From the IMG/VR virus record IMGVR_UViG_3300037420_000837, positions 1-64,000 of that record: a DNA stretch of 64,000 bases; one strand, written 5' to 3'. Positions 1 to 64,000 of this stretch are shown here, piece by piece. Position numbers and translations under genes: made by a program. The stretch comes from a virus. A model generated the notes under the pieces. That model searched no databases. It was given only the letters and a program-made list of their open reading frames with translations, and had not been told where the DNA came from. How positions within the stretch are numbered: position 1 is the stretch's first letter; each line of letters starts with the position of its first letter.

Positions 1-269
1 CGCGGATAGGCTCGAAGCTTGGGGGCTGCGGAGCGGCTACCGGAGCAGGTTCAGGCTGCGACACAACTTGTGGTTGGGGCGTCGGCTCAGGGGTGGAGGG
101 ACTTGTTACAGTCGTCGTTGGCTCAGCAGCGAATAAATCGTCAAAGCTCAACTCCCTACCGAAGTCTTTCATGAAGTCATTCGGAGGGTTATCGTTGTAG
201 GACATTGGGTTTCCTTGTGGGTAATACCAATGACTAGGGGGTCATTGCCTTAACTAGGGTTGTGGCTAG

Positions 270-647
270 TTAAATCTTGGGTTTGCCTACTTCTTCGTAG
301 GCGGCCATGGCTTCTTTGAAAGCCAGCTCCTCGGCGTGCGAGGCGTCTTGGTGGCGATTCAGGACGGACTGGGTTTCCTTCCGTACGAAATCTTCCAGCC
401 ATCCCAGCCAGTGGACTCCACCTTGTAGGTAGGCCACATCAGCGATGTCGGAATGGCGTTCCTTGACGAGCTTGGACTGAAGCACGGCGCGTTCAAACTT
501 GAGTTTAGCCATCAGGTAGCGGAAGCCGGGGTGGTGGGCGAGTGAGACCACTGCCTGACGGGAGTCTTCATCGAGGTCCGGGATGCGTCTTCCGGGTTCG
601 ACTTCGACTACGAGAATCTTGGTTTTTGCCCTGTCGAAAAGTTTCAT
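270..647 (-). CDS. hypothetical protein
   Basis: ORF co-oriented with virion gene block; no recognisable motif. Confidence 0.45.
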   Translation of the reverse strand: MKLFDRAKTKILVVEVEPGRRIPDLDEDSRQAVVSLAHHPGFRYLMAKLKFERAVLQSKLVKERHSDIADVAYLQGGVHWLGWLEDFVRKETQSVLNRHQDASHAEELAFKEAMAAYEEVGKPKI

Positions 648-1507
648 TGGGTGAAGTAGCCTAGGCGGTCGAAGGCCACGGCGAACGGGAGACCTTTGGA
701 ATTGGTTCCGATTTGGAGTTGGCAGTGGAGACCGTCGCCCCAGTTGGAAGTGAGGGCTGATTGGCTGGTGAACTCGCCTTGGGGGATGGGATAGCGGGTT
801 CCGTCAAAGGTGAAGGCCACGTAGCCGAAGGTCTTGGAGGAGAAGTCGAACCAGTACTCCCATTGGAAGTCGTGCCAGACATTCGCGAGGGGCTTGCCGA
901 GGACTATCGGAGTGTCCTCCCAGCCTCGGTCGCCGTCGGCGTCGTTGACAATTTGGAGCACTCCGCCTTTTTGGTAGTTGATTTGGGAGCTGAGGTTGTA
1001 CTTGAAGCCCGCCTTGGTGAGCAGGGTGTCGAACTCCAGAGCCTGCATCCCGTTGGAAGCGCGGTCGTCGTGGAAGAAGCGCCCCTTGAAGATGAGCTTG
1101 CCGGAGGTCTTGTCGATGGGCCGATGGATGGCTACCAGAAATCCCGAGTAGTCGCCCGGAATGGCCCTGTTGAAGAACAGCTCAATGGCCTGCGGGGGAT
1201 AGCCAGCTTTCGAGACTTGCTGACGATATCCGTAGTCGGTGCCTTTCACAAGGCTGGAGTTCATTGGAGCAACTCCCGAGCTGACTACGAGGTCCCAGTT
1301 GAGGTGGAGGTTGGCATCACCGGTCCCCGAAACCGGTACAAGCACTTGCCCCAAGAGGTTCTTGAGGTCTGTGATGGTGGCTGATTGCAGTGCAAGCTGG
1401 TCATTTGCCAGCTTGAGTGCAGCGGTGTTAGCTTCTACAATCCTGTCTACAGCGTCCGAAACAGGCTTAAAGACGGTCTCAAGGGCTTGCTGTACTGCTG
1501 AATCCAT
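644..1507 (-). CDS. hypothetical virion protein, beta-rich/aromatic-rich (possible receptor- or carbohydrate-binding)
   Basis: 287 aa, W/Y/F/G-rich composition typical of beta-sandwich tail proteins; repeat motif copy plus AGGAG SD directly upstream of ATG at 1507. Confidence 0.45.
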   Translation of the reverse strand: MDSAVQQALETVFKPVSDAVDRIVEANTAALKLANDQLALQSATITDLKNLLGQVLVPVSGTGDANLHLNWDLVVSSGVAPMNSSLVKGTDYGYRQQVSKAGYPPQAIELFFNRAIPGDYSGFLVAIHRPIDKTSGKLIFKGRFFHDDRASNGMQALEFDTLLTKAGFKYNLSSQINYQKGGVLQIVNDADGDRGWEDTPIVLGKPLANVWHDFQWEYWFDFSSKTFGYVAFTFDGTRYPIPQGEFTSQSALTSNWGDGLHCQLQIGTNSKGLPFAVAFDRLGYFTQ

Positions 1508-1513
1508 GGGCTC

Positions 1514-1538
1514 CTAAGGGGGCTTTTAAGTCTGATGG
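1514..1538 (-). repeat. 25-nt motif copy (CATCAGAC..AAAAGCCCCCTTAG), co-oriented with gene 644..1507
   Basis: read as rc: CCATCAGACTTAAAAGCCCCCTTAGGAGCCCATG. Confidence 0.85.
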
Positions 1539-3524
1539 TTATTTGCTTGGAACCTCGCCTAGCCCACCCAACCCTAGGTCTCGGGCTCCGGTCAGGTCGC
1601 TAGCCACGGAGCGAATCTCACTCGTGAGGCCTGCGCCCTTGAAGGGGCCTGCGGGGTTGGTGGTGCGGGGGCGTCCATCGGCTCCCTTGGAGGTCTGCGG
1701 CTTAGACTGCTGGAGGCGAGCCTTGGACTCGGTTGCCAGCATACTCTCCAGCATCATCAGCTCGACTTGCTCTTTCAAGTTGGCTTGGTGCTCGGCCTGC
1801 ATCTCGTCCGGGGTTTTGACGAACTGGTCGGCGTTCGGGACCTCGAAGGCCTTGAGGAGCGCCGTGATGGCCACGTCCTCGCGGATGTACGGGCTCTGGG
1901 CAAGCAGCCCAGCCAGATTCATCAGGTTCCGTTGGCGGATGATTTTGTTGTTGGAGTAATTGGCCGCGACGATGTCGAAGTCAACCGCTCCGAGGAGTTC
2001 CTCCGGCTGCACCCATGCGAGCTTCTTGATGCCCGAGGGAGCGTCCGTGATGGTGATTTCCTCTTGGTCGGTCATGAACTGCTGACACAGGGCCGCACAC
2101 TGCGAGAGCAGCGGCTGCACGAGGTCGAGTTCAAGGTTCCGAATGAACTGCTTGAAGCGGTAGTTACCTTCCGAGATGACCTGCGAGATACCGGTGGCGG
2201 TATCGTTGCCTCCCGAGGAGCCTACACCGTGGGTGTAGAAATCCGAGATACCTGAGGTCATTTCAATCAGGCCCTTGTAGAGGGGCAGGATTTGATAATC
2301 ACCTGAGGCAGGCGTGAACGCCGGAAGCGGGAAGATGACCTTGGTGGGGTCTCCGACAACTCCAACCTTTCCGCCGGGGATGTTGAGGTTGTTCAGGGCA
2401 TCGTGGTCGATGTCGGCTTGAGTGTCGTACGCGTACCGCTTGTTGATGTTGATGTTCCAGTTATCGGAAATCATGTTCAACATCATGTCGAAGGAGTCAG
2501 CGAGGGAGCTGATGGTCTCTACAGCGCCGATTCCAAAGATTTCATTAGGAAGTTTGACGTACGAGGTATGAAGTATCGGGGGCTGTTGGTGAAGGTAAGG
2601 ATTAGGCCCGTCCCAAAGAAGGATGGGGTCACCGGTGTATAGCGCCCGTTTGTAGGACGTGATGTTAGCTCCAGTTCGTATGGAGTAACGCTGGTCTTTG
2701 TAAGCAAGGTTTTCCTTGAAATCCGCCGAGAAGGTCAGCAGGGAGCAGGTCTTTTCGGGGACGTTCCAGATTTCTGCCAGCCTTACCAGTACCTCCATCG
2801 GGTCCACATCCGGCTTGCCGTTCATCTTGATGTTGTCGACAAGCTTCTGGAGGGCGTCCGGGTAGTAAAGCTGAGGATTGACCTCAGCCTCCCGGAGCAT
2901 CTGCCCGACAGTCTTTTCGGTAAGGTGAACAATCGTGTGCCCGTCTGGGTCAACCAGCAGGTCAAACACGTCGATGGCGGTGAACTTGGGACAGCTGCGA
3001 GGGACCTTGACCTGCGTCGGGATAATCTTGGCCGGAACCGGAGCGCCGGTCTGGGGGTCAATGACCGGTTGCCCTGTGGTCGGGTCCATCAGAGGAATCG
3101 CCTGCGGCTTGGTTACGACCTCGTAGTCGTAGTCCCAGTCAACCTTGATGGCGGCGTGGCCGTAGATGCAGATGTTCCGCACCACGTCCTCAAAAACCGA
3201 AGTGAACTTCGCCTTGCGGAGTTTGTACTTGAGCACCATGTCAAGTGACATGGCGGCAAGGGCGTCCTGCGCTCCCCGGGGCTTGCACTCAAACCAGTCT
3301 TCGTAAGCAAAGAAGGCATCGTGCACGCGGGAGACAAGCGCCTCGACGTTCGAGTACGCGTAGCGGGAGCTCACGGAGCTCCGAGCGGTGATTTTGTCCG
3401 GAAACAGCTTCGTGTCGCGCACGCCCACGTACTGCTTGTAGTACTTCAGACGATTCGCGTCGTATTGCCTCCGGAACGTCTGGAGCCTACGCAGGGTGGT
3501 TGTAAGCTGTTGAACTCTGTCCAT
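1539..3524 (-). CDS. portal (head-tail connector) protein, putative
   Basis: 661 aa, size and acidic/disordered C-terminus typical of portal proteins, same strand block as terminase; call is by size/position, not a diagnostic motif. Confidence 0.5.
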   Translation of the reverse strand: MDRVQQLTTTLRRLQTFRRQYDANRLKYYKQYVGVRDTKLFPDKITARSSVSSRYAYSNVEALVSRVHDAFFAYEDWFECKPRGAQDALAAMSLDMVLKYKLRKAKFTSVFEDVVRNICIYGHAAIKVDWDYDYEVVTKPQAIPLMDPTTGQPVIDPQTGAPVPAKIIPTQVKVPRSCPKFTAIDVFDLLVDPDGHTIVHLTEKTVGQMLREAEVNPQLYYPDALQKLVDNIKMNGKPDVDPMEVLVRLAEIWNVPEKTCSLLTFSADFKENLAYKDQRYSIRTGANITSYKRALYTGDPILLWDGPNPYLHQQPPILHTSYVKLPNEIFGIGAVETISSLADSFDMMLNMISDNWNININKRYAYDTQADIDHDALNNLNIPGGKVGVVGDPTKVIFPLPAFTPASGDYQILPLYKGLIEMTSGISDFYTHGVGSSGGNDTATGISQVISEGNYRFKQFIRNLELDLVQPLLSQCAALCQQFMTDQEEITITDAPSGIKKLAWVQPEELLGAVDFDIVAANYSNNKIIRQRNLMNLAGLLAQSPYIREDVAITALLKAFEVPNADQFVKTPDEMQAEHQANLKEQVELMMLESMLATESKARLQQSKPQTSKGADGRPRTTNPAGPFKGAGLTSEIRSVASDLTGARDLGLGGLGEVPSK

Positions 3525-3623
3525 TAACTTTTGAAGGATTTATGAATGTACATCCCGAAGGCGATGGCTCCGAGAAGATGAAAGCTCTGGGTGACTACGA
3601 AGGTGAGGGCAGCAAGAAGGGCG

Positions 3624-3923
3624 TCAGCCATTGATTTTGAAGTTTCCTATCTCTTTGGGGGCTCGGCAAGCAGAGCAGTTTAGGAAACGGTCTCCTACGA
3701 TGAAGCCTCCTGCCGCGATGGCAAGTGCCGGAATGAGACTCTGAGTTAGCCCCAAAGCCACCCAGAAACCCAAACACATCCGACAAGTGAGTAATTCATT
3801 TATCTTCGGGTGCAGTTTCTTCAACCATCCCCGAGGCTTCTCCAGAAGGCTGCTGTTCAGCAGCACCTCCGTGAGATAGGCCTGTGCCGCGCACAAAACC
3901 ACAACTCTCGACAGCTCTTGCAT
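3624..3923 (-). CDS. small membrane protein with CxxC pairs
   Basis: hydrophobic stretches and two CxxC motifs; overlaps 3796-3923 of next gene, so true start may be internal Met (about 3779). Confidence 0.3.
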   Translation of the reverse strand: MQELSRVVVLCAAQAYLTEVLLNSSLLEKPRGWLKKLHPKINELLTCRMCLGFWVALGLTQSLIPALAIAAGGFIVGDRFLNCSACRAPKEIGNFKING

Positions 3924-4143
3924 AATCGTCCTCCCTGAACCCGACAGTCACGCTACTATCTCTGAAGTTGACCAAGATGGGAAACTGAGCAGGCCGACCG
4001 GGAAACATAACCGCGAGCCCTGTACCAATCACGGGGTCGTTCTGAGGGATGACTTCCTCGTAAGGGACTCCGCTGTTGTCGAGGTAGCGTTTTGCCCGCA
4101 TGCAATGCTCGCACCCTACAATTGAATAAAGCCTCAAAAACAT
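3796..4143 (-). CDS. glutaredoxin/NrdH-like redoxin
   Basis: N-terminal CEHC (CxxC) active-site motif in about 115 aa thioredoxin-fold-sized protein. Confidence 0.5.
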   Translation of the reverse strand: MFLRLYSIVGCEHCMRAKRYLDNSGVPYEEVIPQNDPVIGTGLAVMFPGRPAQFPILVNFRDSSVTVGFREDDYARAVESCGFVRGTGLSHGGAAEQQPSGEASGMVEETAPEDK

Positions 4144-4155
4144 ACCGTCCTCCGT

Positions 4156-5949
4156 TTAGACAGTTGAGCGCTTGTGATTGACCTTGTTTCTGACGCTCTT
4201 AGCTGCAGGAGCCGAGCGCCATTTCATGTACTCAAAACTCCAGCGGTAACACTCGTTGAATTGTTTGCCATTCCAGCCACACCCTTGACCCGGAATGTCC
4301 ATCAACATCATGTTTTGGAGCAGTGTATCCCCGCGTACTTGGTAAGTTGAATCGCCCGTTCTGGCAAACAGCCAAGCGTACATTGGAGCAATTAACAGAT
4401 TCAGAGCCTTCAAGTCTGTTCCAGCACCCGGAGGGGTGTTATAGGAAGCTTGCTTCGAGTTGTAGTACATGGCTCCGGGATAGTTCGGCAGGTTATATGC
4501 GTTGGCCCAGAGATAATCTGCCATGCGCTTGATAACCGCTCCGATTCTGGGGTCATGATATCCGGGAGTACAAGCTGAATCCTCGTAGCAAGTAATCAAC
4601 GCTTGTGCCCACAAGCCCACCATGAATGGTTGAATCCAATCAAAGGGGTCGGGACTGTCTATCCACTGGTCGGCTTTAGCGATATTGACATCTAGAATCT
4701 TTGAAAGCTTGGCTAGGCGTGAGGTGTCTCCTGTGGCTTTTATGTAAAACAGCTCGGCATTAAGTCTATAGGCTCCCTCACGAACTAGGAATGTCGGAGT
4801 AAGACCAGACCGGTCTAGATTGCCGTACACTGCCTGAGAACCTATGGCCAAATTCGAGACCCCAGTCCTAGAGTCCACGCTCCCATTAATCATCCAATCA
4901 TGGTATAAGCCATGTGGAAACACACGCCAGCCCTGCGGAGCACCATTGTTGGTGACAGTGACATAGGGTTGATAAACGTCTCTAGCCTGAGTCGCGCAAG
5001 AGTCCCATTGAGAAGGGTTACCCGTAAGTCCCCTAGTTGCGTCATACTGCTTGATGCGATTGTAGGTATACTGGCCATCATAGTACCAAGTGCCAGTCTC
5101 CACGCCAATACTGCCCGGAGTATTACACTTCGCAGCTCCGTAGGTAACCATTACATCTTCCCAGTTGTATGTGCACGCGGAAGTGCCGTCCATCTGCTTC
5201 GAGGAAGCAGTCATACACGGAATAGGAGGATACGAGGTAGGAGTCCCCAGAGCGAAGGTCGCGGGAGGCTCTACCACAATCGTCCAAGGGATATTCTTAG
5301 TTCCCGGAACTCCCCCAACAGCATCCACCTTAATGTTCATGCTGTAAGTTCCTACGGGGGTGCTTCCAGTAGTCTGCAAGACTACGTTGAAAGTTCCGCA
5401 GTCTCGGAAGTAAAAAATAGTATTCGCGCCATTCACACCTGACCCGCCGCAACCTGTAGGGGTATCCGACAAGGTGGTATTCGGAGGCATGTTCTGGAGG
5501 GTTATATTAAGGTTTTGGTTACCGCTGTCCGTTGTATCTGAGATACGGACGGGGTCAAACGTCAGAACAAGGCTTGACCCTTGATATACGTGCTTAGGTC
5601 CAAAGACATTGAACACGTAATCGTAAGCGCCTGCCGCGATTGCCGCAGGGGCCATCGAGAATGGGTTCGAGAAGACCGCCTTCGTGGTATCCGCAGTTGA
5701 CCTAGAAATCGCTTGAGAGTACCAGCCACTGGGAAATAACCCTGTAACAGTTACAGAGTGGGAGGTAGTCCCCCCTGTGTCTGTGATGGGCGTTGAGTTT
5801 CCAAACCCATCGTCATTGGCATAGGAATAAACTACCCGAGAATCCGCATCACAGTCTGTAGTCCAGTCCACACGAACAGACGTAGACGACAAGGCCGTGG
5901 TAGTCGGCCCTGAAGTGATGTTCGGGGTAGCTGCGCCGCAAGATGCCAT
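4156..5949 (-). CDS. tail-associated protein: N-terminal fibronectin-III-like domain plus putative polysaccharide-degrading (alpha/alpha-toroid-like) domain
   Basis: N-terminus TTTALSSTSVRVDWT is FN3-like; C-terminal W/Y-rich helical region resembles six-hairpin glycosidase/lyase folds; adjacent to fiber-like gene. Confidence 0.4.
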   Translation of the reverse strand: MASCGAATPNITSGPTTTALSSTSVRVDWTTDCDADSRVVYSYANDDGFGNSTPITDTGGTTSHSVTVTGLFPSGWYSQAISRSTADTTKAVFSNPFSMAPAAIAAGAYDYVFNVFGPKHVYQGSSLVLTFDPVRISDTTDSGNQNLNITLQNMPPNTTLSDTPTGCGGSGVNGANTIFYFRDCGTFNVVLQTTGSTPVGTYSMNIKVDAVGGVPGTKNIPWTIVVEPPATFALGTPTSYPPIPCMTASSKQMDGTSACTYNWEDVMVTYGAAKCNTPGSIGVETGTWYYDGQYTYNRIKQYDATRGLTGNPSQWDSCATQARDVYQPYVTVTNNGAPQGWRVFPHGLYHDWMINGSVDSRTGVSNLAIGSQAVYGNLDRSGLTPTFLVREGAYRLNAELFYIKATGDTSRLAKLSKILDVNIAKADQWIDSPDPFDWIQPFMVGLWAQALITCYEDSACTPGYHDPRIGAVIKRMADYLWANAYNLPNYPGAMYYNSKQASYNTPPGAGTDLKALNLLIAPMYAWLFARTGDSTYQVRGDTLLQNMMLMDIPGQGCGWNGKQFNECYRWSFEYMKWRSAPAAKSVRNKVNHKRSTV

Positions 5950-5953
5950 TTAG

Positions 5954-6748
5954 TTACTGAATCCTCTCAACAAGGAAGCCTTTACCGGTAAAAGCCTCGG
6001 TAGCAGCCGCGTTGAAGATGAACGCGAGGGTTTGTGAACCGGAGGTATTGACTGCGGAGGTAGCATAGCCTCCAGCGTTATTGCCACTTGCACCAATAAA
6101 TAGCGGGTCCGCAAGGATAGTCTGAGCGTTCTGGACGCCCGGGTCGTTACAAATTCTGACTCCCGCAAAGTTGGGGTTGGTGGTGCTGTTGTTGGAGTTC
6201 GCGGTGTAGGTAAACACTACCGAACCTCCAAACGACCACTTGAAAACTTTGTTGGCAGCCGTCGCAGTTGAGTTCAACCAGTCCACTGACACCCGGATAC
6301 ACGCGCCTGCAGGAATCGAAGAGATGGTGGTTGAGTAAACTGTTTGGTCAGCGGCATTTCCCGTAACGGGAGAAGTGGCTTTTTGCCAGCTTATTAACGA
6401 GCCGGAACCCAACTCCACGTAGGAGGCGTTGTTATACGAGCACTTGATACGGTGCGTGGTGGAATCTGCGTAGCAAAAAGAAACTCCCGTTGCAGGTCCC
6501 GAGGCAGGTGTAGTGCCTTCCGTCAGCTTCAGCCATCCACCTTCAGCTCCACCCGCCGTTGAGGTGAAGCTCGGAGCACTCACACCACCGCTTCCGGTAT
6601 AAGTGAGAGTCGTAGCATCATCGCTTAGAAGCGAATCGTCGACAGTTGTTGCAGCTACATATTTGGGAATTGCGTTAGTAGCACCTGAACTTACAGTTCC
6701 GCTACCACTGCCTCCGCCAGACCCGCCGCCGCCTAGAAAATTGCTCAT
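5954..6748 (-). CDS. tail fiber-like protein (Gly-rich N-terminus)
   Basis: MSNFLGGGGSGGGSGSG N-terminus, T/S/A/G-rich beta composition. Confidence 0.45.
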   Translation of the reverse strand: MSNFLGGGGSGGGSGSGTVSSGATNAIPKYVAATTVDDSLLSDDATTLTYTGSGGVSAPSFTSTAGGAEGGWLKLTEGTTPASGPATGVSFCYADSTTHRIKCSYNNASYVELGSGSLISWQKATSPVTGNAADQTVYSTTISSIPAGACIRVSVDWLNSTATAANKVFKWSFGGSVVFTYTANSNNSTTNPNFAGVRICNDPGVQNAQTILADPLFIGASGNNAGGYATSAVNTSGSQTLAFIFNAAATEAFTGKGFLVERIQ

Positions 6749-6749
6749 G

Positions 6750-7058
6750 TTAGCTCTTGAATGCCGGTGTCAGGCAGTAGTTGATAGAACTCGCCCCGGG
6801 GTTATAGAGGCGGATGCGGTCGTTCCCACGGTTGAGGTAGACCCAGAAGAGAGTGTTTGCAGGAATCCGAGTATAGGAAGCCGAAGAGGCTCCAATCTGA
6901 CCTGCGTAGCCCACGCGAATATGAATATCTCCGGTGGCCGAAAGCAAGGTCACCGAGTCTCCACCGAGCACAATATCAGCCGTGCTTGTGGTAGCAGCTA
7001 AGGAAGCAGTCGTAGGGGCACCTGCATCCAGCGCAAAAACTGCGTCCATTATTGCCAT
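6750..7058 (-). CDS. hypothetical protein
   Basis: ORF in operon-like run, ATG overlaps upstream stop. Confidence 0.4.
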   Translation of the reverse strand: MAIMDAVFALDAGAPTTASLAATTSTADIVLGGDSVTLLSATGDIHIRVGYAGQIGASSASYTRIPANTLFWVYLNRGNDRIRLYNPGASSINYCLTPAFKS

Positions 7059-7406
7059 TTAACTATCCATCTCCTCTTTATCCGGCCAAGCGTCCTTTTC
7101 AATCTCGATTTCCGGATGTTCGTAGAGCTCGAAGCCTAGAGGATTCTTTTCGCCTTTCCGTCGTTCGACCGTCTCAACGAGCTTCCGAACCACCATCTCT
7201 AGTTCCTCCATGAACTGCTTGTGCTGGGAGGGTGGCGTGTTTGCGAGCTGGGTGAAGTAATACGCTTTCCAGCAGTTCGCACAGCCTTTGGTCGGCATGG
7301 CTTTGATGTCCCCAATGTAGAAGTGTTCTTCGCACATCACGGGAACCTTGGAGGGGTCTTCAGCGAGTTGAGCTAACAGCTCACGGTCTTTGTCGGAGTA
7401 GGCCAT
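7059..7406 (-). CDS. hypothetical protein (CxxC...CxxC)
   Basis: 115 aa with Cys pairs, acidic C-terminus. Confidence 0.4.
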   Translation of the reverse strand: MAYSDKDRELLAQLAEDPSKVPVMCEEHFYIGDIKAMPTKGCANCWKAYYFTQLANTPPSQHKQFMEELEMVVRKLVETVERRKGEKNPLGFELYEHPEIEIEKDAWPDKEEMDS

Positions 7407-7597
7407 TAGAGTAAATTTTTATTGAGAATGTCGTCAGAGGCGACGAAAGCGCCGTGGGTCTCGCAGTACACAGCTTTGTCGGCGTAAACCGTCAAGGTGT
7501 GTCCGGAGTGACCTGCCGCCGTGACGGCGTGGGAGCCTCCCGTTGAGGCTTTCACGTGGGTCCCGGGGTTCTCATTTGCGCGAACTGGGCGGGGCAT
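7406..7597 (-). CDS. hypothetical small protein
   Basis: 63 aa ORF, start overlaps downstream gene stop. Confidence 0.3.
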   Translation of the reverse strand: MPRPVRANENPGTHVKASTGGSHAVTAAGHSGHTLTVYADKAVYCETHGAFVASDDILNKNLL

Positions 7598-7656
7598 AGG
7601 AATCTCCTAGAAATTGCAGGGAGCCGCTCGGAGGACAGGGCGGGGTTAGCAGCCCC

Positions 7657-7953
7657 CTACACTTGTGGATTGCGCATAGAGTCAATTTGAAACACTGCCC
7701 AAAGCGTCCGAACGCCCAGCCAGAAGCTGATAACTCTATCGCAATGAAAAGCCGCGAGCAGGATTAACATCACCACCCACGGCGCAACCAAACCGAGGAG
7801 CATCCCCGGCAGGAGGCCGAATTTCTCGCAGGCTTTGCGTATAAGAGGGTTTCTCTCCGCGTCTACCCCGCGAGCCTTTAGTCTCTTCAAACTCAGCGCT
7901 CCGTCGAGCAGAACGCCAAGAAACACTAAACCTGCAAGAATCCAGCTTGTCAT
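7657..7953 (-). CDS. small membrane protein
   Basis: 98 aa, 2-3 predicted TM helices. Confidence 0.4.
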   Translation of the reverse strand: MTSWILAGLVFLGVLLDGALSLKRLKARGVDAERNPLIRKACEKFGLLPGMLLGLVAPWVVMLILLAAFHCDRVISFWLGVRTLWAVFQIDSMRNPQV

Positions 7954-8285
7954 TAGGTCAAATCAAAATACAGATAGCTCCAGCTCCGCGAAGCGCCGTC
8001 GATTGCACCGGCGGTCACGTTCGAGAGTCGGACTTGGATGGTGTTGGCAGCCGAGACGCGGACGCCGCTGAAGGCCAATCCCGCTTCAAGGGAAGCCGGG
8101 ACGTTCAGCATAATCACATCGCCTGACTCGATGCCCTGAAGGGTCACCTGAGTTTCTGCCGAGGTCTGCGCGGTCAAGTTGGCTGGGTCAACTGTGATGC
8201 TGCCCGAGCGAATGCCCTTGACCATCAGGTCGGAGTTCTGCACGACATCCTTGAAGTGCAGGGTTACGTCTTTGAAAGTGCTCAT
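7953..8285 (-). CDS. hypothetical beta-rich small virion protein
   Basis: 110 aa, S/T/V/A-rich beta composition. Confidence 0.4.
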   Translation of the reverse strand: MSTFKDVTLHFKDVVQNSDLMVKGIRSGSITVDPANLTAQTSAETQVTLQGIESGDVIMLNVPASLEAGLAFSGVRVSAANTIQVRLSNVTAGAIDGASRSWSYLYFDLT

Positions 8286-8471
8286 TTATTTGCTCTTTTC
8301 TTCTTTGAGTAGCCTTAGGGCGGCCTTTTCGTTTGAGACCTTGAAAGCATGACAGTTGGCGTAGTCACAGGAGGTACATACGGTGAGTACGTAGACCATC
8401 CCGGAGCTTTCCACTGCCACCACCTCGGCCACGAAAATCGTATGCTGCCCCGCGCATTTGGAAGTTTTCAT
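8286..8471 (-). CDS. small CxxC protein
   Basis: 61 aa with two Cys pairs. Confidence 0.3.
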   Translation of the reverse strand: MKTSKCAGQHTIFVAEVVAVESSGMVYVLTVCTSCDYANCHAFKVSNEKAALRLLKEEKSK

Positions 8472-8491
8472 GAGTCCTCCGAAGACCCCTT

Positions 8492-8851
8492 TTACGGACG
8501 GATTTCGACAGCCAGAATCACGGTCGCAGCGTTGGCTGGAGCCGCCGAGAAGGTCACAGCCGCCTTCGACGCATCGGTCACTGCGATGTTGGTCGCGGTG
8601 ATGGTCGCGGTCGCAGTGCCACCCGTACGGCTAAACAGAATCGAGCCCGGGGTGAAGGGCAGCGTCAAAGTGCCGTCGATGAAGTTGAGGTTTGCGGTTG
8701 AAGCAGCGCCGTCGCCCACGAAGGTCGCGGTGCCACGGATAATCTTGGCCTCGCCCCCGGTTGCGCCGGAGTTCACGACGACCACGTTCGAGCCGCCAGA
8801 CGGGATAGTGCCACCTGTAATTGCAGCAAGGTTTCCACCAGTAATTGCCAT
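8492..8851 (-). CDS. hypothetical beta-rich small virion protein (Ig-like?)
   Basis: 119 aa, G/T/A-rich; immediately downstream of terL. Confidence 0.4.
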   Translation of the reverse strand: MAITGGNLAAITGGTIPSGGSNVVVVNSGATGGEAKIIRGTATFVGDGAASTANLNFIDGTLTLPFTPGSILFSRTGGTATATITATNIAVTDASKAAVTFSAAPANAATVILAVEIRP

Positions 8852-8866
8852 TTTATTGTTTTTCCT

Positions 8867-10378
8867 TTATGTGTATGAGTTAAGCTGAGATTGTTCCCTA
8901 GCTTGCTTGAGGTCGGTGGAGATTTCTCCCTTTCCTCGGTACTTCCCGACGCACGCGTATTGAAACGCGTTCATCAGGTGGTCAGACCTCTTGCGAGGTT
9001 TGTCTTTGCTGAGCCCCTTCTGGTCTCCTTTGGAGAAGAAATCCCAGACGTAGTGCTCAATCTCTTGACGGAAGTTGTGAAGGTCGTTGAAGACGTAGAC
9101 CTTGGGGTGGCGGGAGCCTGCGGTTAGAGTCGCATTCATGTACTCTAGGCTCACATTGAGGCCGTAACTTTCGTCGAGCTCCGCGAGTCTCACGGGAATC
9201 CCCGCGTCTCGGTAGAGCATGAAATTCTGTTTGTGGTCGGCTGCGTTGCGCTGAGCGCCCCACTTGGGGTCAATTAGCCAGATATCGACTGGGTCCCCGA
9301 CATTGCGGAGCAGGATACTCTTGGCGTGCTCGGAAACCACCTTGTCCCGGTCGTAGTACTCCCGGTAGAGGTACATGTTGCCTTTGGGGTCAAAGGCGCA
9401 CCAGACAGCGGCTGTGGTGCCAGTGGCTGCAGGGTCAATCGAGACCACCCTTTTCCAGTCTTTCGGAATTGGGAAGGGCCGAATCATGTGGCGTTCTTTG
9501 TTCCACATGTTGTAGACCAACCCGGAGCGCTGTACGAAATCCCCGTAGAGGCGAGCTTTCTCCTCCGGATGACCTTTCCACTTCTCTAGGAGCTTTTCCT
9601 TTTCCGTGTCTGGGACGAAAGGGTTGTCCAGAACCGACAGGCTAACGAACTTAACGTCCTTTTTGCCTTCCTTGGCTTCCTCGTAGAGGTCGTAGACCCA
9701 AGGGATTCTAACGCCAGAGCTAATATCAGTAAGGGGCGTGAGAGTAAGCAGTAATTTGCCCGCGCAGTCGATGGTTCGCTGATAACACTCATCAAACACA
9801 TCCACTTCTGGCTCCTCGTCAATCCAGACGAGGTCTACTGAGGCACCCTGAAACTTCTCTCGACCGGAGTCAGCCGACTTGCCGGTGAGGATAGAGCCAT
9901 TGGTTGCGAAAACTTGATATTCCGAGTCCGAGACCTTCTTGATGACGGTGTCGTCTTTTGGGAGGAGGCCTGCGTGTTCACGGCCATGTCGGAGCTTTTC
10001 ACGCCAGATGACATCCCGAAGGGTGGGAAAGTCTAGTCCGACCACCCAGATGTTATTGGGTGGCTCCGGAACTGGGAGGTCTTTGACAAATTCCCAGAGG
10101 TCGGTGTTGCGGAAGTACTCTTTTCCGAGGAGCCATACGGTGGCAAGCACCGCTCCCAGCTCTGTTTTTCCGCTTCGGTTTCCTCCGAGCAGGGCAAATA
10201 TCTTGACATCCGGGGTAAATTGCTTAATTAGCGGCTTCTGCGCCTCGGTGGGCGTCCAATACTGCACATAGTTGTTGTCTTTGTGCTTTTTAGCGTGGTA
10301 TTTGATGAGCGCTGCCGCTTCTTTGTCACTGGAGGCTCGTTTTAGAAGTTCCCTCGCCTGTTCCAGTCTCTCGCTCAT
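8867..10378 (-). CDS. terL: terminase large subunit
   Basis: Walker A LLGGNRSGKTELG, Walker B VDLVWIDEEPE, C-terminal nuclease-like region; 503 aa. Confidence 0.85.
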   Translation of the reverse strand: MSERLEQARELLKRASSDKEAAALIKYHAKKHKDNNYVQYWTPTEAQKPLIKQFTPDVKIFALLGGNRSGKTELGAVLATVWLLGKEYFRNTDLWEFVKDLPVPEPPNNIWVVGLDFPTLRDVIWREKLRHGREHAGLLPKDDTVIKKVSDSEYQVFATNGSILTGKSADSGREKFQGASVDLVWIDEEPEVDVFDECYQRTIDCAGKLLLTLTPLTDISSGVRIPWVYDLYEEAKEGKKDVKFVSLSVLDNPFVPDTEKEKLLEKWKGHPEEKARLYGDFVQRSGLVYNMWNKERHMIRPFPIPKDWKRVVSIDPAATGTTAAVWCAFDPKGNMYLYREYYDRDKVVSEHAKSILLRNVGDPVDIWLIDPKWGAQRNAADHKQNFMLYRDAGIPVRLAELDESYGLNVSLEYMNATLTAGSRHPKVYVFNDLHNFRQEIEHYVWDFFSKGDQKGLSKDKPRKRSDHLMNAFQYACVGKYRGKGEISTDLKQAREQSQLNSYT

Positions 10379-10865
10379 CCGTATTCTCGACTTCCTTCAT
10401 CAGTTCGGCGTATTCCTTGGCCGAAAGCCCCGCAAAGACGTTGATATTGCCTTCTTGGCCCGTCCAGCCCTCGGCTTTCATGAGCTTCTCAAGGGCATTC
10501 ACGGCCTTTTCCCACTGCTTTTCCTCGATGAGTTTCTGAACTAGCAGGTAAAGAAGCCCGATAGCCGACTGTTTGTCTCGCCCGGGGGTGTTGGCGAGCT
10601 CCTTGGCGAACCTCATGCGCTCGACTTGGAGCACTTTTTGGAAGGCTTCCGACTTGTAGATGGCTTCCGCCTCGGAGCTGGTCACGTCAATCTTGAGTTC
10701 CGAGCAGGCGTGCCGAAGTGGGACCTCCTGACGCACGACAATTCTAGCGGCTCGTTGGAACCAACTCTCTTCTTGTCCGTCAATTGAGGCTTGCTTTTTG
10801 GCCATATACGCGTACGCGTATATATTAGACGTCTTGAGGCTCCAAAACATTACAGGAGGCTCCAA
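10326..10865 (-). CDS. terS: terminase small subunit, putative
   Basis: 179 aa helical protein immediately upstream of and overlapping terL; first gene of the leftward block. Confidence 0.5.
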   Translation of the reverse strand: MEPPVMFWSLKTSNIYAYAYMAKKQASIDGQEESWFQRAARIVVRQEVPLRHACSELKIDVTSSEAEAIYKSEAFQKVLQVERMRFAKELANTPGRDKQSAIGLLYLLVQKLIEEKQWEKAVNALEKLMKAEGWTGQEGNINVFAGLSAKEYAELMKEVENTDERETGTGEGTSKTSLQ

Positions 10866-10890
10866 ATATATTTGGGACCCTAACGTCCCT

Positions 10891-10915
10891 CAGGGGGCTT
10901 TTTTGTCTGATGGGG
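10891..10915 (-). repeat. 25-nt motif copy upstream of terS
   Basis: rc: CCCCATCAGACAAAAAAGCCCCCTGAGGGAC. Confidence 0.85.
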
Positions 10916-11022
10916 AATATCCCTCCCAAATGTCACCTTTGTCAGGCCCTTTATAAGTACATAACCTAGGGGGGTACTACCCTATAGGGGGATATTTTTG
11001 ACTTCCTATATAAGATGACTCT

Positions 11023-11049
11023 GGGGGGGGGAGGGGGGGGGGAGGGGGG
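11023..11049. repeat. homopurine G9-A-G10-A-G6 tract (G-quadruplex-capable / slippage-prone)
   Basis: seen directly in sequence. Confidence 0.9.
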
Positions 11050-11179
11050 TATTATTGATATTAGAGGCTGACAGCCTCATTTTGGCTAAGTGCTTTATTT
11101 GCACCAGATAGCCCAAAAAGTGTCACAAAACGGCTCGTAAGTCGTTGATTCTACGTAGACAACTTTCAGACATCTCTCC

Positions 11180-11208
11180 CATCAGACCTCAAAAGCCCCC
11201 TCTGGAGG
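11180..11208 (+). repeat. 25-nt motif copy facing rightward block
   Basis: CATCAGACCTCAAAAGCCCCCTCTGGAGG. Confidence 0.85.
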
Positions 11209-11607
11209 CTCCAGACCCCCATTTCAGGGACCCAAGGGAGGTTCAGAGGCACCCCTTTAGAATGAATGACTTAGCGAAAAGTCGATTTTTGATAATCCGT
11301 TAGGGGGCACCCATTTGACTGCCAAGTAAACGTACAAGAGGGTTGCGGAAACTACAGCGCGGTAAGATAATACACAACTTGCCGAGAATCCCCGGTTCTA
11401 GGGTACTGGTTTATTATCATGCACTTACGCTACACGTACGCGAGAAGCGATTTTTGTTTCGCCTTTTCTTCGCCTCGGCGCCCAAGTGCCCTGTTTTCAG
11501 CGACTTGCGCCGCTTGGCAGTCGAATTGCCCTTTAAGGCGGCGAGGAATTCGGCTGTTGAGTTACGATTCAAGAGTACAGTATTCCTCAACACAAAGGAG
11601 ATAACAC

Positions 11608-11964
11608 ATGTTTGACGAGATTTTGGTTGCTGAGATGACAGACAGCATTGACCCCAACACCTTGCCTTGGAAGACTTCCACCAATGGGAAAGCTTACAAG
11701 ACCACGAGAACCCAGCAGTACAATCTCTCCGAGGAAGGCCAGCTCATCGAGATGGCGAAGCCGGATGGGAGCAAGGGGAAGTTCCGTAGACAGGTCACTG
11801 TCAACGTGAACTACTTCGAGGTCGAAGCTGGTGCTGGCAACGCCAAAGAGCGTCGTGCTCTCAAGACCATCAACAAAGCCATCGAGAACCTGAGTCCGGA
11901 AGCCCAGAAGGCGGCCATCGCCGAGTGGGCCAAGAACGCGGGCATCGAACTCCCGACGGCTTAG
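11608..11964 (+). CDS. hypothetical protein (first rightward gene, own terminator)
   Basis: AAGGAG SD 7 nt before ATG; terminator follows. Confidence 0.6.
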   Translation: MFDEILVAEMTDSIDPNTLPWKTSTNGKAYKTTRTQQYNLSEEGQLIEMAKPDGSKGKFRRQVTVNVNYFEVEAGAGNAKERRALKTINKAIENLSPEAQKAAIAEWAKNAGIELPTA

Positions 11965-11976
11965 GGCCCTGTAGAA

Positions 11977-12010
11977 CCCGGGGGCTGATGCCCTCGGGTT
12001 TTTTGTTTTT
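11977..12010 (+). terminator. rho-independent terminator
   Basis: CCCGGGGGC-TGAT-GCCCTCGGG stem followed by TTTTTTGTTTTT. Confidence 0.7.
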
Positions 12011-12013
12011 CGT

Positions 12014-12439
12014 GTGGTAGGTACAGTGCGGGTGAGTGAGCGCTCTAGGAGCGTTGACTCATGCACACTGGGAGTGCATGGGAAAGGGAAAACGAACGTG
12101 ATAGTTCTAGAGACCACGCAAGAGACCTACGAGAAGCTGTTACAGGCTGACGCTGGGTTTTGGCACGCGGCATCCGAACGGGGAGGGATTGAGGCCCTGC
12201 CCGAGGGGACGAGTCCGTTTGAGTGCATCATGATGCTGGCTGTAGGAGCGTGTGATGTGGCGCTGATGGGGCTTGTCGAGCGCATGGGAGCGTGTGAGCA
12301 CGGGCAACCGATGATGCTTCTAGGGGATGCGAGCTTTTACCTAGAGGTGAACGTGTGGCCTGAGTATGGCACACGCTGTGAGATTTGTGTGGGGGCGATG
12401 CTGGCAGCCCTCGACACGAGCTCTTGGGGGCACGCATGA
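12014..12439 (+). CDS. hypothetical protein
   Basis: ORF, Cys/His-rich. Confidence 0.35.
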   Translation: MVGTVRVSERSRSVDSCTLGVHGKGKTNVIVLETTQETYEKLLQADAGFWHAASERGGIEALPEGTSPFECIMMLAVGACDVALMGLVERMGACEHGQPMMLLGDASFYLEVNVWPEYGTRCEICVGAMLAALDTSSWGHA

Positions 12440-12603
12440 GCTTAATTTGGTCAAGCGATACCCTCCAGAAGAGTGTGAGGCTGGCCGAGGCTGGCAGGCT
12501 CTTGAATGAGCTGAGGAAAGCGTATCAGTCGCTCCCAGCAGAGCATAAGAGCGCAGTCAAGGACGAGTTGTTACAAGTTGAGCAGGCCAAGGTATCGGCC
12601 TAG
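12436..12603 (+). CDS. hypothetical small protein
   Basis: ATG overlaps upstream stop (ATGA); helical 55 aa. Confidence 0.35.
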   Translation: MSLIWSSDTLQKSVRLAEAGRLLNELRKAYQSLPAEHKSAVKDELLQVEQAKVSA

Positions 12604-12751
12604 CACGACGCAAGCGCAGGGGTTTTGGCTCCTGCGTAGGGGGTAGGGAACGTCACAGATAGCGGCCTGTGAGTATGTCTGGGCTTAGCGAGTCACCCTG
12701 TCCTCTACGGAGCAGCCAAACAAGCTCCCAAAGGGGAACACGCAAGAAAAC

Positions 12752-13075
12752 ATGTCACAGAGAACCAACGAGCAACAGGGGAGTTGCAAGACCCTCAGTT
12801 GCAATGGTACTCCACGTAAGGGTGAGAGGTATTGCTACTCTTGCTCCAAGCGGGGTACTGAGTGGGCGAGGGGAGTGGTCACGAGGGTATTGAGCCACTA
12901 CACGCCCGAGGAGCGCAGGCTCATGGCCATCAAGGGCCAGAAGGCTTGGGCCCAAATGGAACGCCGCAAGCGCAACCAAGAGATTCTTCAGAGCAATCTG
13001 AAGGTCGTAGTCAATCAACCCGTAGACCTGAGCAGCCCTGTTCAGGAGGAGGAGCCCACCAATGCCGGTGCGTAA
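12752..13075 (+). CDS. small Cys-rich (zinc-ribbon-like) protein
   Basis: CxxxC...CxxC pattern. Confidence 0.4.
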   Translation: MSQRTNEQQGSCKTLSCNGTPRKGERYCYSCSKRGTEWARGVVTRVLSHYTPEERRLMAIKGQKAWAQMERRKRNQEILQSNLKVVVNQPVDLSSPVQEEEPTNAGA

Positions 13076-13370
13076 GAGATACGCTACTAGAGCACGGGAG
13101 GCGAAAGTTGACCTCTACGTGGCGATGCAACAGAAGCGAGCCCCGAGGAATGGAGATGGCCCTGAGGCCATTGACCGCTTTGTGGACGTGCTCATGAGGA
13201 AACACAAACTCGTGGGTGAGGCGAACGAGAGCTGGGACAGGCTCACGTTCCAGACCGTGCTCATGGGCAAGGCTGAATTGCTCGTGGGTGAGGACGAGGT
13301 CAAGAAGTACTACAAGAGCCGCAAGAAACCGCCCAAGCGGGTCTACAAGAACGAAAGGCAGGCAGCTTGA
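13062..13370 (+). CDS. hypothetical protein
   Basis: ORF, basic/helical. Confidence 0.4.
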   Translation: MPVRKRYATRAREAKVDLYVAMQQKRAPRNGDGPEAIDRFVDVLMRKHKLVGEANESWDRLTFQTVLMGKAELLVGEDEVKKYYKSRKKPPKRVYKNERQAA

Positions 13371-13371
13371 C

Positions 13372-13761
13372 ATGGCCGAGTACCTTTGGGCAACAGAACA
13401 CGAAAAACAAGGGTACGTGAAGGTCTTTGAGCTGGCGCTGGGGCATTTGTTGCAGTATGGACACAAGCGGGAGGGGTCGCTGAGCACGAAGGATTGCGGC
13501 CCCTACTGTGTTCAGCTCATGCTGACTCACATTGCGTATCATCATGGCGTGACTCTCGGGAGTCCTTGGAGGGTGCTGGAGTATCTCAAGCGCCAAGGGG
13601 AGTTCCGAGATTTGTCGCTCATGCCGGGGGACTCAGTAGGCGTGTGGAATGACAGTCACTATTCCTCGAAAGGGCGAGTGGCTGAGCTATACACACGCTG
13701 TATTAAGTTCCTTAAGGATTCACCGGAGGTGTTTACGATTCCTTCTGGGTTCCAGTGGTAG
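13372..13761 (+). CDS. hypothetical protein
   Basis: in-frame ATG right after upstream stop; protein-like composition. Confidence 0.4.
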   Translation: MAEYLWATEHEKQGYVKVFELALGHLLQYGHKREGSLSTKDCGPYCVQLMLTHIAYHHGVTLGSPWRVLEYLKRQGEFRDLSLMPGDSVGVWNDSHYSSKGRVAELYTRCIKFLKDSPEVFTIPSGFQW

Positions 13762-13822
13762 TCCAGAAGAGGGTGTAGAAACTGGGGTAGTTGCTGCACA
13801 CTTCAATTGAAAGGGAAATTCA

Positions 13823-13990
13823 ATGAACGAAAAAGTGCTGGGTGTCCTGTCGGACATTCATGGCAAAAACAGCACCTTGCTCGAAGACTTGTCAAACGGG
13901 CAAGTGAGCACCGAGCTGTTTACCGAGATGTTCAGAGCCAACCTGAAGGCCATGAGCGAGGCGCTTCCTACGGAGGCTGCCCATGGATGA
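13823..13990 (+). CDS. hypothetical small protein (55 aa)
   Basis: GAAAGGGAA SD then ATG; below ORF-track cutoff. Confidence 0.3.
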   Translation: MNEKVLGVLSDIHGKNSTLLEDLSNGQVSTELFTEMFRANLKAMSEALPTEAAHG

Positions 13991-14162
13991 GACCAACAGA
14001 TGGCAGCTCTACAGGTTCATGAACATGCTGGCTATGACGGATGGGAAGACGTTTGATACGCCTGCCATTACGTTGTACACCAAGAGTCTCTTGCAGATGG
14101 TCAAGCTCCAAGACCAGATGGCTCGGATCGAGCAGCTGAGGGCCGTAGGAGCGTGGCGATGA
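13983..14162 (+). CDS. hypothetical small protein (59 aa)
   Basis: overlapping start/stop with flanking genes. Confidence 0.3.
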   Translation: MDETNRWQLYRFMNMLAMTDGKTFDTPAITLYTKSLLQMVKLQDQMARIEQLRAVGAWR

Positions 14163-14401
14163 GACGCGTCCAGATGAAAGTGGCCATTCAGTATGACACG
14201 GAGATAGATGACCCTGTCACGATTCACAAGCAATGTGAGGTCTATCGGGACCTCATCAAGCAACAGGTTTTGTTGAGAGCTGTAGCGGTCGAGCTCAGGG
14301 ATGTGGAGAGCTGGCCGAAGAAAGGGGAACATGCGCAACACAGGACGGACGTGCACGGCGTGCAACCAGCCAAGCCCGTGCTTGTGCGAAAGGGGACGTA
14401 A
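14153..14401 (+). CDS. hypothetical protein
   Basis: ORF. Confidence 0.35.
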   Translation: MAMRRVQMKVAIQYDTEIDDPVTIHKQCEVYRDLIKQQVLLRAVAVELRDVESWPKKGEHAQHRTDVHGVQPAKPVLVRKGT

Positions 14402-14622
14402 TGGACGGTATTCACCCACTCGTAAGGCAACACGTCGCGGATACGCTCATCAAACGGCTGCCGAAAGGCTGGCAGGACTGGCGGATGAGCCAACTCAAAA
14501 CGTGGGTTCAACGGCAGCTACCGGGGAATCCTAATGCTGGGGAAATAGCCCAAACTATAGCGCTGTCTGAGCTAGCAGGGGGAGCTGCTGACGATGGCGA
14601 TTTACACGAGGTCTATGTTTGA
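14401..14622 (+). CDS. hypothetical protein
   Basis: ORF, ATG overlaps upstream stop. Confidence 0.35.
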   Translation: MDGIHPLVRQHVADTLIKRLPKGWQDWRMSQLKTWVQRQLPGNPNAGEIAQTIALSELAGGAADDGDLHEVYV

Positions 14623-15091
14623 AGAGGACATGATGCACCTAGACAGCGTCAGGGCTGAGCTGAATAGGTTGCTCGTGGCCAAGAAGATTGACGGGCTGAG
14701 ATATAACACGCTCCGCAATCAGTGTGATGATGTTGAAAGGAAATGCAAAGGGAAACTTCTACGTACGAGGTTAGACCTGCAAGACTTTGAGCACGCACGC
14801 AAGACATCAATCGTGGTGCAGGCAAGAGATGACGGCAAGATTTATCGGAGGTCTCAAGGGAAATGGCAGGAGACCTCTGAGGGTGAGCTGGTCAAGCTAG
14901 TGCAGAGCACCAAGCAAGGGCTTACAGAGGTTCCCTACAGGGGTAGACGCACAATGGTAGGGGGCTCAAACGAGGAGCCCGGAAGGCTGTTGAAGTGGAA
15001 GCAAACGAGCAGGGCCGAAGGCCGAGAGGCGCTGGCTCGTGGGGCCAATGTGAGATTCGGTGAAGGGGACAGTGCTGAAGTCCTCGAATAA
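14594..15091 (+). CDS. hypothetical protein
   Basis: 165 aa ORF, helical/charged. Confidence 0.45.
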   Translation: MAIYTRSMFEEDMMHLDSVRAELNRLLVAKKIDGLRYNTLRNQCDDVERKCKGKLLRTRLDLQDFEHARKTSIVVQARDDGKIYRRSQGKWQETSEGELVKLVQSTKQGLTEVPYRGRRTMVGGSNEEPGRLLKWKQTSRAEGREALARGANVRFGEGDSAEVLE

Positions 15092-15121
15092 CATCAGACC
15101 TTAACAAGCCCCCTTAGGGGC
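15092..15121 (+). repeat. 25-nt motif copy plus GCCCC-TTA-GGGGC hairpin, upstream of 15131 ORF
   Basis: CATCAGACCTTAACAAGCCCCCTTAGGGGCAAGGAGCCTATG. Confidence 0.85.
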
Positions 15122-15130
15122 AAGGAGCCT

Positions 15131-15307
15131 ATGGAACCACGCAAAGGCATCGGAGCAATCAAGGCGTTCTTCGAGTTGGATGGAGGACGTAAGGTGGAGA
15201 TGAGCGAGCTGACCACGTTCTGGAAGGCGCTCACTTCGGAAGAGAAGACAGCCTTCACACAGAGGGCTGAAGAGGTTGTAAACGCTCAAGCTGCGGTTGC
15301 GGCCTGA
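15131..15307 (+). CDS. hypothetical small protein (58 aa)
   Basis: 25-nt motif plus AAGGAG SD directly upstream; below ORF-track cutoff. Confidence 0.35.
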   Translation: MEPRKGIGAIKAFFELDGGRKVEMSELTTFWKALTSEEKTAFTQRAEEVVNAQAAVAA

Positions 15308-15333
15308 GATGGACGCGCAGCTCCTAGGGGCTG

Positions 15334-15413
15334 CGTAGGGCAATGTGGTGAAGCAGTCGGATACTTCTCGAAAAAGTAAACCCCCGGCTAGCGTTTGTTC
15401 CCATTGTCCTACG
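15334..15413 (+). ncRNA. structured RNA element, family copy A (candidate Y-RNA/YrlA-like)
   Basis: 12-bp closing stem CGTAGGGCAATG/CATTGTCCTACG; conserved 5' GGTG(A/T)AG..GGATACTTC and 3' CGTTTGTTCC shared with copies at 23034, 40418, 40497, 24953; internal TACTT-CTCGAAA-AAGTA hairpin. Confidence 0.5.
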
Positions 15414-15445
15414 GAGCCTCTAGAAAGCTCCATGAAAGGGAAACT

Positions 15446-15967
15446 ATGGAACACAAATTGACCGAAGCTCAAGAGGCGTGGTTGCAAGCTCTTGAGTCTG
15501 GGGAGTACGAGCGGGGCACAAGTGCGCTCGCTAGGCTTGACAGAAATACAAACAAGTTCCACTACTGCTGCCTCGGGGTAGGCTGCGAGGTGGCAATCGT
15601 GAAAGGTGTGGAGTTGAAGGTGGAAGAGAGTGAGGGGGCCACGTATAAGTGGCGGAAGGTGTTCGGCGGCGAAGCCTCATTCGCTCCTAAAAAAGTGCAG
15701 GAGTTTCTGGGGCTGAACTGCCAAGAAGGGCGGTTTGTAGACCAGACCAAAGTCGACCTGAACAAACACCTCTTCGGTGACACCCACATAGTCGTGCCGC
15801 AAGCCCGAATGCTTGTGCGGTACCAGCCAGATGCAACCATCAAGGGATTCAGAGTCTACTCTCTAGCGCAACTCAACGACGCCAGCGACTATACCTTCCC
15901 CGAGATTGCTAAGATTATCCGGGAGAACGCAGCTCTCGTGTTCAAACCGCAGGAGGTGAAAGCCTAA
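15446..15967 (+). CDS. hypothetical protein
   Basis: GAAAGGGAA SD then ATG; 173 aa. Confidence 0.45.
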   Translation: MEHKLTEAQEAWLQALESGEYERGTSALARLDRNTNKFHYCCLGVGCEVAIVKGVELKVEESEGATYKWRKVFGGEASFAPKKVQEFLGLNCQEGRFVDQTKVDLNKHLFGDTHIVVPQARMLVRYQPDATIKGFRVYSLAQLNDASDYTFPEIAKIIRENAALVFKPQEVKA

Positions 15968-15968
15968 G

Positions 15969-16319
15969 ATGTACACAGTAGTCGAAGCCAAACGCGAGAT
16001 GAACGGGGAGTTTCATGGGAAGAAGGAATTTGCCCTGAATCTTCCACGCAACGCCGTGCATCATGTCAAGGAGCGCTACAAAGCCGAGGTCACTCGGAGC
16101 CTTGAGGATGCCGACAAGGTGATTGCCATGCTCGAAAGGGCGTGCGAAAACGGCCAAGGCAAGCGAGCGCAGCTCATCTGGGAGAGCTACACGCAGCTCA
16201 GAGATTTGTTTGTGTTGTACGGGGTGAGTCCGTACCTGATTCCGTACAGCGTCGAGATTGTGCAGGAGTATTTCAAGGCCAAGATGGAGTTGGTCAAGGA
16301 GGCCTTGAAGGGGCTATGA
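15969..16319 (+). CDS. hypothetical protein
   Basis: 116 aa ORF. Confidence 0.45.
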   Translation: MYTVVEAKREMNGEFHGKKEFALNLPRNAVHHVKERYKAEVTRSLEDADKVIAMLERACENGQGKRAQLIWESYTQLRDLFVLYGVSPYLIPYSVEIVQEYFKAKMELVKEALKGL

Positions 16320-16347
16320 ACCTGATAGCACTGATTGTCGGGATTGT

Positions 16348-16614
16348 GTGCCTGTGCAATGGGGCCTTTGGTTGGGCTTTCTTTTGGGGGGTCATCTGGT
16401 TGATGACGAAAGACTGATGAGCAAGAGCATGTTTTGGTTTCTGGTAAGTTGTTTGTTCGTGGTGCTGTGTTTTAACCACTATCAGGCTGTGGCACTGGCC
16501 CGACAGACGGTTGAACTCAGGAAAGTAGCTAGAACGCATTGTGGGTGGGCTCCAGAGCAGATGCCTACCTACAAGGCAGAGCCCCAAGGGCCGGTACAAA
16601 TCCGTGAATACTGA
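16348..16614 (+). CDS. small membrane protein
   Basis: hydrophobic helices. Confidence 0.3.
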   Translation: MPVQWGLWLGFLLGGHLVDDERLMSKSMFWFLVSCLFVVLCFNHYQAVALARQTVELRKVARTHCGWAPEQMPTYKAEPQGPVQIREY

Positions 16615-16774
16615 GCACAGTGACGTTTTTGGGCTGGTGTTGTGGTTGAATTTCATCGTGGGGGTGATACTGCTCGTGTTGGGCGGTTATCACCTCTCGA
16701 TAGGCGATTGGGCGTTTGGGTTTATGCTGCTGGCTATTGGTGGCTTGAACATCTGGCTCGGTTGTCAGGACTAG
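16541..16774 (+). CDS. small membrane protein
   Basis: 77 aa, two hydrophobic helices. Confidence 0.3.
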   Translation: MGGLQSRCLPTRQSPKGRYKSVNTEHSDVFGLVLWLNFIVGVILLVLGGYHLSIGDWAFGFMLLAIGGLNIWLGCQD

Positions 16775-16926
16775 GGTTTCCCCCTAGTCGGGGTGGTACA
16801 GGTCTAGGCAAGCTCTGGCGATAGAGCGTTGCCGCTCCTCCGCGTTTGTTTCCCTTTCTCGGAGTTGAGCAACCCCAGTAGGCTTGTGCCACCCCGTGTG
16901 GGGGGAAACTTCTCACAGGAGGGAAC

Positions 16927-17670
16927 ATGAAAGAAAGTTTGACGATTGAGAGCGTGCGTAGCTCGAAGGTCAATCTGGCCACGGTGGCCTCAGACAGCAT
17001 CCTCCAGCTTCGTGCGGAGCTGATGAAGGACGCGAGGGAGCTGTTCAAGATTGACAAATACGGCAACATGCCGGGGCCGCTTCCCACGTACGGGACGCTC
17101 GCGGCTGTGCTCAAGAAGCTGGACATCCAGCCCTTGAATGAGAACAAGGTCAAGACCTACAAGGCGAGCAAGGAAAAGAGCTTTGTGCGTAAGAGCACGT
17201 ACTTTTACGCCGGGGTCTTTACCAATGCGGTCGTAGCGTGTGGGCTGGCTCTGGCAGGGCAGCTCATGGGCTTGTATGGTTTCTCGGCTGCGCTGGCGGG
17301 AACCTACATCGGCGCTACGGTGGTCTCGACCATCCTTGCGTTGTGCTTGTTGGTAGACAAGGTCTACTCCTACAAGCGAGAGCTGAGATGGCGGGAGGTG
17401 GGCTTGGTGGGATACACTGGGTTCATTCCGGAAACGGCCTTGAGCATGGCGGTGCAAATCAAGAAGGAATGTGCAGCGGCTGAGTTCGCGGTGGAGGAGC
17501 TGGGTGAGGTGCTCATCAAGCATGAGACCGGCTCTGAACGCAGGCGACGGGAAGCCGAGGAGCGTAGGGAATGGCTCCGCAGGCACGACCCGTTCTTGAT
17601 TGTCAAACTGGGAAGCGAGAAGTTTTACCTCGATGTCTGGGACGAGGACAACTTCGAGAGGTTTCAGTAA
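16927..17670 (+). CDS. hypothetical protein with central TM segment(s)
   Basis: 247 aa. Confidence 0.45.
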   Translation: MKESLTIESVRSSKVNLATVASDSILQLRAELMKDARELFKIDKYGNMPGPLPTYGTLAAVLKKLDIQPLNENKVKTYKASKEKSFVRKSTYFYAGVFTNAVVACGLALAGQLMGLYGFSAALAGTYIGATVVSTILALCLLVDKVYSYKRELRWREVGLVGYTGFIPETALSMAVQIKKECAAAEFAVEELGEVLIKHETGSERRRREAEERREWLRRHDPFLIVKLGSEKFYLDVWDEDNFERFQ

Positions 17671-17768
17671 AATCCTGAGCGTACGTTTGACTCAGCACAT
17701 GGGGGAGGAGGGCGACTTCCTCCTCATTGTGGTGCGTCTAGCTAGCGTGCCAGAAAGGGAAGTAATGA

Positions 17769-18149
17769 ATGTCAACAACAGAACAACCAGTCGTGTCGGT
17801 TGGAACCACCGGGGGGCTTGTCTGCGGCTACAAAGGGTGCACGTTTGTAGGCAAAGGCAAGAATCCCGCGTTCAGCCTGCACATGCACAAGCGACGCAAG
17901 GGCCACGGGATGCCGAAGTTCACTCCCAAGAAAACCGAGGCCATTCGCGGGGTGAGGTCTAATGCCCGTCAGGCGCAAGCTGAAGACAGCAAAGCGAAGA
18001 CCGCAATCAGCTATGCGTTCGGGCGGTGCGAGGAACTCATCAACGAATCAGCGCGAAGGAGTGGCTTACCTTACTCACTTGTTGCCGAGGGAGTTTCGGA
18101 ACTCCTTTCGTCCGCTGCGAGTAGGGCGGAGCTGGGGCTTGAGGAATGA
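17769..18149 (+). CDS. zinc-finger-like protein
   Basis: CGYKGC...HMHKRRKGH Cys2His2-like pattern. Confidence 0.4.
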   Translation: MSTTEQPVVSVGTTGGLVCGYKGCTFVGKGKNPAFSLHMHKRRKGHGMPKFTPKKTEAIRGVRSNARQAQAEDSKAKTAISYAFGRCEELINESARRSGLPYSLVAEGVSELLSSAASRAELGLEE

Positions 18150-18287
18150 GTGTCCACGGTGCCACATCAGGCCACCACGGGAGATTCCGTATTGGAATCG
18201 CTGGCGGTGGATGACGGTGCATGTGACTAGCTGCCGAGGTGAAGGGGGCGTGAGACGTATCCTCCAGATGCCTCAAAGGGGTTAGCG

Positions 18288-18608
18288 ATGCGATTGCTGA
18301 CCAAGGAACTCGAAGCGAAGCTCCGACAGCATCCGTTGTATTCGCATGAGAAGGATAAGCCAGAGAATGTGAAAGTTCTCGTGAAGTTCTTCTTTCCTGC
18401 GGGGAACTGGACGTGGTATGTCACGGAAGGGGAACCACAGAATAACGGGGACTGGCTGTTCTTTGGCTTTGTGCGGGGCTTTGAGAATGAGCTGGGGTAC
18501 TTTACCTTGAGTGAGCTGGAAGAGGTGACAGTGGGCGGGCTAGCCATAGAACGCGACCTGTACTTTGGAGAGCACACGCTCCAAGAGGTGATGGACAGAC
18601 AGCTCTGA
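18288..18608 (+). CDS. DUF2958-like protein
   Basis: LTKELEAKL...FFFPAGNWTWYVTE...ELGYFTLSELEE matches DUF2958 signature from memory. Confidence 0.5.
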   Translation: MRLLTKELEAKLRQHPLYSHEKDKPENVKVLVKFFFPAGNWTWYVTEGEPQNNGDWLFFGFVRGFENELGYFTLSELEEVTVGGLAIERDLYFGEHTLQEVMDRQL

Positions 18609-18634
18609 CAATTCAACAAACGCCGGAAACGGTA

Positions 18635-18667
18635 GGGGCAGCTCCTTCGGGGGCTGCCCTTTTTTGT
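18635..18667 (+). terminator. rho-independent terminator
   Basis: GGGGCAGCTCC-TTCG-GGGGCTGCCC then TTTTTTGTT. Confidence 0.7.
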
Positions 18668-18670
18668 TGG

Positions 18671-18913
18671 GTGGAGGGCTCTATGCCGTGTTATGACCCG
18701 AGAGTGGATGAGGACAACCGAGAGAATCGTGTCAAGGTACAGAAGCTCACGAGGCTCCTGTGTGAGTCGATGAAACTCCATGAGAGCTGTGGGACTTCTA
18801 GGAGCAACTTCTCGCAAGAGTTGTGGGACTGGTGGAGAGACCATCAAAAGGTTGACGAGAAACGCAAGGAAAGGGAAAAGAAGGGCAAGAACAAGTTCCT
18901 TCGGGTGAAATGA
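18671..18913 (+). CDS. hypothetical protein
   Basis: 80 aa ORF. Confidence 0.35.
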   Translation: MEGSMPCYDPRVDEDNRENRVKVQKLTRLLCESMKLHESCGTSRSNFSQELWDWWRDHQKVDEKRKEREKKGKNKFLRVK

Positions 18914-19251
18914 TGTTTGAAGCAACACTAGCGGCGATTGCTGCGTTCCGTAGGGTGCGCAAGCAAAAAGAACTCATCAAGCACGCGGGGCATGGTGGGG
19001 TGATTATCGTGGTTAAGAACCTCAAAGGGGAGCTGGTCAACAAAGACCCGCAGGCGCTGGCTCCGGTGGTCAAGGGCTTGAATGTTGCCACTACCGTGAT
19101 TCTCCCCGGGGAGATGCCGGTGGGGTGGAGATGTATTTGTAAGCCTGACGGGAAGGTGATGAAGTTCCCGATGGGTGAGGTGGGGTATACGCAGGTGCGT
19201 AAGATTCCCCCGCAACAGGGCGTTGAGCCAAAGAAGGACATGGTGAACTAG
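18910..19251 (+). CDS. hypothetical protein
   Basis: 113 aa ORF. Confidence 0.4.
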   Translation: MMFEATLAAIAAFRRVRKQKELIKHAGHGGVIIVVKNLKGELVNKDPQALAPVVKGLNVATTVILPGEMPVGWRCICKPDGKVMKFPMGEVGYTQVRKIPPQQGVEPKKDMVN

Positions 19252-20190
19252 GTGGCACAACAACAGCAAGAGAACATCGAGAAGGTACACACGAACAACT
19301 GGCGCAAGCTCGGGGAGATGTATGTGCCCACAGGGGATGTGGTGAAGCATATTCCGGCGGGGGTGTATACCAGTATGCTGCCTTACGGAGTGGGCCCATG
19401 CTTGGTGCCCCAGAAGCCGGTCAAGGATGTGCATCGCAGTATGCCGTCAGGGGTCACGAACAGGATTATTGAAGGCGTGGAGACGTGGCTGAAGCTGCGC
19501 GAGAAGTACACCACGCTGGGGATTCTCTACAAGAGGGGTGTGTTGGTGCATGGCGAGCCGGGGACAGGCAAGACGGTGACCTGCTATCAGATTGCCGATG
19601 CGTGTGTACAGAAGCACGATGCGGTGGTGTTCTCGGGACAGGACATGCACGCACGGTTCACGTTGATGAAGTTGCTCCGCAAGCAGTACCCCACGCGGTT
19701 GTTTGTCAACATCATGGAGGACCTTGAGGTGTTGCGCTATGCCACCTCGGATGACACGTTGTTGAGTGTGCTCGATGGCGCAGACCAAGTGGACGGGGTG
19801 ATTCATCTGGCCACGACCAATTACTTGAGTAAGCTGCCGCCAAGGTACATGAGCCGCCCGAGTCGGTTTGATGAGGTGCACGAGGTTGGAAAGCCGAGTG
19901 CGGATGCTCGTAGGGAGTATCTCAAGAGCTTCGGAGAACTGAGCGATGAGATGTTGGAGACGCTTACGACGGTCTCGGATGGCTTCACGCTCGCGTTCTT
20001 GAAGGAGCTGTTTATCAGTGTGGCTGTGATGAGACGCGGGGTCGATGAGACCGTGCAGAACCTCAAGGTCATGATTGAGAAAGGCAAGAAACAAGCGACT
20101 GACCAAGACTTCAAGAACAAGGCGAGCAAGCTCATGCAAGCCATGGAGAATGCGGTCTATGAGGTAGAGGAGAGCGTCGATGAAGCTTAG
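19252..20190 (+). CDS. AAA+ ATPase
   Basis: Walker A GEPGTGKT, Walker B hydrophobic-DE (VIHLATTN region), sensor region. Confidence 0.7.
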   Translation: MAQQQQENIEKVHTNNWRKLGEMYVPTGDVVKHIPAGVYTSMLPYGVGPCLVPQKPVKDVHRSMPSGVTNRIIEGVETWLKLREKYTTLGILYKRGVLVHGEPGTGKTVTCYQIADACVQKHDAVVFSGQDMHARFTLMKLLRKQYPTRLFVNIMEDLEVLRYATSDDTLLSVLDGADQVDGVIHLATTNYLSKLPPRYMSRPSRFDEVHEVGKPSADARREYLKSFGELSDEMLETLTTVSDGFTLAFLKELFISVAVMRRGVDETVQNLKVMIEKGKKQATDQDFKNKASKLMQAMENAVYEVEESVDEA

Positions 20191-20413
20191 TACGTGGATT
20201 TGGTTTGGCACAAAGATGTTGCTGCTTGTGCTGCTGGCGATGGTCATGCTGAACTATGCGTTCGGACTGATGAATCAGCCAGATACGGTTTTGTTCGCGT
20301 TGGGGCTGGGGTTGTTCATGGCAACCCCGCTCCTCGTGAGCAAGTTGGTTGAGTGGACTCTCAAGAGTCCTATCAAGAAAGAGGAAAGACATGAGAAAAC
20401 AGAAGCTGTTTAA
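20180..20413 (+). CDS. small membrane protein
   Basis: 77 aa, two TM helices; between AAA+ and SPFH genes. Confidence 0.35.
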   Translation: MKLSTWIWFGTKMLLLVLLAMVMLNYAFGLMNQPDTVLFALGLGLFMATPLLVSKLVEWTLKSPIKKEERHEKTEAV

Positions 20414-21320
20414 CTTTCTGGTGATGGTTGTTCTGCTGGTGGTGAGCGTGATGCTTACTGGCTGCGGAGCGACTCGTATCGGCCCCGGGCATGTGGGGTT
20501 GGAGGTCAAGCTGGCAGGCACGCAGCGCGGCGTGCAGGACATCCCGGTGCGTACCGGATGGGTGTTCTACAACCCGTTTGCCACGAGCATCTTGGAGTAT
20601 CCAACCTTCGTGCAGACCGCCAAGTGGACGGGCAGCAAGGAGAGCTCAGACGCGAATGAGGAGATGACCTTCAAGAGCAAGGAAGGCGTCATCATCAAGG
20701 CGGATGTGAGCTTGAGCTACTACATCCAACAGGACAAGGTGCCGCACTTCTACGTGAAGTATCGCTCCGATGACCTGAATCATTTCACGCATGGGATTCT
20801 GAGAAATATCGCCCGAGATGCGTTTAATGAGGTGGCTGCGAACTACGGCGTGGATGACATCAACGGCCCGAAGTTGAGCGACTTCTTACATGAGGTCAAG
20901 ACCAAGATAAACGAGCAAGTCACCAACGAAGGTGTGGTGATTGACCAGTTCGGGTTCTTGGAGACCCCACGGTTGCCTCAGAGTTATCAAGAGGCGATGC
21001 TGAACAAGCAGACCGCGATTCAGACGGCCCAGCAGAAAGAGAACGAGCTGCGGGCCACGCAAGCGGAGGCGGCCAAGCAGATAGCTGCTGCCGAAGGCGA
21101 GGCGAAAGCACGTGTTGCACGTGCGGAGGGTGAGGCGAAGGCGAATACCGTCTTGGCCAATAGCGTTACCGACAGGCTGTTGACCCTGAGGAAGTTGGAC
21201 ATTCAACAGCAAGCTGTTGACCGCTGGAACGGCTCAGTGCCCACGATACAGGGTGGGACAGGTAGTGGTTCCGGAGGGTTGAACATTGTCGTCCCGATGA
21301 ACCTGCAGAAGCAGGACTAA
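20391..21320 (+). CDS. SPFH/band-7 (stomatin/prohibitin/HflKC-like) membrane protein
   Basis: N-terminal TM helix, SPFH core and C-terminal AEAEA coiled-coil repeat (EGEAKARVARAEGEAKA); GAGGAA SD before ATG 20391. Confidence 0.65.
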   Translation: MRKQKLFNFLVMVVLLVVSVMLTGCGATRIGPGHVGLEVKLAGTQRGVQDIPVRTGWVFYNPFATSILEYPTFVQTAKWTGSKESSDANEEMTFKSKEGVIIKADVSLSYYIQQDKVPHFYVKYRSDDLNHFTHGILRNIARDAFNEVAANYGVDDINGPKLSDFLHEVKTKINEQVTNEGVVIDQFGFLETPRLPQSYQEAMLNKQTAIQTAQQKENELRATQAEAAKQIAAAEGEAKARVARAEGEAKANTVLANSVTDRLLTLRKLDIQQQAVDRWNGSVPTIQGGTGSGSGGLNIVVPMNLQKQD

Positions 21321-21387
21321 GCCTTGCAGGAAGGCCCCTGAGGGTGAACGACCTTGGGGGCTCTCTGGAGGGTTTAAGGAGCCGCGC

Positions 21388-22239
21388 ATGACCGCTAACA
21401 GAGAAGCTATTGCCAAGAAGCACGCCGAAGTATTTCCAGAATGGATGCGGCCAACGATTCAACGCGCCATCCTCGCCGCTCTCTCGGACGTAGACAAGCA
21501 GGAGCAGCCGAGCCGATTGCGTCACTTCATCACGCAGCTTACAAATCTGACCGCAAAGATTGCTCGCCGCGAATATCTGCCGAACCTAGAAAAGTGCCGA
21601 ACGATTCGAGATGCGCGTCGAGTCGTAATCCAGATGGAAGACAAGCAGATGGCACTCGTCCGCGATTTCAAGACGATCATCGACTGTATGCGCGAAGTCG
21701 AGGCCGCCCACCCCATCAGCTCCGTCGTGGAGGCCGCGCCCGCCGATGAGGTTTGTGATCGCTGTTTTGAAGTGAGCGACAAAGCTCTGGAGCTAGTCGG
21801 CATAGCCGAGAACGCCGATTTTGAGGAAGGCTGTGGAGCGGTGTTCGAGTTGCGCCAGCTTCTGCCGAATCTGGACAAGTACATCCGTTGGGAAGTGTCG
21901 GATGAGGTGGCGAAGTATTGCCCTGCTTGCTCTGGACAGCACGCTGCGCTGATTCATGTGGAATGCCATCGCTGTGAGAAGCATTGTCCGTGCAAGCCGA
22001 AGGCCGCCGCCCCGCAATCGGCGCAGCCGACGCAGCAGCTCTTTGAAGAGTGGTTCCGAAAGAACTGCCCGAACGTCGAACCCCTGATGTTCGTCGCACA
22101 ACCAAGCGGCAAGAAGCTCTACGTCTGGGATTTTGTAGAGCGATGGTTGGCCGCCGAGCGGAGCACGAGTTGCAAGAACTGTCATACCACCATTAAAAGC
22201 TACCCTTGTGTAGAGTGTGGGTTTGACGGAGGTTTATGA
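21388..22239 (+). CDS. hypothetical protein with Cys-rich C-terminus
   Basis: 283 aa; multiple CxxC in last 100 aa. Confidence 0.45.
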   Translation: MTANREAIAKKHAEVFPEWMRPTIQRAILAALSDVDKQEQPSRLRHFITQLTNLTAKIARREYLPNLEKCRTIRDARRVVIQMEDKQMALVRDFKTIIDCMREVEAAHPISSVVEAAPADEVCDRCFEVSDKALELVGIAENADFEEGCGAVFELRQLLPNLDKYIRWEVSDEVAKYCPACSGQHAALIHVECHRCEKHCPCKPKAAAPQSAQPTQQLFEEWFRKNCPNVEPLMFVAQPSGKKLYVWDFVERWLAAERSTSCKNCHTTIKSYPCVECGFDGGL

Positions 22240-22414
22240 TGAGCACCCCACTGAAGCCCTGTGATTGTGGACACACTTATGACGAACATGCCCATCATTG
22301 GAACCGATTTGCTTGCACCGTCCAAGGCTGTCCATGCACCCACTTCCACAATGCTCAAGCGCAGGTTTGTTGCAAGACTCAACGAGCAGGGAGCACCCCA
22401 AGGGTATAAGTACT
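22238..22414 (+). CDS. small Cys/His-rich zinc-finger protein (58 aa)
   Basis: CDCGHTYDEHAHHW...CPCTHFH; ATG overlaps upstream stop; alternative to overlapping 22261 ORF. Confidence 0.35.
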
Positions 22415-22644
22415 ACCCCGGAGGGCAGTGGAGTACGGTGGACTTAGCCACCGGACAGAAGTTCCCATTCTGTGAGTCTCAAGACGAGGAGTTTTACGGG
22501 TTGCCTTGCGAAGCCGGGGCCATCTATTGGGAGGACGGCACGCAGACGTTCTCTTGGAATTGTATTCACTGCGGTACGAGGATTCTAACGGAGGAGCAAT
22601 ATGAACGTCTCAACGCCCGAGGCCACCTCGGACAAGAAGAATGA
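22261..22644 (+). CDS. hypothetical protein (C-terminal CxxC)
   Basis: ORF-track call; N-terminal part conflicts with 22238-22414. Confidence 0.3.
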   Translation: MIVDTLMTNMPIIGTDLLAPSKAVHAPTSTMLKRRFVARLNEQGAPQGYKYYPGGQWSTVDLATGQKFPFCESQDEEFYGLPCEAGAIYWEDGTQTFSWNCIHCGTRILTEEQYERLNARGHLGQEE

Positions 22645-23011
22645 ACAGCGGGTGTTTTACATTCGCAACCAACACCGACAGCCACTGGCTTGTGTGGCTC
22701 CGAAGAGGTCTGAGGATGGCAAGAGCGTGAAGTTCGCGCTGTCTATCTGTAATCCCAAGGACACGTTCCTGCGACCCACGGCACGGGTCAAGGCGATTGC
22801 ACGGTTGCAAGCCAAGAACCCGCAGGACCTGAGGTTTGTGCAGGAGGTGGAGCTGGCGGAAAACGAGCCTCCCAAGCTTCAGATTCTGTCGGCCATCACG
22901 CACATGGACAGCGTGCCTCAGAGAGTGCGCAGGGCGGCATTCTATGAGTATGACAGCCTGCAGTTGGACATACAGTTGAAGGCGTTGTCGGCACAAGAAG
23001 AAGAACAGTAG
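22601..23011 (+). CDS. hypothetical protein
   Basis: 136 aa ORF. Confidence 0.45.
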   Translation: MNVSTPEATSDKKNEQRVFYIRNQHRQPLACVAPKRSEDGKSVKFALSICNPKDTFLRPTARVKAIARLQAKNPQDLRFVQEVELAENEPPKLQILSAITHMDSVPQRVRRAAFYEYDSLQLDIQLKALSAQEEEQ

Positions 23012-23033
23012 TTCTGTAGTACTTGAAGCCTCT

Positions 23034-23151
23034 GCGAGTGGTGTAGTAGACGGATACTTCTTTGGATAAGAAACCAGCGACGGCCTCCGAAAGGTGGCTG
23101 GCAAGGTAGGGGGTTCAAATCCCCCGCTTCCGTTTGCGCATGTTCCCTCGC
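23034..23151 (+). ncRNA. structured RNA element, family copy B with tRNA T-arm-like module (candidate Y-RNA/YrlA-like)
   Basis: closing GCGAG/CTCGC; conserved 5' TGGTGTAGTAGACGGATACTTC and 3' CGTTTGCGCATGTTCC; perfect T-arm GGGGG-TTCAAAT-CCCCC at 23109-23125. Confidence 0.5.
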
Positions 23152-23163
23152 ATTTGTTTTTTC

Positions 23164-23188
23164 CTAAGGGGGCTTTTGCTGTCTGATG
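23164..23188 (-). repeat. 25-nt motif copy (reverse orientation) abutting 3' end of RNA element B
   Basis: CTAAGGGGGCTTTTGCTGTCTGATG. Confidence 0.85.
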
Positions 23189-23204
23189 AGGGCAGCTTGG
23201 AGGG

Positions 23205-24545
23205 GTGATGAAAGTCGTCTCGTACAAAGGCGATATGTCGACGATGGCTCAGGTAGAGCCGGGGATGTCGATTGAGTTGTACCCGAGCAAGGAGCTTGCG
23301 CGGGTGGTGCATGTGGATGCGAGCCGGATGTTTCCGCGAGGGAAGCTGGTGAGCATGGATGTCTGGCAAGGCCAGAAGCTGAACTCGTGGCAGTGGAATG
23401 TCAGGGATTTTCCACCTGAGGCCCCGGTCAAGGTGCTCAACGGGAAGATGGTGGAACTTCTCCTTGAGCGAGTCGGTAAGCAGATGGCTGACCAGAACAG
23501 GGTGACCACAATTATCAATCATCTGGGCATGGGCGTGAGTTTGGGCACGGACCCAGAGGTCTTTGTACGCAAGGGAGATGGGAGTTTATTGCCTGCGTTT
23601 GAGTTTCTGGGGCCGAAGCAGGGGAGTAGTGGGTACGAGTCGCCCTTCTGGGATGGCTTTCAGGCGGAGTTTACTACCTACTCCGGAGGGTGTATCGACG
23701 GGCAGACCACCTCGTGCAGGGCAGGATTGATGGAGGTTCTGCGCAGGGCGCGGAATGTGGACCCCAAGGCCAAGCTGGTGCTGGAGCCGGTGATTGAGGT
23801 TCCTACCGAGACCCTGAAGAAGTACGACAAGAAGTTCACACAGTTTGGATGCAGTCCGAGCATGAATGTGCATGGACTGAGCACGGTGCTGCCGGATGAC
23901 CACACGGAGGTCACCATTCGGCCAGCAGGGTTTCATTTGCACTTCGGTAACCCGATGCTGCAGATTCCCTACCACGCACGCAATGTGGTGAGGGCCTTGG
24001 ATGTGCTTGTGGGGCTGCCGTTCGTGGCCTTGATGGAAGGAATTGATGACCCAAGACGGAGGGCGTTGTATGGACTTCCCGGAGAGTTCCGGATGCCAGC
24101 TCATGGACTTGAGTACCGAACCCTTAGCTCCGCAGGGCTGTGTCATCCTGCCATCTATCAACTTGCTTTTGAGCTGGGAAGAATCGCTTGCCGAGTGGGA
24201 ACGCGGGGAGTGCTTCCCGTGTTGTTCAAGTATGACCCCAAGGAAGTAGCGGAGATAATCACCCGCACGGATGCAGGAACAGCACGCAAGTTCATGGCCC
24301 AGCACAAAGAGGCCTACGAGAAATGCGTGACCTATCGGTTTCAGGGGATGTATCACGGGAGCCTTGAGAGCAACAAATTTTCGTTCTGGCGAGGCATTGA
24401 AGGGGGCGTGGGGGCCTTGGTGAAAGACCCTCATAACCTTGAAAGCAACTGGGACTTGGATAGGTCCCGCCACGACGCTATGAGGTGTTCGAGATGGTCG
24501 CAGTTGGCAGAAAGAGTGGCAAACAGCAAGCAGCCGGTCTCGTAG
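23205..24545 (+). CDS. amidoligase-like protein, paralog 1 (GS-like carboxylate-amine ligase family, putative)
   Basis: shares GTDPEVFV and HLHFG motifs with paralogs at 28920 and 34791 (GADPEFVL/GGHVHLG; GCDPEVVC/GGHVWLD). Confidence 0.45.
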   Translation: MMKVVSYKGDMSTMAQVEPGMSIELYPSKELARVVHVDASRMFPRGKLVSMDVWQGQKLNSWQWNVRDFPPEAPVKVLNGKMVELLLERVGKQMADQNRVTTIINHLGMGVSLGTDPEVFVRKGDGSLLPAFEFLGPKQGSSGYESPFWDGFQAEFTTYSGGCIDGQTTSCRAGLMEVLRRARNVDPKAKLVLEPVIEVPTETLKKYDKKFTQFGCSPSMNVHGLSTVLPDDHTEVTIRPAGFHLHFGNPMLQIPYHARNVVRALDVLVGLPFVALMEGIDDPRRRALYGLPGEFRMPAHGLEYRTLSSAGLCHPAIYQLAFELGRIACRVGTRGVLPVLFKYDPKEVAEIITRTDAGTARKFMAQHKEAYEKCVTYRFQGMYHGSLESNKFSFWRGIEGGVGALVKDPHNLESNWDLDRSRHDAMRCSRWSQLAERVANSKQPVS

Positions 24546-24844
24546 CTGGGACCCCAGAGGTTGTCAGGTGTCCGGCCTGTGCAGGACGGGGATTCCCGAC
24601 TCTCGTGCAGGCCAAGGTCATCGACCCGCCGTGTCAGGTGTGTCGAGGGCAAGGCGTGATTCCGCTGGAGATTTGTGCCTGCGGAAGGTGCGCGGCGATA
24701 GTTCATCCCAGCCTTGGGGTGAGCTATTGCGGGCAAGACAAGTGTGCCGAGCAGCGGATTGGAGAACCTGTCCAAGGTAATTCCGCTGACGACATAATGT
24801 ATCAATGGGCGGGAGCCCTGATGGGGGATTTCTCCATCAACTAG
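24485..24844 (+). CDS. DnaJ-type zinc-finger (CxxCxGxG repeats) protein
   Basis: CPACAGRG, CQVCRGQG, CACGRC motifs. Confidence 0.45.
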   Translation: MFEMVAVGRKSGKQQAAGLVAGTPEVVRCPACAGRGFPTLVQAKVIDPPCQVCRGQGVIPLEICACGRCAAIVHPSLGVSYCGQDKCAEQRIGEPVQGNSADDIMYQWAGALMGDFSIN

Positions 24845-24952
24845 CAAGTTTGTAAGGTTTCTCCCTGAGGAGTAACGGAACGGACGCACCCTGCGCAAGC
24901 CAATCGCAGGACTTCGAGGCTCTTAGGGCCTGAGGGTTGGAGTTTCGGCCTT

Positions 24953-25086
24953 CGGAAGACCTCCGGTGGTGTCTGTCAAAGGGACGTTGAGAACGTACAA
25001 AGCTTAGCCCCACTGTGGGCGGGGCATTGGGCTAGGTCTCGGACCTGAGGATACACATCTGTTCGCAGATTGATTGCCTTTCCGAG
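24953..25086 (+). ncRNA. structured RNA element, degenerate family copy E
   Basis: 5' CCGGTGGTGTCTGTC and 3' CGCAGATTGATTGCCTTTCC resemble family consensus; closing CGGAAG/CTTTCCG. Confidence 0.3.
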
Positions 25087-25233
25087 TCTAACTTAGTCTG
25101 AGGGCCCCCCGGATAAACAAGGCTGCTAAGGTGTCCGGTGGAGACGGACTGGAGGCAGGGCGGGATTTGGATACCGTTCTGCGATGCTCCGAAGGGGAGA
25201 AAGTTGTACAGGAAAGGGGCTTCGAGGTCTGGT

Positions 25234-25303
25234 GGGGCTGTAGCTCAGCGTTAGAGCACTCGATAATAATCGAGAGGTCGCCGGTTCAATTCCGGTCAGC
25301 CCA
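25234..25303 (+). tRNA. tRNA-like gene with canonical D- and T-arms but 6-nt anticodon loop (TAATAA) and G1-A72 mismatch; possibly pseudo-tRNA or tRNA-mimic
   Basis: GGGGCTG-TA-GCTCAGCGTTAGAGC-A-CTCGA-TAATAA-TCGAG-AGGTC-GCCGGTTCAATTCCGGT-CAGCCC-A; no encoded CCA. Confidence 0.5.
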
Positions 25304-25308
25304 TTGAG

Positions 25309-25333
25309 CATCAGACGGTAGAAGCCCCCTTAC
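25309..25333 (+). repeat. 25-nt motif copy immediately after tRNA-like gene
   Basis: CATCAGACGGTAGAAGCCCCCTTAC. Confidence 0.85.
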
Positions 25334-25354
25334 TGAATCATTCGGAGGGGATTC

Positions 25355-25633
25355 ATGAAACAGTTTAGACACGAAGGCTGCAGATGCAAGCGTTACAAGC
25401 ACTGCGCAGGGTGTGGTGACCACTTCACGTTGAGCACCGCACAAGACGAGAACAAATTCTGCTCGATTCGCTGCGAAGGGAAAGCGAAGACCAATGGTGA
25501 CAAGAGGGGACATCGTCCTGTTAAAAGATTCTCATCCGCTGGTGCAAAGAAATCCGCAACTGGCCAAGCTTACGTGGGTCGCAGTGGGGGACCAAGACGA
25601 GACCGAGGAAGTTTACCTGCACAGGTACGATGA
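25355..25633 (+). CDS. small Cys-rich protein
   Basis: CRCKRYKHCAGCGDHF; GGAGG SD. Confidence 0.35.
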   Translation: MKQFRHEGCRCKRYKHCAGCGDHFTLSTAQDENKFCSIRCEGKAKTNGDKRGHRPVKRFSSAGAKKSATGQAYVGRSGGPRRDRGSLPAQVR

Positions 25634-25677
25634 GGAGTCGGGCAAACTCAAGGAGCTGATGTTCTCAGATATCAAAC

Positions 25678-26022
25678 ATGTCGTTCAAACAGGTCGTAGT
25701 TATCAATTCGGGGGTGGGGATGCGCAAGGGCAAGGTCGCGGTCCAGTCGTGCCACGCCGTAGTGGGGGCAATCCTGAACACTCCGGAGGATACTCTAAAC
25801 CGGTGGTTAGGCGAAGGAATGCCCAAGGTGACCCTCAAGGTACAGTCAGCGAAGGAGCTGATTGACCTATTTGAACAGTGTCGCGGTGCGATGCTTAATG
25901 CGTATCTGGTGAAGGACGCGGGCAAGACGCAAGTCAAGCCCGGGACGGTCACGGCGCTGGCTATCGGCCCAGCCAAGGTTGAGGACATCGACAAGATTAC
26001 GGGAAAGCTGAAGCTGTTATGA
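25678..26022 (+). CDS. peptidyl-tRNA hydrolase, PTH2 family
   Basis: MSFKQVVVINS..GKVAVQSCHA...DAGKTQV..GTVTALAIGP...ITGKLKLL matches PTH2 core pattern. Confidence 0.65.
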   Translation: MSFKQVVVINSGVGMRKGKVAVQSCHAVVGAILNTPEDTLNRWLGEGMPKVTLKVQSAKELIDLFEQCRGAMLNAYLVKDAGKTQVKPGTVTALAIGPAKVEDIDKITGKLKLL

Positions 26023-26666
26023 CGAAGAAAGAGTTGGATGGGCTGAAAGAGCTGTTGGAGGCGGAGTGGATTCATTATGACGCCACTTACAACATGCTCT
26101 GGTGGGGTGCAGAGCCGACGAAGCGCACGAAGGAAGAAATCCGGGAGCTGAAGGGTGAGGGGTATGCGAATTACTTCAACGTCCCCGGACAGGGGTACTT
26201 GTACGAGAATGATGTTCGGGTTCAGTACAAGATAACCGCGAGGCAGCATTCAGCACGGCTTGCTCCCAGTGGCGGACTTTCGCAACTCCCGGGATGTTGT
26301 GGGGTGGGAGTAGTGAATACCGTTGAGAGCGTGTTGTCGGGTATCCCCAAGAAAGTCAAGGGCCCTTTCTTGAGGTATTTTATCGAACGAAGCGCTTATG
26401 ACTTGAACATCGTAGCGGTCACTTCTCGCCAGAAGGAAGAGAAAGCTGTTATCGAGGCTTCAGGGTGCTTTGAGTTGATTGCCGTAGGGAAATCGCGGAT
26501 GGGTAGCTATCCCATCTATCTCTACAAGTACAACCAGAAAGAACACAAAGGCTTTGAAAAGCTTCAGGAGAAAGTGAACAACTCTTCTCCGAAGGAGGCT
26601 CCTAAAAGTGAGCCAGTTAGGAAGGTGGCTCCGAAGCCGCTTCTCCGGAGGAGACAAGTAGGATGA
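26019..26666 (+). CDS. hypothetical protein
   Basis: 215 aa ORF, start overlaps PTH2 stop. Confidence 0.45.
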   Translation: MTKKELDGLKELLEAEWIHYDATYNMLWWGAEPTKRTKEEIRELKGEGYANYFNVPGQGYLYENDVRVQYKITARQHSARLAPSGGLSQLPGCCGVGVVNTVESVLSGIPKKVKGPFLRYFIERSAYDLNIVAVTSRQKEEKAVIEASGCFELIAVGKSRMGSYPIYLYKYNQKEHKGFEKLQEKVNNSSPKEAPKSEPVRKVAPKPLLRRRQVG

Positions 26667-26839
26667 TTTGGGTGTTTCGTGGAGTTGGGATGTTTATGCT
26701 GGTGGCGAGTCTGTGGGTACTGACTCTGCCCCCGCATTTCATCACGAACGGGCATTTCAATTTTATTGGGATGCTGTGTGACCTGCTCGCATTGGGAGCG
26801 GTCTATCTCTGGACACGTGTGTTGTTGAACACGTGGTAA
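26663..26839 (+). CDS. small membrane protein (59 aa)
   Basis: hydrophobic; below ORF-track cutoff. Confidence 0.3.
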   Translation: MIWVFRGVGMFMLVASLWVLTLPPHFITNGHFNFIGMLCDLLALGAVYLWTRVLLNTW

Positions 26840-27040
26840 GTTTCCCGAGCCCACGACAGGGCAGGGGCTGTAGGGGCAGCTAATCCCCTAGGAGGTCTTC
26901 ACGACTCCGACATGCCAAGGGAGGTTCCTAACCAACCGATGGCTTGAGGTGAAACCTTAGCGCATCTTAGGAGGCCTATAGGAGTGTTGGAACGCTGAGA
27001 GCGTACGACTCAGTCCTGACTAAAAAAGTTCCATCACGCA

Positions 27041-27080
27041 AACGGGGCAACTGGGAGACGGTCAGCTCTGTCCCGTTTTA
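27041..27080 (+). terminator. putative rho-independent terminator
   Basis: AACGGGG...CCCCGTTTTAAAATTTTT imperfect stem plus T-runs. Confidence 0.4.
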
Positions 27081-27103
27081 AAATTTTTCGAGAAAGGGAA
27101 GCT

Positions 27104-27310
27104 ATGTGGAGGATGGTTCGGAGCCCCAAGGGGTTGATAGTCCTCGGGTTGTGTGTACTCAATGCGTGGGCGATTAACCGCGTGTTTGAGGTGGACTTCG
27201 AGTTCGACCCGGATGTGTGGTTGATATTGTTCGCCATCCTGTTTGGATTGGAGACTGTGTCTCTCTGGGGGCTCTACCATCTTCTGTTTTGGCTGTTGAG
27301 GGGTTTATGA
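27104..27310 (+). CDS. small membrane protein
   Basis: GAAAGGGAA SD then ATG; 68 aa, two TM. Confidence 0.4.
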   Translation: MWRMVRSPKGLIVLGLCVLNAWAINRVFEVDFEFDPDVWLILFAILFGLETVSLWGLYHLLFWLLRGL

Positions 27311-27720
27311 GCGAGGAAAAGAAAGAACAAGAAACACGTTATCGAGTGTTTGTCTACGGCACACTCAAGCGCGGAGGCAGGCTTCACGGGTGTATGGACA
27401 TGGAGGGGCCTAAGGGTGGCACCACGCGTTTCATCGACGAGTACACGCTCGGAGATGTCGAGATGTATAACCTTGGCTGGTACCCCGGGATTAAACAGAG
27501 AGCCGGTGGCAAGGTGCACGGCGAGCTCTACAGCGTGACTGAGGATGTACTCAAACGCTTGGATAGGGTTGAGGGAGCGCCGTTTCTCTACTCCCGCAAG
27601 GTCTTCAACGTGCCGTATAAGGGTGTGAAGATGGACATTCATACTTATGTCTTCAACGGCGAGGTCAACCCGAAGAACTTGATTGTTGATGGGGTGTGGA
27701 GGCCAGACCATGCTCGGTAA
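27307..27720 (+). CDS. gamma-glutamyl cyclotransferase (GGCT/AIG2-like)
   Basis: VFVYGTLKRG...GWYPG...GELY...LDRVEG...Y.R motifs. Confidence 0.6.
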   Translation: MSEEKKEQETRYRVFVYGTLKRGGRLHGCMDMEGPKGGTTRFIDEYTLGDVEMYNLGWYPGIKQRAGGKVHGELYSVTEDVLKRLDRVEGAPFLYSRKVFNVPYKGVKMDIHTYVFNGEVNPKNLIVDGVWRPDHAR

Positions 27721-28300
27721 AATACCGATGTGGTATTTCAAGGTGGTCAATCGTCCTTACGGGGCGCGGATGCCCAAGCGTGAGACGAAGGTGATGGACA
27801 TCGCGACAAAGTCGATTGTACCTATTCGGAGCCTCCATCAAACTCCGATTGGTTTTGTCCAGCCGCAAGGTATGGAGTCCCGCAAGAGCCACCAGCATGA
27901 ACGCCTACGGAGGCGTGGCAAAAACAAAAACATCGAGACCGGGAATCTGGGGCTGAGCGAATATCAGTTCTGGGTGGGCGTGAAAGGAGCTTCCACGCAG
28001 TTTGCGAGATGTCGAGCTTGCAATCAGGATACCTTCGGACCCAACGAGCGCAAGATGCACCACACGCTCTCTGGGCGGGAGGACCTTAGTTGTGCAGGTA
28101 AGTGCGTTATTATCTGTAACTTACTGGCCAAGGACAAGCAGTGCATCATCTGCGGGGACGGTGTGCACAAGAAGCGCTGGGGAGTCCCGATGTGTGCGCG
28201 CAAGGAGTGTGTCGAGAGCTTTATGTTTTCGCTTAGCCCGATGCCTTCGATGTGGATTCACGCGAGAGCCTTGGGGGCTCAACGAGGTTGGCAGAAATGA
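27710..28300 (+). CDS. Cys-rich protein
   Basis: several CxxC pairs (CRACNQ, CIICGDGVHKKRWGVPMCARKEC). Confidence 0.4.
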   Translation: MLGKIPMWYFKVVNRPYGARMPKRETKVMDIATKSIVPIRSLHQTPIGFVQPQGMESRKSHQHERLRRRGKNKNIETGNLGLSEYQFWVGVKGASTQFARCRACNQDTFGPNERKMHHTLSGREDLSCAGKCVIICNLLAKDKQCIICGDGVHKKRWGVPMCARKECVESFMFSLSPMPSMWIHARALGAQRGWQK

Positions 28301-28944
28301 AGAAGCATACCATTGACGGGATTTTCAAGAAGGGTCGGGGAGGGGTGGCTGCAAACGTGACAGGCACCATGCCAGCCCCGTTTCCGGGCAAATATCCCAC
28401 ACGGGTGTGCTTCAGTATCAAGGTGCACGGCAGACCCGAACGGATTGAGTACATCGGCAAGCCGAATGTGCAGATGATGTTGCGGTTCCATCGGTTTGTC
28501 GAGAGGGCGAGGTTGGATGGGTTTTTCTACTACGAGTTCGACCGCAAGAATATCGTAGCCCGGATGACGATGAGTTCTCGGGCCAGTTGCGAGAGGCTTC
28601 GGAGATACTATCATCCGTGGGCAGGGGTCTATAGCACCTACGAGGACTTCCTCAAGCCTTTCTATCGCAAGAAGGTTGGGGGAGCCACCTGCTACAGTCA
28701 ACACAAAGTCAACAAGATTTCGCAGGTCAATGAGTTCAAGGAGTGGCTGGTGAGCCAAGGCTTGGCTCCGGGGCATATCCTAACCAAGAAGCCTGCTCCG
28801 AAGAAACCGAAGACTATTGAGTGGCGCTACAACTGCGGGAATTGTGGGCATTCCTACCAGAGATTGAGTAAGCCCGAAAGTCTGGTAGTTCGTTGTAGCC
28901 TCTGTGGAGCATTCACAAGTTGGACGGAAAAGAAATCTCTATGA
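28297..28944 (+). CDS. hypothetical protein with C-terminal zinc ribbon
   Basis: CGNCGH...CSLCG at C-terminus. Confidence 0.4.
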   Translation: MKKHTIDGIFKKGRGGVAANVTGTMPAPFPGKYPTRVCFSIKVHGRPERIEYIGKPNVQMMLRFHRFVERARLDGFFYYEFDRKNIVARMTMSSRASCERLRRYYHPWAGVYSTYEDFLKPFYRKKVGGATCYSQHKVNKISQVNEFKEWLVSQGLAPGHILTKKPAPKKPKTIEWRYNCGNCGHSYQRLSKPESLVVRCSLCGAFTSWTEKKSL

Positions 28945-30455
28945 TTTGCACCGAAGAACGGAAAAAGTTTTTCACTGAGGCTGTGGGCAAGGGCTGGCGG
29001 GAGTTGAGCGAGGTTCCGGTGAACTTCCTCCCGGAGGTGCCCGAGCATGTCAAGCTGAAGTGGCTGAAGATTCTAAAGACCAGCAGGGTACCGAAGTATC
29101 CGGTGAACCCTCGACTGGTCAATCATTTTACTCTCGGGGCCGACCCCGAGTTTGTGTTGTATGACCCAACGAGCGGGTCCAGAATGGACGGGAATCGGTT
29201 GGGGCTGCGGACTGGCATGGCCTATGGGGTGGATTCCAATGGTCGTTTGCTGGAAATCAGACCCTGTCCCAGTCGGTTTGCCTTAGAGGTTCTGGCTAGC
29301 ACGCTGGTGACTCTTAGATGGTTCGCTCTGACGGTGCCTCAAGCTCTTGATTTCCAGTGGCGTTCGGGGGCATTTGTCTTGCGAGATGGTCTGGGAGGGC
29401 ACGTGCATCTGGGTAGGAAGACCGCGAACCGTAAGGTTGAAGTGGAAGCTCTGGACAGGGTGTTCCACCTATTGAACGGTTTAGGGGTGTTCCCGCAAGA
29501 TGAGTGCCAAGCACGGAGGGCAGGCGACCAGTTCAATCAGCGGTACGGACTAGACGGAGACATACGACTCCAAAAGCACGGGTATGAGTATCGGACCTTG
29601 CCAAGTTGGCTGGATTCCCCGTGGACGGCATATCTTTGCCTTGTATTGTCCAAGCTGGTCGCCCATGACCCTGCGATTTTTCACAACCTGCACAAGGGTA
29701 CGGTCTCGAAAGGGGGACAGACGAGGATTCTCAATCTGTTCCGAAAGTATGCAGGGCTGGATGACGATGCGGCGATTGCCGCGAGTGTACTGGAAAGACA
29801 TGGGTTGCCGAGCTTTCAGGGTGGCGACTTCAAGACTCGCTGGGGGTTGACCTACGCGAAGGATGCCCTGAAGGATAGGAATATCCAGATTCCGGGCAAC
29901 ATCAAGCCGAGTGCTGAGGAGATGCGGGAGCTGTTTTGTAGCTTGATGAACAATACTCCCTTGCACGCCACCATGCCTAAGGCTTACTGGCCGACACATC
30001 TGCCGAGTGGGTATCAGACGGTGTTGAGCTACACGGATACCACGAGGGTTGCGGGGCTGGGGGAAGTGCTAGCTGAGATGGTGGTCGAGTCGAAGCACGC
30101 CTTTCAATTCACGCACTCTGAGAGCATCACGGATTATTTGAGGGTGAGCTTGGATGTGGTCAAGAGCTTGCCGAAGAACTGGCGACAGCTTTGCGCGAAG
30201 GCGAGTGGCTTGCCGGAAGAGAGGTTCCGGGCCTATGACCAAGGCAAGAACGCGATTTTTATCGGGCGAGACGCGAGAACAAGCACGCACTTGAGAGCCG
30301 TGCGGAGGGCCTTGTTGAGTGAGGCTTTCCCGATTTGGAAGTTTGACGAGGTGAAGTCTGAGAGTTATTCGTGGTGGGTGGAGAAGAATACCCGCGAAAA
30401 GAAAGAGAAGCCTCGGAAGTTTGCCTCGAAGGTAATCTACGAGCGAGGCAAGTAG
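28920..30455 (+). CDS. amidoligase-like protein, paralog 2
   Basis: LGADPEFVLYD, LLEIRPCP, LGGHVHLGRK motifs shared with 23205 and 34791. Confidence 0.5.
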   Translation: MDGKEISMICTEERKKFFTEAVGKGWRELSEVPVNFLPEVPEHVKLKWLKILKTSRVPKYPVNPRLVNHFTLGADPEFVLYDPTSGSRMDGNRLGLRTGMAYGVDSNGRLLEIRPCPSRFALEVLASTLVTLRWFALTVPQALDFQWRSGAFVLRDGLGGHVHLGRKTANRKVEVEALDRVFHLLNGLGVFPQDECQARRAGDQFNQRYGLDGDIRLQKHGYEYRTLPSWLDSPWTAYLCLVLSKLVAHDPAIFHNLHKGTVSKGGQTRILNLFRKYAGLDDDAAIAASVLERHGLPSFQGGDFKTRWGLTYAKDALKDRNIQIPGNIKPSAEEMRELFCSLMNNTPLHATMPKAYWPTHLPSGYQTVLSYTDTTRVAGLGEVLAEMVVESKHAFQFTHSESITDYLRVSLDVVKSLPKNWRQLCAKASGLPEERFRAYDQGKNAIFIGRDARTSTHLRAVRRALLSEAFPIWKFDEVKSESYSWWVEKNTREKKEKPRKFASKVIYERGK

Positions 30456-30465
30456 GAGGACGAGA

Positions 30466-31497
30466 ATGTGTGGAATCGGTGGGTTTTACCGTTATGGTGA
30501 CACGCCAATAGACATTGACCAAATCAAGGCGCTGTTGTGTCAGTTGGAGCGCCGAGGCAATCACGCAACCGGGATTGCGTTGCAGGACGAGAAGGGGGAA
30601 GTGTTTGTGTGTAAGGCCCCGACTCCTGCGTGGAACTTTGCCGCAGGCAAGGAGTTTGAGGTCTTCATGACGAAGTACTTCAACGAGCGCACGAGGATTG
30701 CGCTGCTCCATACGCGGGCTGCGACTATCGGGAACCCGAATAAGAACGAAAACAATCACCCGATGTTTGCCGGGAAGGCCGCGATTGTCCACAACGGGAG
30801 TATCAACAACCACTCCTACTGGTTCAGCCAGAACAAAGACTGGGAGCGCAAGGCCGAGACAGACAGCGATGTCATTCGGGCGGTGGTGGATGAGCTAGGG
30901 ATTACTCCGGAGGCCATCAGGTATTTGAGTCGGTTCTCGGGAAGTGCGGCCATCATGGCGGTCAGTCCGGAGTATCCGGGGAAGCTGTTGGTAGGCCGGT
31001 CAGGCAAGCCTCTCACGATGGGCTGGAACGAGAAGGAGCAGATGCTCGCGTTCGCCTCTGAGAAGGAGATGCTCTACCACGCGACCAAGCCGCTCAAGGT
31101 GGCGCTGGGGTTTGTCTTTGCTGGCAATCGGAATGATTACATGTACTTCACCATCCCGGCAGACACGATGTACATCGTGGGCGAGAAGGGTAAGGAGTTC
31201 CACGATAACCTGCGGATTGCCAGCTATACCACAGGGGAGATGGTCTATCGGTGCAATGAGACTTACCACGAGACCAAGAAGCGCTTTGACCGGGAGACAC
31301 CTCCGCCCAAGCGAGAAGTAGTGACGGTCGATGAAGGGCCGTTGTATGTGAACTCCAAGCTGGACGTGGTGAGATGTCGGAATACCAAGTGCAACAACCT
31401 CATGGAGCTGGACGAGAAGCTCAAGAAGGAGCCACTCTGGGAGTTGGCTTGTGACAAGTGTGGAACCTACCTGATGGAGGAGCCGAAGAAGGCTTAG
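30466..31497 (+). CDS. class-II (Ntn) glutamine amidotransferase domain protein
   Basis: MCGIGGF N-terminal nucleophile Cys2; AGGAGGA SD. Confidence 0.65.
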   Translation: MCGIGGFYRYGDTPIDIDQIKALLCQLERRGNHATGIALQDEKGEVFVCKAPTPAWNFAAGKEFEVFMTKYFNERTRIALLHTRAATIGNPNKNENNHPMFAGKAAIVHNGSINNHSYWFSQNKDWERKAETDSDVIRAVVDELGITPEAIRYLSRFSGSAAIMAVSPEYPGKLLVGRSGKPLTMGWNEKEQMLAFASEKEMLYHATKPLKVALGFVFAGNRNDYMYFTIPADTMYIVGEKGKEFHDNLRIASYTTGEMVYRCNETYHETKKRFDRETPPPKREVVTVDEGPLYVNSKLDVVRCRNTKCNNLMELDEKLKKEPLWELACDKCGTYLMEEPKKA

Positions 31498-31761
31498 GGG
31501 ATGAAGAAGAAGCATCGTGAGAAGGGTTTCACGGCGTTCGAGTGGGTGGGGCTGCCGTGTAAGCCGGTGCCGAAAACGAAACGAGAGAAACGTGAAAAAG
31601 CAGACGATTCCCGGCAAGGGACTGGGAAAGGTGTTCACTCTGTGCCTTATCGGGAGCAGGGTAAGTAAGCATAAGAGACGCAGGAGTTTCTGTGTCAGGT
31701 GTGGGCATTGTTTCAAGTGTGGCTGGGCACACCCTCACACGGGAAGGAACGGGCACGTAGG

Positions 31762-32214
31762 ATGAAAGAGCTTGTTGAGAAGTACAAGGAACAAATCACG
31801 GCCATTCTCGGGCACAACCGATGGCGGTTGGGAAATGTAGACTACAAAGTCAACTACAGCGACAAGCTTGACCTCGGGAAGTATGCCTTGTGGGTTCGGG
31901 TGAACTCAGTTGACCCGACAGAGACCAAGGTCGCAAGCTTTGAGCTGCACCCGATGATTAACTGCTGCGGGATTTGTGTGTCTTCGAGAGCTGAAGTGCA
32001 CAAGGATTTTCAAGGTAACGGTCTCGGGACGCTTCTCAACTCTTTTCGGGTGGATGTTGCACGCTATCTCGGGTACGGAGTCCTGCTTTGCACGGACGTG
32101 TCAACCAACGAACCTCAGCGCAAGATTCTTAAAGCCAACGGGTGGAAGGACGTGTATCAGTTCTTAAACCCGCGAACGAAGAACAGGGTATTCATCTCGG
32201 TAATAAATCTATGA
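31762..32214 (+). CDS. GNAT-fold N-acetyltransferase-like protein
   Basis: VHKDFQGNGLGTLL acetyl-CoA-binding-like motif. Confidence 0.5.
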   Translation: MKELVEKYKEQITAILGHNRWRLGNVDYKVNYSDKLDLGKYALWVRVNSVDPTETKVASFELHPMINCCGICVSSRAEVHKDFQGNGLGTLLNSFRVDVARYLGYGVLLCTDVSTNEPQRKILKANGWKDVYQFLNPRTKNRVFISVINL

Positions 32215-33044
32215 TTCGACTGGTAGTCGCAAAAGGCAGCAGACCCACGGGAAACACTCTCTCAAACCTGCTGAGAACCGAACACAACCTCCAGCTCGGA
32301 GAAGCTGGGCGAGGAGTCGTGAGTTATGGAGTTCCATACGGAGGAAATCTCCCAGCCCTCAACGCAAACGCAGGACGACTGGATAAGTTGGAACAAGGCC
32401 TGCGCTTGGCATCTGCTGGGGTTAGCGTTGTTCCACATCTCGATTCTGCTGCTGCTCTCCGCCACAATGGGGTTCTCTTGGCTCGCAAGCGCAATCATGT
32501 TGGCGGTCGGGACATTATGCTGGTACTTGAGCCTGAGGACATCCCGCACCGACTCCGAGCAGGAGCCCAGTTCTTTACTCCTTATATCCGAAGCCAAGCC
32601 GAGTATCGAGTCTGGACCTACCGAGGACAACATCTGGGAACTTATCAGAAGGTCCTAGCCCATCCGGAGAGATACAAGAAAGTGGGGCGGAACTATGACA
32701 ACGGCTTTGCGTTCCAGCTTGTCCGAGAGGCGCAGATACCACGAGCGGCGGTGGAACTGGCGAGTCAAGCCGTTGAGGCTTTGGCTCTCGATTTCGGCGC
32801 GGTCGATATCTTACACGGACGGGACGGAAGGTTCTACGTGTTGGAAGTTAACACTGCACCGGGGGTCGAAGGGGAAGGCAGGCAGGTCATTCAAGCGCTT
32901 GCTCGTAAAATCGCTCGCTGGGAAGAGTTAGGGTATCCGGCTAGGAATGGAAGCCCGGAGGCTGCGGCTAAGAAGGCTGCCAAGGAGAAGAGGCCCCTAA
33001 AGGACTTAGCAGGAGAGCGGAGGACACAACTCCGGAGGTGGTGA
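32211..33044 (+). CDS. ATP-grasp ligase (RimK-like)
   Basis: GAVDILHGRDGRFYVLEVNTAPG ATP-grasp C-terminal signature; ATG overlaps upstream TGA. Confidence 0.65.
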   Translation: MIRLVVAKGSRPTGNTLSNLLRTEHNLQLGEAGRGVVSYGVPYGGNLPALNANAGRLDKLEQGLRLASAGVSVVPHLDSAAALRHNGVLLARKRNHVGGRDIMLVLEPEDIPHRLRAGAQFFTPYIRSQAEYRVWTYRGQHLGTYQKVLAHPERYKKVGRNYDNGFAFQLVREAQIPRAAVELASQAVEALALDFGAVDILHGRDGRFYVLEVNTAPGVEGEGRQVIQALARKIARWEELGYPARNGSPEAAAKKAAKEKRPLKDLAGERRTQLRRW

Positions 33045-33047
33045 GAG

Positions 33048-33686
33048 TTGAGTACTAAAGTTCGCATGATTTACCGAGACGCCCGGGGAGGCATAACCTC
33101 CGGGCGTTTTGCTGTGAATGCCATTAGGACGGAAGCATCGAGGAATGGCTTGATGCTGCCGGATGCTTTGGCGAGGACAGCGCCTGTCTGGAGACAGATG
33201 CAGTGGCTTGTAGAGCACATGCCAGACAGAGGGGTGATTGTCACTCCAGCGTTGAAGATTTGGCGCGAGGCTCGGAGGATTCCGGGCTATCGCAGTGAGT
33301 ATATCCAAGGGTGTAAGCGGAGTGGACTGAGCCAGAAGCTCCGGACAGCTGAGGAACAACAGAGATACATTGAAGCCCGAGAGCGCAGGGACAGGGTGAG
33401 ATTGGGGCTGAGGTTTGAGACTCCGGCTCCTAGGTTGCGAATTGACCCCTTGAATGGGCGGGTGGTGCTTGGGAATACCCGTAGGGCGCAACCGCCAAGG
33501 CAAGTGCAAACGGTATTGGAGCGTAACGCCGAGAGAGCAAGACGTGAGCAAGTTCGGTTTACAACCCCTGATGCTGCTGCGACGCTAACTGCCGAGCAAA
33601 TCAGGCGGATGCAAATTGTGCAAGACGCGTTGAATACCGCAACAGGTTCTCCAACATGGACAGTCCCCAGAACCGAGGAATTATAA
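33048..33686 (+). CDS. hypothetical basic protein
   Basis: 212 aa, Arg-rich. Confidence 0.4.
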   Translation: MSTKVRMIYRDARGGITSGRFAVNAIRTEASRNGLMLPDALARTAPVWRQMQWLVEHMPDRGVIVTPALKIWREARRIPGYRSEYIQGCKRSGLSQKLRTAEEQQRYIEARERRDRVRLGLRFETPAPRLRIDPLNGRVVLGNTRRAQPPRQVQTVLERNAERARREQVRFTTPDAAATLTAEQIRRMQIVQDALNTATGSPTWTVPRTEEL

Positions 33687-34271
33687 ATGGAAACCCCGGA
33701 GGCATATATCACACAGGTGGTACGGAGGATAACCCCTCAAGGTCCCATTTGGAAGTGTAAGGTTCACGGGGATATTCCGGAAGCTTACATGCTCAGGGGT
33801 GGAGTGGTGGTGCCGTATTGTGGACAGTGCCTGCTCCAGACCCCTGAGGTGAGCTTTGGCAAGGTGGTGTTAAAGAAACGCTGGAGACCGTTTGGAGGTA
33901 GCTCCCGAGGCTACATGTTTCGGGACGGCAAATACCACTGCAGACAGTGTTTCGAGGCCTTTGAGTACATCACCGCTTACGACAACCATCTCGAAGGATG
34001 TGTCGGCAGAGGAATCGGGAGCTTTCGAGTCAACGACAGACGCAGGGTTTCAGCTGACCCAAGCACAGCAAGCCGAATCACCTCGCAAGAAGGTGACCAC
34101 TACTGCACCCTCAGAAACTGCTGGAAGGTCTCCTGCCTGTTCCCGTGTGCAAGCTGCAACCAACACTTTTGCATTGCTCACATGGCTCATTATGCAGTTG
34201 ACACTCCGCTCACAAATCTCTGCGAAGTCTGCGCCAGTGTTGAAGAGTACGCAACCAAGGTCACCCCATGA
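33687..34271 (+). CDS. Cys-rich zinc-binding protein (possible anti-sigma/regulator)
   Basis: multiple CxxC; stop overlaps sigma-factor start. Confidence 0.4.
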   Translation: METPEAYITQVVRRITPQGPIWKCKVHGDIPEAYMLRGGVVVPYCGQCLLQTPEVSFGKVVLKKRWRPFGGSSRGYMFRDGKYHCRQCFEAFEYITAYDNHLEGCVGRGIGSFRVNDRRRVSADPSTASRITSQEGDHYCTLRNCWKVSCLFPCASCNQHFCIAHMAHYAVDTPLTNLCEVCASVEEYATKVTP

Positions 34272-34837
34272 GTGAACAGAATAAGGCGTTTGAAACATGG
34301 AAGCAAGCCAAGGGAACTGAAACCGAGAAAGCAGCCGAGGAGAGGCTGATTAAAGCCCTGAGGAGATATGCCACAAAAATCTGTTGGAACATTCTCAAAG
34401 AAGCCAATCAAGACGTTGTCTCAGCTTCGGTCTTTCAAGCCCTTCAATTCGCTGATGGATTCCGAGGAGACGGAAAATTCTCTACGTGGTTCTATTCTGT
34501 CGTTAAACGGAATTGTCTCTCTGCCATTAGGAAGCGTAAGCGCAGGGCTGAGATTGGAATTGATGACCTGTCTGGGGCGCAGGTCAAACAGCTACCTGTA
34601 CGAGAGGTATCAGACGACGCCATCGCCCTCCGAGAGGTTACCGGAAGGCTGGCTGCTCACGAGCGTGAGTTTCTTGAGTTGAAGGCACACGGGGCGAGCG
34701 ACGAGGAGATTGCTCGGGCGTTGAACATCAAAGAAGGGACTGTGAGGGTGCGGTGGAGTAGGCTTCGGAAGAAGTTGCGAGGGGCGTTGAATGGCGAGGA
34801 AATCAAACTTTCTGAACGCGTTTCTGGTGGGATGTGA
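34268..34837 (+). CDS. sigma-70 family (ECF-like) sigma factor
   Basis: region 2 (FSTWFYSVVKRNCLSAIRKRKR) and region 4 HTH (EEIARALNIKEGTVRVRWSRLRKKLR). Confidence 0.7.
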   Translation: MSEQNKAFETWKQAKGTETEKAAEERLIKALRRYATKICWNILKEANQDVVSASVFQALQFADGFRGDGKFSTWFYSVVKRNCLSAIRKRKRRAEIGIDDLSGAQVKQLPVREVSDDAIALREVTGRLAAHEREFLELKAHGASDEEIARALNIKEGTVRVRWSRLRKKLRGALNGEEIKLSERVSGGM

Positions 34838-35558
34838 CCCAGAGGTCGTGTGTGTGGATGCAGCGGGGAATCAGGTGCATGTGGACAGGACTATCACCAA
34901 GGATGGGCAGATAGGCTGGGACCACGGCGGAAGGGTGATGGAGTTTAGACCGACCCCGCACAAGGGTACCTACACCTTGGTCAAGGATATCAAGGAGCTG
35001 ATTACAGGAGCTCCGGCGGGCATCCGCAAGTATCGTTGGTTGTCGGGAGCTTATGTCAAGTTCCCCAACGAAGCAGGAGAGAGTCTCGGCGGCCATGTCT
35101 GGTTGGACTTGAACCCGAACTCGGCTATCCAGTCCACCAGAGTCAAGGCGTTAGACCGACTGACCGAGAGCCTTGAGAGACTGGATATCCTGCCTCGGCA
35201 GGAGTGCATTGTCAGGCGGAGAGGAAAGTACGGGAAGTTTGCAGACGTGCGCACGGTGCAGGGGGACAGGCCGAGGTTTGAGTATCGCACGATGGCGAGT
35301 TGGATGTATAACCCCGCGACTGCGTTCCTGTGCCTGACGGCTGCCAAGATGGCTGCGTATGACCCCGAAGGGGCAGCTAAAGCTCTCAAGCCTGAAGAGG
35401 CGAGCTGGAAGGGTTTGACGGAGTGGTTGGAGGGTTATGCCGAAGACTGCAACGTAGCGAGGTTGAGCGAGAAAGTATTTCCAAAAGGTCTCAAGAAAGT
35501 TCAGTACCACCCGGATGTGGATGTCAAAGAGGCGTGGGCTGGGAAACTGGGGTTCTAG
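34791..35558 (+). CDS. amidoligase-like protein, paralog 3 (short)
   Basis: VGCDPEVVCVD, VMEFRPTP, LGGHVWLDLN motifs. Confidence 0.5.
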   Translation: MARKSNFLNAFLVGCDPEVVCVDAAGNQVHVDRTITKDGQIGWDHGGRVMEFRPTPHKGTYTLVKDIKELITGAPAGIRKYRWLSGAYVKFPNEAGESLGGHVWLDLNPNSAIQSTRVKALDRLTESLERLDILPRQECIVRRRGKYGKFADVRTVQGDRPRFEYRTMASWMYNPATAFLCLTAAKMAAYDPEGAAKALKPEEASWKGLTEWLEGYAEDCNVARLSEKVFPKGLKKVQYHPDVDVKEAWAGKLGF

Positions 35559-35716
35559 TGGAGTGCAAGCACGCGAACATTGTTTCAAGCCTCCTCACGA
35601 AAGAAAAAGAGGGGGAGTTGTATTTACGCATGGTTCATACTTGTCAGAGTTGTGAGAAGGAAGTCTCTGACGAACATTTTCAAATGCTGATGAAGAAAGG
35701 CCATGTCTTGCCATGA
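35558..35716 (+). CDS. small CxxC protein (52 aa, GTG start)
   Basis: HTCQSCEKE motif; overlaps upstream stop by 1 nt. Confidence 0.3.
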   Translation: MECKHANIVSSLLTKEKEGELYLRMVHTCQSCEKEVSDEHFQMLMKKGHVLP

Positions 35717-35895
35717 CTCTTTGTAGTAAGTGTGGGGACGAAATCGTACCCGGATTCGGATGCAGGTGCACGTTCTTAGCGGTTCCCAAAGGGGAGCAGT
35801 TATTGAGCCAGCCTGTCCGGCGTCCTCGAACCATCAACCGCACTCGTGAGTTCGGGTATCACGAGGTTCACGATGAAGGAGTAGACACATGTTGA
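35713..35895 (+). CDS. small CxxC zinc-ribbon protein
   Basis: CSKCGDE...CRC. Confidence 0.35.
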   Translation: MTLCSKCGDEIVPGFGCRCTFLAVPKGEQLLSQPVRRPRTINRTREFGYHEVHDEGVDTC

Positions 35896-36269
35896 AGCAT
35901 ATTCGCGTTGGGCATTTTGTCCTACCGGTGATTCTAGGGGGCATCATTACCTTGATTGCGGTCGGGGCAGTTATGCCGAACATCGCGTTTCATAAGAATC
36001 CCCCCCAGACCTTGGACCTGAAGTTCCATGTGCTGGCGGTGGATGAGTGCGCAGGGTGTGTTGCGGGGGCGAGCCACGAGAAGTACGAGCTGAAGGTGCT
36101 GTATGACAACCGAGCAGTATCACAGTTCCCCGTCTGCCGCACGAAGAACAAGGAAATTCACGAGCCTATCCGGACAACCGGCGGGGCTTGGCACGTCACC
36201 ATGCGGGGTTGGGTGGCTTCTCCCTACGGGGATGATTGCTACACGATTCTGAGCGCGGAGAAGTTGTAA
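35889..36269 (+). CDS. membrane-anchored Cys-rich protein
   Basis: N-terminal TM helix then Cys-containing domain. Confidence 0.45.
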   Translation: MLKHIRVGHFVLPVILGGIITLIAVGAVMPNIAFHKNPPQTLDLKFHVLAVDECAGCVAGASHEKYELKVLYDNRAVSQFPVCRTKNKEIHEPIRTTGGAWHVTMRGWVASPYGDDCYTILSAEKL

Positions 36270-37084
36270 TGGGCTATTGGTACAAGCATTTGCCGAGTTG
36301 CTTCTGTCCTCCAAACAAGGAGGATACCTTGAAGTGGCACAGCAACTGGGGGAAGGCCATTGAGCTTCACCCCCGGCTTGTACCGCCAGTCCCTAGGCGC
36401 TCTGGGGAAATTATCGACGGCTTCTGTCCGAGATGCGGCAAGCAGTTGGTGGAGCTGGCAAGTTGGGATAGAGGCCCGGGTATGAGCTACAGAAAGACTT
36501 CTGAGGATGTCACGGTGTCACACTCTAAACCTATACATAAACCCCGCCCCACCGTAAGGGAGAGGGATAATTTTGAGACCTTCACGCAAGGGGGGGCTCC
36601 CCCCCACCCCGGGGGTTTATTGATAGATAAAGGGGCTGACATCGTGACACTTTCTGAGGAAGAAGCCAAGGCCTACGAGAGGGCCAAGACCTCGTTCTAC
36701 CATGCGCAGGGGGTTCTGATACCCCGGATGGTGCGACGGACAGTCGCCGGGGAGAAGGTTCTAAACCACTCAGAGATTGACGCGTTCAATCTGCTGGGGC
36801 AGGCGGCCCAGGACATCGACAAGTTCTACGCCAAGCGCTGGGGGCTGGGGAACACTATGCCCTACTACGCCATTGCCAAGATGCGTTGGGAGAGGGACAC
36901 AAAGCTGTGCGAGCCATGTCAAATGAGATATCACGTCCCGTCAGGGTCATACGAACGGCACCTGAGTCAACACCCGTCCGCCCGTACTACCACGGACTCA
37001 TCACCCAAGCCCAGTGGGAATTTCTTGAGACGGTGGCTGCTGAGCGCGGGCTCGCGGTTGATGAACTCCTTCGTAGACTTATAG
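36236..37084 (+). CDS. hypothetical ORF, probably composite (two genes or gene plus structured spacer)
   Basis: continuous 282-aa frame but contains G7-CT-C7 hairpin plus CCCCGGGGG palindrome at 36590-36615 and SD-like AAAGGGG before GTG 36644; C-terminal part overlaps better-looking ORF 36886. Confidence 0.3.
   Translation: MLHDSERGEVVMGYWYKHLPSCFCPPNKEDTLKWHSNWGKAIELHPRLVPPVPRRSGEIIDGFCPRCGKQLVELASWDRGPGMSYRKTSEDVTVSHSKPIHKPRPTVRERDNFETFTQGGAPPHPGGLLIDKGADIVTLSEEEAKAYERAKTSFYHAQGVLIPRMVRRTVAGEKVLNHSEIDAFNLLGQAAQDIDKFYAKRWGLGNTMPYYAIAKMRWERDTKLCEPCQMRYHVPSGSYERHLSQHPSARTTTDSSPKPSGNFLRRWLLSAGSRLMNSFVDL
36590..36615. repeat. perfect G7-CT-C7 hairpin followed by CCCCGGGGG palindrome
   Basis: seen directly. 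Confidence 0.9.
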
Positions 37085-37362
37085 ATGAGGGAGTGGAGAA
37101 GCTAGAGCATCTGGAGAGGTCGAAGCCGAGGGCTCGAAAGCCTGCCGGGAGACCGTTTGATAGCCCAGAAACAGGCCGGTTCAAAGAGCTGGTGCACATG
37201 CTTCAGCCCATCTATGTGAAGCTGCGGGAGAGCTTTGGCGAGGATTTCGAGCGGGTGCACGGGGAGGATGAGAAGAAGCTAGAGGCGCTCATTCAGGCCA
37301 AGGACCTAGAGGGACTTGAGGAGTTCGAGAAGAAGAAGCCGTGGATAAAAAGGAAGTGGTAG
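36886..37362 (+). CDS. hypothetical helical protein (ribbon-helix-helix-like N-region?)
   Basis: AQWEFLETVAAERGLAVDELLRRLIDEG resembles RHH/antitoxin-like DNA-binding segment; Glu/Lys-rich tail. Confidence 0.4.
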   Translation: MGEGHKAVRAMSNEISRPVRVIRTAPESTPVRPYYHGLITQAQWEFLETVAAERGLAVDELLRRLIDEGVEKLEHLERSKPRARKPAGRPFDSPETGRFKELVHMLQPIYVKLRESFGEDFERVHGEDEKKLEALIQAKDLEGLEEFEKKKPWIKRKW

Positions 37363-37538
37363 ATGAGGTGGATAAACGCGAAGCCCGCCAAGACTTGTCA
37401 ACGATGTGGGAGTACTTTCCTGAGCGGCTCGTGTCGGACTTGTGGGTGTTTGAACGGGTCGAGAACTCTACTGACCATAAGACAGGGGCCGCCGTCAAGT
37501 ACAAGGTACGCAAAGCCCGTGCACAGGCCAAAACATGA
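37341..37538 (+). CDS. hypothetical small acidic protein
   Basis: 65 aa ORF; alternative overlapping frame 37363-37659 is Cys-rich. Confidence 0.3.
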   Translation: MDKKEVVDEVDKREARQDLSTMWEYFPERLVSDLWVFERVENSTDHKTGAAVKYKVRKARAQAKT

Positions 37539-37747
37539 TTTTCTCAATGAACCAATATCGGAAGGGGTGCAAGGGCAAGGAGCCTCACCTGAGCCTCGGC
37601 AAGGCGAGGAGCCACGCAAGGCAGCTGACCCAGAAGGCCCGCGAGGACGGTTCGAGTAAGGTTTGGACGGCTTATGTCTGCATCTTCTGTAGGAAGCGGA
37701 AGGGCGTGGATGTCTGGCATGTCGGGCATGACAGGAGGAAGAAGTGA
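37535..37747 (+). CDS. small zinc-ribbon protein
   Basis: CKGKEPH...CIFCRKRKG. Confidence 0.35.
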   Translation: MIFSMNQYRKGCKGKEPHLSLGKARSHARQLTQKAREDGSSKVWTAYVCIFCRKRKGVDVWHVGHDRRKK

Positions 37748-37950
37748 AACATCTGGAGCGATTGTGGGCGGGAATGAAGATTGTCTCGCCGTTTCTTGTA
37801 GCAAGTCTAGGGGCCGCTTTATGGGTCGCATTCGCTGCATGGATTGACCACCTCTGGAAAGCGTGGGGGTTTTTGACGTTTGTTGGGGCAACCATTCTGG
37901 CAATGCTGGGTTGCGTAGTCTACATGGCTGGAAAGGACGAAATCGGATGA
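37744..37950 (+). CDS. small membrane protein (2 TM)
   Basis: 68 aa hydrophobic. Confidence 0.4.
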   Translation: MKHLERLWAGMKIVSPFLVASLGAALWVAFAAWIDHLWKAWGFLTFVGATILAMLGCVVYMAGKDEIG

Positions 37951-38216
37951 TTGTCTACTATTTTCTCTGGGGGCTGTTACAACTTGCCTTCTGGATGACT
38001 CTTATAACCGTGGCCCCGTATTGGGTTGGGAAGTATAGCTATGCGCTAATTGCTTACCTCCAAGACGGGCGACGGAAAACCTTGAGAGAGCAGGTGGCTG
38101 ACCTCAACGCGGACAACGAGAGCATCAAGTACCTTGCGTTGTGGATGGTAGGGATGGTGTCAAGCTTTGTGCTTGGCATCCTCTTAGTTACAGCCTACTT
38201 TCTCGGAAGACCCTAA
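37947..38216 (+). CDS. small membrane protein (2-3 TM)
   Basis: 89 aa; stop TAA is inside motif copy 38213-38238. Confidence 0.4.
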   Translation: MIVYYFLWGLLQLAFWMTLITVAPYWVGKYSYALIAYLQDGRRKTLREQVADLNADNESIKYLALWMVGMVSSFVLGILLVTAYFLGRP

Positions 38217-38238
38217 GGGGGCCTTCTAAGGTCTGATG
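38213..38238 (-). repeat. 25-nt motif copy (reverse), left arm of inverted pair
   Basis: CTAAGGGGGCCTTCTAAGGTCTGATG; contains stop codon of 37947..38216. Confidence 0.85.
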
Positions 38239-38427
38239 ATTGATGCGGTGCGGGTGGGTATTGTTTAAATCTGACAAACAGGGACGTACCGGAGAGTGGA
38301 ACACACCAGTTCTTCTCTTCCTTGGCGACAACCCTGTGGCAACGTCTGCTAGGGGGCTTGACGACCCAGTGTCTGATGCCCTCCAACAAACGCATCTAGA
38401 GGAGAATATCCCTCTAGGCAACTCACT

Positions 38428-38453
38428 CATCAGACCTTAAAAGTCCCCTTTGG
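38428..38453 (+). repeat. 25-nt motif copy, right arm of inverted pair, upstream of rsr
   Basis: CATCAGACCTTAAAAGTCCCCTTTGG. Confidence 0.85.
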
Positions 38454-38459
38454 ACTCAA

Positions 38460-38487
38460 CCCCCTCTTCGGAGGGGGATTTTTATTT
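38460..38487 (+). terminator. rho-independent terminator or 5'-UTR stabilising hairpin
   Basis: CCCCCTC-TTCG-GAGGGGG then ATTTTTATTT; sits between motif copy and rsr SD. Confidence 0.55.
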
Positions 38488-38499
38488 GGAGGAGAAACT

Positions 38500-39894
38500 A
38501 TGGCGAGTATAAACAAACAAGTGCCTAGCAATCTGCCTAAGACGTACGAAGGTACGCCTGCGCAGCGGCTGGACACTGAGCAGACCTTGCAGCGGTTGGT
38601 CTTAGCCAACATGCTGTGGGAGGACCAGTTTTACATCGACGGCAAGGCGACGGCTGGGATGATTTCGGAGTTGGTTCCGAAGGTCAGCCCGAAGTTCGTG
38701 GCGGCTCTGGCGGTCTATGCCCGGGAGAAGATGAAGCTCCGGCATGTGCCCCTGTTGCTTGTGCGAGAGATGGCCCGGGCCTCGACGGAGCATAAGCTCC
38801 TCGTGGCTGACACCCTCTCGAAGGTTGTCCAACGTCCGGATGAGATGACTGAGTTTCTGGCCATCTACTGGAAGGAAAAGAAACAGCCTCTCAGTGCGCA
38901 GGTCAAGAAGGGGCTGGCGCAGGCTTTCATGAAGTTTGACGAGTTCCAGCTGAGTCGGTATGACAAGGACGGAGCGGTCAAGCTGCGGGACGTGATGTTC
39001 CTTACCCACCCCAAGCCCAAGGGCAAGTTCGAGACGGTCTACAAGAAGATTGCGGAGCGGAAGACCCAGACCGTCGACACGTGGGAGACCAACCTCAGCG
39101 CTGGCAAGGACAAGAAAGAATCCTTCGAGCGCCTGATGAGCGAGGGCAAGATGGGCGCTCTGGCCGTGCTGCGCAACCTGCGGAACATGCAGGAGGCGGG
39201 CGTGGAGCTGGACAAGATGCGCGAGGCCATCAAGACCATGAAGGTCGAGAGGGTCCTCCCGTTCCGGTTCATTGCGGCCTCACGATATGCTCCGAAGCTG
39301 GAGCCTGAGCTTGAAGAGGCGATGTTTAAGTGCCTCGGAGATGCGCCGAAGTTGAAGGGGCGCACGGCTCTGGTGATTGATACCAGCCCGAGCATGTGGA
39401 TGGCGAACATCTCCATGAAGTCTGAGATGAATCGGGCAGACGCTGCGGCGGCTCTGGCCATGCTCCTGCGGGAGATTTGCGAGAGTTGCAACATCTACAC
39501 GTTCAACCACGAGGCCAAGGCGATTCCGGCACGGCGAGGGTTTGCGCTGCGGGACGCCATCTTTCAGACCAAAGGGGATTACTCCTGCGGCGGTCTGGGC
39601 GTGCACATGGCCAACAAGGACGGCTACGACCGCATTGTCGTGCTGACGGACGGGCAGTGGCATTACTCGAACTATGAGGCCAACTCCGTAGGTACACGGC
39701 ACTCGATGGAGAACTCGGGACACGCGGGCGTCTGTCCGAAGCCCTTGACTCCACTGGCCTACATGCTCAACGTAGCGGCTTACAGGAACGGCGTAGGTTC
39801 CGGAAGCTGGGTCACCATCGACGGATGGTCTGAAGCGGTTGTGGATTACATCCGTGCGTGCGAGGAGGGCTTCGATGTTGAGGCACGTGGATGA
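38500..39894 (+). CDS. rsr: Ro60/Rsr-like protein (TROVE module plus C-terminal vWA domain)
   Basis: N-terminal TYEGTPAQRLDTEQTLQRLVLANMLWEDQFYI (TROVE-like start), helical repeat region, C-terminal vWA with MIDAS LVIDTSPSMWM and DRIVVLTDGQ; GGAGG SD. Confidence 0.6.
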   Translation: MASINKQVPSNLPKTYEGTPAQRLDTEQTLQRLVLANMLWEDQFYIDGKATAGMISELVPKVSPKFVAALAVYAREKMKLRHVPLLLVREMARASTEHKLLVADTLSKVVQRPDEMTEFLAIYWKEKKQPLSAQVKKGLAQAFMKFDEFQLSRYDKDGAVKLRDVMFLTHPKPKGKFETVYKKIAERKTQTVDTWETNLSAGKDKKESFERLMSEGKMGALAVLRNLRNMQEAGVELDKMREAIKTMKVERVLPFRFIAASRYAPKLEPELEEAMFKCLGDAPKLKGRTALVIDTSPSMWMANISMKSEMNRADAAAALAMLLREICESCNIYTFNHEAKAIPARRGFALRDAIFQTKGDYSCGGLGVHMANKDGYDRIVVLTDGQWHYSNYEANSVGTRHSMENSGHAGVCPKPLTPLAYMLNVAAYRNGVGSGSWVTIDGWSEAVVDYIRACEEGFDVEARG

Positions 39895-40411
39895 GATTGC
39901 TCCCGAGGCAATCAAGTACATGAACTCCCGCATGGGGACCTTCGAGTTCCGGGCCAAGACGCGGTACATGAAGGCGTACTGTGCGCTGGTAAGTATCGGC
40001 CTGAAGAGTGAGCATGTGCTCTTGGACATCGGCGCAGGCAGTTGTCAGTTCGACCACTTCATGCGTACGAGGTTCCGTTGGATGGGGAGATACCTTCCGG
40101 TGGATGCAACGCTGGACGGTACGAACCTGAACAACTGGAAGCCCAAGGCGAAAGTGGACTTCGTGGTTTGTCTGGAGACCTTGGAGCACTTGAAGGTTCC
40201 CGACAGAATGCTCAGGCACATCCGCAGCGCGGCGAAGTACGGGGCAGTAGTGACCGTGCCGAATCCGGACGTAGTTGATGTGTTGAGGTGTGACCCTACA
40301 CACGTGAGTGTAGTGGACCCGGGGATGCTGTTACGTCACGGCTTTGAGGTCACGCCGGTCAATTGCTTCGGCAAGAAGGATGACACCTTGCTTGGAGTGC
40401 TGAGCAGATAG
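39875..40411 (+). CDS. SAM-dependent methyltransferase (class I)
   Basis: motif I VLLDIGAGSCQ, later VDFVVCLETLEHL; start overlaps rsr stop. Confidence 0.55.
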   Translation: MLRHVDEIAPEAIKYMNSRMGTFEFRAKTRYMKAYCALVSIGLKSEHVLLDIGAGSCQFDHFMRTRFRWMGRYLPVDATLDGTNLNNWKPKAKVDFVVCLETLEHLKVPDRMLRHIRSAAKYGAVVTVPNPDVVDVLRCDPTHVSVVDPGMLLRHGFEVTPVNCFGKKDDTLLGVLSR

Positions 40412-40417
40412 GTTTTC

Positions 40418-40487
40418 GCAGGGATGGTGTAGAGAACGGTTACTTCTGACTCTTAAACCCGTACCGTTTTCGTTTGTTCCTCCCTGC
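40418..40487 (+). ncRNA. structured RNA element, family copy C1 (candidate Y-RNA-like), 7 nt after methyltransferase stop
   Basis: closing GCAGGGA/TCCCTGC; conserved 5' TGGTGTAGAGAACGGTTACTTC and 3' CGTTTGTTCC; inner AACGGT/ACCGTT stem. Confidence 0.5.
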
Positions 40488-40496
40488 AAAAGATTC

Positions 40497-40625
40497 GGGA
40501 GTGGTGTAGTAGACAGTTACTTCCCTTATAAGGACGATGGCGTTGGTTCGAGTCCAACCAGAGACGAGAGTCTCTGTAGCTCAGTGGTAGAGCACGACCG
40601 TTACTGTTTGCGATTGTTCCCTCCC
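40497..40625 (+). ncRNA. structured RNA element, family copy C2 with tRNA T-arm-like and D-arm-like modules (candidate YrlA-like)
   Basis: closing GGGAG/CTCCC; 5' GTGGTGTAGTAGACAGTTACTTC, 3' GTTTGCGATTGTTCC; T-arm GTTGG-TTCGAGT-CCAAC (40542-40558); canonical D-arm TAGCTCAGTGGTAGAGC (40577-40593); hairpins CCTTATAAGG and AGAGAC-GAGA-GTCTCT. Confidence 0.55.
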
Positions 40626-40704
40626 GAAACACTGTAACAAAAACCCACCCGAGGGCGTCTTATAGACGCCCGCTCCGGGGAGTCCTTTCCCGGAATGGAG
40701 CATA

Positions 40705-41007
40705 ATGCAGTACAAATCCTACGACTACGGCTCTGCCGTACGTGTCTTCTGGTACGACTCCGCCGCCATCCAAGGATGGCAATACTCAAAGAATGTTGGG
40801 CAGGTAGGACGGATTACCAGCTTGGGATATGTAGTTTCTTCCAAGCCGGAATGTCTGACCCTGTCGACAAGTCTGGATACCACGGGGGCATCTATTGACC
40901 CGCTCAGTATCCCGTGGGGCGCGATTGTTAAGTGTGAGAGTCTCCCCGACCTCGACTTGATGAGCAAGCCGGTATCGAAGCCCCGTAAGAAAGACTCCTC
41001 TGGATAG
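40705..41007 (+). CDS. hypothetical protein
   Basis: GGAG SD then ATG; 100 aa; frame-1 ORF ending just inside the protein-like open frame of the nuclease gene. Confidence 0.4.
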   Translation: MQYKSYDYGSAVRVFWYDSAAIQGWQYSKNVGQVGRITSLGYVVSSKPECLTLSTSLDTTGASIDPLSIPWGAIVKCESLPDLDLMSKPVSKPRKKDSSG

Positions 41008-41197
41008 TCATCTCTACAACGGCCAAGTCATCCTGCGCTTCAACGTCGCACGGCACACCTACGAGATAATTGACCCGCAATTCTCGGACGAGCCTTTCAC
41101 CGTCCCTTCGGTTACTACCGTACTCAAGGTCATCTCGAAAGGTGATGCGCTCACGCAATGGGCCTCCAATCAAGCCATTGAGTGCGTCAAGGAGAAG

Positions 41198-41797
41198 TTG
41201 CAAGATGGCAATTCGTATACAGCTGAAGAAGTCCACAAGTTCTGCGAAGAATGTAAGTACGCCTTCAAACGAAAACGAGACCAAGCAGCCGACATCGGCT
41301 CAGCTGCCCATGAAGTTATCGAAGGAAGAGTCAACACCGCAATTGCTGGAGGTGAACTGCGAGTTGATACTTCCGAGATACACGGAGACAGTGGGCTTGC
41401 AAATGAAGACCTACGCCTTGTTGAGAACTGTGTCAATGCGGCCACCGAGTGGTTACTCAGCCACAATGTTGTACCAATTGTTGCTGAAAGAAGGATTTAC
41501 TCCCGTCGCTGGCACTTCTCCGGGACTGCTGACCTTATTGCAAGAGTAGATGACAAACTTGCTCTTGTTGATTGGAAATCTTCTAAGGGGCTCTATCCCG
41601 AGTATGCTCTCCAGACTGCTGCGTACGTTAAAGCTTATCAAGAAGAGACTGGCGAGAAAATACAGACCCGTTGGCTTATTCGTCTAGGGAAAGAGGACGG
41701 GGCCTTTGAAGCGAAGCAACTCACCAACCTAAGCGGCGACTGGAAAGCCTTCAAGGCCGCGCTAACCCTGCACAATTGGCAAAAATATTCCAAATGA
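41198..41797 (+). CDS. PD-(D/E)xK nuclease (RecB/Cas4/YqaJ-like exonuclease); annotated from TTG 41198 but protein-like frame is open back to 40964
   Basis: GTADLIARVDD...LVDWKSSKG...YALQTAAYVKAY (D...D/ExK...Y); upstream in-frame segment YNGQVILRF..PSVTTVLKVISKGDALTQWA has no ATG/GTG/TTG. Confidence 0.55.
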   Translation: MQDGNSYTAEEVHKFCEECKYAFKRKRDQAADIGSAAHEVIEGRVNTAIAGGELRVDTSEIHGDSGLANEDLRLVENCVNAATEWLLSHNVVPIVAERRIYSRRWHFSGTADLIARVDDKLALVDWKSSKGLYPEYALQTAAYVKAYQEETGEKIQTRWLIRLGKEDGAFEAKQLTNLSGDWKAFKAALTLHNWQKYSK

Positions 41798-42000
41798 AAT
41801 CCCGAGTACCGTACAAGGTAGTCGTTGTGAAGACCGTGGAGGAGCACTTCTATGTGCCCTCGGCACGGAGTCCAGAGGAGGCAACAGAGGTTGCCCTGTC
41901 TGGGGATATTGAACCTACGTACATTGACGTAGAGGTCTTGGATGCGTTCGCAGAAGAGACCGAACCGGAGGATGAATCAGATGTCGACCCAGAGTGTTGA
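41776..42000 (+). CDS. hypothetical small acidic protein
   Basis: 74 aa ORF. Confidence 0.35.
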   Translation: MAKIFQMKSRVPYKVVVVKTVEEHFYVPSARSPEEATEVALSGDIEPTYIDVEVLDAFAEETEPEDESDVDPEC

Positions 42001-42244
42001 AGCACTTTACGAAGTGACCCAACTTTCGAAGCAATTTGTTTATGAAGGTAGTACTCGTGTAGAGCGCCTGTATGTGACTTTGCAGGAGGCCACGGAGACT
42101 GCGAATCTGGGAGACAACGGACGCATTGACCAAGTCCCAACTCGCTATAACAATCATTTCTTTAACATCTATCGTCCGATGAGTGAAACCGAGCGCTGGA
42201 AGTTAGGCACTCGCCACAAGCTGACGATTAACCAGATAAGCTAG
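41972..42244 (+). CDS. hypothetical protein
   Basis: ORF. Confidence 0.4.
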   Translation: MNQMSTQSVEALYEVTQLSKQFVYEGSTRVERLYVTLQEATETANLGDNGRIDQVPTRYNNHFFNIYRPMSETERWKLGTRHKLTINQIS

Positions 42245-42322
42245 TCAGAGCGTAACAGGCGTGTCTACGCAGCGGGAATACCTGCGCGAAAGATTAAAGG
42301 CACTGGAGGGTCTGCCTCTGGG

Positions 42323-43210
42323 TTGGGCGAAAATCCCTACCTGACTAGCCACACATTGACGGGGGCCCTCGCTCCTCCACTCCTCCGCCCCCGTCAACCC
42401 TTTCCTAAATTGGCACTTACAATTAAATCCACTCAAAATCTAGTTACTCCGGGGAACTTTCATTGGAAGGTTCTAGTGTATGGTCTTCCCGGAACCGGCA
42501 AGACAAAATGGGCTGCCGGTGCCCCGAACCCGGGAATCATTGCGTGTGAGACCGGCCATGGAAAGGGACTGCTGACGTTGGCAGACCAGACCATCGAGTT
42601 CGTAGAACCCACGACCTTGCAGGACTTTGACGAGGTCGCCTCGGGCAAGGTCTTCAAGGACAAAGAGACCTTGGTGTTTGATAGTTTGTCGTACTTCGTC
42701 AAGACGGTTGTCAAAGACGAAGCTCTCAAGATGCCTAGGAAGTTCGGGGAAAGCGCCAAGCGTAGAGCTGGGGTGCCGGAACTGGACGACTACGGAGTCA
42801 TGGGGGAACTCACCCGGAAGTATGTGGAGAAATTGCTACTGCTTCCTAAGAATGTAGTGGTTCTCGCAACAGAGAAGTACAGCGGGGGCAACGAGGACAA
42901 TCCAGAGATTGTGATTGGCCCCGACCTTCCCGGAGCGATGTTTTTAGGCTCGACTGCTATGTTCGATGCGGTTCTCCGACTCCGCACTAGGCCGAAGTTG
43001 AGAGACCCCAAGGATGCGAAGAGTAAGTATACCGAGAGGTATTTTCTCACGCAGCCCGATGGGGCAGGCACGATTGCGAAATGTAGGAGCACCCTGAATG
43101 GAAAAGCGATTCTGGATAAGGAAGAGGTTTTCGACCTTGAAACGGGAGCTGGAAGTTTTCAGGCGTTGTATGACAAACTTCTGGCGGCTTACAGCCAGAA
43201 CAAGGGGTGA
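42323..43210 (+). CDS. RecA-superfamily ATPase (AAA_24/Sak4-like), start uncertain
   Basis: KVLVYGLPGTGKT Walker A, ETGHGKG; next to nuclease gene as in phage recombination modules; no ATG near P-loop. Confidence 0.45.
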   Translation: MGENPYLTSHTLTGALAPPLLRPRQPFPKLALTIKSTQNLVTPGNFHWKVLVYGLPGTGKTKWAAGAPNPGIIACETGHGKGLLTLADQTIEFVEPTTLQDFDEVASGKVFKDKETLVFDSLSYFVKTVVKDEALKMPRKFGESAKRRAGVPELDDYGVMGELTRKYVEKLLLLPKNVVVLATEKYSGGNEDNPEIVIGPDLPGAMFLGSTAMFDAVLRLRTRPKLRDPKDAKSKYTERYFLTQPDGAGTIAKCRSTLNGKAILDKEEVFDLETGAGSFQALYDKLLAAYSQNKG

Positions 43211-43476
43211 CAGCATGGGGGCGAGGAGTTTCTATGGGGATTTGGGATAAGCACCCGAGCAAGCATAACGCTGATGCGCCTGTGTACCACGACCTCATAG
43301 AAAAGGTCGCCTTAGAGATGTATGACACGTGTTACATAGGGCACATCCCTTGGAACAAGTGGCGTCAGTTTGCAAAGTTTGCAATTGAATACAAGAAGAG
43401 GGAGGAGCGTATGGCAACCAAGAAAAAGACTCTGAAGAAAACTGCTAAGAAGACTGCCAAGAAGTCGAGCAAGTAG
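43207..43476 (+). CDS. hypothetical protein with Lys-rich (KKTAKKTAKK) C-terminal tail, possible DNA-binding
   Basis: histone-H1-like tail repeats. Confidence 0.4.
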   Translation: MTAWGRGVSMGIWDKHPSKHNADAPVYHDLIEKVALEMYDTCYIGHIPWNKWRQFAKFAIEYKKREERMATKKKTLKKTAKKTAKKSSK

Positions 43477-43495
43477 TTGCGAGGCTGCTGCAACC

Positions 43496-43520
43496 CTAAG
43501 GGGGCTTCTTAGGTCTGATG
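43496..43520 (-). repeat. 25-nt motif copy (reverse), left arm of inverted pair
   Basis: CTAAGGGGGCTTCTTAGGTCTGATG. Confidence 0.85.
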
Positions 43521-43577
43521 GTACAGGGCGTGGTAGCTGATACTCAAAGTACACGAGTCGCTAAATGCAGCTTCTAT

Positions 43578-43605
43578 CATCAGGCCGTAGAAGCCCCCTT
43601 GGAGG
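43578..43605 (+). repeat. 25-nt motif copy, right arm of inverted pair, upstream of 43610 ORF
   Basis: CATCAGGCCGTAGAAGCCCCCTTGGAGG. Confidence 0.85.
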
Positions 43606-43609
43606 GCCT

Positions 43610-43786
43610 ATGTACCCCGGATGGAAATGTAAGTGTAACTGCCACCCAGACAAGCCGTGTTGTGTTGAATGCTACGTTTGGCACGGAGTCTCTTATCGGA
43701 GGTGGAAAAACGAACTTGAGCCAGCCCAAGGAAACACAAGAGAGGCTGTTCCAAAAAGGACTCGAAGACGTGGTGCGAGGGGCTAA
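43610..43786 (+). CDS. small Cys-rich protein
   Basis: CKCNCHPDKPCCVECYVWH; motif copy plus GGAGG SD directly upstream. Confidence 0.4.
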   Translation: MYPGWKCKCNCHPDKPCCVECYVWHGVSYRRWKNELEPAQGNTREAVPKRTRRRGARG

Positions 43787-43913
43787 GCTGCTAGGCTATT
43801 CCCTGAACGACCTGATTCAGTATCTTCGATACCTTTACCCTACCCTGTAACATCCTGCGACGCGCCAGCGTCTTATATCATGCAGGACACAATCCCAAGG
43901 AAATAAACAATAA

Positions 43914-44315
43914 ATGAGTTGGAACGTAAAACTTTCAGAAGTCACTACGCAGCTTGAGGTCATTCCGGAGGGTAAGTATACCTTCCAAGTGGCCGGTGCA
44001 AACTGGGACGAGCGTGACAATAGCCGCTTGAACGTGCGTGCAGTCATCGTCTCGGAGGGCACCCAGCAGGGCCGTAAGGTCATGTTTAGTCTGCCGGATG
44101 CGGAGCGCTACAAGTGGGTAGCCGTCTCGATGAAGCGTCTGGAGCAGGCTCTGGGCGTCGAGAAGTCGGATGACGAAGACCCAGCGGCATATCTCAATCG
44201 TGCGGTCGGCAACAAGTTCATCACGAACATGCAACACCGCAAGTACACCCCCGAGGGTGGAAGTGAGATTGTTCGCTCCGAGGTGAACATCTTCAATTTT
44301 GACCCAGCGGTGTAA
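43914..44315 (+). CDS. hypothetical protein (possible ssDNA-binding/accessory replication protein)
   Basis: 133 aa; strong terminator follows; sits in replication/recombination module. Confidence 0.4.
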   Translation: MSWNVKLSEVTTQLEVIPEGKYTFQVAGANWDERDNSRLNVRAVIVSEGTQQGRKVMFSLPDAERYKWVAVSMKRLEQALGVEKSDDEDPAAYLNRAVGNKFITNMQHRKYTPEGGSEIVRSEVNIFNFDPAV

Positions 44316-44330
44316 TTGCACTGTGACAGG

Positions 44331-44360
44331 AGAGGGGGCTACGGCCCCCTCTAATTTTTT
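44331..44360 (+). terminator. rho-independent terminator
   Basis: AGAGGGGGC-TACG-GCCCCCTCT then AATTTTTT. Confidence 0.75.
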
Positions 44361-44408
44361 CCAATATATCGCTCAATTGATTGAAACGATTTTACGAGAA
44401 CTCTCTAC

Positions 44409-44906
44409 TTGGCCTCAAGAAGCTTTTACAAAACAGAATGTCCTAACATACTTACGGCGGCTCGTCGCGCACGACAAGACGAGATTGAAGAAGTTGTAGT
44501 GGACAAGAAGGTGCTGGCGGCGTTCAAGCGACGGGCGCTCAAGGCGTTCCCTAATGAGTACATTGAGACGATTTGGGGATATATTCGAGGGAGCACCGCT
44601 TACATAGTCGTCTTTCATGCCATGGAGCATGAAGGCAAGAAGGACCGAATCCTTGTCGAGGATGGCTACGAGCACTCCGAGGATGAAGTCTTTCACGACA
44701 AACTGCAGCTCCTAGGCACCATCCATACCCACCCGGGGACTGATTCTATTCCCTTCCCCAGCGAGACCGACTGGGATACCCACCAAGACGAACAAGAGCA
44801 CCTCATGGGAATCCTCGCGATTAACAAGCGAGGGCAGCGGAGATTCACCTCCGTCAATTTCTTCGGCTCAACGAAGACCCCAGTAGCTCTGACGATAGCA
44901 GAGTAG
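44409..44906 (+). CDS. JAB/MPN (JAMM) metallopeptidase domain protein
   Basis: HAMEHEG...IHTHPGTDSIPFPSETD = E..HxH(x7)S(x2)D JAMM motif; true start may be downstream (about 44499). Confidence 0.55.
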   Translation: MASRSFYKTECPNILTAARRARQDEIEEVVVDKKVLAAFKRRALKAFPNEYIETIWGYIRGSTAYIVVFHAMEHEGKKDRILVEDGYEHSEDEVFHDKLQLLGTIHTHPGTDSIPFPSETDWDTHQDEQEHLMGILAINKRGQRRFTSVNFFGSTKTPVALTIAE

Positions 44907-44907
44907 A

Positions 44908-47364
44908 TTGCCCAAGACAGTTAAAGACACCCCCGGTTGTGAAGGTTGTCCAATGGCTCGGAAGTTTCCGGGCAATACCTTTGTTGCGCCTACGGTGCCC
45001 GTCAAGAGTGAGCTGATTGTGATTGCAGAGGCTCCGGGCGAAGAGGAGCAGCTCCAAGGGGCTCCGCTAGTGGGGGGCTCCGGACGAACCTTCGATGCGC
45101 TGGCCAAGAAGGCTGGCCTCAAACGCGAGGAGATGACGGTTGTTAACTGTATCAACTGTCGCCCTCCGAACAACATCTTTCCTACAGACCCAGATGCCAA
45201 GAGCTACATCTCCAAGGCCGAGGCTGACCAAGCAGTTAGCCAGTGCCTCAAGAACCACGTCGAGCCAGTTCTCAAAGGGCGGAAGTACAAGAAAGCTATC
45301 CTCCTCGGAGACAAAGCGCTTCGTTATATTGCTGGGAAGGAGGGCATCGGCACGTGGAGGGGGAGTCCTCTTCCCATCCCATCTCTTGGCCCCAAGCCCT
45401 TGGCTGTCCCCACGCTACACCCAGCTTACTTGATGCGTGAGCAGGAGATGATTCCTGTGGTCATCAATGACCTTGGGAAGAGTCTAGACGTAACTCCAGA
45501 AAGGTACAACCTCTACCCTACGGTAGAGGATGTGGCGGCTTTCACAGCGCAGGAGTTCACCTTTGACATTGAGACTACCATTCCGAAATCTCGTGACGAA
45601 GCCCCGATTGTACTTCTTGTTGGGCTTACCGCGAAGGATTGTGAAGGAATCGTGGTTCCTTTTCGCGGTGCTTATGTACGCGAGCTGCGTCGTATCTTTG
45701 GACAAGCTAAAGCTGTCACAGGTCACAATTGTATCCAGTTCGACCTGCCAATACTGCGACACTATGGAATCTTCCCTGACGACGACTGTGTCGTCTGGGA
45801 TACGATGTTGCTGCACCACCTGCGGTTCCCCAATCTCCCTCACGACTTGGAGTTCGTCGGGAGTCAATTCTGTCACAAGCCCGCATGGAAACATGACAAG
45901 GTCTCTTTTGAAACATATTGTGCTAGGGACGTTGACGTCACCCATCAGGCTGCTAAGGAACTGCGTCAGCTCATCCGCGAAGAAGGGCTTGAGAGACTCT
46001 ACCATCGTGTCCAAGTACCTCTAGCGAAGATATGTAAGTTGATGGAGGAGACGGGCTTCGCTATCAATGGAAGCCGGATTGAAAAGGTTCGAGAAGCGCT
46101 GCTGACTGAACAACAGGCCCTAGAGCAGAAGCTTCCCGTGCAGCTCAGGAGCTACGACAAGGAAGTCAAGAGGCGTGTGCTTGCACCGCCGGGAACGCTT
46201 GGTAAGAGTGGAAAGCCCGTCAAGTACACTACTGAACCTGCCGTTGAGCGTGTGACTCCTTGGCGTAGCCCTGAGATGAAGAAGAAGTTTCTCTACGGGC
46301 ACGAGGAACCTTGGCAGCTGGGTCTGGATGAGATTCTGGATGTCAAGACCGGACGAGTTACCACCGGCAAGATTGCCCTAGACAAACTCTTCCGCAAGTC
46401 CAAGAACTTTGCCATCCCCGCCCTCAAGAGGCTCAACGCAGTTGATGAACTTCTCACTACCTTCTGTTCCGAAGAGATGGCGACGACCGTCTCAAAGATG
46501 CACCCCCACTTCAATGTCCACGGCACTGCATCTGGACGCCTCTCGTCATCTGACCCTAATCTCCAGAACATTCCTGAATCCGCACGGTTCATCTATGTTC
46601 CTTCACGTCCGGGTTGGAAGATTATTGATGTCGACTACTCTCAAATCGAGAATCGCATCACGGCTTTTCTGGCTGGCGACAAGGAGCGGCTTAGAAGGTT
46701 TGAGGAGAATCCAGACTTTTCTGAGCACCGTTATGCGGCTTCCTTGTTTCTTGGAATACCGTACGAAGAAGTCGAGAAGGATAACGACAAAGACGCTCCG
46801 TACGGAAAGGCCAAGCGTATCGTTCACGGTACAAACTATGGCATGGGAGCCCTGAAGATTTCTAAGCTCTATGACATGGACTTGAAGGACACCAAGAACC
46901 TGCAGGCCACTTGGAAGGGAGCCATTCGGGAGACCATCAAATGGGGCGAGAGGACAGCACAGAGAGCCTACGACGACGGCGTGTTAGTGACCCCCTTCGG
47001 ACGCAAGAGGTGGTTCTATACGAATTCGTACTACACGGAATCGCTCTCGTTTATTCCACAATCCACCGCTGCCGACATTATCTATCGCGCTATGCTTGCG
47101 CTTATGCACGAGCGTATCGGGTGGCCCAAAGAGCGGCTCGCAGGGATTGTGAATGTTGTCGAGCCCTTGCCGGAGCCCGCGAGGTTACTGATTCAGGTGC
47201 ACGACTCGTTGGTTTTCGAGTGTCCGAATGAGATGGTGGACAAGGTTTGTCTGACCATCAAGACGGTCATGGAGCAGCCGTGGCCGGAGTTGAAAGGCTT
47301 CAAGATTCCGATTGGTATCAAGGTCGGAGAATCTTGGGGCGAAGCGGAGAAGTATGTCGTCTAG
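44908..47364 (+). CDS. DNA polymerase, family A, with N-terminal family-4 UDG-like domain and 3'-5' exonuclease domain
   Basis: UDG-like: CEGC, IVIAEAPGEEE, LVGGSGRTFD, NCINCRPPNN; exo: FTFDIETT, GHNCIQFDLPIL, YCARDV; pol motifs A DYSQIENR, B KRIVHGTNYGMG, C QVHDSLVFE; TTG start. Confidence 0.85.
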   Translation: MPKTVKDTPGCEGCPMARKFPGNTFVAPTVPVKSELIVIAEAPGEEEQLQGAPLVGGSGRTFDALAKKAGLKREEMTVVNCINCRPPNNIFPTDPDAKSYISKAEADQAVSQCLKNHVEPVLKGRKYKKAILLGDKALRYIAGKEGIGTWRGSPLPIPSLGPKPLAVPTLHPAYLMREQEMIPVVINDLGKSLDVTPERYNLYPTVEDVAAFTAQEFTFDIETTIPKSRDEAPIVLLVGLTAKDCEGIVVPFRGAYVRELRRIFGQAKAVTGHNCIQFDLPILRHYGIFPDDDCVVWDTMLLHHLRFPNLPHDLEFVGSQFCHKPAWKHDKVSFETYCARDVDVTHQAAKELRQLIREEGLERLYHRVQVPLAKICKLMEETGFAINGSRIEKVREALLTEQQALEQKLPVQLRSYDKEVKRRVLAPPGTLGKSGKPVKYTTEPAVERVTPWRSPEMKKKFLYGHEEPWQLGLDEILDVKTGRVTTGKIALDKLFRKSKNFAIPALKRLNAVDELLTTFCSEEMATTVSKMHPHFNVHGTASGRLSSSDPNLQNIPESARFIYVPSRPGWKIIDVDYSQIENRITAFLAGDKERLRRFEENPDFSEHRYAASLFLGIPYEEVEKDNDKDAPYGKAKRIVHGTNYGMGALKISKLYDMDLKDTKNLQATWKGAIRETIKWGERTAQRAYDDGVLVTPFGRKRWFYTNSYYTESLSFIPQSTAADIIYRAMLALMHERIGWPKERLAGIVNVVEPLPEPARLLIQVHDSLVFECPNEMVDKVCLTIKTVMEQPWPELKGFKIPIGIKVGESWGEAEKYVV

Positions 47365-47722
47365 GAAAGACCACAACGCGGATTGTCAAAAGATTCTCGG
47401 GCAGGAGTGTAACGAGGTAAACGCGTGGTTGGATGACGCGTTTAGGAAGTTCGGCCCTCGTCACAGATTTGTGAAGCATCACTGGGAAGGCGTGGCCAAG
47501 GCTGAGGAGTTGTTTGGTGAGACCGGCAAACAAGCGGCCATCATCCACATCCTCCGAGACTGCGGCCACATCCCCAGCGCAAAGGACTACGAGGATGGGA
47601 CGGTAGATGTCCTCGGGTTCAAGCAAGATGACGGGGAGTATTTCATCGGCCACTGGGATGCAATTGCGTTCCGAAAAGCCGTGAGCGAACACATCCCGTC
47701 CCTAGAAATTAAGTCCGTATAG
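47354..47722 (+). CDS. hypothetical protein
   Basis: ATG overlaps pol stop; stop TAG lies inside motif copy 47720-47741. Confidence 0.4.
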   Translation: MSSRKDHNADCQKILGQECNEVNAWLDDAFRKFGPRHRFVKHHWEGVAKAEELFGETGKQAAIIHILRDCGHIPSAKDYEDGTVDVLGFKQDDGEYFIGHWDAIAFRKAVSEHIPSLEIKSV

Positions 47723-47741
47723 GGGGCTTTTATGTCTGATG
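47720..47741 (-). repeat. 25-nt motif copy (reverse), left arm of inverted pair
   Basis: TAGGGGGCTTTTATGTCTGATG. Confidence 0.85.
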
Positions 47742-47872
47742 CCAAAGTGAGTGAGACCCAGATTTATCCCTGCCCAGCTTGTGGGCAGGATGCCTTTGTG
47801 CTCTTGGAGACCTCCGAGACGCACGAGAAGATTCTCGGGTGCCATCATTGCGGGTATCAGGAGGCCCTCTAA
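47732..47872 (+). CDS. mini zinc-ribbon protein (46 aa) enclosed by inverted motif pair
   Basis: CPACG...CHHCG; ATG is part of the motif copy (GGGGGCTTTTATGTCTGATG). Confidence 0.4.
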   Translation: MSDAKVSETQIYPCPACGQDAFVLLETSETHEKILGCHHCGYQEAL

Positions 47873-47897
47873 CATCAGACCTTAATAGCCCCCTTAG
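47873..47897 (+). repeat. 25-nt motif copy, right arm of inverted pair
   Basis: CATCAGACCTTAATAGCCCCCTTAG. Confidence 0.85.
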
Positions 47898-47956
47898 TGT
47901 TACAATCCCTCCCTTTTGCACGTCCTATATCCCACAGGAGTACCCACCTAAATAAA

Positions 47957-48280
47957 ATGAATATCAAAGCGGGCGATTTAATGTTTGTCAAAACCTCAGA
48001 GGAACTTGGGCAGGTCATGTCAGTTGACGAGACCGACAAGCCCACCAGCGGCTTTAGTGCGTATCGAGTGATGCTGAAGGTTCCGAAGATGACCCACGAG
48101 AACGGCATCCAGTATCAATCTGACTTCTTCTATCCCGAGGAGCTGGAGACCCGTCAGGAACGGGCCAAGCGGTTCTACGAGGAGATGTTCGAGGAGCCCA
48201 CGCCCACGAAGCTGAAAGCCTCCGAGACCATCGACAAGATGTTTGGCACACCTGTCAAGAAGGAAGACCTGAAGAACTAA
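47957..48280 (+). CDS. hypothetical protein
   Basis: 108 aa from internal ATG 47957 of ORF 47897. Confidence 0.45.
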   Translation: MNIKAGDLMFVKTSEELGQVMSVDETDKPTSGFSAYRVMLKVPKMTHENGIQYQSDFFYPEELETRQERAKRFYEEMFEEPTPTKLKASETIDKMFGTPVKKEDLKN

Positions 48281-49423
48281 GTGAAAATCGAGAACCTTCT
48301 CCCGAAGGAGTCTTGGTTCCGCAAGTACATGCAGCTTTGGCCGACCAGCGAGCCCCCTGAGAGTTTCATTCTGTTCGCAGCAATGAGTGTCTTTGGGGCT
48401 TGCCTCGGCAGGCGAGTCTGGTTCGACCAAGACGTTCACACTATCTATCCCATGATGAGCACCCTGCTCATCGGGCCCTCCGGCACCGGCAAGTCCACCT
48501 CCGCCAAGATGGCCTTCAAGCTCGTCAAGAGTCTCCCTAAAGAAGAACAGCCCCAGATTATCGCTGGGGCTGCAACGCCTGAGAAGCTTCACGATGACCT
48601 GAGGATGAACCCTCATGCCATTCTGTTTGCCTCGGAGCTGGCGAACTTCTTCACGAGGCAGAAGTACATGGAGGGAATGATTCCGTATGTCACGCAACTC
48701 CTCGACTACGAAGACAAGCTTGAGCGGAGAACCATCGGCGGGGGTATTGTCGAGATTGAACGACCTAGCGTCACAGTTCTCGGATGCTCTACTTCAGAGT
48801 GGCTACAAGACCAACTCCCTGACACAGCAACTTCCGGAGGCTTTCTGGCAAGGTTTCTTATTGTTCATGAAGAACATAAGAGTAAGTCTGTTGCCCTGCC
48901 CGGACGAGCCCTCAGTGTCAAGCAACGCGAGAAGTTAGAAGACAAACGCAAGGAGGCCTTCGATGAGTTCAGGGCACTGGTTACACAGAATGTCGGAAGC
49001 TGTGTGTTCGACAATCGAGAGGTGGATGACACCTACACCCAGTGGTACGACTCTCACAAGCCTGCCTCCGGACACCTTGCTCCGTTCGCTGCACGAGCAG
49101 GTGAGTATGTCTTACGACTGGCCGTCATCCTCGCTGTCTCCTGTGACCGGACCATCATCACTGCAGACGACATCAAGTCAGCCATCGCCCTCTACAAGCT
49201 CACGGAACGAAAGCTCCAAGAAGTAATCGTGCCAATGAGCCCGCAGGGCAAGCTGCTGGCGAAGGTGTTGGAGGCCGTAGGAACCGATGCAGTCACGGAC
49301 ACCCAAGTCCGCAGGGCCATGCGGAATCACTGCACAGCTCAGGATGCCGACCGGCTCATCGAGTCCCTCCTCAAATCAGGAGACCTCAGACGTGGTGTCG
49401 ACCAAAAACTCTACAAAGTGTAA
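48281..49423 (+). CDS. P-loop NTPase (DUF3987-like / primase-helicase-associated ATPase, putative)
   Basis: LLIGPSGTGKSTS Walker A, GGFLARFLIV; GTG start abuts upstream stop. Confidence 0.5.
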   Translation: MKIENLLPKESWFRKYMQLWPTSEPPESFILFAAMSVFGACLGRRVWFDQDVHTIYPMMSTLLIGPSGTGKSTSAKMAFKLVKSLPKEEQPQIIAGAATPEKLHDDLRMNPHAILFASELANFFTRQKYMEGMIPYVTQLLDYEDKLERRTIGGGIVEIERPSVTVLGCSTSEWLQDQLPDTATSGGFLARFLIVHEEHKSKSVALPGRALSVKQREKLEDKRKEAFDEFRALVTQNVGSCVFDNREVDDTYTQWYDSHKPASGHLAPFAARAGEYVLRLAVILAVSCDRTIITADDIKSAIALYKLTERKLQEVIVPMSPQGKLLAKVLEAVGTDAVTDTQVRRAMRNHCTAQDADRLIESLLKSGDLRRGVDQKLYKV

Positions 49424-49522
49424 GGAGTGCGGGAGGAGCTATCCTCCCCACCCTTACGGAAACCTCTGCAAGGGATGCTACAAAAAGATTGTCGCTCCCC
49501 TGTTCAGGGCGAAAGGAATAAA

Positions 49523-49816
49523 GTGAGCATCATCTGGAGCCTTTTAGTAGTGGCTGTAGTGTCCTACCTCCAGAGCATACTCTTCACTTGGCAATCGCGG
49601 GCGCGGAATCAGAATGACGTAGACTTCTTCGTCAAGGCTAATATCTGCGCCAACATTGCGTGGTACATCAATCAGGTTACGGTAATCTCAACCATCTTCC
49701 ACGCGTTGACAACCGGCAGCCTCTGGCAAGTAGTCCTGACAGGTGTGGTCTACATCGTCTCTACAAGCCACTCAGCGACCGTCACGATGAAATACCTCAT
49801 CAAGCACGGACGCTAA
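49523..49816 (+). CDS. small membrane protein
   Basis: 3 TM helices; GTG start after AAAGGAATAAA. Confidence 0.4.
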   Translation: MSIIWSLLVVAVVSYLQSILFTWQSRARNQNDVDFFVKANICANIAWYINQVTVISTIFHALTTGSLWQVVLTGVVYIVSTSHSATVTMKYLIKHGR

Positions 49817-49842
49817 TCCCACCTCAAGGTAGCACCCAAAGA

Positions 49843-50619
49843 TTGAAAATTCTTTTCTTAGATATTGAAACTCTCCCGAACCTTGGCTGGACATGGGCGA
49901 AGTATGAGCAGGATGTCATCAGATTCAAGCAGGAGACCTGCATTGCGACCTATGCCGCCAAGTGGCTCGGCGGTCCTGTGTTTGCCAAGGCGCTTCCGGA
50001 CTACAAGGGCTACAAGCCCGGGAGCTATGACGACAAGGCTTTGGTTCAAGACCTGCATAAGTTGTTGGAGGAAGCGGATGTGGTTGTGGCCCACAACGGC
50101 GTGGACTTCGACATGAAGGTTATCAACAGCCGCTTTCTGTTCCACGGCATCAAGCCACCGGCCCCCTACAAGGTGGTTGATACCAAACGCGAGGCCAAGA
50201 AGGTCGCACGCTTTAACTCGAACAAGCTCGATGACCTCGGGGGATTGCTCGGAGAAGGCAAGAAAATCAAGACCGACTTCGACCTCTGGCTGGGCTGTAT
50301 CAACGGTGACAAGGCCTCGTGGAACAAGATGGTCAAGTACAACAAGCAGGATGTGTTGCTGCTTGAGAAGGTCTACATGCGCCTCAGGCCGTGGATGAAC
50401 AGCCACCCGAATCTGGCCTTGACGAATCCCAAGGCCAAGTGTGGCAAGTGCGGAAGTGCGCATATTCAGTGGCGGGGGACTGCAGTTACGACCACCCGGA
50501 GCTACGCAAGGTTCCAGTGTCAGGACTGTGGAGGTTGGGGGAGAGCAACCAAGGCAACAGGCAAGCAGCAGGAGCTGGCTCCTAGCGTGCCCAAGAAAGT
50601 GAAGAGACGTGGAAAGTAG
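49843..50619 (+). CDS. DnaQ-like (DEDDh) 3'-5' exonuclease with C-terminal zinc ribbon
   Basis: FLDIET (exo I), HNGVDFDMKVI (exo II), YNKQDVLLLEKVY (exo III), CGKCGS...CQDCGG; TTG start. Confidence 0.65.
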   Translation: MKILFLDIETLPNLGWTWAKYEQDVIRFKQETCIATYAAKWLGGPVFAKALPDYKGYKPGSYDDKALVQDLHKLLEEADVVVAHNGVDFDMKVINSRFLFHGIKPPAPYKVVDTKREAKKVARFNSNKLDDLGGLLGEGKKIKTDFDLWLGCINGDKASWNKMVKYNKQDVLLLEKVYMRLRPWMNSHPNLALTNPKAKCGKCGSAHIQWRGTAVTTTRSYARFQCQDCGGWGRATKATGKQQELAPSVPKKVKRRGK

Positions 50620-50935
50620 AGACCTCCAAGCGGAGGAGAAGACAGTCTATGAAGGCGGTTCGACAAGAACCAAGCTGGATGTCCGATACGAACTCATCCC
50701 CAAGGAAGCCATTGATGCGCTGGCCCGCAGGCTTACCCTTGGAGCCGCCAAACACGGCGACCACAACTGGAAGGGCGGGGGCGAGGAGTTCCGCAAGGCG
50801 ACCATCAACCACCTGATGAAGCATCTCCTAGAGTACATGGAGAGCGGGAACCTGAAGGACGCCAACACAGATGCACTCATCTGTAACGCTGCGTTCCTTG
50901 CGTACTTCGAGGCTCAGAAACCTTACAAGCAATAA
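50609..50935 (+). CDS. dATP/dGTP pyrophosphohydrolase-like (MazG/DUF550-like) protein, putative
   Basis: DALARRLTLGAAKHGDHNWKGG resembles DUF550 N-terminal signature. Confidence 0.4.
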   Translation: MESRDLQAEEKTVYEGGSTRTKLDVRYELIPKEAIDALARRLTLGAAKHGDHNWKGGGEEFRKATINHLMKHLLEYMESGNLKDANTDALICNAAFLAYFEAQKPYKQ

Positions 50936-50940
50936 GAAAA

Positions 50941-50958
50941 GGCTCCCAATCGGGAGCC
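50941..50958. terminator. bidirectional hairpin between convergent genes
   Basis: GGCTCCC-AATC-GGGAGCC between 50935 (+ end) and 50963 (- end). Confidence 0.6.
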
Positions 50959-50962
50959 TAAT

Positions 50963-51796
50963 CTATTTCGGAAGCTTGTCTAGTTTACTTCGGACGGAGT
51001 CGTTGTCCGCAGGTGTTAAGTACAAAGCCGTTGTCTTCATATCCTTGTGGCCGAGTAGAGACTGCACCGTCCGCAGGTCAACCCCATTACGGAGCAACAA
51101 AGTCGCGTATGTATGACGCAGAGCGTGAAGCCCAATCCCATGAAAGCCAGCCAGATGCAACAGGCGCTTCCAGCGAGCCCGAAGAGTTCTCTCTGACGAG
51201 GTTCGCAGGATTGTATCCGGCGATTCCGCCTTTATCTGGCGCAGCAGCTCAAGCAAATCCGAGCGCAGCGGAACCGAGCGACCAACCTGAGTCTTCGATT
51301 GGTCTGCATCCAAAGTCAGAATCCCTGCATCCAAATCAAAGTTCCCCCAAGTAAGACGCACCATCTCCTTTGTGCGCAACCCCGTGGTCAGGCCGAGAAG
51401 TACTAAGGCCCTGTCTGCGGGGTTTTTTGCTGCCCCAAGAACCGCTTGGATAACCCTCTCGGGGATGGCCTTGCGCGGAGCTTGAGGCTCACGGAGCTTG
51501 CGGATGGAGCTCGCGGGGTTGAACGGGATATCCGGGTCGCGGTCTATCATCCAGTTCCAGAAGGCGCGAACTACGGTCACCTCGAAGTTGATGGTGCGGG
51601 TGGCAGCGCCGTCCCGCAAGCGGAGGATTTTGTAGTCCTCGATGTCCACGCGGAAGAAGTCCGCGACCCAGCGCTTCTCAGGGAAGCGAGAGAAGAAGTT
51701 GTCAAGGGCATCTGCATAGCGACGGGCAGTTGCTTTGGAGCTCGTCAGTTTGACGAAGTCCTCGTACTTGACGCGCATGTCATAAACTTTATTCAT
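50963..51796 (-). CDS. int: tyrosine recombinase/integrase
   Basis: C-terminal catalytic region LRHTYATLLLRNGVDLRTVQSLLGHKDMKTTALYLTPADND (R..HxxR...Y). Confidence 0.8.
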   Translation of the reverse strand: MNKVYDMRVKYEDFVKLTSSKATARRYADALDNFFSRFPEKRWVADFFRVDIEDYKILRLRDGAATRTINFEVTVVRAFWNWMIDRDPDIPFNPASSIRKLREPQAPRKAIPERVIQAVLGAAKNPADRALVLLGLTTGLRTKEMVRLTWGNFDLDAGILTLDADQSKTQVGRSVPLRSDLLELLRQIKAESPDTILRTSSERTLRARWKRLLHLAGFHGIGLHALRHTYATLLLRNGVDLRTVQSLLGHKDMKTTALYLTPADNDSVRSKLDKLPK

Positions 51797-52008
51797 AAGA
51801 AATCCGAACAGCTCAAGAAGAAACCACAGACTTCACAGTGAAGTTTGCAATGGCGTTCTTGGAGGGTGCCACACCCCGTTGGGCAGAAAAGGATGGCCGG
51901 GGGTGAGAGCCTTTCCTCTCGGCGTATTTCTGGAGATTCCATTTGCGGCGTTTGGGGAGTTTCTTGAGAGCTTCGCGACATTCTTTTATCAACGCTTTCT
52001 CCGGGCAA
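51793..52008 (-). CDS. small Cys-rich protein
   Basis: CPTGCG...HCKLHCEVCG. Confidence 0.3.
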   Translation of the reverse strand: MPGESVDKRMSRSSQETPQTPQMESPEIRREERLSPPAILFCPTGCGTLQERHCKLHCEVCGFFLSCSDFL

Positions 52009-52174
52009 TTGCCTTGTCTATGTCTTGACAGTGCCTGCCTAGCAAGAGGCCCGCACGCTCCATTAGCTTTTCGTTAGGCTCCAAGACGCGGATGACAACT
52101 TTCCTCTTTCGATATTCTAGCGTTATCTTAGCTTCTTCCAACTGTCCTCCCAAAAAGCAGAACCCCCCATCCAC
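51989..52174 (-). CDS. small basic protein (possible excisionase/regulator)
   Basis: 61 aa, upstream of integrase. Confidence 0.3.
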   Translation of the reverse strand: MDGGFCFLGGQLEEAKITLEYRKRKVVIRVLEPNEKLMERAGLLLGRHCQDIDKAIARRKR

Positions 52175-52291
52175 TGGGGACTGAGGGGTTCTTGACGGTC
52201 TAAGGCACCGAGATTCCTTGTCGGGTTTTAGATGCGTTCGACTCGAAGTACAAGCTGCTTGGCTTGTCTGATTATAAGACGCGCCGGTAGC

Positions 52292-55200
52292 TTATTTTGT
52301 TTCAAGTTCAGGTCGAATATCTTCGTGGAAGAACCGAAGAATCTCAAGCTTCTGTTCGTGCAGGTCTTTGATTTGCTGCATCTTCTCTTCGGGCTTGAGG
52401 TCGTTGTCCTGCGCCACGCGTTTCATCTCTTCGCGAATGGCTCCAAGGTCCTTCTCCATCTGCGCGACTGCCTCGTGAGCTTCGACAAGTCGCTGCCTGC
52501 GAGGGTCTTCCAAGTACTGGTCCGCACGGTCAAAGTCCGTGGCGGCGAGATGGTTGAAAGTCCGGTTGAAGATTCGCGAGGATTCTGCCGTGCGGTAGAA
52601 CTCCTGCTCAAGGTTGACTTCCACTTGGTCGAGCTGAGAGCCGACAAAGCGGCGAGCAATCGGGCCGACTACCGGAGCCTTGGCCCACTCCTCGTTGCCG
52701 GAGAGCGGGATGCCTCCAGTGTCGTTGCGGTTTTGCCCTTGGAGGGAGTCTGCCATGTTCTTAGCAAAGCCTCCAACGCCGGTTGTGAAGGAATCGTAGG
52801 CGTGCTCGAAGCGCTTGGGTGAGGTGAGCATGTCACCGACCACAGGCATCTTGGCGAGGCCCTGCTCTTGCCCGGAGTTGTCGTAGATGACCTTCGTAAC
52901 CTTCTGAGCCGTGACCGAGGTGTTCGGGTCGGATTTCTCTGGGTTCTCAAGGTCTTCCATTCCCTTGCCTTCGATGGGGATACCACGGTAGGAATCGTAG
53001 TTGGCCGCCTGCTCGATGGGCTCTTTGAGGATGGGATTGAGAGAGCTGAGAGCTCCGCGTCCGAGACCTTCCCATGGGTTGGACGCCCGGATGTTGAACT
53101 GTCCCGGGACTACGTTTGAGACAAAGTCCAAGGTCGTCTGCTTCCAGTCGATGTTCTTGCGGTAGGTGTCTTCGACCGCAACCTCGATGGGGTTGTAAAT
53201 GACCTTCGCCCAGTGAGGCTTGGGGACCTTGACGTAGTTCATGCGGGTCTGGCCAGTGGTGGTATCGTAGACCGAGCCCAGCATGACGTACCAGTAGTTC
53301 GTCTTGTCCGTGTCGGAGACGTGGTCGATTTCGAGCGAGCCATCATCCCTGACGTATTGCGAGTTCCATTGGAACTGCGCCATCGCCATCAGGGTTGAGA
53401 CTCCGAGCAGACCTCCGGCCATCTTCGGGTCAGATATCATGCGCCCAATAGTTCGTCCGGTTCCCTGCAGGTTCGCATTGAAGAACATGTAGACGAGGTT
53501 GATGGCTGGGGAGAGAGTGCCCGAGGAGCCGAAGTCCGGAGAGCCTCCGAAGTTGCGGGTCTCCCAAGCAGCTTCCTTGGGTGACATCCCGATGCGCTGG
53601 TTGCGCTTGAAGGACATCAGCTTGGTGCTCTGCTCGACGAGGTCGTTGAAGTCCTCAACGGTCTCGATGGTGCGGATGACGTTGCCTGCGGTAGCTTCAG
53701 CGGCTGCCTTGCCGTAGCGGCCTTGGGAGGCCATCTCGATAGGCTTGGCGACCATCTGCTTGAGCGGGTCAACCACCGGACGGTGGAACTCCCGCACGGG
53801 TGAGAGGTTGCGTTGGAGCGTGGAGAAGCCTGCTCTGGAGCGCAGGAAGTCGAGGTACTGCTGGTCCTGTGAGGCCACAGACTTGAAGGCTGAGAGCCAA
53901 TCGGGGACGAAGGTAGCAATGCCTCGGAGGCTCCGAGCGCCGGATTTCGAGAGCCCAGCGTAATCGCCTGCGTCACGCACAAGGTTGGGCACCGAGAACG
54001 CGAGGTTGGCGAGGGTTGCGCCGGTACGGAAGACTGAGGCAGTCGCCCGCAAGAGAGTGCCGCCCACGACAGCGGTTGAAGCGGTCGAGGCGTTCTCGAT
54101 GGTCGAGGCGACGAACTCAGGGACTGCGTATTCGGTCTTGACGCCATCATGCCACGCCACAATGATACCCTCGTTGGGAGCGAGAGTGTGGCGAGTGGCA
54201 GGCTGGATGAGTTGGCCCCAGCCGTTGGGGTCGATGCCAGCAAGGTTTAGAACCGAGCGCACCACGTTGTTCTTCTGGACTTCCTTGTTGGCAATCTCAA
54301 TCTGACGGAGCGCTGCCTCAAAGGGGTCCTGGTTGTAGAGCGGGGAGCCCTCAAGTTCTTGGAGAGCCCTGCGGGTTTTGACCTCCAGAGACTTCGAGGA
54401 GTAGCGAATCTCCGCCTTCTGCATCTCGTCAAGGATACGCTGGAGCGGGATGTAACCTCGGCCTAGTTCAAGGCCTTTGTTGTAGATGCCTTCGGAGATG
54501 AGACCCGAGGCGTGGAGGCTGTCCCACGAGGTCTCAAGCTCTTGGTAGACTTGGTCTGCCCAGCGGTTAACGCGGTCCCAGTTCTCGGGTCCGAGAGACT
54601 CTCGGGTGAGCTGTAGGTCGCGAGCCACCTTGGCGCGGGTGTAGCCCTCGGGGACCACCGTGCTCTGGCGGAGTTTGTTGAGATATTCCCGAGCGTCGGC
54701 GCGGGCCATACGGGCCTTGCGCTTGAGCTCGACTACCTCTCGCATCTTCGAGCTGGATTCCACACGGTCTTGGATATCCATGGTGAGGTCCTTGGCTTGC
54801 TGCTTGTATTGCGCAGCCTCGTTCATCAGCTTGGACATCTTGCCTTGGACGTTGCGGATAGCGCGGTCGTAGGCACGGAGGTTGAGCGTGTCCTTGAGAG
54901 GACCAAGCAGACCTGAGTCTGCGGCCTCGCGGGAGATTTTGCCCAACACAATCCGAGACGCGTAGGAGACTCCAGCACCGCCTCCGTAGGCCATGCGGGA
55001 TTCTTTCCACGGGTCTTGGTCGATGTGAAGCTCGCGGATACCGGTGCGGTTCTGGAAGTCCTTGATGACATCCGGTGCGAACATTCGCAGGAAGCGATTG
55101 GGATTCTGGTTGAGGTAGACGAATTTGTCGTAGAGTTTTTGGAGAGCGTTGTAGGGGAGAGTCCGAAGGGTCTCGACTCGCTGCGGCTCTCGGGTCATGC

Positions 55201-58200
55201 CCTGCTCGTTACGGATGCGGGTGAGCTCAGCTGAGACTGCCGGGATTTGCTCGGCATCTTGCTTGGCGAGGGTCTCGACCACGGAGCCTAGGCCGAAGAA
55301 GTCTGCCTTGAGCGTGGACTTGTTGTCTACGTTGCGGACGAACTCCCGGGCTTTGGCCAAGGCCATCGGGTCGTTGGCCCCAAGGCCGTCCTTGTAGAGC
55401 TGCATGGCTTTTTCTAGAACAAAGGCCTTGCGCTCTTGAGACAGGTCTCTGAGGGCCAGTTGGCGCGAAATAACATCTGTACCGGCAGCCGGTAAACTAT
55501 CGCTGAGCGTCTTGGCGTTGACAAGCGCTTTGACGGCATCGTCGGAGAGCGGAGGCTTAGCGGCAGACTTCTGCTCCATTGCCCGGAACAGTTCGTTGTT
55601 GATGTCGATGAGTTGCTGGTGGGCGACGCCAGACTCCTCCATGACGTGCATCAAACGATTGATGGTCTTGAAGAGAGCAGGGTCGTCGGATTCTTTGAGA
55701 CCAGCAAATTTTTGGTAATGACGAGCTTGGAGCTGCTGGGCGATGCGGTCTCTGTACAAGGCCAGCAACGCCATGTGGGTGTCGGGCTTGTCCTTGAACG
55801 CACGGTCAATGTCGGCGGACTTGAGGCCGGTTTCGAGGAGCCTGACCTTCATCTTCTCACGCGGGTCGGTGATTTGAAGCTGGTCGCCCTCGGCACGCCA
55901 CGTGGAGAGCGGCGGAGCGCCCTCACGGGCCATGTCGTACATGGCCTTCATGCTAGCAGGTCCGGGCTCCCCGATGTACTTGTCGGCAAGTTTTTCTGCA
56001 AGGGCACGCTTGGCCGCCCCGTCGAGGTCCGGGCGTTCCTTGACGAAGTCGAGGATTTTCTCTACAACTATCTTGCCCGTCTCTGGGTCGAACTGGGTGA
56101 TATGGTTGAGCTTGTCGAGGAGGTTGGCGTTGGGGGAGAGCGCCTTGACATCAGACACAGAAGCCCCCTTAGGAGCTTCGGGCTTAGGGGCCTCAACCTT
56201 AGGCGCAGGACTTGCCGTGACGTTCTTGGCTTCCTCCACCTTGACGGTGTTTTGAGGAGTCGGCTTGCGTGCCTCGTCGATGGGCTTCGGAGCGACAACT
56301 TGCTCCCGCTGCTCAGGCCCTTCGGCCATGATGCGGTCGACCGGCTGCACATATTTCTTCGAGCCCGACCGGAACTTGACTTTCTCGCCGTCGATGCTCT
56401 CGATAATGCCACGCAGCACGGTGCCGGTGGGCAACTTGACAGCCACACTGTCCCCGGGCTTGCGTTCCACTAAGGGGGCTTTTTGGTCTGATGATACAGA
56501 GCTTACAAGCTTCTCCGGAGCCACAGCCTTGAGCCTTGCCGCCACCTTCTCCAGCACCGTCTCAACTGTGTGCGTCGCCTGCCCGAGCTGCTCAAGCCGC
56601 TTGTTGTAAGCGTTCATGAGCGCGATGTTCGGATTGTTCTCTGGGTTGATGAGCTTCGAGTTGTCGGCCTTGGCAATCTTCTTAGCCAGCGCGGGCATAG
56701 CCTTGCGGATTTCAGCGCCGGTCATCGAAGCAATCTTGGTGTCGAACTTCGTGAAGGTATCCTTGAGACCTTCTTGGTAGAAGTAATCCGAGAAGTACCG
56801 GCCCTGCGGGAGGGCTTTGGAGGGACTAAGGTCCGGCTCACGCTCCGGCAGGAGCACTTCCTTGGCCTGCACGGCCTTGCGCACGGCGTCCGTAGCCACG
56901 GCTGCGAGGCGCTTGTTGCGCTCGTCCGCGAGGCGTTTTTGGACGGCCTCGACACCTTTGTAACCAAATTTTTCGCGCAGGAGTCCCGTGTCCCTGTAGA
57001 GATGGCCGAGCTCGTCAGAGGAAAGATGCTCAAGCTGGCGCTTGCCAGAGACTAGGTCGGTCAAGACCTCGCGATTGATTTTCTCTTGCACCCCTGAGAC
57101 CTTGGACAGATTCTCAATGGAGCGGTTGATGACCTCAGCTTTCTGTTGGAGCTTGTCGGCAGCGGCTCGGATTGGCTCGCGGTTCTGCTCGCGGATGAGT
57201 TCCTTGGCGGCCTTAGGGTCGACGGCCTTGAGCTCGCGTAGTTGCTCACGCGCAGCACGGTCCTCAGGAGACAAGCTACGCTCGTCCCCAATGAGCGTTC
57301 GCGGTTTCTTGCCGGTGATGGTCTGCAAGGTGCGGAGAGAAATCTCCGGAAGGATGCTCTTACCTTGGCCCTTCCGGAAGGGGTAATTGATTATGACCGG
57401 AGTCTTGTTCTCAAGGATGCTCTCGTACTGAGAAATGATTTCCGGATTGATGGCAGGGATGACACCACTGTCAACGTCTGCCTTGATTTTCTGAAGCTCC
57501 TTGCGGATGAACTCGTGGGCCTCTTCGACCTGAGCCTTCTGACGAGGAGTGGTGTAGCGTTGCAAGCGCTGGATGTAGGGCTTGCTCTGGTCTTGAACAT
57601 CCCCGAGGGCTTGATGGATGGCCCGCTTCTCCGCCTTGATGGAGGTTGGAAGCTGGTCACGGAGCTCCTTAGCTACGGTGTCTGAGGCGACTAGGTTGTC
57701 AAGGAACTGCTTGCCTTTGAGGGTAGTGTCCCGAGCGGTCTTGAGGTCGCCCAGCAGAGTCCGAGCATCGGCGTCGCCGAGAGCTGCGTGATACTCCGTC
57801 TGGGTGGCTTTGATTTGTTTCTCAAGCCTCGCATTGTCTTTGTTGAGGAACGCGACCTGATTGTCTCTGAGCAGCCCTCGTTCATGCCCCTTGGCCACCG
57901 CTTGGTCGTGCTTGGCCAACATCTTCTTGTTGGTCAGGTAGCGCTCTTGAAGGTCTCCGAGCTTGGCTTGGAGTTCAGTGGCTTTGGCTTGGTCTGTCTG
58001 CTTGACAGGCTCAATGCCTTTCGCCATATCTTCGCCTGTGCCGGGGCCGACTTTCTCCGCCCGAATGACACTCGCTAACTTCCGTGAGTACTTGTTGAGC
58101 GTAGCGGGGTTGCTTCCCTGATAGGGCTCAAAGCTCCCGTCAGAGAATACCCGAGCAACGCTCCCGCCACGCTTCTCAAGCGCAGGAGAGATGTCGGGCT

Positions 58201-60007
58201 GCTTGCCTAGGAATGTGATGTCTCCGCTAGGAGAGACGTGATAGAACTGCCCCGGACGGCTTATTTCTTCCGAGCTGAGCGCTCCATTGCCCCCTGCAGC
58301 GACGGTCTGTTCCGCTGTAGGTTGTGCTCCTGACGCTTCAGGCTTCGCCGCTGGGCTCGGGCGCGGGCCTTGGACTTGGGCTCCAGCAGGTTTCTGGCGC
58401 TTCTCCTTTTGCGCGTCCAAGATTCCCGCCAACGCGTCCGCTGCGGCGGTGTCACCAAGTTCTCTGGCTTTATCCAGTTGCTTCGAGAGTTTCGCAAACT
58501 CGTAGTCCGTGAGGGGTTCCCCGGGTTTAGATAATTGTCTATCGTCGCGCTGAGAGGTCTGTCGTTGCGGAAGTGGGATAGGTAAGCGCAGGCGGTCAAA
58601 CGCATCGAGATGTTTCGTCATCAAGTCGCCACGTCCCCGAGCGTAAGCAATACGCCCCTCCGAGTCGGCTACAACGAATAGTTTCTCGGGATTGGAGCCC
58701 AAGAATTTATTGAAACGTGAAGGTGGGATGGAAGACTTAACCTCCCGGACGCCTCGGTCATCAAACTCAAAGAAACGCGACTTCGCCAGCGTGCTGCCGA
58801 ATCCCGGAGCCGTCTCGGAGGGCGCGACCCCCTCGTTCTTCGGGAATAGGGTTTCTCCGTGCTCTGCATTGAACTTGACCATGAACTCTGCAAAAGCTTG
58901 GGGCCCTGCTTGCATGGCCTGTTCAAAACCTTCTTTGAAGCCCGGGACGACCTCCGCACGTTTAATGAAATCACGTGCAGCATCCAGCTCCATACGCATC
59001 CGACGGAGACGCCGCTCGCCCATCTGCTCCACCTCCGCCATGCTCTGAGCGAAAGTTTCAGTTTTAGGGGAGATTGGCGTAGGAGCCGGTTTAACGGCCT
59101 GCTGCGCCTTCGATGGGGGTTGGGCCGTTCCAGCTTGCTCTTGCGGCACTGCGCCCGATTCTGCCACACTGGCAGGGGTTTCCGCAACCAGCTTACCTTG
59201 AATCGGGGCTGTGGATTTCTGCTTTGCCTCCTCCAATTTAGGGGAGCGGAAAGCCTCGACGCCGTGTAGGATGGGGTCGGTAAGCGGGAGCATCCCGGCG
59301 AAGTTACCGCCGAACTCTTGGGCCTCAGGGGAGAAGCCCCGGGCCTTGAGCTCTTGGACGGTTGTCTCAGAGGCTACTCCAGAGGCTGTCAGAGCTACTG
59401 CAGTCCGGATAGGCTGGGTGACAAATGACCCTGCAATCAGCGGGGTAGCCATCCCACCGGCACCCGAGAGCACCTCGGAACCAGCCTTGAGCTTTTCTTT
59501 CTTATACTCCGGAAGGTTTTGGGTGGCCTTGCCTTGGAAGGTCGCCGCAAGCTGCTTGGCGTCCGCTTTGGCCGAGCGGCCTACACCTTTCGTGAAGCGG
59601 ATAGCGCCCGGGACTCCGGTCTGTTCCAGCTCCTCTCCGAGGTGTTGTTCGGTGGAGGCTGTGGCCAGTTGGTCTCGATAAGCCCCGAGGTCTTTGCGGG
59701 TGATGGTGTTTGCGTCCGTCAGGTCAAAGGCATCGAGGTCAGCTTGGGAGGCGTTCTGGTAGTAGAGATGCCCGTAAGCCTGCCCGTACTCCGGAGTTTC
59801 CGAGAGCTTGCTCAAGCCGAGAGGCATGGGAGCCCGAGGGGCAGGCGGGACGAAGTCCTTATCAAAACCCCCAAAACGCTCAATCGCGACCCGAGCGTTA
59901 GCTTCCTGCTGGGCATTGAGTTTGCCAGAGGAGACCAGCGTTTGGAGTCGCGACCTAAGCATCTCCCGGTCATCCGGGTGAAGTGTATCTACGATATTGT
60001 CAGCCAA
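52292..60007 (-). CDS. giant virion-type protein (2571 aa), mostly helical/coiled-coil; candidate internal/ejection or tape-measure-like protein
   Basis: single uninterrupted ORF; N-terminal half rich in KAEL coiled-coil heptads; no polymerase, SLT or other catalytic motif recognised. Confidence 0.65.
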   Translation of the reverse strand: MADNIVDTLHPDDREMLRSRLQTLVSSGKLNAQQEANARVAIERFGGFDKDFVPPAPRAPMPLGLSKLSETPEYGQAYGHLYYQNASQADLDAFDLTDANTITRKDLGAYRDQLATASTEQHLGEELEQTGVPGAIRFTKGVGRSAKADAKQLAATFQGKATQNLPEYKKEKLKAGSEVLSGAGGMATPLIAGSFVTQPIRTAVALTASGVASETTVQELKARGFSPEAQEFGGNFAGMLPLTDPILHGVEAFRSPKLEEAKQKSTAPIQGKLVAETPASVAESGAVPQEQAGTAQPPSKAQQAVKPAPTPISPKTETFAQSMAEVEQMGERRLRRMRMELDAARDFIKRAEVVPGFKEGFEQAMQAGPQAFAEFMVKFNAEHGETLFPKNEGVAPSETAPGFGSTLAKSRFFEFDDRGVREVKSSIPPSRFNKFLGSNPEKLFVVADSEGRIAYARGRGDLMTKHLDAFDRLRLPIPLPQRQTSQRDDRQLSKPGEPLTDYEFAKLSKQLDKARELGDTAAADALAGILDAQKEKRQKPAGAQVQGPRPSPAAKPEASGAQPTAEQTVAAGGNGALSSEEISRPGQFYHVSPSGDITFLGKQPDISPALEKRGGSVARVFSDGSFEPYQGSNPATLNKYSRKLASVIRAEKVGPGTGEDMAKGIEPVKQTDQAKATELQAKLGDLQERYLTNKKMLAKHDQAVAKGHERGLLRDNQVAFLNKDNARLEKQIKATQTEYHAALGDADARTLLGDLKTARDTTLKGKQFLDNLVASDTVAKELRDQLPTSIKAEKRAIHQALGDVQDQSKPYIQRLQRYTTPRQKAQVEEAHEFIRKELQKIKADVDSGVIPAINPEIISQYESILENKTPVIINYPFRKGQGKSILPEISLRTLQTITGKKPRTLIGDERSLSPEDRAAREQLRELKAVDPKAAKELIREQNREPIRAAADKLQQKAEVINRSIENLSKVSGVQEKINREVLTDLVSGKRQLEHLSSDELGHLYRDTGLLREKFGYKGVEAVQKRLADERNKRLAAVATDAVRKAVQAKEVLLPEREPDLSPSKALPQGRYFSDYFYQEGLKDTFTKFDTKIASMTGAEIRKAMPALAKKIAKADNSKLINPENNPNIALMNAYNKRLEQLGQATHTVETVLEKVAARLKAVAPEKLVSSVSSDQKAPLVERKPGDSVAVKLPTGTVLRGIIESIDGEKVKFRSGSKKYVQPVDRIMAEGPEQREQVVAPKPIDEARKPTPQNTVKVEEAKNVTASPAPKVEAPKPEAPKGASVSDVKALSPNANLLDKLNHITQFDPETGKIVVEKILDFVKERPDLDGAAKRALAEKLADKYIGEPGPASMKAMYDMAREGAPPLSTWRAEGDQLQITDPREKMKVRLLETGLKSADIDRAFKDKPDTHMALLALYRDRIAQQLQARHYQKFAGLKESDDPALFKTINRLMHVMEESGVAHQQLIDINNELFRAMEQKSAAKPPLSDDAVKALVNAKTLSDSLPAAGTDVISRQLALRDLSQERKAFVLEKAMQLYKDGLGANDPMALAKAREFVRNVDNKSTLKADFFGLGSVVETLAKQDAEQIPAVSAELTRIRNEQGMTREPQRVETLRTLPYNALQKLYDKFVYLNQNPNRFLRMFAPDVIKDFQNRTGIRELHIDQDPWKESRMAYGGGAGVSYASRIVLGKISREAADSGLLGPLKDTLNLRAYDRAIRNVQGKMSKLMNEAAQYKQQAKDLTMDIQDRVESSSKMREVVELKRKARMARADAREYLNKLRQSTVVPEGYTRAKVARDLQLTRESLGPENWDRVNRWADQVYQELETSWDSLHASGLISEGIYNKGLELGRGYIPLQRILDEMQKAEIRYSSKSLEVKTRRALQELEGSPLYNQDPFEAALRQIEIANKEVQKNNVVRSVLNLAGIDPNGWGQLIQPATRHTLAPNEGIIVAWHDGVKTEYAVPEFVASTIENASTASTAVVGGTLLRATASVFRTGATLANLAFSVPNLVRDAGDYAGLSKSGARSLRGIATFVPDWLSAFKSVASQDQQYLDFLRSRAGFSTLQRNLSPVREFHRPVVDPLKQMVAKPIEMASQGRYGKAAAEATAGNVIRTIETVEDFNDLVEQSTKLMSFKRNQRIGMSPKEAAWETRNFGGSPDFGSSGTLSPAINLVYMFFNANLQGTGRTIGRMISDPKMAGGLLGVSTLMAMAQFQWNSQYVRDDGSLEIDHVSDTDKTNYWYVMLGSVYDTTTGQTRMNYVKVPKPHWAKVIYNPIEVAVEDTYRKNIDWKQTTLDFVSNVVPGQFNIRASNPWEGLGRGALSSLNPILKEPIEQAANYDSYRGIPIEGKGMEDLENPEKSDPNTSVTAQKVTKVIYDNSGQEQGLAKMPVVGDMLTSPKRFEHAYDSFTTGVGGFAKNMADSLQGQNRNDTGGIPLSGNEEWAKAPVVGPIARRFVGSQLDQVEVNLEQEFYRTAESSRIFNRTFNHLAATDFDRADQYLEDPRRQRLVEAHEAVAQMEKDLGAIREEMKRVAQDNDLKPEEKMQQIKDLHEQKLEILRFFHEDIRPELETK
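56470..56493 (-). repeat. 25-nt motif copy inside giant gene, co-oriented, translated as SSDQKAPL
   Basis: CTAAGGGGGCTTTTTGGTCTGATG on plus strand. Confidence 0.85.
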
Positions 60008-60009
60008 GG

Positions 60010-61176
60010 TTAATTACCTATTGCGTTCTTGATGATGTTGTCGACTTGCTCTGGCGTCAATCGTGGGGCTGCACTTGGCGCTGACGGAGAAGGTGCGACA
60101 GCTTTGCTGGGCGTCTTCTTGCCAGAGGATTTAGAGAAGGCTCCCCCTGAGGGGTCGACTCCTTGGTGGGATTCCTTGAAGGTGTCTACGATACCTTGGT
60201 TGTACTTCTCCCATTCACTGGGATTCTTGTAGTCCTTGATGCCGAGACGTTTGGCTTGGAGGGCGGTTTTGTAACCTCCCTTGGGGTCGAGGAGTTGGTT
60301 CTTGGCGAGCTCCCAATCAGCGGTGATTATGCGCTGGTCGGTGTCGGAAAGGCCGCCGTTCCTGCGGTCGACTGCGGTGGTGGCTCCGGCTCGGCTGCCT
60401 GCCTGCTGGCCTGCCATCACAGAAGCAAGACGCTGGGTTTCAGTTGCGAATCCCGTGGGGTCTTCCTCTGGGTCGAAGCCGTTGGCAAACGCGAGACGCT
60501 CCGGGAGAGTCTTGAGACCTCCACCGTATGCTAAGCCCTTTCCGGGAATTCCCGGAATCTTAACTGCGGCTCCGTCTGCGGTGATGCCATACAAGCCATC
60601 AGTGCGGTTCTCGTAGTGTTGGTAGGCTTTGCCTTGGTTGGCCAAGGCTCTCCCACCATTCATGAAGTACGCCGCGTGACCAAGCTTGTAGTAGGAATCC
60701 GCGAGTTTGTCTTCCAAGCCAATCTTCTGCATCTCGATATTGAGAGGCATCTGGGCTCGGGCAATATACTCTTGGCGCTGTTGCTGAGCGCCCCCTACAA
60801 GTCCCCGGGCTACGTTAGCGATGTTGTCGCCAGCGTTCATGGAGCTGGGCCCCATGTTGCTCAAGGCAAAGAGGCCGTTCTCGATTCCCCGCGAGAGCGC
60901 GGGATGGTCAGCGAAGTACCCGTTGTTGGGGAGAATCAGATTCGGACCAGAGCGAGGCAGGTTCGCCTGCATCTGGTTGAAGACATTTTCGTACGGGGAC
61001 ATGCGCTGTTTGACAGCGTCCATCAGGTCGATGTAGGTGTCGCCGTAGCGGGCGTTGACAAAGTCGCCGCCTCCGTAATCCCCGCTGAGAGGAGCCTGTT
61101 GCTGGACAGGCATTCTGTAACCGCTGGCGGGATTGAAGAGGTTGGCAAGGCCAGAAAATACGTTTGAGAAACCCAT
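60010..61176 (-). CDS. hypothetical virion protein (Gly/Gln/Asn-rich)
   Basis: 388 aa, low-complexity C-terminus. Confidence 0.45.
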   Translation of the reverse strand: MGFSNVFSGLANLFNPASGYRMPVQQQAPLSGDYGGGDFVNARYGDTYIDLMDAVKQRMSPYENVFNQMQANLPRSGPNLILPNNGYFADHPALSRGIENGLFALSNMGPSSMNAGDNIANVARGLVGGAQQQRQEYIARAQMPLNIEMQKIGLEDKLADSYYKLGHAAYFMNGGRALANQGKAYQHYENRTDGLYGITADGAAVKIPGIPGKGLAYGGGLKTLPERLAFANGFDPEEDPTGFATETQRLASVMAGQQAGSRAGATTAVDRRNGGLSDTDQRIITADWELAKNQLLDPKGGYKTALQAKRLGIKDYKNPSEWEKYNQGIVDTFKESHQGVDPSGGAFSKSSGKKTPSKAVAPSPSAPSAAPRLTPEQVDNIIKNAIGN

Positions 61177-61179
61177 GGT

Positions 61180-61872
61180 TTAACCTCTGAATCCCGGCCC
61201 GAATAGGTTGGAGTAACTGGAAGGTTGCGCGACGAAGGAACGGGAGAAGCTGCCGCCCATGTAGGGCTGCGAGGCGTAACTTGTCGAGAACGGATTCCCC
61301 CAGAGGTTGCCGCCAATGTTGCTTGCAATACCTGCGCCTGTGGCCGCAATCTTGCCGCCCAACGAACCGGCCTGTGCCGCCATAGAAGCTCCGCCCGTCA
61401 TGATACCGGTGGCAACTCCGAGGCCAGCGCCTACGACCTGCGGGAGCCACGTGCCAAGACCTGAGGTTTTCTCAACTGACTCTTGTCCGGTCTGGAGAGG
61501 CTTGTAGTTCATTGCCTGACCGCTGGCCGCCATGCGGCGGTTCTCGGCGTCGAAGAGTCCATTGAGGAAGATGTTGGATTCGCTCGCGGAGTTCGCTCGG
61601 TCCTGCGCGGCAGCAAGCTGCTGCATCGCTCCGGAGTTATTTGCGGTGCCCATCATCTGCCCACGTTGGAACAGGTTCTGCATCCCGCGCTGGTTAATCT
61701 TTTGCTGTTGACCAAGTGCCATCTGCAAGTTCTGGTTAAAGTAACTTGCCGTGAGGGGGTCCTTCATATAATCAGTCAGAGTGTTCTGAATCGGAGTCTG
61801 CAGAGTATTGAAGGTGTTCATACTCGGCTGATTATATGTATTGGTTGTCTTGGTCTCTTTTTTGCTTCCCAT
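61180..61872 (-). CDS. hypothetical virion protein, Gln/Asn-rich with glycine-zipper C-terminus
   Basis: GAGLGVATGIMTGGASMAAQAGSLGGKIAATGAGIASNIGG. Confidence 0.45.
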   Translation of the reverse strand: MGSKKETKTTNTYNQPSMNTFNTLQTPIQNTLTDYMKDPLTASYFNQNLQMALGQQQKINQRGMQNLFQRGQMMGTANNSGAMQQLAAAQDRANSASESNIFLNGLFDAENRRMAASGQAMNYKPLQTGQESVEKTSGLGTWLPQVVGAGLGVATGIMTGGASMAAQAGSLGGKIAATGAGIASNIGGNLWGNPFSTSYASQPYMGGSFSRSFVAQPSSYSNLFGPGFRG

Positions 61873-61881
61873 CGGGAGTCC

Positions 61882-62232
61882 TTAGAGATTCTTCTTGAAG
61901 CGGTATTCAGCGGTTGGGCTGGTTTGTTCCCCGCCCCAGTTCTTGATAACCTTCTGCCACTTCTCGTCAGCGGTGTCGACGTTGAAGTAATAGAAAGGAA
62001 CTCCTTGGAACCTGAGCATGTTTTCTAAGCCCCAGATGAACAGGGCCTTTCGCGAGTCGGGAGCCGAGGCGTCGAAGAACACAGGGTCAATCTCCGTGAC
62101 TGTTCGGATGACTGCGTAGTCTGTCTTCCCGTCGCGTCCGTCCATGGCCACTACAATACATCCCGGGCCAAGGTCAGACTTCCCTTTCAGATTCTCAACT
62201 TCTTCAGGTTTCGCAAGGCGGATTGGTTCCAT
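61882..62232 (-). CDS. hypothetical protein
   Basis: 116 aa ORF. Confidence 0.4.
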   Translation of the reverse strand: MEPIRLAKPEEVENLKGKSDLGPGCIVVAMDGRDGKTDYAVIRTVTEIDPVFFDASAPDSRKALFIWGLENMLRFQGVPFYYFNVDTADEKWQKVIKNWGGEQTSPTAEYRFKKNL

Positions 62233-62501
62233 TATCTGTCCTCTAACTTGATAAACTCAATCGGCGGGGTAGGCTCGTCGAGGACGATACCTAGCTTCTC
62301 GCAGATACGTTGCTGCGCATGGTAGATATGGGGAAGGTGGTTTGTCGCCATGCTCTCGACAAACTGCCTAGAAATCTCGTTTGCAACTGATTGCCGGATA
62401 AACCAACGTACGACTTGGATACAGTACTTCGTTAGGGTGGCAGCTCCAACGAGTATGGCTACTCCAGAGCTGGTTGCAAGGACGAGGGACGTGGTTGACA
62501 T
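62232..62501 (-). CDS. small membrane protein
   Basis: 89 aa, C-terminal TM helices; motif copy immediately upstream of ATG. Confidence 0.4.
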   Translation of the reverse strand: MSTTSLVLATSSGVAILVGAATLTKYCIQVVRWFIRQSVANEISRQFVESMATNHLPHIYHAQQRICEKLGIVLDEPTPPIEFIKLEDR

Positions 62502-62821
62502 TAAGGGTTTGAGGGGGCTTTTGTGTCTGATAGAACCCCGGCTGCAGCCAAGCTTGCCTTGACCGCCTCCACTTGAGCCTTCACATTCAGCAAGGCCGTG
62601 TGGGTTTCTTCAGACTTCGCCACCTGCTCCATGATTAAGGTTTGAACATCGGTTTCAAAACCAACTGCAGTGGTTCCAGCATCCTCAACAGCCTTGTCGA
62701 GTGCCATGACATTGAGGGTGTGGATGTTGTCCGTGGAGGGGTCATCGCAGCACCGCAGGGTGACTGCGATTTCTCCATTGGACAGGTCTTTGATTTCAAT
62801 TACTTTAGTAACACATGCCAT
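62501..62821 (-). CDS. hypothetical protein
   Basis: 106 aa ORF. Confidence 0.4.
   Translation of the reverse strand: MACVTKVIEIKDLSNGEIAVTLRCCDDPSTDNIHTLNVMALDKAVEDAGTTAVGFETDVQTLIMEQVAKSEETHTALLNVKAQVEAVKASLAAAGVLSDTKAPSNP
62511..62533 (-). repeat. 25-nt motif copy about 10 nt upstream of start of 62232..62501
   Basis: GAGGGGGCTTTTGTGTCTGATAG on plus strand. Confidence 0.8.
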
Positions 62822-62824
62822 AAA

Positions 62825-63955
62825 TTAGACAGGCTTCAGGTTGTGCACGCGAACGCCCCGGGCGAAGTAGGTGTGCCAAGGTTCTACGAGGCGCTTGACT
62901 TTCATCGAAGGGCGATGGGTGCAGGTCGGAGGAGACCTGAGTTCATACCACCTACCACCTTCGAGCTCGACGAGGTCGCCAGCTTGGAGGGTGTCGGCGC
63001 GTTTGAAGACGGAGACTAGAGTCCCCGGAGCCATGGCTAGACGCCCGTTGGGGGTGTCGATTTCTACCCACTCAGAGTTTGAGACAAGGGTCTCAACCAC
63101 TTCGGAGTCGGGGTAGTAGGAGACTGGAGTGCCTTCCTCGACACATGCTGAGCCACCCCCTGAGCCACCTGAACCTGCAGAAGTTGTAATCTTCCCGAGG
63201 TAGATACGTCCTTCAGCTGCGGTGAGAGTAGTGGTTGTCAGTGTCGCTTGGTAGGTGACTGCGCCTCCGGTGTAATTCGGGTCATCTACGTAGACGTAGT
63301 AAGTGCCGAAGGCCCCCGGGTTCACGGAACCTGAGTTGTAGCTTACTGTTCCGAAGCCGTACTGAAGGGTGAAGGCCGCGACGTTGATGGTTGTAGAGCC
63401 TGCTACGGAACTGAGCTGCGCGATGTTGGCAAAGCCGTTGGAATTAACGGGAGCATTTTCCTGCGTGTTGCTCTGCTTGACTATCGACCACGAATCGTAC
63501 CGGACATCCCACTCAAGGCTGTTGGTGATGGTGATGGGTGCGCCAGTGGTGTTGGTCGCATCGGCGTAGGCTAGAAGTTTTGCATATGCCCACGGATTCG
63601 CGCCAGCGGCAGGGATAGTGACAACCTTCCTAGTCAGGAAGTAAGGAAACCCGCCAGTGGTACTAGAAAAAACGGTTAGCTGTGAAACAATGGTATCGGT
63701 GTTGTCGTAGAGATTGAGGACAGCTCCCATACTATAGGTGATGCCTGCAGTAGGTCCCGACAGGCGCTGAGAGTTTGCGTAGAAAGAAACTACGTACTGC
63801 TGTCCTGCCACAATGGGAATTTTGGTTTGCTGTTCTACGTCTGCATAGTAGCGAGTGCCTGCTGGGATAGTACTACTTGGAGCGATTGAGAAATATAAGT
63901 TAGCATTTCCTGTATGGCTCTGAGCGGCGGTAGTGTCCCGCTGTGCAGTAAACAC
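62825..63955 (-). CDS. beta-rich tail-fiber-like protein with Gly/Ser linker and C-terminal Hint (intein/BIL-like) domain; frame stays open upstream to window edge
   Basis: SGGSGGGS linker then Cys-initiated about 100-aa module ending GVRVHN-LKPV (Cys1...His-Asn terminus typical of Hint domains); in-frame ATG also at 63982. Confidence 0.5.
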   Translation of the reverse strand: MFTAQRDTTAAQSHTGNANLYFSIAPSSTIPAGTRYYADVEQQTKIPIVAGQQYVVSFYANSQRLSGPTAGITYSMGAVLNLYDNTDTIVSQLTVFSSTTGGFPYFLTRKVVTIPAAGANPWAYAKLLAYADATNTTGAPITITNSLEWDVRYDSWSIVKQSNTQENAPVNSNGFANIAQLSSVAGSTTINVAAFTLQYGFGTVSYNSGSVNPGAFGTYYVYVDDPNYTGGAVTYQATLTTTTLTAAEGRIYLGKITTSAGSGGSGGGSACVEEGTPVSYYPDSEVVETLVSNSEWVEIDTPNGRLAMAPGTLVSVFKRADTLQAGDLVELEGGRWYELRSPPTCTHRPSMKVKRLVEPWHTYFARGVRVHNLKPV

Positions 63956-64000
63956 ACCTCCTACATTGCTACCCGGTTTCCATTGATAGGCGATATGTCC

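Follow-up and report, generated by a model that had tools for sequence, protein, structure and literature searches.

The multi-enzyme cassette of the phiEco32, 7-11, LUZ24 and PaP3 type is reportedly a computational prediction of Iyer et al. 2009. In phage 7-11 its genes follow the order PF14395, x, PF12224, GAT, small ORFs and ATP-grasp, with GGACT and then primase/pol further along, and an identical cassette order beside replication genes is found in the LUZ24-like phage UFV-P2 (PMC3890496). This phage neighbourhood of amidoligase, class-II glutamine amidotransferase (GAT-II), ATP-grasp and AIG2 genes is credited to Iyer et al. 2009 (PMC10580990, PMC11706807, PMC3890496). No experimentally determined product or target was found in the literature, in line with the earlier note on this DNA, nor any other experimental work on the cassette, and the literature searched contained no biochemistry for any PF14395 protein. 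A comparable logic is known from cellular pathways, where a gamma-glutamyl amide is put in place by a ligase of the glutamine synthetase (GS)/gamma-glutamylcysteine ligase (GCL) fold or of the ATP-grasp fold and taken off again by an AIG2-like cyclotransferase or a hydrolase of the class-II GATase-like type. The pairs BtrJ (ATP-grasp)/BtrG (AIG2-like cyclotransferase) of butirosin and PuuA/PuuD of putrescine metabolism protect and release a substrate in this way, and ergothioneine synthesis employs EgtA (GCL-like) with EgtC (class-II GATase-like amidohydrolase).

The window analysed here, 64,000 nucleotides of the virus record IMGVR_UViG_3300037420_000837, contains a diverged copy of this widespread phage amide-bond-forming cassette in an uncultured phage (Table 1). 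The amidoligase-like proteins, GAT-II, GNAT, ATP-grasp ligase, gamma-glutamyl cyclotransferase and ECF-like sigma factor listed in the earlier note were all recovered at the same positions, and the set corresponds, as it had proposed, to the neighbourhood credited to Iyer et al. 2009. Features in common with the phiEco32/7-11/LUZ24/PaP3-type cassette are a PF14395 ligase, a class-II amidotransferase directly 3' of a long ligase, a homologous ATP-grasp protein, the presence of GGACT, the gene order and the placement beside replication genes. From 27104 to 35558, 13 genes form one same-strand (+) block, most of them translationally coupled, in which neighbours overlap or lie at most 10 nt apart with the single exception of a 93-nt gap; there is no excess of terminators within the block, and of the terminator-like hairpins, the one at 38460, beyond the block, has the clearest T tract. 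The cassette is flanked by the left portion of the plus-strand block on one side and by the replication genes on the other, which makes its expression together with early or middle genes probable. Fifteen related metagenomic loci repeat the order ligL, GAT, ATP-grasp and, further on, sigma factor and ligS, so the co-location of the cassette genes is not due to chance. When these relatives were scanned for cassette genes within +/-10 kb, ligL, GAT, ATP-grasp and ligS were retained in all 15, while GGACT (5/15) and GNAT (8/15) are accessory components. The cassette order of 7-11 is also found in locus L021.

Table 1. Features of the cassette and associated genes in the window
Feature	Position	Strand	Remarks
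lig3	23208..24545	+	445-aa COOH-NH2 ligase type 2
116-aa Cys-rich protein	24494..24844	+	9 Cys; immediately 3' of lig3, co-conserved
GGACT	27307..27720	+	AIG2/GGACT gamma-glutamyl(amine) cyclotransferase; accessory
cys196	27710..28300	+	basic (pI 10), 9 Cys; clade-specific conserved partner
zr215	28297..28944	+	basic, 215 aa; clade-specific conserved partner, C-terminal zinc ribbon
ligL	28941..30455	+	504-aa COOH-NH2 ligase type 2 paralog
Amidotransferase	30466..31497	+	class-II (Ntn) glutamine amidotransferase; stand-alone domain, C-terminal CxxC...CxxC tail
GNAT	31762..32214	+	GNAT-fold acyltransferase, 150 aa; position differs among relatives
ATP-grasp	32211..33044	+	RimK/Ddl-like amino-acid or peptide ligase, 277 aa
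g212	33048-33686	+	pI 11.5; found in 3 related loci
cys194	33687-34271	+	14 Cys; found in none of the related loci
Sigma factor	34268..34837	+	ECF-type; directly upstream of ligS
ligS	34791..35558	+	255-aa COOH-NH2 ligase type 2 paralog, catalytic core alone
JAB peptidase	44409-44906		Prok-JAB 9.8e-10; HxH...SxxD motif intact

The three ligases are paralogous, as had been claimed, all belonging to PF14395 (COOH-NH2_lig; E 1e-12 for the lig3 ORF at 23205-24545, 6.7e-19 over residues 72-250 for the ligL ORF at 28920-30455, and 1e-20 for ligS), and each keeps the invariants DPE, D, E, H, R, YG, R and EYR, which are common to them and the canonical phage enzymes. The likely true start codons of lig3 and ligL are at 23208 and 28941, respectively. 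Amidoligase_2, the family suggested for profile searches in the earlier note, was not upheld, as PF12224 has no Pfam match anywhere in the window. Judged by its sequence, lig3 is the paralog nearest the canonical phage enzyme (7-11 gp105/phiEco32 type), with matches to PHROG 3815 'COOH.NH2 ligase' (1.3e-24), 7-11 gp105 (phmmer, 1e-16), Klebsiella phage Asterion (3e-18) and, by tblastn, 302 cultured phage records. Homologs of ligL and ligS are not detectable in 50,697 cultured phage records; ligL has homologs in 219 cluster representatives at E <= 1e-30, the majority of full length. Extensions of ~70 aa (N-terminal) and ~250 aa (C-terminal) flank the ligL core, and this clade-specific PF14395 paralog stands in, upstream of the amidotransferase, for the PF12224 protein of canonical cassettes. 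Also unlike the canonical cassette, the locus pairs the sigma factor with ligS as a third PF14395 paralog; the minimal core of ligS lacks the GS N-terminal beta-grasp domain and the PafA Pup-binding domain. The ligases adopt the GS/GCL fold, yet identity to that superfamily (YbdK/GCS2, gamma-glutamylcysteine ligase, glutamine synthetase, PafA/Dop) is only 10-14%, and no match to solved structures was obtained at the sequence level.

Among the remaining enzymes, the amidotransferase matches GATase_6 (E 9.9e-17), begins with MCGIGG and aligns with the GlmS glutaminase domain (3.2e-10) across the HTR, HNG and ETD motifs, and it retains the residues that bind L-glutamine or a gamma-glutamyl group; a longer GlmS match (4amv) begins at residue 2. 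At 343 aa it is short, its counterparts in UFV-P2 and 7-11 having 486-649 aa. The ATP-grasp ORF (32142-33044), whose likely true start at 32211 forms an ATGA overlap with the GNAT stop, matches Pfam RimK (E 1.8e-5) and PHROG 2599 (3.1e-25) and, among solved structures, DdlB (4.6e-6) and RimK (4e-5), with the segment EVNTAPG included; homologs occur in 310 cultured phage records, among others in Asterion and as 7-11 gp099 (3e-12). GGACT (PF06094, E 3.8e-22; PHROG 2520, 1.2e-16) keeps the YGTLKRGG and GELY motifs and has a counterpart in 7-11 (gp086). Pfam profiles thus matched for GATase_6, RimK ATP-grasp and GGACT, as well as for Prok-JAB, in agreement with the earlier note. The GNAT, another addition to the canonical block with its likely true start at 31762, has no Pfam match on its own, but its identity is borne out by a family profile of 8 members that matched 40 solved GNATs and nothing else (best YncA 3dr6, 1.3e-4, aligned over motif A, FQGNGLGTLL), and homologs have weak precomputed PF00583 matches.

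A further difference from the canonical cassette is the presence of two conserved Cys-rich non-enzymatic proteins, cys196 and zr215, which are translationally coupled to ligL. cys196, whose start overlaps the GGACT stop by 11 nt, has no match in Pfam, PHROG, PADLOC or PDB and is kept in 14/15 related loci, invariably upstream of ligL; zr215, kept in 12/15, carries the invariant N-terminal motif PFPGxYPTR...YxGKP...EFD, and its domain matches none of the solved folds significantly, the ubiquitin-like ones included. Since the canonical cassettes in cultured phages lack both, neither can be the universal acceptor, and their significance is weakened by the general abundance of CxxC proteins in this phage genome. 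The 116-aa Cys-rich protein, whose homologs adjoin lig3 in 9 related loci, matches DnaJ_CXXCXGXG weakly, under the Pfam cut-off (7e-4). g212 and cys194, which have no family matches, lie within the block at 0-3 nt from their neighbours or overlapping them, yet are poorly conserved. The sigma factor has Sigma70_r2 (1.9e-8) and r4_2 (1.7e-7) and no other regions, an ECF-type architecture, matches PHROG 1740 (6.3e-17) and lies directly upstream of ligS in 12/15 related loci. Its identification in the earlier note and its conserved place beside ligS stand; as a transcription factor, it has no evident enzymatic tie to the cassette. phiEco32 likewise encodes its own ECF sigma factor, and the phage of the window resembles it further in having an SU10 (Kuravirus)-like portal.

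With slightly better than even confidence, we read this diverged phiEco32/LUZ24-type cassette as a multi-enzyme, ATP-dependent amide-bond machine with gamma-glutamyl build-and-trim logic; acyl-phosphate amide ligation with that logic is well supported as the predicted chemistry. lig3, ligL and ligS would each convert a carboxylate, most likely the gamma-carboxyl of glutamate to judge from all characterised members of the fold, to an acyl-phosphate and link it to an amine, and the ATP-grasp enzyme would append a further amino acid. There is precedent for linked ligases that differ in fold carrying out one ligation after another (PMC4431377), and sequential ligation by the three paralogs can reasonably be inferred. 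The amidotransferase may supply ammonia to the adjacent ligL for amidation or hydrolyse a gamma-glutamyl amide; GGACT, where encoded, would release a gamma-glutamyl group as 5-oxoproline, and GNAT, where encoded, would N-acylate an amine. As GGACT and GNAT are missing within +/-10 kb in many relatives, the trimming step is either not obligatory or encoded elsewhere. The acceptor is somewhat more likely to be a peptide or protein than a free small molecule: ligL and lig3 carry long extensions, and the block encodes no functions for tailoring or exporting small molecules, both of which point to a macromolecule. In that case cys196 and zr215 could serve as acceptor or scaffold. The small ORFs and the zr215 domain yielded no carrier resembling Pup, LysW or ubiquitin. 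The likeness to the butirosin, ergothioneine and putrescine pathways lies in the combination of enzyme classes and is an analogy of logic rather than membership, with no orthology implied, and their ACP, PLP enzymes, sulfoxide synthase and dehydrogenases are absent here.

It is unlikely that the enzymes instead attach an amino-acid-derived group to a DNA base or its precursor as protection against restriction. In 7-11, Asterion and UFV-P2 (PMC3890496), as in the window, the cassette adjoins the replication module; viral metagenomes show thymidine-hypermodification genes in the company of amidoligase and glutamine-amidotransferase domains (PMC8989533); the basic, Cys-rich cys196 and zr215 would be compatible with nucleic-acid binding; and a MazZ-like dATP/dGTP diphosphohydrolase domain is encoded at 50609-50935. 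Against this, dUMP/dCMP hydroxymethylase, 5-HMUDK kinase, aGPT-Pplase, TET/JBP, DpdA and PurZ are all absent from the ~87 window ORFs searched with Pfam. To our knowledge, modified DNA has not been reported for cultured carriers of the kind of LUZ24, PaP3 and phiEco32, which also counts against it.

Peptidoglycan iso-glutamate amidation by MurT/GatD follows an amidotransferase-plus-ligase logic, which lends some support to modification of the host envelope, such as stem-peptide amidation or extension blocking superinfection. This role, suggested for phiEco32 and credited to Iyer et al. 2009 (PMC10580990, PMC11706807), agrees with D-Ala-D-Ala ligase as the best solved relative of the ATP-grasp enzyme and with a Brevibacillus PF14395 homolog that adjoins cotE. 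It is nevertheless improbable, as no block enzyme sequence has an evident signal peptide or membrane anchor, Mur-ligase, transpeptidase and flippase partners are absent, and the two small hydrophobic ORFs upstream of the GGACT gene (26663-26839 and 27104-27310), which would favour it, are not kept in related loci.

The same set of amidotransferase, amidoligase and 'glutathione synthase' together with gamma-glutamylcyclotransferase in Phage-ZRK32 has been read as auxiliary metabolic genes raising host nitrogen, glutamine or glutathione metabolism (PMC10945688), and glutamine synthetase and gamma-glutamylcysteine ligase are among the fold relatives of the present ligases. Such a role is very doubtful here, since the low identity to GS/GCL marks phage-specific families rather than host-derived copies, ligS is a bare catalytic core, the cassette accompanies replication genes in the cultured carriers 7-11, Asterion and UFV-P2 (PMC3890496), and growth or metabolite data do not tie the individual genes to the effect. 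Pupylation- or ubiquitin-like protein tagging with the intact JAB peptidase as deconjugase, a stronger form of the peptide tagging raised in the earlier note, is equally far-fetched, as no small ORF of the block encodes a Pup-like acidic disordered protein with C-terminal Gln/Glu, zr215 matches no ubiquitin-like fold, E1-/E2-like genes were not found, and the peptidase, though correctly recognised in the earlier note, is rejected as a cassette member: it lies inside the replication module, 9 kb away, and occurs in 1/15 related loci, a SprT-like protease taking its position in L009 and L010.

What this uncultured ~60-70 kb phage clade adds to the phage amide-bond-forming cassette is thus a clade-specific 504-aa PF14395 paralog in place of PF12224, a second clade-specific PF14395 paralog paired with a sigma factor, and two conserved basic Cys-rich non-enzymatic proteins coupled to ligL.

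The window encodes three paralogous COOH-NH2 ligases, lig3 (445 aa), ligL (504 aa) and ligS (255 aa), which match family PF14395 (Pfam name 'phage phiEco32-like COOH.NH2 ligase type 2') with scores of 48.3, 68.5 and 74.5 bits, all above the Pfam cut-off of 25 bits. The earlier note had called them amidoligase-like; they are indeed three related ligases, while its proposed profile, Amidoligase_2 (PF12224), has no Pfam match in any scanned window ORF. The possibility that ligL is a diverged PF12224 protein was rejected at this detection level, as BLASTP found no significant similarity of ligL to gp103 of Salmonella phage 7-11 or to the Amidoligase_2 protein of the 97-kb phage contig L021, nor of ligS to 7-11 gp105; lig3 is homologous to 7-11 gp105. 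The ligS family profile retrieved no relative from the PDB at the sequence level, and folds were therefore searched with a structure of ligS predicted from a 37-sequence alignment (pLDDT 95.9, pTM 0.93). The closest folds to this model are YbdK (15.6), plant gamma-glutamylcysteine ligase (13.9), Dop (13.9), PafA (13.6), GshAB (12.7) and the glutamine synthetases (10–12); among predicted viral structures, Salinivibrio phage CW02 provides the best match, a 'COOH.NH2 ligase-type 2', with many phage 'amidoligases' ranking next. The predicted fold is therefore that of the GS/GCL superfamily, with its ATP/metal-binding active-site barrel. The positions DPE, D, E, H, R, YG, R and EYR are invariant among lig3, ligL, ligS, 7-11 gp105 and the Klebsiella phage Asterion enzyme, so all three window paralogs look catalytically competent; acidic, histidine and arginine residues are among the invariants, and the predicted activity is ATP-dependent carboxylate-amine ligation. 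The family also occurs on a bacterial chromosome: a protein of Brevibacillus invocatus (NZ_RHHR01000019.1, 9458-10768) matches the Pfam model over its full length (E 4.3e-94), and its gene lies between the spore-coat gene cotE and mutS, which suggests a cellular, possibly spore-coat-related, role of PF14395 in Firmicutes.

Features of the window and the evidence for them
Feature	Position	Strand	Evidence
SU10 (Kuravirus)-like portal	1539-3524	-	PF23899, 1.3e-26
Large terminase	8867-10378	-	packaging gene
AAA ATPase and SPFH/Band-7 protein	19252-21320	+	
T-arm-like hairpin GGGGGTTCAAATCCCCC	23109-23125	+	
lig3	23208-24545	+	PF14395, E 1e-12
Non-coding stretch	24845-25354		
tRNA-like gene	25234-25304	+	Rfam tRNA, 50.7 bits
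PTH2-type peptidyl-tRNA hydrolase	25678-26022	+	PF01981, 8.5e-37
Cassette	27104-35558	+	13 ORFs
GGACT/AIG2 cyclotransferase	27307-27720	+	PF06094, E 3.8e-22; YGTL and GELY motifs
cys196	27710-28300	+	
zr215	28297-28944	+	
ligL	28941-30455	+	PF14395, E 6.7e-19
Class-II amidotransferase	30466-31497	+	GATase_6, E 9.9e-17; starts MCGIGG
55-aa ORF	31501-31668		
GNAT	31762-32214	+	family profile; motif A FQGNGLGTLL
RimK-like ATP-grasp ligase	32211-33044	+	PHROG 2599, 3.1e-25
Sigma factor	34268-34837	+	regions 2 and 4 only
ligS	34791-35558	+	PF14395, E 1e-20
Ro60/TROVE protein	38500-39894		
JAB peptidase	44409-44906		JAMM motif
UDG-PolA	44908-47364	+	
MazZ-like N-terminal domain, 108 aa	50609-50935	+	PF18909, 8.7e-14
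Tyrosine recombinase/integrase	50963-51796	-	PF00589, 3.8e-29
2571-aa ORF	52292-60007	-	

Every domain named in the earlier note was recovered by Pfam, PHROG or motifs, and the GNAT by its family profile. The class-II (Ntn, Cys1) amidotransferase, 10 nt downstream of ligL, aligns to the glutaminase domain of GlmS and keeps the motifs HTR, HNG and ETD, which in GlmS hold the glutamine-binding residues Arg73, Asn98-Gly99 and Asp123. The closest solved relatives of the ATP-grasp ligase are DdlB and RimK, and phmmer relates it to 7-11 gp099 (3e-12) and to an Asterion protein (3e-17). In six contigs with an identical copy of the window amidotransferase gene (L003-L008), the stored calls split the ATP-grasp gene, placing an alternative-frame ORF of 110 aa or a minus-strand ORF of 78 aa over its N-terminal half and leaving only the C-terminal 120–175 aa labelled RimK. 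The enzyme is therefore underrepresented in automatic annotations; homology to full-length relatives supports the 277-aa reading. The GGACT profile also matches 7-11 gp086 (4.5e-5). Support for the GNAT is moderate, as the single-sequence Pfam scan was negative; a profile of eight family members retrieves 40 solved GNATs and nothing else (best E 1.3e-4), over motif A (Q/R-x-x-G-x-G/A) and the strands that follow it.

The 13 ORFs of the cassette lie on a single strand with eight overlapping junctions (six of the 4-nt ATGA type), four gaps of 0–10 nt and one gap of 93 nt before the GNAT. Consensus promoters and terminators were no more frequent than chance in a scan, and of the terminator-like hairpins, the one with the most distinct T tract is 3' of the block, at 38460. 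The window is essentially one phage genome, in which virion and packaging genes occupy the minus strand at both ends, and a plus-strand arm between about 12 kb and 51 kb contains the cassette along with replication genes, regulatory genes and genes of unknown function. Downstream of the cassette in the same arm are PD-(D/E)XK, AAA_24, DUF669, UDG-PolA (a DNA polymerase A with an N-terminal UDG-superfamily domain) and DUF3987, so that the cassette shares its strand with the replication genes, as the canonical phage cassette does. Metagenomic contigs as long as 59 kb (JGI and Logan samples) carry identical copies of the amidotransferase, and an identical ligS is known from contigs that reach 70.5 kb. 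The portal match suggests that this uncultured clade is distantly related to phiEco32-like podophages, and the phage-encoded ECF sigma factor also fits such a relationship; phiEco32, too, has an ECF sigma factor of its own.

Several other features of this genome deserve mention. The tyrosine recombinase/integrase lies between the replication arm and the virion genes, and the phage may be temperate; the giant ORF in the virion-gene arm has no PDB relative by sequence. The PTH2-type hydrolase gene is situated between lig3 and the cassette; no counterpart turned up in the flanking regions of related loci. The AAA ATPase and SPFH/Band-7 genes are located about 2 kb upstream of lig3, and L021 carries an SPFH gene (9028-9834) between its GGACT and PF14395 ligase genes; SPFH proteins may be loosely associated with the cassette. 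The tRNA-like gene, within a non-coding stretch of about 500 nt, has an anticodon loop of abnormal sequence, TAATAAT, in which position 33 is A ('tRNA-???' in ARAGORN), and could be, with the TROVE protein, a Y-RNA / YrlA-like tRNA mimic and its Ro partner. The hairpin GGGGGTTCAAATCCCCC, in the 190-nt gap upstream of lig3, received no tRNA call from ARAGORN or Rfam; it could represent a fragment of a tRNA or a different tRNA-like element.

An IMG/VR pattern scan gave no matches with ligL alone and succeeded only with the ligS family alignment as query; the ligS family is abundant in metagenomes, typically on contigs of 62–70 kb. Fifteen related loci were collected, and their ORFs within 10 kb on either side of ligS were searched with the window proteins and family profiles. 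Besides ligS itself, present by construction of the set, ligL, the amidotransferase and the ATP-grasp ligase occur in all 15 loci, cys196 in 14 and zr215 in 12, and the sigma factor is directly upstream of ligS in 12. The GNAT, in varying position, occurs in 8 and the GGACT in 5, absences to be read cautiously because only the 10-kb flanks were covered; lig3 was seen in every locus whose flank reached far enough. ligL proteins with long extensions form a family of 219 representatives of 50%-identity clusters (E ≤ 1e-30).

The cassette shares with the phiEco32-type cassette the PF14395 ligase, the class-II amidotransferase by a ligase, the ATP-grasp ligase, the AIG2/GGACT protein and the early-arm placement. 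Salmonella phage 7-11 has, in this order, PF14395 (gp105), gp104, PF12224 (gp103), GATase (gp102), two small ORFs and ATP-grasp (gp099), with GGACT (gp086) and then primase/helicase and polymerase further along; the same gene set is tabulated for the LUZ24-like phage UFV-P2 (PMC3890496) and mentioned for TC6 (PMC6209634). L021, from the sample series that also holds the window phage, has the canonical form with PF12224 and an ATP-grasp ligase close to that of the window (8e-69). PF12224 is part of the cassette in 7-11, Asterion and L021, whereas none was found in the window clade, where the slot just upstream of the amidotransferase is taken by ligL. Homologs of the ATP-grasp ligase and lig3 occur in 310 and 302 cultured phage records, respectively, with nearly the same host spread (Pseudomonas about 118, Escherichia about 92, then Vibrio, Aeromonas, Proteus and Salmonella), while tblastn of ligS and ligL detected no homolog in cultured phage records and the block matched none of 50,697 phage records at the nucleotide level. 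Among the ATP-grasp matches, OP650935.1 ('Poriferisphaera phage ZRK32', published as a 'Planctomycetes chronic phage') sits with Pseudomonas LUZ24/PaP3-like phages at similar identity and query coverage, and the kinship of this record with Pseudomonas phages may be worth a check. The earlier note was right in its general interpretation: this is a recognised phage cassette, here in a new variant that sharpens the definition of the core. In the searched literature the canonical cassette goes back to a 2009 computational prediction, and full-text searches found no experimental characterisation of it and no product, target or phenotype assigned to it.

The predicted enzymes comprise four ATP-dependent amide-forming enzymes of two folds, one acyltransferase, one enzyme with a conserved class-II site binding glutamine or a gamma-glutamyl group, and one of a class cleaving gamma-glutamyl-amines (GGACT), and their genes are tightly coupled in translation and conserved across loci. 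All characterised members of the GS/GCL/PafA fold known to us activate the gamma-carboxyl of glutamate, and gamma-glutamyl amides with a free alpha-amino group would be substrates of both the amidotransferase and GGACT. These points are read most economically as a pathway that would install, extend and trim gamma-glutamyl-type amide bonds on an amine acceptor. Such gamma-glutamyl logic has precedents in the chemistry of butirosin, ergothioneine and putrescine utilisation. Burroughs et al. point out that ligases of different folds, when linked, often carry out successive ligations (PMC4431377).

As for the acceptor, we lean slightly towards a peptide or protein, since ligL and lig3 have long extensions, the block contains no small-molecule tailoring or export genes, and two conserved non-enzymatic proteins, cys196 and zr215, are coupled to ligL; the lean is weak because both are clade-specific and the genome is generally CxxC-rich. 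zr215 has the invariant motif PFPGxYPTR...YxGKP...EFD, and its structure model, of moderate quality, shows no significant resemblance to any solved fold, including ubiquitin-like ones; cys196 has no credible match in the PDB. No carrier-like tag was found in the block, and none of the small ORFs from 22 kb to 38 kb, which are hydrophobic or basic and Cys-rich, is a Pup-like tag with C-terminal Gln/Glu. The 55-aa ORF after the amidotransferase was dropped as a LysW-/Pup-like carrier, being basic, lacking an acidic C-terminus and not conserved in related loci. It is possible, though we consider it improbable, that in this clade the three ligases work as an assembly line for the covalent modification of a dedicated phage protein (cys196 and zr215 being the candidates) with a defined gamma-glutamyl or amidated peptide adduct, which the amidotransferase and GGACT would edit or remove; if true, these phages would encode a protein-conjugation system of their own, with no relation to ubiquitin or Pup tags.

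Rival readings to the gamma-glutamyl pathway were also considered. The cassette lies by replication genes, and Lee et al. report that amidoligase and amidotransferase domains co-occur in metagenomes with thymidine-hypermodification genes (PMC8989533), as would suit DNA hypermodification; against this, Pfam found none of the starter enzymes (dUMP hydroxymethylase or TET/JBP with 5-HMUDK and aGPT-Pplase, DpdA, PurZ) among about 87 window ORFs. A MazZ-like dATP/dGTP diphosphohydrolase N-terminal domain does lie at the end of the replication arm, but as no PurZ was found, nothing points to a Z-genome. Modification of the envelope agrees with the Ddl-like ATP-grasp ligase and the cotE neighbour of the Brevibacillus gene, but the cassette has no membrane or export component; for phiEco32, cell-wall modification and superinfection exclusion were suggested by Iyer et al. 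2009, as later papers relate (PMC10580990, PMC11706807). The gene set has also been read, without gene-level evidence, as nitrogen-metabolism AMGs (PMC10945688), a reading disfavoured here because phage-specific families sit with replication genes.

The JAB peptidase that the earlier note counted in a tagging set is real and its JAMM motif is intact, but it lies 9 kb from the cassette, directly upstream of UDG-PolA, and occurs in only one of the 15 related loci, within the 10 kb on either side of ligS; as no E1/E2 family match and no Pup-like or ubiquitin-like protein was found either, a JAB-linked ubiquitin-like tagging system fails. Near the equivalent position, two loci carry a SprT-like metalloprotease (L009, 19744-19968; L010, 15095-15430), and the JAB is weakly similar (E 7e-5) to JAB models of PADLOC defence systems that also include E1-E2 proteins; PADLOC matched no cassette protein to a defence system. 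Either replication-associated proteolysis or counter-defence could underlie this pattern.

The window alone does not give the product, and experiments are still better begun with cultured carriers. The canonical cassette is found in about 300 sequenced cultured phages, including therapy-relevant Pseudomonas (LUZ24/PaP3-like) and E. coli (phiEco32-like) phages. What the window contributes is a minimal core that can be tested and candidate partner proteins to try in pull-downs. It also shows that the cassette has a longer history and greater plasticity than is apparent from cultured phages. Extra paralogs and dedicated partner proteins can be added to it, and its product, once solved, would explain a common conserved phage function.

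Follow-up and report, generated by a model that had tools for sequence, protein, structure and literature searches.

Dispersed, lineage-specific repeats at gene boundaries are already known from mycobacteriophages, in which the function of the stoperators is understood while that of the SAS/ESAS elements is not. These two systems are the closest known analogues of the motif described here. SAS/ESAS occur in Cluster K mycobacteriophages (PMC3203893), and their function was still unknown in 2025 (PMC12699233). Like the present motif, they are short, conserved and dispersed (SAS is found in 11-19 copies per genome), situated at or just upstream of start codons where they overlap the ribosome-binding site, associated with an imperfect inverted-repeat pair and different in consensus between sublineages, and an RNA or protein binding partner has been proposed for them. 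SAS is 13 bp long and almost always has one orientation, and ESAS consists of separate 17-bp inverted repeats with a 4-13 bp spacer. In contrast, the system described here has one 25-nt motif that is used in both orientations, forms pairs 60-320 nt (up to kilobases) apart that enclose RNAs, and is also found within coding sequence; neither the phage family nor the host is related to those of Cluster K. The single orientation and the fixed distance of 3-8 nt to the start codon that characterize SAS/ESAS were not observed, the distance from the motif to the next start codon being 2 to ~140 nt and the orientation relative to transcription being nearly balanced (28 copies of type B and 18 of the sense-oriented type A; P = 0.09).

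The stoperators of Cluster A (PMC6550527, PMC9283540) resemble the present motif in being asymmetric and scattered in short intergenic regions and genes. Their variants co-evolve with a phage factor, each lineage having its own consensus, and each genome here also has its own variant. Stoperators are recognized in two parts by a two-domain monomer, and the motif here is bipartite. They are, however, 13 bp long, present in ~24-36 copies per genome and mainly in one orientation, whereas the copies here are nearly balanced (28:18) and tend to alternate; unlike for the stoperators, no repressor was identified, and some copies belong to conserved RNA structures. The Correia elements of Neisseria and the REPINs (PMC2649163, PMC3116915) are likewise inverted repeats of ~25 nt around 50-150 nt at gene boundaries, and, when transcribed, their hairpins can be substrates of RNase III and influence the genes beside them. 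However, their interiors are homologous, they come with target duplications (Correia) or a RAYT (REPIN), and they number hundreds of copies in the bacterial chromosome; no such feature was found here. The PeSL cassettes of T4-type phages (PMC2839356, PMC4122927), which are associated with gain and loss of small ORFs, are similar in that conserved composite regulatory motifs flank small variable ORFs. They are direct repeats with a sigma-70 early promoter and a terminator-like stem-loop, whereas the motif here has no -35/-10 or other promoter-like hexamers and its pairs are inverted.

The window, a stretch of 64,000 nucleotides, belongs to a family of uncultured phages of 65-70 kb that is represented by several hundred related metagenomic contigs. 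No close relatives by DNA or PolA were found in INPHARED or IMG/VR, and the terminase is only ~27% identical to those of LUZ24-like phages. The phage encodes an ECF sigma factor and a tyrosine recombinase, suggesting a temperate lifestyle. A combined regular-expression and duplex search of the window gave 16 copies of CCTAAGGGGGCTTTTnnGGTCTGATG and one split copy (38346-38381), with a chance expectation of ~0.1; a loose pattern gave 13 copies versus 0.09 expected from shuffles. The repeat is ~25 nt long, bipartite and asymmetric, and consists of a G-run, a T-run and a variable 8-nt box, with a spacer of 6 to 8 nt. A preliminary description had reported three inverted pairs as long-hairpin or MITE-like cassettes that hold tiny ORFs. 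The pairs are situated where that description put them (38213-38238/38428-38452, 43496-43521/43578-43602 and 47717-47742/47873-47897), but they make up half of the set, which has six pairs in the window, the others being 10888/11180, 25207/25309 and 56149/56469. The three cassettes are members of a family of at least 16 copies, a 25-base signal at gene boundaries. All six of the neighbouring pairs of copies at most 330 nt apart are inverted (P ~1e-5), and 1.2 close pairs would be expected under random placement. Over six genomes, adjacent copies are opposite in orientation in 30 of 40 cases (P = 0.001).

On the mRNA, 10 of the 16 copies in the window have the B orientation. Four copies are without a partner, and such single copies are mostly of the B type and lie immediately 5' of start sites. 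The single copy at 1513-1538 (plus strand) occupies the whole interval from the portal gene to the next minus-strand gene, and that at 15092-15119 (minus strand) directly follows a stop codon and precedes AAGGAG and an ATG. The copy at 23163-23188 (plus strand) is 20 nt upstream of a COOH-NH2 ligase gene, and the one at 62508-62533 (plus strand) lies in the last codons of a minus-strand gene, with the next start codon 12 nt further on. The copies at 10888-10912 (plus strand) and 11180-11205 (minus strand) pair with each other in a divergent regulatory region. Copies in the A orientation hold the stop codon of the upstream gene in the window (38214 and 47720) and in the related genomes L041 (5499-5501), L046 (12402-12404), L050 (2825) and L066 (2164-2166). 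Stop/start junctions are indeed where the copies are located. The accompanying claim that the motif carries the upstream stop codon holds for the first and third of the original pairs (TAA at 38214-38216 and TAG at 47720-47722) and fails for the second, where 20 nt separate the end of the gene (43474-43476) from the motif.

The arms of the first pair (38213-38453) form an inverted repeat of 29 nt that is 86% complementary. Arm A (CCCTAAGGGGGCCTTCTAAGGTCTGATG; 38211-38238, plus strand) includes the TAA stop codon of the upstream gene. Arm B (TCACTCATCAGACCTTAAAAGTCCCCTTTGGA; 38423-38454, plus strand), located by repeat search, is separated from the downstream Ro60 gene by an intrinsic-terminator-like hairpin with a T-run (38460-38490, plus strand). 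The interior (38239-38427, plus strand) is a conserved structured noncoding domain that has a homologue at 5523-5702 of L041 and contains the split copy of the motif (CTGCTAGGGGGCTTG, a spacer and GTGTCTGATG; 38346-38381, plus strand). The RNA fold of the whole segment is far more stable than those of shuffled sequences (z = -5.7). The interior covaries: each of the 58 predicted pairs is kept in the window and in L041 alike, and 17 of them have changed on both sides. Sliding the partners as a control gave 0-2 double-sided changes, with ~44% of the cells paired versus 100% in the unslid comparison. The conserved blocks do not have the same reading frame in L041 as in the window, which makes the interior an RNA or single-strand structure and not a protein. 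The "tiny ORF" reported for this pair does not have a conserved frame, and the segment is noncoding. The 3' box of the split copy matches the genome-specific variant in L041 as well; its mean unpaired probability is 0.13-0.52 in the two homologues and is inconsistent between them. No further homologues of the 38213-38453 RNA were found in IMG/VR, a metagenome scan giving two chance matches, and nhmmer found none in L042, L043, L046-L051 and L065-L067 (in sampled parts of L046, L050, L066 and L067). A hammerhead ribozyme, considered for the CUGAUGA core, was rejected because neither GAAA nor stem II is present, the A that follows CTGATG lacks conservation and Rfam gave no match.

The second pair has arms of 26 nt that are 85% complementary, and both were located by repeat search: arm A at 43494-43523 and arm B at 43575-43604, both on the plus strand, the latter followed by GGAGGG and an ATG at 43610. 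Just 57 nt are enclosed, and these lengthen the stem instead of holding a small ORF as had been supposed. In the third pair, arm A (47717-47742, plus strand) includes the TAG stop codon of the DUF6915 gene (47720-47722), a Shine-Dalgarno-like run and the ATG of a 46-aa CxxC...CxxC ORF (47732-47872, plus strand); arm B (47873-47899, plus strand) precedes the next gene start at 47957. The start codon of this mini-ORF does lie in the motif, and the ORF is predicted by gene callers. Its assignment as a zinc ribbon did not find similar backing: it is homologue-free among 1.84 billion representative proteins, and every Pfam zinc-ribbon match is below its cut-off. The RNA folds of the second and third pairs (z = -5.2 and -4.8), like that of the first, are far more stable than shuffles, in agreement with the hairpins originally proposed for all three segments. 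A further module (25207-25333, plus strand; z = -3.9) consists of a degenerate arm A (25207-25232), a tRNA-like RNA (25234-25304) and arm B (25309-25333), and its stem closes directly onto the acceptor stem of the tRNA-like RNA. The segments 38239-38427 and 25234-25304 are RNA genes and not ORFs, and their annotation should be corrected.

The window and five relatives (L041, L046, L050, L066 and L067) have six variants of the motif, one per genome, and each variant is common to all copies in its genome, including those in coding sequence. The motif is not detectable in the family members L042, L043, L051 and L065, and L049 is also without it. The nearest different genome is L041, whose PolA is 64% identical to that of the window and whose flanking genes differ. 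An ORF of 2571 aa contains a pair of copies in frame and at orthologous positions in both phages. The copy at 56149-56173 (minus strand) encodes PKGASVSDV, which is PTGASVVGG in L041, and that at 56469-56493 (plus strand) encodes SSDQKAPL on the minus strand, which is TNPVEAPI in L041. Each peptide fits the variant of its own genome. The shift of orthologous copies to the variant of their own genome suggests that a co-evolving factor recognizes the motif, and the lineage-specific variants in related phages are the most informative fact about the motif. In this giant ORF the copies stand in reversed order, B before A, and the pair faces outward. In L066 and L067, motif partners are 0.6-4.7 kb apart. 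The only domain recognized in the giant protein is LPD38; the possibility that it is an RNA polymerase was rejected, there being no relative in the PDB.

The known RNase III sites, such as the stalks of rRNA operons and the intercistronic R sites of T7, share structure and not sequence. They resemble the stems predicted here in being imperfect duplexes of at least 20 bp around a stable RNA or between the cistrons of a polycistronic phage transcript. However, the sequence is conserved at all sites here and single unpaired copies exist; cleavage here is putative. The arms are predicted to form 19-33 pairs on the sense strand (-31 to -55 kcal/mol), in keeping with the ~20 bp or more of mostly continuous double-stranded RNA at an RNase III site, and the original description of an imperfect, RNase III-site-like duplex is fair for a long-hairpin candidate substrate. 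A closing stem at the RNA level, acting in processing or translational coupling, is the best reading of these data, although it can be adopted only tentatively. The phage family places a lineage-specific repeat of ~25 nt at cistron boundaries throughout the genome. According to this reading, where two copies are inverted on the sense strand, the transcribed arms would pair in vivo into an imperfect stem of ~20-33 pairs that closes an embedded RNA module, namely the tRNA-like RNA (25207-25333), the structured RNA of ~190 nt (38213-38453), a bare hairpin (43496-43602) or a segment with an ORFan mini-ORF (47717-47897). Such a stem would juxtapose the upstream stop codon with the downstream ribosome-binding site, and may be a processing or insulation signal in a polycistronic transcript. 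Cleavage by a double-strand-specific RNase, for instance RNase III, might free the embedded RNA, or upstream termination might be coupled to downstream initiation. The motif itself would be read sequence-specifically by a putative phage-specific factor. An intrinsic terminator was rejected as the function of the motif, since its CCC-TAA-GGG mini-hairpin with a T-run is present in only ~two-thirds of the copies and has 3-5 bp.

The preliminary description also likened the pairs to miniature mobile elements, and the arms do form terminal inverted repeats (25-29 nt, 85-86% complementary) around segments of 80-320 bp. The pairs would then be MITE-, REPIN- or Correia-like elements or transposon-end cassettes, and the single copies their footprints. 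The cargo varies, and some junctions differ between phages, a cassette in one corresponding to a lone copy or to no copy in another: at the junction downstream of PolA there is a pair in the window, a pair 0.7 kb apart in L067, a single copy in L050 and none in L041. However, there are no target-site duplications, or direct repeats outside the arms, at any pair, and the interiors (the tRNA-like RNA, the conserved RNA of 190 nt, the 57-nt stem extension and the ORFan ORF) are dissimilar, unlike those of MITE copies. No transposase, RAYT or HNH protein was found in the 61 window ORFs scanned, ~6.5 kb of the phage genome lying outside the window. Among 185,579 reference species genomes the motif gave nine single matches, each in a different genome from unrelated taxa, and a scan of IMG/VR gave 40 loci with one match each, which is chance level; no bacterial genome or IMG/VR contig had more than one copy. 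The copies in coding sequence, moreover, were kept at orthologous positions and converted to the local variant, and the outward-facing pair in the giant ORF does not fit a mobile element. Four contigs sharing the PolA of the window were available for an empty-site comparison, and they hardly differ from the window (100% identity, one 99.99%). A mobile origin is therefore very unlikely and already largely refuted; the motif family is not a miniature transposon. There is slightly less to be said for the inverted copies as crossover sites of the conserved tyrosine recombinase of ~280 aa, with the enclosed segments as invertible switches. Inverted repeats surround short segments, the divergent promoter region among them, adjacent copies alternate, and the short, Xer/Fim-sized recombinase adjoins the giant gene in every family member sampled; but it is also present in L042, L043, L051 and L065, where the motif is undetectable. 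The motif lacks the internal dyad and central spacer typical of tyrosine-recombinase core sites, and inversion of 56149-56493 in silico introduces a stop codon into the giant ORF. The four contigs mentioned above are independent assemblies from other samples and have the same orientation throughout all cassettes, although in such consensus assemblies minority orientations could escape notice. The least probable proposal, and one that is hardly credible, is that the paired arms are Ro60-binding stems and the modules Y RNAs of a phage Ro60 orthologue. The first pair is 47 nt upstream of a TROVE/Ro60 gene (38500-39894) and on the same strand, within the distance of about 4 kb expected of Y RNAs, and the motif core GGUCUGAUG is similar to the vertebrate Ro-binding GGUCCGAUG. 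A further resemblance is the tRNA-like RNA within one module, since bacterial Y RNAs include a tRNA-like part (PMC4201824), and L046 has Ro60 together with a similar motif. Nevertheless, Y-RNA-like modules with a different conserved stem are situated downstream of Ro60 at 40419-40627, with the only Rfam YrlA match (40535-40596, 35.5 bits), and in L046 their stem sequences recur on the upstream side of Ro60. Since the phage Ro60 has its partners at 40419-40627, the first pair is not a canonical Y RNA. The region 38000-38600 has no Rfam match to YrlA (RF02553; T/AS/D domain, GNCGAAN0-1G) even at E <= 10. The L041 homologue of the first pair, with the box GGTTGGTG, has no Ro60 neighbour, and synteny shows that the window has an insertion comprising Ro60, a methyltransferase and the Y RNAs.

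A DNA-level explanation, in which the motif is a double-stranded site for a sequence-specific protein encoded by the phage, is nearly as likely as the RNA stem, if itself doubtful. The inverted pairs would be two opposed sites flanking a unit and their complementarity a by-product; a repressor might use the site as a roadblock in the manner of a stoperator or insulator, or the phage's own ECF-type sigma factor might use it as a promoter or regulatory element. The asymmetric bipartite motif with its 6 to 8 nt spacer would suit such a site, and its uniformity within a genome combined with lineage-specific variants is as in stoperators that co-evolve with their repressor (PMC6550527, PMC9283540). 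Both copies in the divergent region point towards their own gene block, and the encoded ECF sigma factor and a probably temperate lifestyle are also consistent with a DNA site. Complementarity does not favour the RNA stem: non-cognate arms pair as well as cognate arms (mean -47.5 vs -49.4 kcal/mol) and the 20 nt inside the motif have no cognate pairing preference, so that pairing is inseparable from the presence of the same motif in opposite orientation. Likewise, the asymmetry of G-U pairs between plus and minus strands is inconsistent and gives no signal. In L066 and L067, the distance of up to kilobases between partners makes stems on translated mRNA implausible, and the prevalence of B copies, the partnerless copies and the reversed pair in the giant ORF also count against a closing stem. 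Since RNase III needs no conserved sequence, it does not account for the conservation of the motif, and no RNase or RNA-binding gene was identified apart from Ro60, which has other partners. On the other hand, the bias in orientation is weak, whereas stoperators almost all have one orientation, the divergent promoter region of L046 has no motif copy, and no helix-turn-helix protein that might be the cognate repressor was recognized among the small window ORFs. The motif lacks the geometry of an ECF or sigma-70 promoter, and these were rejected. A DNA site also leaves unaccounted for the motif as the outer helix and internal element of a conserved RNA, and its abutment on the acceptor stem of the tRNA-like RNA. 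Another explanation assigns the specificity to the 240-nt RNA at 38213-38453, whose A-type sequences (the 5' arm and the split copy) would pair with B-type copies upstream of ribosome-binding sites, making it a trans-acting antisense master regulator of a dispersed regulon. This RNA has three copies of the motif, the 3' box of the internal copy shifts in step with the dispersed copies in L041, and the single copies, mostly B, are where such a guide would act. However, the internal copy is unpaired only inconsistently between the two homologues, the motif-bearing L046, L050, L066 and L067 gave no homologue of the RNA in the parts sampled, and a protein factor accounts for the co-variation equally well. 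It is improbable that this RNA and the dispersed motif together make up an RNA-RNA recognition system private to the phage, with the RNA as guide, antisense master regulator or decoy for a motif-binding factor. If they did, the box would co-evolve with more than 15 targets at cistron boundaries and in the giant ORF, setting the processing or translation of many genes at once.

Whether the motif acts as the preferred closing stem of RNA modules or as a DNA site, a repeat system comparable to those of the mycobacteriophages is present in an unrelated, uncultured phage family. It is unusual in that a single motif works in both orientations, that a tRNA-like RNA and a conserved structured RNA are each enclosed by the stem of an inverted pair, and that a nucleotide motif is maintained within coding sequence with concerted, lineage-specific changes. 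The lineage variants provide a handle on the trans-acting factor, through a search for the protein or RNA whose variation follows theirs, and the system would help to decide between action of such repeats at the DNA level and at the RNA level.

The motif of about 25 nt, CCTAAGGGGGCTTTTnnGGTCTGATG, found at gene boundaries, occurs 13 times in the window under a loose pattern, compared with 0.09 copies expected; the total rises to 16 when a one-base insertion, the variant TGATA and, at 25207, a degenerate copy are also allowed. The three inverted pairs lie exactly where the preliminary description placed them, at 38213/38428 (pair 1), 43496/43578 (pair 2) and 47720/47873 (pair 3), and its account of their structure is correct. 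An extra, split copy is situated within pair 1 at 38346-38381. Three additional inverted pairs occur at 10888/11180, in the divergent regulatory region, at 25207/25309, flanking a tRNA-like RNA, and at 56149/56469, in frame within a giant ORF. All six pairs of neighbouring copies separated by no more than 330 nt are inverted; random placement would give 1.2 close pairs, and the probability of six close inverted pairs is about 1e-5. Across six genomes neighbouring copies have opposite orientations in 30 of 40 cases (P = 0.001), with a weak bias relative to transcriptional direction (28 versus 18, P = 0.09). The upstream gene's stop codon, reported to lie within the motif, does so for pairs 1 and 3 but not for pair 2, and the forward copy, said to precede the next gene, is 8 to 60 nt away from it. 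The motif is real and non-random, and evolution has maintained it.

Each of five further members of the family, known from metagenomes, has its own variant of the motif: GGGGGCTTCTnnnGGTTGGTG in L041 (five copies seen and one split), GGGGGCTTCTnnGGGCTGATA in L046 (three seen), GGGGGTTTTAAGGCTGA in L067 (eight seen), CCTCAGCCCCAAAACCCGTCT in L066 (nine seen, one of them within PolA) and TGAACCCCTTTTTAGGTAGG in L050 (five seen, identical). The variants have a common architecture, in which a G- or C-run is followed by an A/T-run and then by a specific box. The eight L067 copies strictly alternate in orientation, two of them flanking PolA and the next gene, and the copy within the L066 PolA coding sequence is at 11128-11142. 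The motif thus changes in concert within a genome, which means that a trans-acting factor must co-evolve with it, or else that its copies are efficiently homogenised. For both copies in the giant ORF (2571 aa; 52292-60007, minus strand), the positions in the window and L041 are orthologous. Residue 1276 of the window protein aligns with L041 residue 479, and the copies in orientation A cover residues 1279-1287 and 482-490. The peptides encoded at the motif differ, each genome keeping its own nucleotide variant, showing that the nucleotide motif is under selection even against protein constraint. In both genomes an in-frame GUG is found 5 nt after the G-run of the orientation-A copy (56149-56173 in the window), and translation of a C-terminal product could begin internally there.

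The sense-strand RNAs of pairs 1, 2 and 3, when folded, are far more stable than shuffled sequences (z = -5.7, -5.2 and -4.8), as is that of the 25207/25309 module (z = -3.9). The proposal that the enclosed segments hold mini-ORFs is not upheld overall. An element homologous to pair 1, bounded by L041's own version of the motif, is present at 5492-5734 of L041, the closest different genome at hand (PolA 64% identical). The blocks common to both elements, ATGyGGTGCGGnTGGGT, TTAAATC, CTGCTAGGGGGCTTG, CCAACAAACrCATCT and AGGCAACT, lie in reading frames that differ between the two genomes, so that no protein is conserved and pair 1 is noncoding. RNAalifold finds 58 base pairs, all of them kept in both sequences and 17 changed on both sides. 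When the pairing partners were slid by 1-3 columns as a control, 36-45% of cells were paired and 0-2 pairs were compensated. Comparison of these two sequences, consistent over seven helices, suggests that the interior of pair 1 is a conserved RNA structure. The helix of the 25207/25309 pair closes directly onto the acceptor stem of the tRNA-like RNA (25234-25304, plus strand; 50.7 bits against Rfam tRNA). This RNA has a six-base anticodon loop (UAAUAA) and was assigned no anticodon by ARAGORN; given its place between motif arms, it may mimic a tRNA and not serve in decoding. Pair 2 is simply a hairpin, about 107 nt long. Pair 3 encloses a 46-aa CxxC...CxxC ORF that is called by gene callers; it has no homologue in 1.84 billion representative proteins, and every Pfam zinc-ribbon match is under its cut-off. 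Small Cys-rich (CxxC-type) ORFs occur directly after or within motif modules at 25356-25520, 43610-43786 and 47732-47872, and in L050 an HNH-like small ORF at about 3570-3800 is followed by a motif copy.

Pair 1 adjoins, on the upstream side, the gene for a TROVE/Ro60 protein (38500-39894), and has a core, GGUCUGAUG, similar to the Ro-binding GGUCCGAUG of vertebrates; a Y RNA role was tested for pair 1 for these reasons. Two Y-RNA-like modules (40419-40486 and 40496-40627, plus strand) lie downstream of Ro60 and of the SAM-dependent methyltransferase gene that follows and overlaps it (39839-40411). Their conserved stem (GGTGTAG..ACGGTTAC) is different from the motif stem and recurs at 15343-15367 and 23036-23060. 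A local search gave a partial match to Rfam YrlA at 40535-40596 (35.5 bits, E = 7.8e-6). The stem sequences of these modules, accompanied by tRNA-like pieces, are also found upstream of the L046 Ro60 gene (9600-9870), whose product is 62% identical to that of the window. The phage Ro60 probably has its true partners in the 40419-40627 modules. The L041 homologue of pair 1 has no Ro60 neighbour. Together with the separate Y-RNA-like modules, this rules out the stem of pair 1 as the canonical Ro60 partner, and the position of Ro60 next to it is a coincidence. In both genomes the pair 1 element lies upstream of a PDDEXK/Sak4 module, so that, compared with L041, the window appears to carry an inserted block made up of Ro60, the methyltransferase and the Y RNAs.

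The window covers most of an uncultured tailed-phage genome of about 70.5 kb. Genes run leftward from 270 to 10865, rightward from 11343 to 50935 and leftward again from 50963 on. They encode a portal (1539-3524, minus strand), a terminase (8867-10378, minus), an ECF-type sigma factor (34268-34837, plus; Pfam Sigma70_r2 1.9e-8, r4_2 1.7e-7), a Sak4-like annealing protein (42323-43210), a UDG-PolA fusion (44908-47364, plus), a primase (48281-49423), a 277-aa tyrosine recombinase (50963-51796, minus) and several COOH-NH2 ligases of the phiEco32 type. LPD38 is the sole recognised domain of the giant ORF, for which no PDB relative was found. Homologues of the sigma factor are present in L050, L066 and L067, and in two family members with no detectable motif, L042 and L043. 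No close relatives were found among cultured phages or in IMG/VR; several hundred PolA homologues of 50-65% identity lie on metagenome contigs of 60-72 kb. The divergent regulatory region between two gene blocks contains a long, interrupted poly-G tract (GGGGGGGGGAGGGGGGGGGGAGGGGGG, 11024-11050). Matching poly-C tracts are in the same place in L046 (4425-4500), indicating that the tract is conserved and did not arise from assembly. Two long intergenic inverted repeats unrelated to the motif, 36508-36545/36612-36649 (38 nt, 76% complementary) and 16776-16806/16879-16909 (31 nt, 81%), may be further structured RNAs.

The inverted pairs may act at the RNA level, as closing stems. This reading is tentatively favoured because the motif forms the outer helix of a conserved RNA structure, because its helix stacks on the tRNA-like acceptor stem and because of its boundary positions. 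The stems would insulate the embedded RNAs within a polycistronic transcript and probably release them from it. In addition, the ribosome-binding site downstream would come to lie beside the upstream stop codon, which five genomes have within arm A. However, pairing is no better between cognate than between non-cognate arms, the G-U strand asymmetry is inconsistent, single copies and partners kilobases apart do not fit, and a generic RNase III needs no conserved sequence. Because of these weaknesses, it is nearly as likely, though still doubtful, that the motif acts at the DNA level, as a site for a phage protein, either stoperator- or insulator-like or sigma-related, a reading that would account at least equally well for the concerted variants and for the copies found in coding sequence. 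That the conserved pair 1 RNA is itself the specificity factor appears improbable: it contains the motif three times and the box of its internal copy co-varies with the dispersed copies, but that internal copy is not consistently accessible and the parts sampled of four further genomes with the motif yielded no homologue.

The likeness to MITEs drawn in the preliminary description does not hold, since target duplications are absent and the interiors bear no relation to one another. The outward-facing, orthologously retained pair in the giant ORF also counts against it. A Pfam scan of 61 window ORFs found no transposase, RAYT or HNH gene. The motif gave just nine single matches in 185,579 species genomes, each in a different genome, and no IMG/VR locus has more than one match. 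Invertible segments are unlikely: a dyad core is missing from the motif, inversion of the giant-ORF segment in silico breaks the ORF, and the pair segments have the same orientation in four independent assemblies.

Correia elements, REPINs and PeSLs resemble the motif only superficially. The closest analogues are SAS/ESAS of Cluster K mycobacteriophages, which are located at translation starts, have an inverted-repeat extension and a sublineage-specific consensus, and are still without a known function (PMC3203893, PMC12699233), and the stoperators of Cluster A mycobacteriophages, which are asymmetric and dispersed and co-evolve with the repressor (PMC6550527, PMC9283540). Unlike either, the present motif serves in both orientations, encloses structured RNAs between its pairs, has copies kept within coding sequences and belongs to an unrelated phage family. 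It is a new variant form of a known kind of element, the dispersed phage regulatory repeats.

Follow-up and report, generated by a model that had tools for sequence, protein, structure and literature searches.

Y RNAs encoded beside Ro60 have been described in 254 bacteria and 22 phages; a species can have several Y RNAs, which are processed from a single precursor (PMC4201824). Known Y RNAs are cut from a longer transcript, and nearly all of the best matches reported by Chen et al. in 2014 fell within 4 kb of the Ro60 gene (PMC4201824). In Salmonella Typhimurium, Rsr is accompanied by two RNAs that lie in tandem beside rsr and on its strand: YrlA, a long RNA with permuted tRNA arms (V, T, acceptor-like hairpin, D), and YrlB, a short hairpin RNA with orthologues in Salmonella only according to the same authors (PMC4201824). 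YrlA is a stable, Rsr-bound small RNA with tRNA-type modifications and nearly invariant T and D stem-loops, and it serves as a substrate of tRNA enzymes (PMC4201824); the Salmonella operon of rsr and its Y RNAs is induced by damaged tRNAs (PMC7790460). For phages, a structure from 2025 presents the Ro60 of Thermus phage phiLo with two phage Y-like RNAs (Yrl1 and Yrl2), which adjoin the gene; Ro60-Yrl-PNPase complexes were also described, resembling RYPER and formed with host PNPase in vitro, and Caulobacter phage CcrColossus is among the phages with an earlier-reported Ro60 homologue and Y RNA-like RNAs (PMC12135203). Proteins of the Ro60/Rsr class bind Y RNA on their outer surface and hold RNA 3' ends in the central cavity. 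The vertebrate Ro60-Y RNA particle has the same vWA/MIDAS ring protein, which binds a conserved bulged helix formed from the 5' and 3' ends of the RNA, and the variable apical part of the RNA is available to other partners. The source of the mechanistic model is Deinococcus radiodurans, where a Y RNA tethers the Ro60 ring to PNPase in the Rsr-Yrn1/Yrn2-PNPase assembly (RYPER) and several Y RNAs, one of them tRNA-like, are encoded near rsr. A RYPER-type machine has reportedly been shown for both D. radiodurans and Salmonella.

We analyzed a 64-kb window, that is, the whole stretch of viral DNA considered here, which belongs to a phage because portal, large terminase, DNA polymerase, and primase genes are present. 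A DNA-level search of GenBank for related phages returned just short matches to Ro60 genes (65-80% identity). By sequence comparison, the window phage has no close cultured relative, and its source is apparently an environmental, uncultured phage. The features discussed below are as follows.

15334..15413, + strand: Y RNA E1, short hairpin type, 80 nt, 23.1 kb upstream of rsr
23031..23154, + strand: Y RNA E2, 15.3 kb upstream of rsr, in which two hairpins and a T-arm (GGGGGTTCAAATCCCCC) accompany the basal module
38428..38448, + strand: copy of a repeated motif, 52 nt 5' of the rsr start codon
38460..38487, + strand: terminator-like GC hairpin and T-run (CCCCCTCTTCGGAGGGGG ATTTTTATTT), from the terminator scan
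38500..39894, + strand: Ro60/Rsr orthologue (rsr), 464 aa, a TROVE HEAT-repeat ring and a C-terminal vWA domain with MIDAS
39875..40411, + strand: small class I SAM-dependent methyltransferase, 178 aa (Methyltransf_23, 35.3 bits)
40418..40487, + strand: Y RNA E3, short hairpin (possibly YrlB-like), 70 nt, with the basal module and a pyrimidine-rich apical loop
40494..40628, + strand: Y RNA E4, YrlA type, with the basal module, a V-like hairpin, a T-arm, an acceptor-like hairpin, and a D-arm

The product of ORF 38500-39894 is a Ro60/Rsr orthologue. Pfam TROVE (PF05731) matches it with 59.7 bits (cutoff, 23; E = 4e-16), which bears out the TROVE-like N-terminus proposed in an earlier, sequence-only reading of this DNA. 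The same reading proposed a C-terminal vWA domain with a MIDAS motif. Here the motif, fold, and alignment agree with the proposal, although the vWA_Ro60 profile itself stayed below its cutoff (20.5 versus 27.7 bits): the MIDAS sequence DTSPS (D294-S298) is unchanged across 25 homologues, strand/helix alternation is predicted for aa 285 to 441 in the AF2 model, and phmmer aligns the phiLo Ro60 (9KOP/9L5Y) across aa 13 to 457, vWA domain included, at an E value of 5.8e-21. The AF2 model (pLDDT 81) has helical repeats, and its best 13 Foldseek matches in the PDB are all Ro60. The phiLo protein, likewise a HEAT-repeat ring with a vWA domain, is the best match in sequence and fold (TM 0.69) but is only ~23% identical; D. 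radiodurans Rsr (2NVO) is ~17% identical in the structural alignment, and vertebrate Ro60 (1YVP, 9NEN) is 15-17% identical. PHROG 850 was assigned to the ORF (E = 9e-42), and a homologue is encoded in 77 GenBank phage records. CcrColossus, Xanthomonas phage 10KY502B and its relatives, and Microcystis phage Mvi-JY20 encode members of the same Ro60 subfamily, at 40-43% identity, and identity with the phage protein is 54-58% for the chromosomal Ro60 proteins of Terriglobales/Acidobacteriota.

The four Y RNAs share the rsr strand and lie between the genes of a single long rightward block, with E3 and E4 at the end of an operon. E3 begins 7 nt past the methyltransferase stop, and E3 and E4 start 524 and 600 nt, respectively, beyond the rsr stop. 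The earlier reading had placed two tandem structured elements here; the first (40418-40487) was exact, and the second had been set at 40497-40625, with the closing stem of E4 reaching 3 nt past it at both ends. Paralogous copies elsewhere had also been claimed. E1 and E2 are such copies, and both exceed the 4-kb distance criterion, but the elements total four rather than five: no fifth was found in the window by a regex scan, by models R1, R2, and R3, or by Rfam at an E value of ≤0.05. E4 comprises a V-like hairpin (CCUUAUAAGG), a T-arm (GUUGG-UUCGAGU-CCAAC; GTTGG-TTCGAGT-CCAAC in the DNA), a hairpin (CAGAGAC-GAGA-GUCUCUG), and a D-arm (GUAGCUCAGUGGUAGAGC; TAGCTCAGTGGTAGAGC in the DNA), so that the T-arm and canonical D-arm that had been noticed within a long closing stem are both present in an arrangement of the YrlA type. 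E2, which was found as repeat family D4, has no D-arm; its head type, with a T-arm only, recurs in CcrColossus and in one further locus (L004:19-130). The permuted tRNA-like domain is absent from E1, E2, and E3. E1 and E3 fold as long hairpins (minimum free energy z-scores of −5.1 and −3.5, within a range of −2.9 to −5.1 for the four elements), and 16 of the 24 nucleotides in the E3 apical loop, as read from the sequence, are pyrimidines. E3 and E4 resemble the YrlA/YrlB pair of Salmonella in that a long Y RNA with a permuted tRNA-like domain and a shorter hairpin RNA lie in tandem on the rsr strand, whereas the Salmonella system is chromosomal and the window is from a phage and has no rtcBA repair genes.

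The only non-tRNA Rfam match in the window is that of YrlA (RF02553) to E4, with 35.5 bits (E = 5e-4 in 64 kb, both strands) at model positions 24 to 84, which span the T-arm, the intervening hairpin, and the D-arm. A search with the YrlA model, which the earlier reading had put forward as a check, therefore succeeded in part: the tRNA-like core was matched, but the match was confined to it and the gathering score of 69 bits was missed. Relatives of E4 beside bacterial and phage Ro60 genes score 31 to 56 bits with the same model, so the entire clade lies below the threshold. Beyond the ends of the YrlA model, E4 carries a further outer module that is conserved (bulged U, GG:CC, and UUCCC), and its basal stem lacks both GNCGAAN0-1G and the middle helix of the model. 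We built model R3 solely from RNAs that adjoin Ro60 homologues in genomes other than that of the window, and it recovered all four window elements: E4 with 92.9 bits (E = 3e-20, full length), E3 with 46.9, E2 with 37.0 (E = 1e-6), and E1 with 26.0 (E = 5e-4). No further match was obtained in the 64 kb at an E value of ≤0.1, the next best window score being 13.9 bits. Model R2, which was built without window rows, gave 50.2 bits for E3 (E = 7e-12) and 30.4 bits for E1 (E = 3e-6). The long inserts of E2 and E4 were beyond the reach of a mini-Y model with a GAAA linker, which gave only 7- to 8-bit fragments there and was kept for the short elements, and a strict 5' motif pattern had no match in the first loci examined; this pattern was too strict, and a looser scan and the covariance models were used instead.

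A common structure supported by covariation, which the earlier reading had asked of these elements, was found. In the basal module, 90% of cells are paired across 31 sequences, compared to 41-56% when partners are slid; double-sided changes occur in 14 of the 17 pairs, and the covariation score is 0.61 versus 0.10 to 0.19. E2 forms all 17 module pairs in alignment A2. Stem 1 was itself a criterion by which the scan selected sequences, as was some of the apparent invariance in this alignment, while stem 2 and the model searches are independent of these criteria. The tRNA-like domain also has a consensus fold, with compensatory changes at 21 of 32 pairs in 14 sequences (T-arm, acceptor-like hairpin, and D-arm).

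The basal module is common to all four RNAs. From the outside, it consists of a closing stem of 6 to 8 bp (free sequence), a bulged U, and two invariant G-C pairs, followed by an asymmetric internal loop (UG(U/A)A on the 5' side and GNNU(G/A)UU on the 3' side), a second stem (about 9 bp, with RCGG/CCGU at its end), and single-stranded UUACUUC. The sequence of the internal loop is conserved beyond pairing alone, which points to a protein-binding site, and because the Y RNAs of animals and bacteria have an analogous bulged helix, we infer that the module may be the Ro60 docking site. The exact motif proposed as the Rsr contact near the 5' end of YrlA, GNCGAAN0-1G, occurs in none of the four elements. 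The aligned positions read GUCGGA in E1, GACGGA in E2, AACGGU in E3, and GACAGU in E4, and the clade consensus there is RCGG followed directly by UUAC. Known systems differ from the window RNAs in several respects. The phiLo Yrls were chosen by a CGAA motif in an internal bulge and are encoded upstream of the gene, whereas the window RNAs lie downstream or at a distance, lack GNCGAA, and include a tRNA-like domain. Vertebrate Y RNAs have a different binding site (GGUCCGA) and no tRNA-like domain. The arm order of D. radiodurans Yrn1 is also different, and that system is chromosomal and stress induced.

Other genomes have this RNA module beside Ro60 as well, always on the rsr strand and in 1 to 8 copies: at 13 acidobacterial loci, where RNAs with this module flank the chromosomal Ro60 genes of Terriglobales/Acidobacteriota, on 4 viral or phage-like contigs, and in 3 cultured phages. 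The RNAs of CcrColossus, 10KY502B, and Mvi-JY20 score 27 to 96 bits with R3, and one CcrColossus copy matches E4 exactly in the sequences of the T- and D-arms. In these phages the copies are tandem (3 in CcrColossus, 8 in 10KY502B, and 1 or 2 in Mvi-JY20), directly upstream of rsr in the first two and downstream in the third, while the window has two copies downstream and two at a distance of 15 to 23 kb. In the complete 43-kb genome of 10KY502B, the module is absent away from rsr. Similar elements in GenBank phages carry tRNA-Thr or tRNA-Gln annotations.

The TROVE match, the fold, the R3 model, and the covariation together establish a Ro60/Rsr gene with a YrlA-type Y RNA locus, as the sequence-only reading had proposed. 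Its further claim of an undescribed RNA-based system does not hold: a 2014 paper had already reported 22 phages with Y RNAs by their Ro60 genes (PMC4201824), the phiLo complex followed in 2025 (PMC12135203), and the Xanthomonas, Caulobacter (CcrColossus), and Microcystis phages also have the module described above next to Ro60. The window locus departs in small ways only, namely, in the two copies 15 and 23 kb from rsr, the absence of GNCGAA, and an unconserved methyltransferase partner. The locus adds an environmental phage to those that appear to carry their own Ro60-Y RNA particle, and the current picture of Ro60 biology is unchanged. By-products of the analysis may be more useful than the locus itself. 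A clade of Y RNAs beside a Ro60 of ~455 aa, in Acidobacteriota and in Xanthomonas, Caulobacter, and Microcystis phages, falls below the Rfam YrlA threshold; its putative docking module is well defined, covarying, and distinct from the published GNCGAA motif; and its RNAs form arrays with diverse heads, some of which are annotated as tRNAs in GenBank. The gain lies in better search models and in candidates for binding studies.

The rsr and methyltransferase genes are likely cotranscribed, as the earlier reading had held, because they overlap by 20 nt (the methyltransferase ATG lies 20 nt ahead of the Ro60 stop) and the terminator scan found no terminator between them. Pfam places ORF 39875-40411 in Methyltransf_23 (cutoff, 27 bits), with a Methyltransf_12 score of 27 bits; no close solved structure and no NCBIfam family were found for it. 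Homologues number 21 among 5.8 billion proteins. The three homologue contexts that we examined are phage contigs without Ro60 or Y RNAs, R3 has no match in such methyltransferase-only phage loci, and the Ro60 loci contain no homologue of the methyltransferase. The phiLo operon has no methyltransferase. We therefore set aside the methyltransferase as a functional partner of Ro60 and the Y RNAs, since its homologues reside in phage contigs that lack Ro60, and a comparison of these loci does not support a conserved partnership.

Collectively, we read the locus as a phage-encoded Ro60 (Rsr) ribonucleoprotein module with four Y RNAs that likely acts as a PNPase-linked machine for RNA degradation or trimming, and we give this reading a probability of about 0.8. 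In this model, the Ro60 ring protein would be expressed among the phage replication and recombination genes, and the four noncoding Y RNAs would be expressed from the rsr strand. Processing would release E3 and E4 from the 3'-terminal part of the rsr-methyltransferase transcript and E1 and E2 from the intergenic gaps of other rightward transcripts. Once bound by Ro60, the RNAs would presumably recruit different partners through their differing apical parts: the permuted tRNA-like domain of E4, the T-arm head of E2, and the pyrimidine-rich loops of E1 and E3. By analogy with RYPER, host polynucleotide phosphorylase is the most likely partner, and its recruitment may serve the phage through degradation or trimming of structured RNA during infection; no PNPase gene or other partner was identified within the window.

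A more elaborate version of this model, which we regard as unlikely, is that this Ro60 subfamily uses a library of Y RNAs with a common docking module and interchangeable heads, each head directing the one ring protein to a different partner or substrate. The heads would include short loops, a lone T-arm, a permuted or a normal-order tRNA, and large structured inserts, at 1 to 8 RNAs per genome; in the window phage, the library would be split, with two members moved to other transcription units 15 and 23 kb away, and the methyltransferase might modify the RNAs. If this were true, distinct Ro60 particles could assemble at separate stages of infection and might capture host Rsr as well.

The phage Y RNAs could instead act mainly on the host, either by titrating or reprogramming host Rsr or as tRNA-shaped decoys for tRNA-targeting enzymes or defense nucleases. 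The 54-58% identity of the Terriglobales/Acidobacteriota Ro60 proteins and the same module in the RNAs flanking their genes make cross-binding with the likely host Rsr plausible, and E1 and E2 are not linked to rsr. The use of YrlA by tRNA enzymes (PMC4201824) and the induction of the Salmonella operon by damaged tRNAs (PMC7790460) fit this explanation as well. However, a full-length phage Ro60 with an intact MIDAS adjoins two of the RNAs, for which a cognate particle is the simplest explanation, and the decoy version is at odds with the lack of anticodon-like or acceptor features and with ARAGORN, which calls neither E2 nor E4. We consider action chiefly on the host improbable.

Far less probable is that the four elements are cis-acting mRNA structures (processing sites, stabilizers, or terminators) whose likeness to Y RNAs is superficial and whose function is independent of Ro60. 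Their positions in the gaps of one rightward block, with E3 and E4 ending an operon, and the lack of a promoter-like site ahead of them would suit such a role, but excision from a longer transcript also produces known Y RNAs (PMC4201824). In addition, wherever the module occurs in unrelated genomes, on bacterial chromosomes as in the Xanthomonas, Caulobacter, and Microcystis phages, it adjoins Ro60, one complete phage genome of 43 kb has no copy away from rsr, phage loci without Ro60 are also without the module, and the sequence of the internal loop is conserved, not its pairing alone. That E4 and E2 are decayed or rearranged phage tRNA genes, with flanks similar through residual duplication, is scarcely credible: E4 does bear canonical T- and D-arm sequences and a weak partial match to the tRNA model (RF00005, 40505-40560), and GenBank annotates similar elements as tRNAs, but that match reaches 20.5 bits against a gathering score of 29 and E2 has none, ARAGORN calls only the tRNA gene at 25234-25304 (the sole other tRNA-like sequence in the window, without a Y-RNA stem), E1 and E3 have the flanking module but nothing tRNA-like, and decay would not produce the permuted order of arms (T, hairpin, D) that is exactly that of YrlA, with compensatory changes in every arm across 14 sequences of different genomes.

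Returning to the phage Ro60 module itself, the region 5' of rsr contains two further elements. The terminator-like hairpin at 38460-38487 directly precedes the rsr ribosome-binding site and could mark the end of an upstream transcript or serve in attenuation of rsr; a scan of 38200-40800 for sigma-70 promoters found none. The motif copy farther upstream belongs to a repeat, CATCAGAC-N3-5-AAG(C/T)CCCC (CATCAGAC-N3-5-AAGCCCCC), with 15 copies in the window (7 on the + strand and 8 on the − strand). A 2,570-aa ORF was considered as a virion RNA polymerase that might explain the repeat, but it matched only a PHROG of unknown function. Several copies sit 10 to 40 nt before a ribosome-binding site and ATG, and the repeat is a possible phage promoter or processing signal.

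We found that the 464-aa product of the ORF at 38500 to 39894 (+) matched the Pfam TROVE profile at 59.7 bits (cutoff, 23) and PHROG 850, "RNA-binding protein" (E = 9e-42), and that a phmmer search against solved proteins returned only two entries, both of them the Ro60 protein of Thermus phage phiLo (E = 5.8e-21, residues 13 to 457). When an AlphaFold model of the protein (25 homologues as input; mean pLDDT, 81) was compared with the PDB using Foldseek, 13 of the 13 best matches were Ro60 (phiLo, Xenopus, Deinococcus, and human), and the MIDAS motif DTSPS (residues 294 to 298) was invariant across the homologues. Thus, this ORF encodes a Ro60/Rsr orthologue (rsr), as the sequence-only reading had proposed; of the profile searches suggested there, that for TROVE bore the proposal out, whereas the Ro60-specific vWA model remained below threshold (20.5 bits; cutoff, 27.7). 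More than 8,000 database proteins matched the phage Ro60 at E ≤ 1e-20, and 77 GenBank phage records carry a homologue. The nearest relatives (61 to 62% identity) are on phage-like contigs of 44 to 68 kb, and those on Terriglobales/Acidobacteriota metagenome-assembled genome (MAG) chromosomes are 54 to 58% identical. The chromosomal relatives hint at Terriglobales/Acidobacteriota as the host phylum, but only weakly, since the short peptide patterns behind the scan were drawn from the same Ro60 subfamily.

The window is a phage genome. In addition to a primase, it encodes the following proteins.

Phage structural, packaging, recombination, and replication proteins
1539-3524 (-), portal protein
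8867-10378 (-), large terminase
41198-41797, exonuclease
42323-43210, Sak4-like annealing protein
44908-47364 (+), family A DNA polymerase

The rightward genes form one long block (~11.3 to 50.9 kb), and the rsr/Y-RNA locus lies inside it, immediately 5' of the genes for recombination and replication.

The ORF following rsr (39875 to 40411, +; 178 aa) encodes a class I SAM methyltransferase (Methyltransf_23, 35.3 bits). Its start codon is 20 nt 5' of the Ro60 stop, and a terminator scan detected nothing between the genes; therefore, their co-transcription, also claimed from the sequence, is likely. Seven nucleotides after the methyltransferase stop begin two tandem, hairpin-closed elements, E3 and E4, confirming the structured RNAs reported there. 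A repeat search found the 5' strand of E3 and E4, GGTGTAGNAGACNGNTACTTC, again at 15343 and 23036, which defined two further elements, E1 and E2. All four are on the rsr strand, lie in intergenic gaps, and fold better than shuffled controls (z-scores, -2.9 to -5.1). By rule, the longest ORF at 15395 to 15967 (+) would start at a TTG (15395) and overlap E1; a likelier start is the ATG in the same frame at 15446, which has AAAGGGAAAC on its 5' side and leaves E1 intergenic.

To avoid circularity, we searched the window with two covariance models built without any of its sequences from RNAs beside homologous Ro60 genes elsewhere: R2, the basal module (27 sequences), and R3, full-length YrlA-type RNAs (13 sequences).

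Y-RNA elements of the window, with head type and model scores
15334-15413 (+), E1, short hairpin; R3, 26.0 bits (E = 5e-4); R2, 30.4 bits (E = 3e-6)
23031-23154 (+), E2, T-arm only; R3, 37.0 bits (E = 1e-6)
40418-40487 (+), E3, short hairpin; R3, 46.9 bits; R2, 50.2 bits (E = 7e-12)
40494-40628 (+), E4, permuted tRNA-like; R3, 92.9 bits, end to end (E = 3e-20)

The next-best R2 match in the window scored 13.9 bits. R3 gave exactly four matches and no other at E ≤ 0.1, so the window has four elements, not the five first counted; the fifth was probably the tRNA gene at 25234 to 25304 (+), which lacks the Y-RNA stem. This tRNA (Rfam, 50.7 bits) has a G1-A72 mismatch, and ARAGORN names no anticodon in its 6-nt anticodon loop, UAAUAA.

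Of all 4,227 Rfam families, tRNA aside, only YrlA matched the window, at 40535 to 40596 within E4 (35.5 bits; E = 5e-4 for the whole window; gathering score, 69). E4 is ordered as a small hairpin, T-arm, 7-bp hairpin, and D-arm, and the match spans model positions 24 to 84, which correspond precisely to the T, acceptor-like, and D arms. ARAGORN called neither E2 nor E4 a tRNA. YrlA RNAs, found in 254 bacteria and 22 phages, are defined by a GNCGAAN0-1G motif close to the 5' end; near-invariant T and D stem-loops, separated by an acceptor-like hairpin and preceded by a V hairpin; a V loop starting with YUAY; and same-strand location no more than 4 kb from Ro60 (Chen et al. 2014, PMC4201824). 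E4 and E3 match this picture with two exceptions: they have a different basal part, and GNCGAA is absent from all four elements. The YrlA-type assignment of E4 holds for the three arms but not for the gathering score or this motif. Judging from the Rfam alignment of one bacterial relative, the clade has no counterpart of the middle helix in the YrlA model and carries a further conserved module outside the model's ends, which accounts for the low Rfam scores.

The comparison covered the surroundings of homologous Ro60 genes at 13 acidobacterial loci, on 2 IMG/VR viral contigs, and in 2 groups of phage-like metagenome contigs. The bacterial loci have subthreshold YrlA matches (31 to 51 bits) 5' of rsr, flanked by the same sequences as the window elements, and a motif-plus-stem scan found 1 to 6 elements per locus, every one on the rsr strand. 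Read from the outside in, the basal module begins with a closing stem of unconstrained sequence, then a bulged U that does not vary, two G-C pairs, and an internal loop containing conserved bases; a conserved G-C pair leads into a second stem of ~8 bp, and single-stranded UUACUUC comes last. When the two ends of each of 31 elements were joined by an artificial linker and pairs were counted for a manually specified structure, 90% of cells pair (41 to 56% with partners slid by 1 to 3 columns), 14 of 17 pairs change on both sides, and the covariation score is 0.61 (slid controls, 0.10 to 0.19), supporting a common basal structure. Stem 1 and part of the invariance are partly selected, because the scan accepted only elements with 5 or more closing pairs and a few set motif bases; stem 2, which was not a scan criterion, is paired at 83%, and 7 of its 9 pairs are compensatory. 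For 14 YrlA-type members, RNAalifold predicted both basal stems, the T-arm, the acceptor-like hairpin, and the D-arm, with compensatory changes in 21 of 32 pairs. The Y RNAs thus combine a conserved, covarying basal module, including conserved loop bases, with variable heads; a T-arm-only head is present in L004:19-130 (a MAG chromosome) and CcrColossus as well.

Other heads were seen at the comparison loci. The Y RNA at L017:5740-5877, on a phage-like contig whose Ro60 is 62% identical, has the same basal module and a D-arm, anticodon-like arm, and T-arm arranged as in a normal tRNA instead of permuted as in YrlA; L017:4306-4470, L021:7765-7926, and L010:1145-1310 have large inserts that are not tRNA-like. 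On four MAG chromosomes (L004 to L007), 3 to 6 Y RNAs are 5' of rsr and tRNA arrays of ~10 to >25 genes are directly 3', from ~1,600 nt onward (e.g., L005:4641-7308). Ro60 is not mentioned in a survey of long tRNA arrays (PMC8421152); Y-RNA array, Ro60, and tRNA array may form a mobile unit.

The sequence-only reading took phage Ro60-Y RNA modules to be undescribed, which is wrong given the published phage cases and R3 matches in cultured phages. Ro60 of phiLo was solved in 2025, adjoins two phage Y RNAs, and forms ternary complexes with host PNPase; the same paper credits earlier work with identifying Ro60 homologues and Y RNA-like RNAs in mycobacteriophages, CcrColossus, and Bacillus phage G (PMC12135203). 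R3 matched three tandem copies 5' of rsr in Xanthomonas phage 10KY502B (85 to 96 bits), eight tandem elements in Caulobacter phage CcrColossus (L027:2760-3957; 30 to 78 bits), and one or two copies in Microcystis phage Mvi-JY20. The T- and D-arm sequences of one CcrColossus copy are identical to those of E4. Two GenBank tRNAs are probably mis-annotated Y RNAs: "tRNA-Thr" of 10KY502B (20624 to 20691, inside element 20618 to 20753; 95.5 bits) and "tRNA-Gln" of CcrColossus (L027:3173-3240, inside L027:3167-3335; 77.9 bits). Copies lie within ~2 kb of rsr in related contigs, and the complete 43-kb Xanthomonas phage genome has no R3 copy other than those directly 5' of rsr, whereas the window has two copies 3' of rsr and the methyltransferase and two in other intergenic gaps 15.3 and 23.1 kb 5', a modest departure from these comparison genomes.

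The window therefore carries a bona fide Ro60 gene and four RNAs of the clade that accompanies the same Ro60 subfamily, and we put the probability that the locus is Ro60 plus its cognate Y RNAs at about 0.8. By analogy with the Xenopus, Deinococcus, Salmonella, and phiLo families, the basal bulged helix would dock on the Ro60 ring, the head would recruit another factor, with host PNPase as the likeliest candidate, and the particle would degrade or trim structured RNAs during infection; the Y RNAs would probably be excised from polycistronic rightward transcripts. The PNPase tether is a tentative step, roughly half as probable as the reading as a whole. A less likely rival is that the Y RNAs are decoys directed at the host. 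Cis-acting mRNA structures and decayed tRNA genes both fit poorly with the cross-genome linkage and covariation. We treat the methyltransferase as a neighbor rather than a component of the Ro60-Y RNA module: its family is rare (21 homologues among 5.8 billion proteins), none of the Ro60 loci compared contains a homologue, and Ro60 and R3 matches are both absent from three methyltransferase-homologue contexts on other phage contigs.

Two adjacent hairpins, GGGCGUC-UUAUA-GACGCCC (40653 to 40671, +) and GCUCCGGGGAGUCCUUUCCCGGAAUGGAGC (40672 to 40701, +), lie in the gap from E4 to the following ORF, which starts at 40705. Neither is followed by a U-run; they might correspond to the 3' terminus of the rsr-methyltransferase-Y RNA transcript or to a site at which it is processed. 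A ~21-nt motif, CATCAGAC-N3-5-AAG(C/T)CCCC(T/C)TAGG, occurs 15 times in the window in both orientations.

Copies of the ~21-nt motif
11180, 15092, 25309, 38428, 43578, 47873, 56149 (+)
1518, 10893, 23168, 38217, 43500, 47722, 56474, 62513 (-)

It often precedes a short GC hairpin and lies 10 to 40 nt 5' of a ribosome-binding site and start codon. Inverted pairs are 58 to 270 nt apart (10893/11180, 38217/38428, 43500/43578, and 47722/47873), and the copy at 38428 is where the sequence-only reading began the rsr/Y-RNA locus. The motif may be a phage-specific promoter or, through pairing of inverted copies, an RNA processing site. The tRNA at 25234 to 25304 is flanked by motif halves able to pair, GGTCTGGTG on its 5' side and CATCAGAC on its 3' side.

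E2 is directly 5' of the first gene of a rightward cluster (23205 to 33044).

Cluster of ligase-like and amidotransferase-like proteins
23205-24545 (+), COOH-NH2 ligase-like protein (PHROG 3815)
30466-31497 (+), class II glutamine amidotransferase-like protein
32142-33044 (+), RimK/ATP-grasp-like protein

COOH-NH2 ligase genes are near rsr in L017 and L021 as well. Lastly, a giant ORF (52292 to 60007, -; 2,570 aa), whose sole match is PHROG 9854 (function unknown) over the C-terminal 700 residues, could encode a virion-associated enzyme or tail protein.
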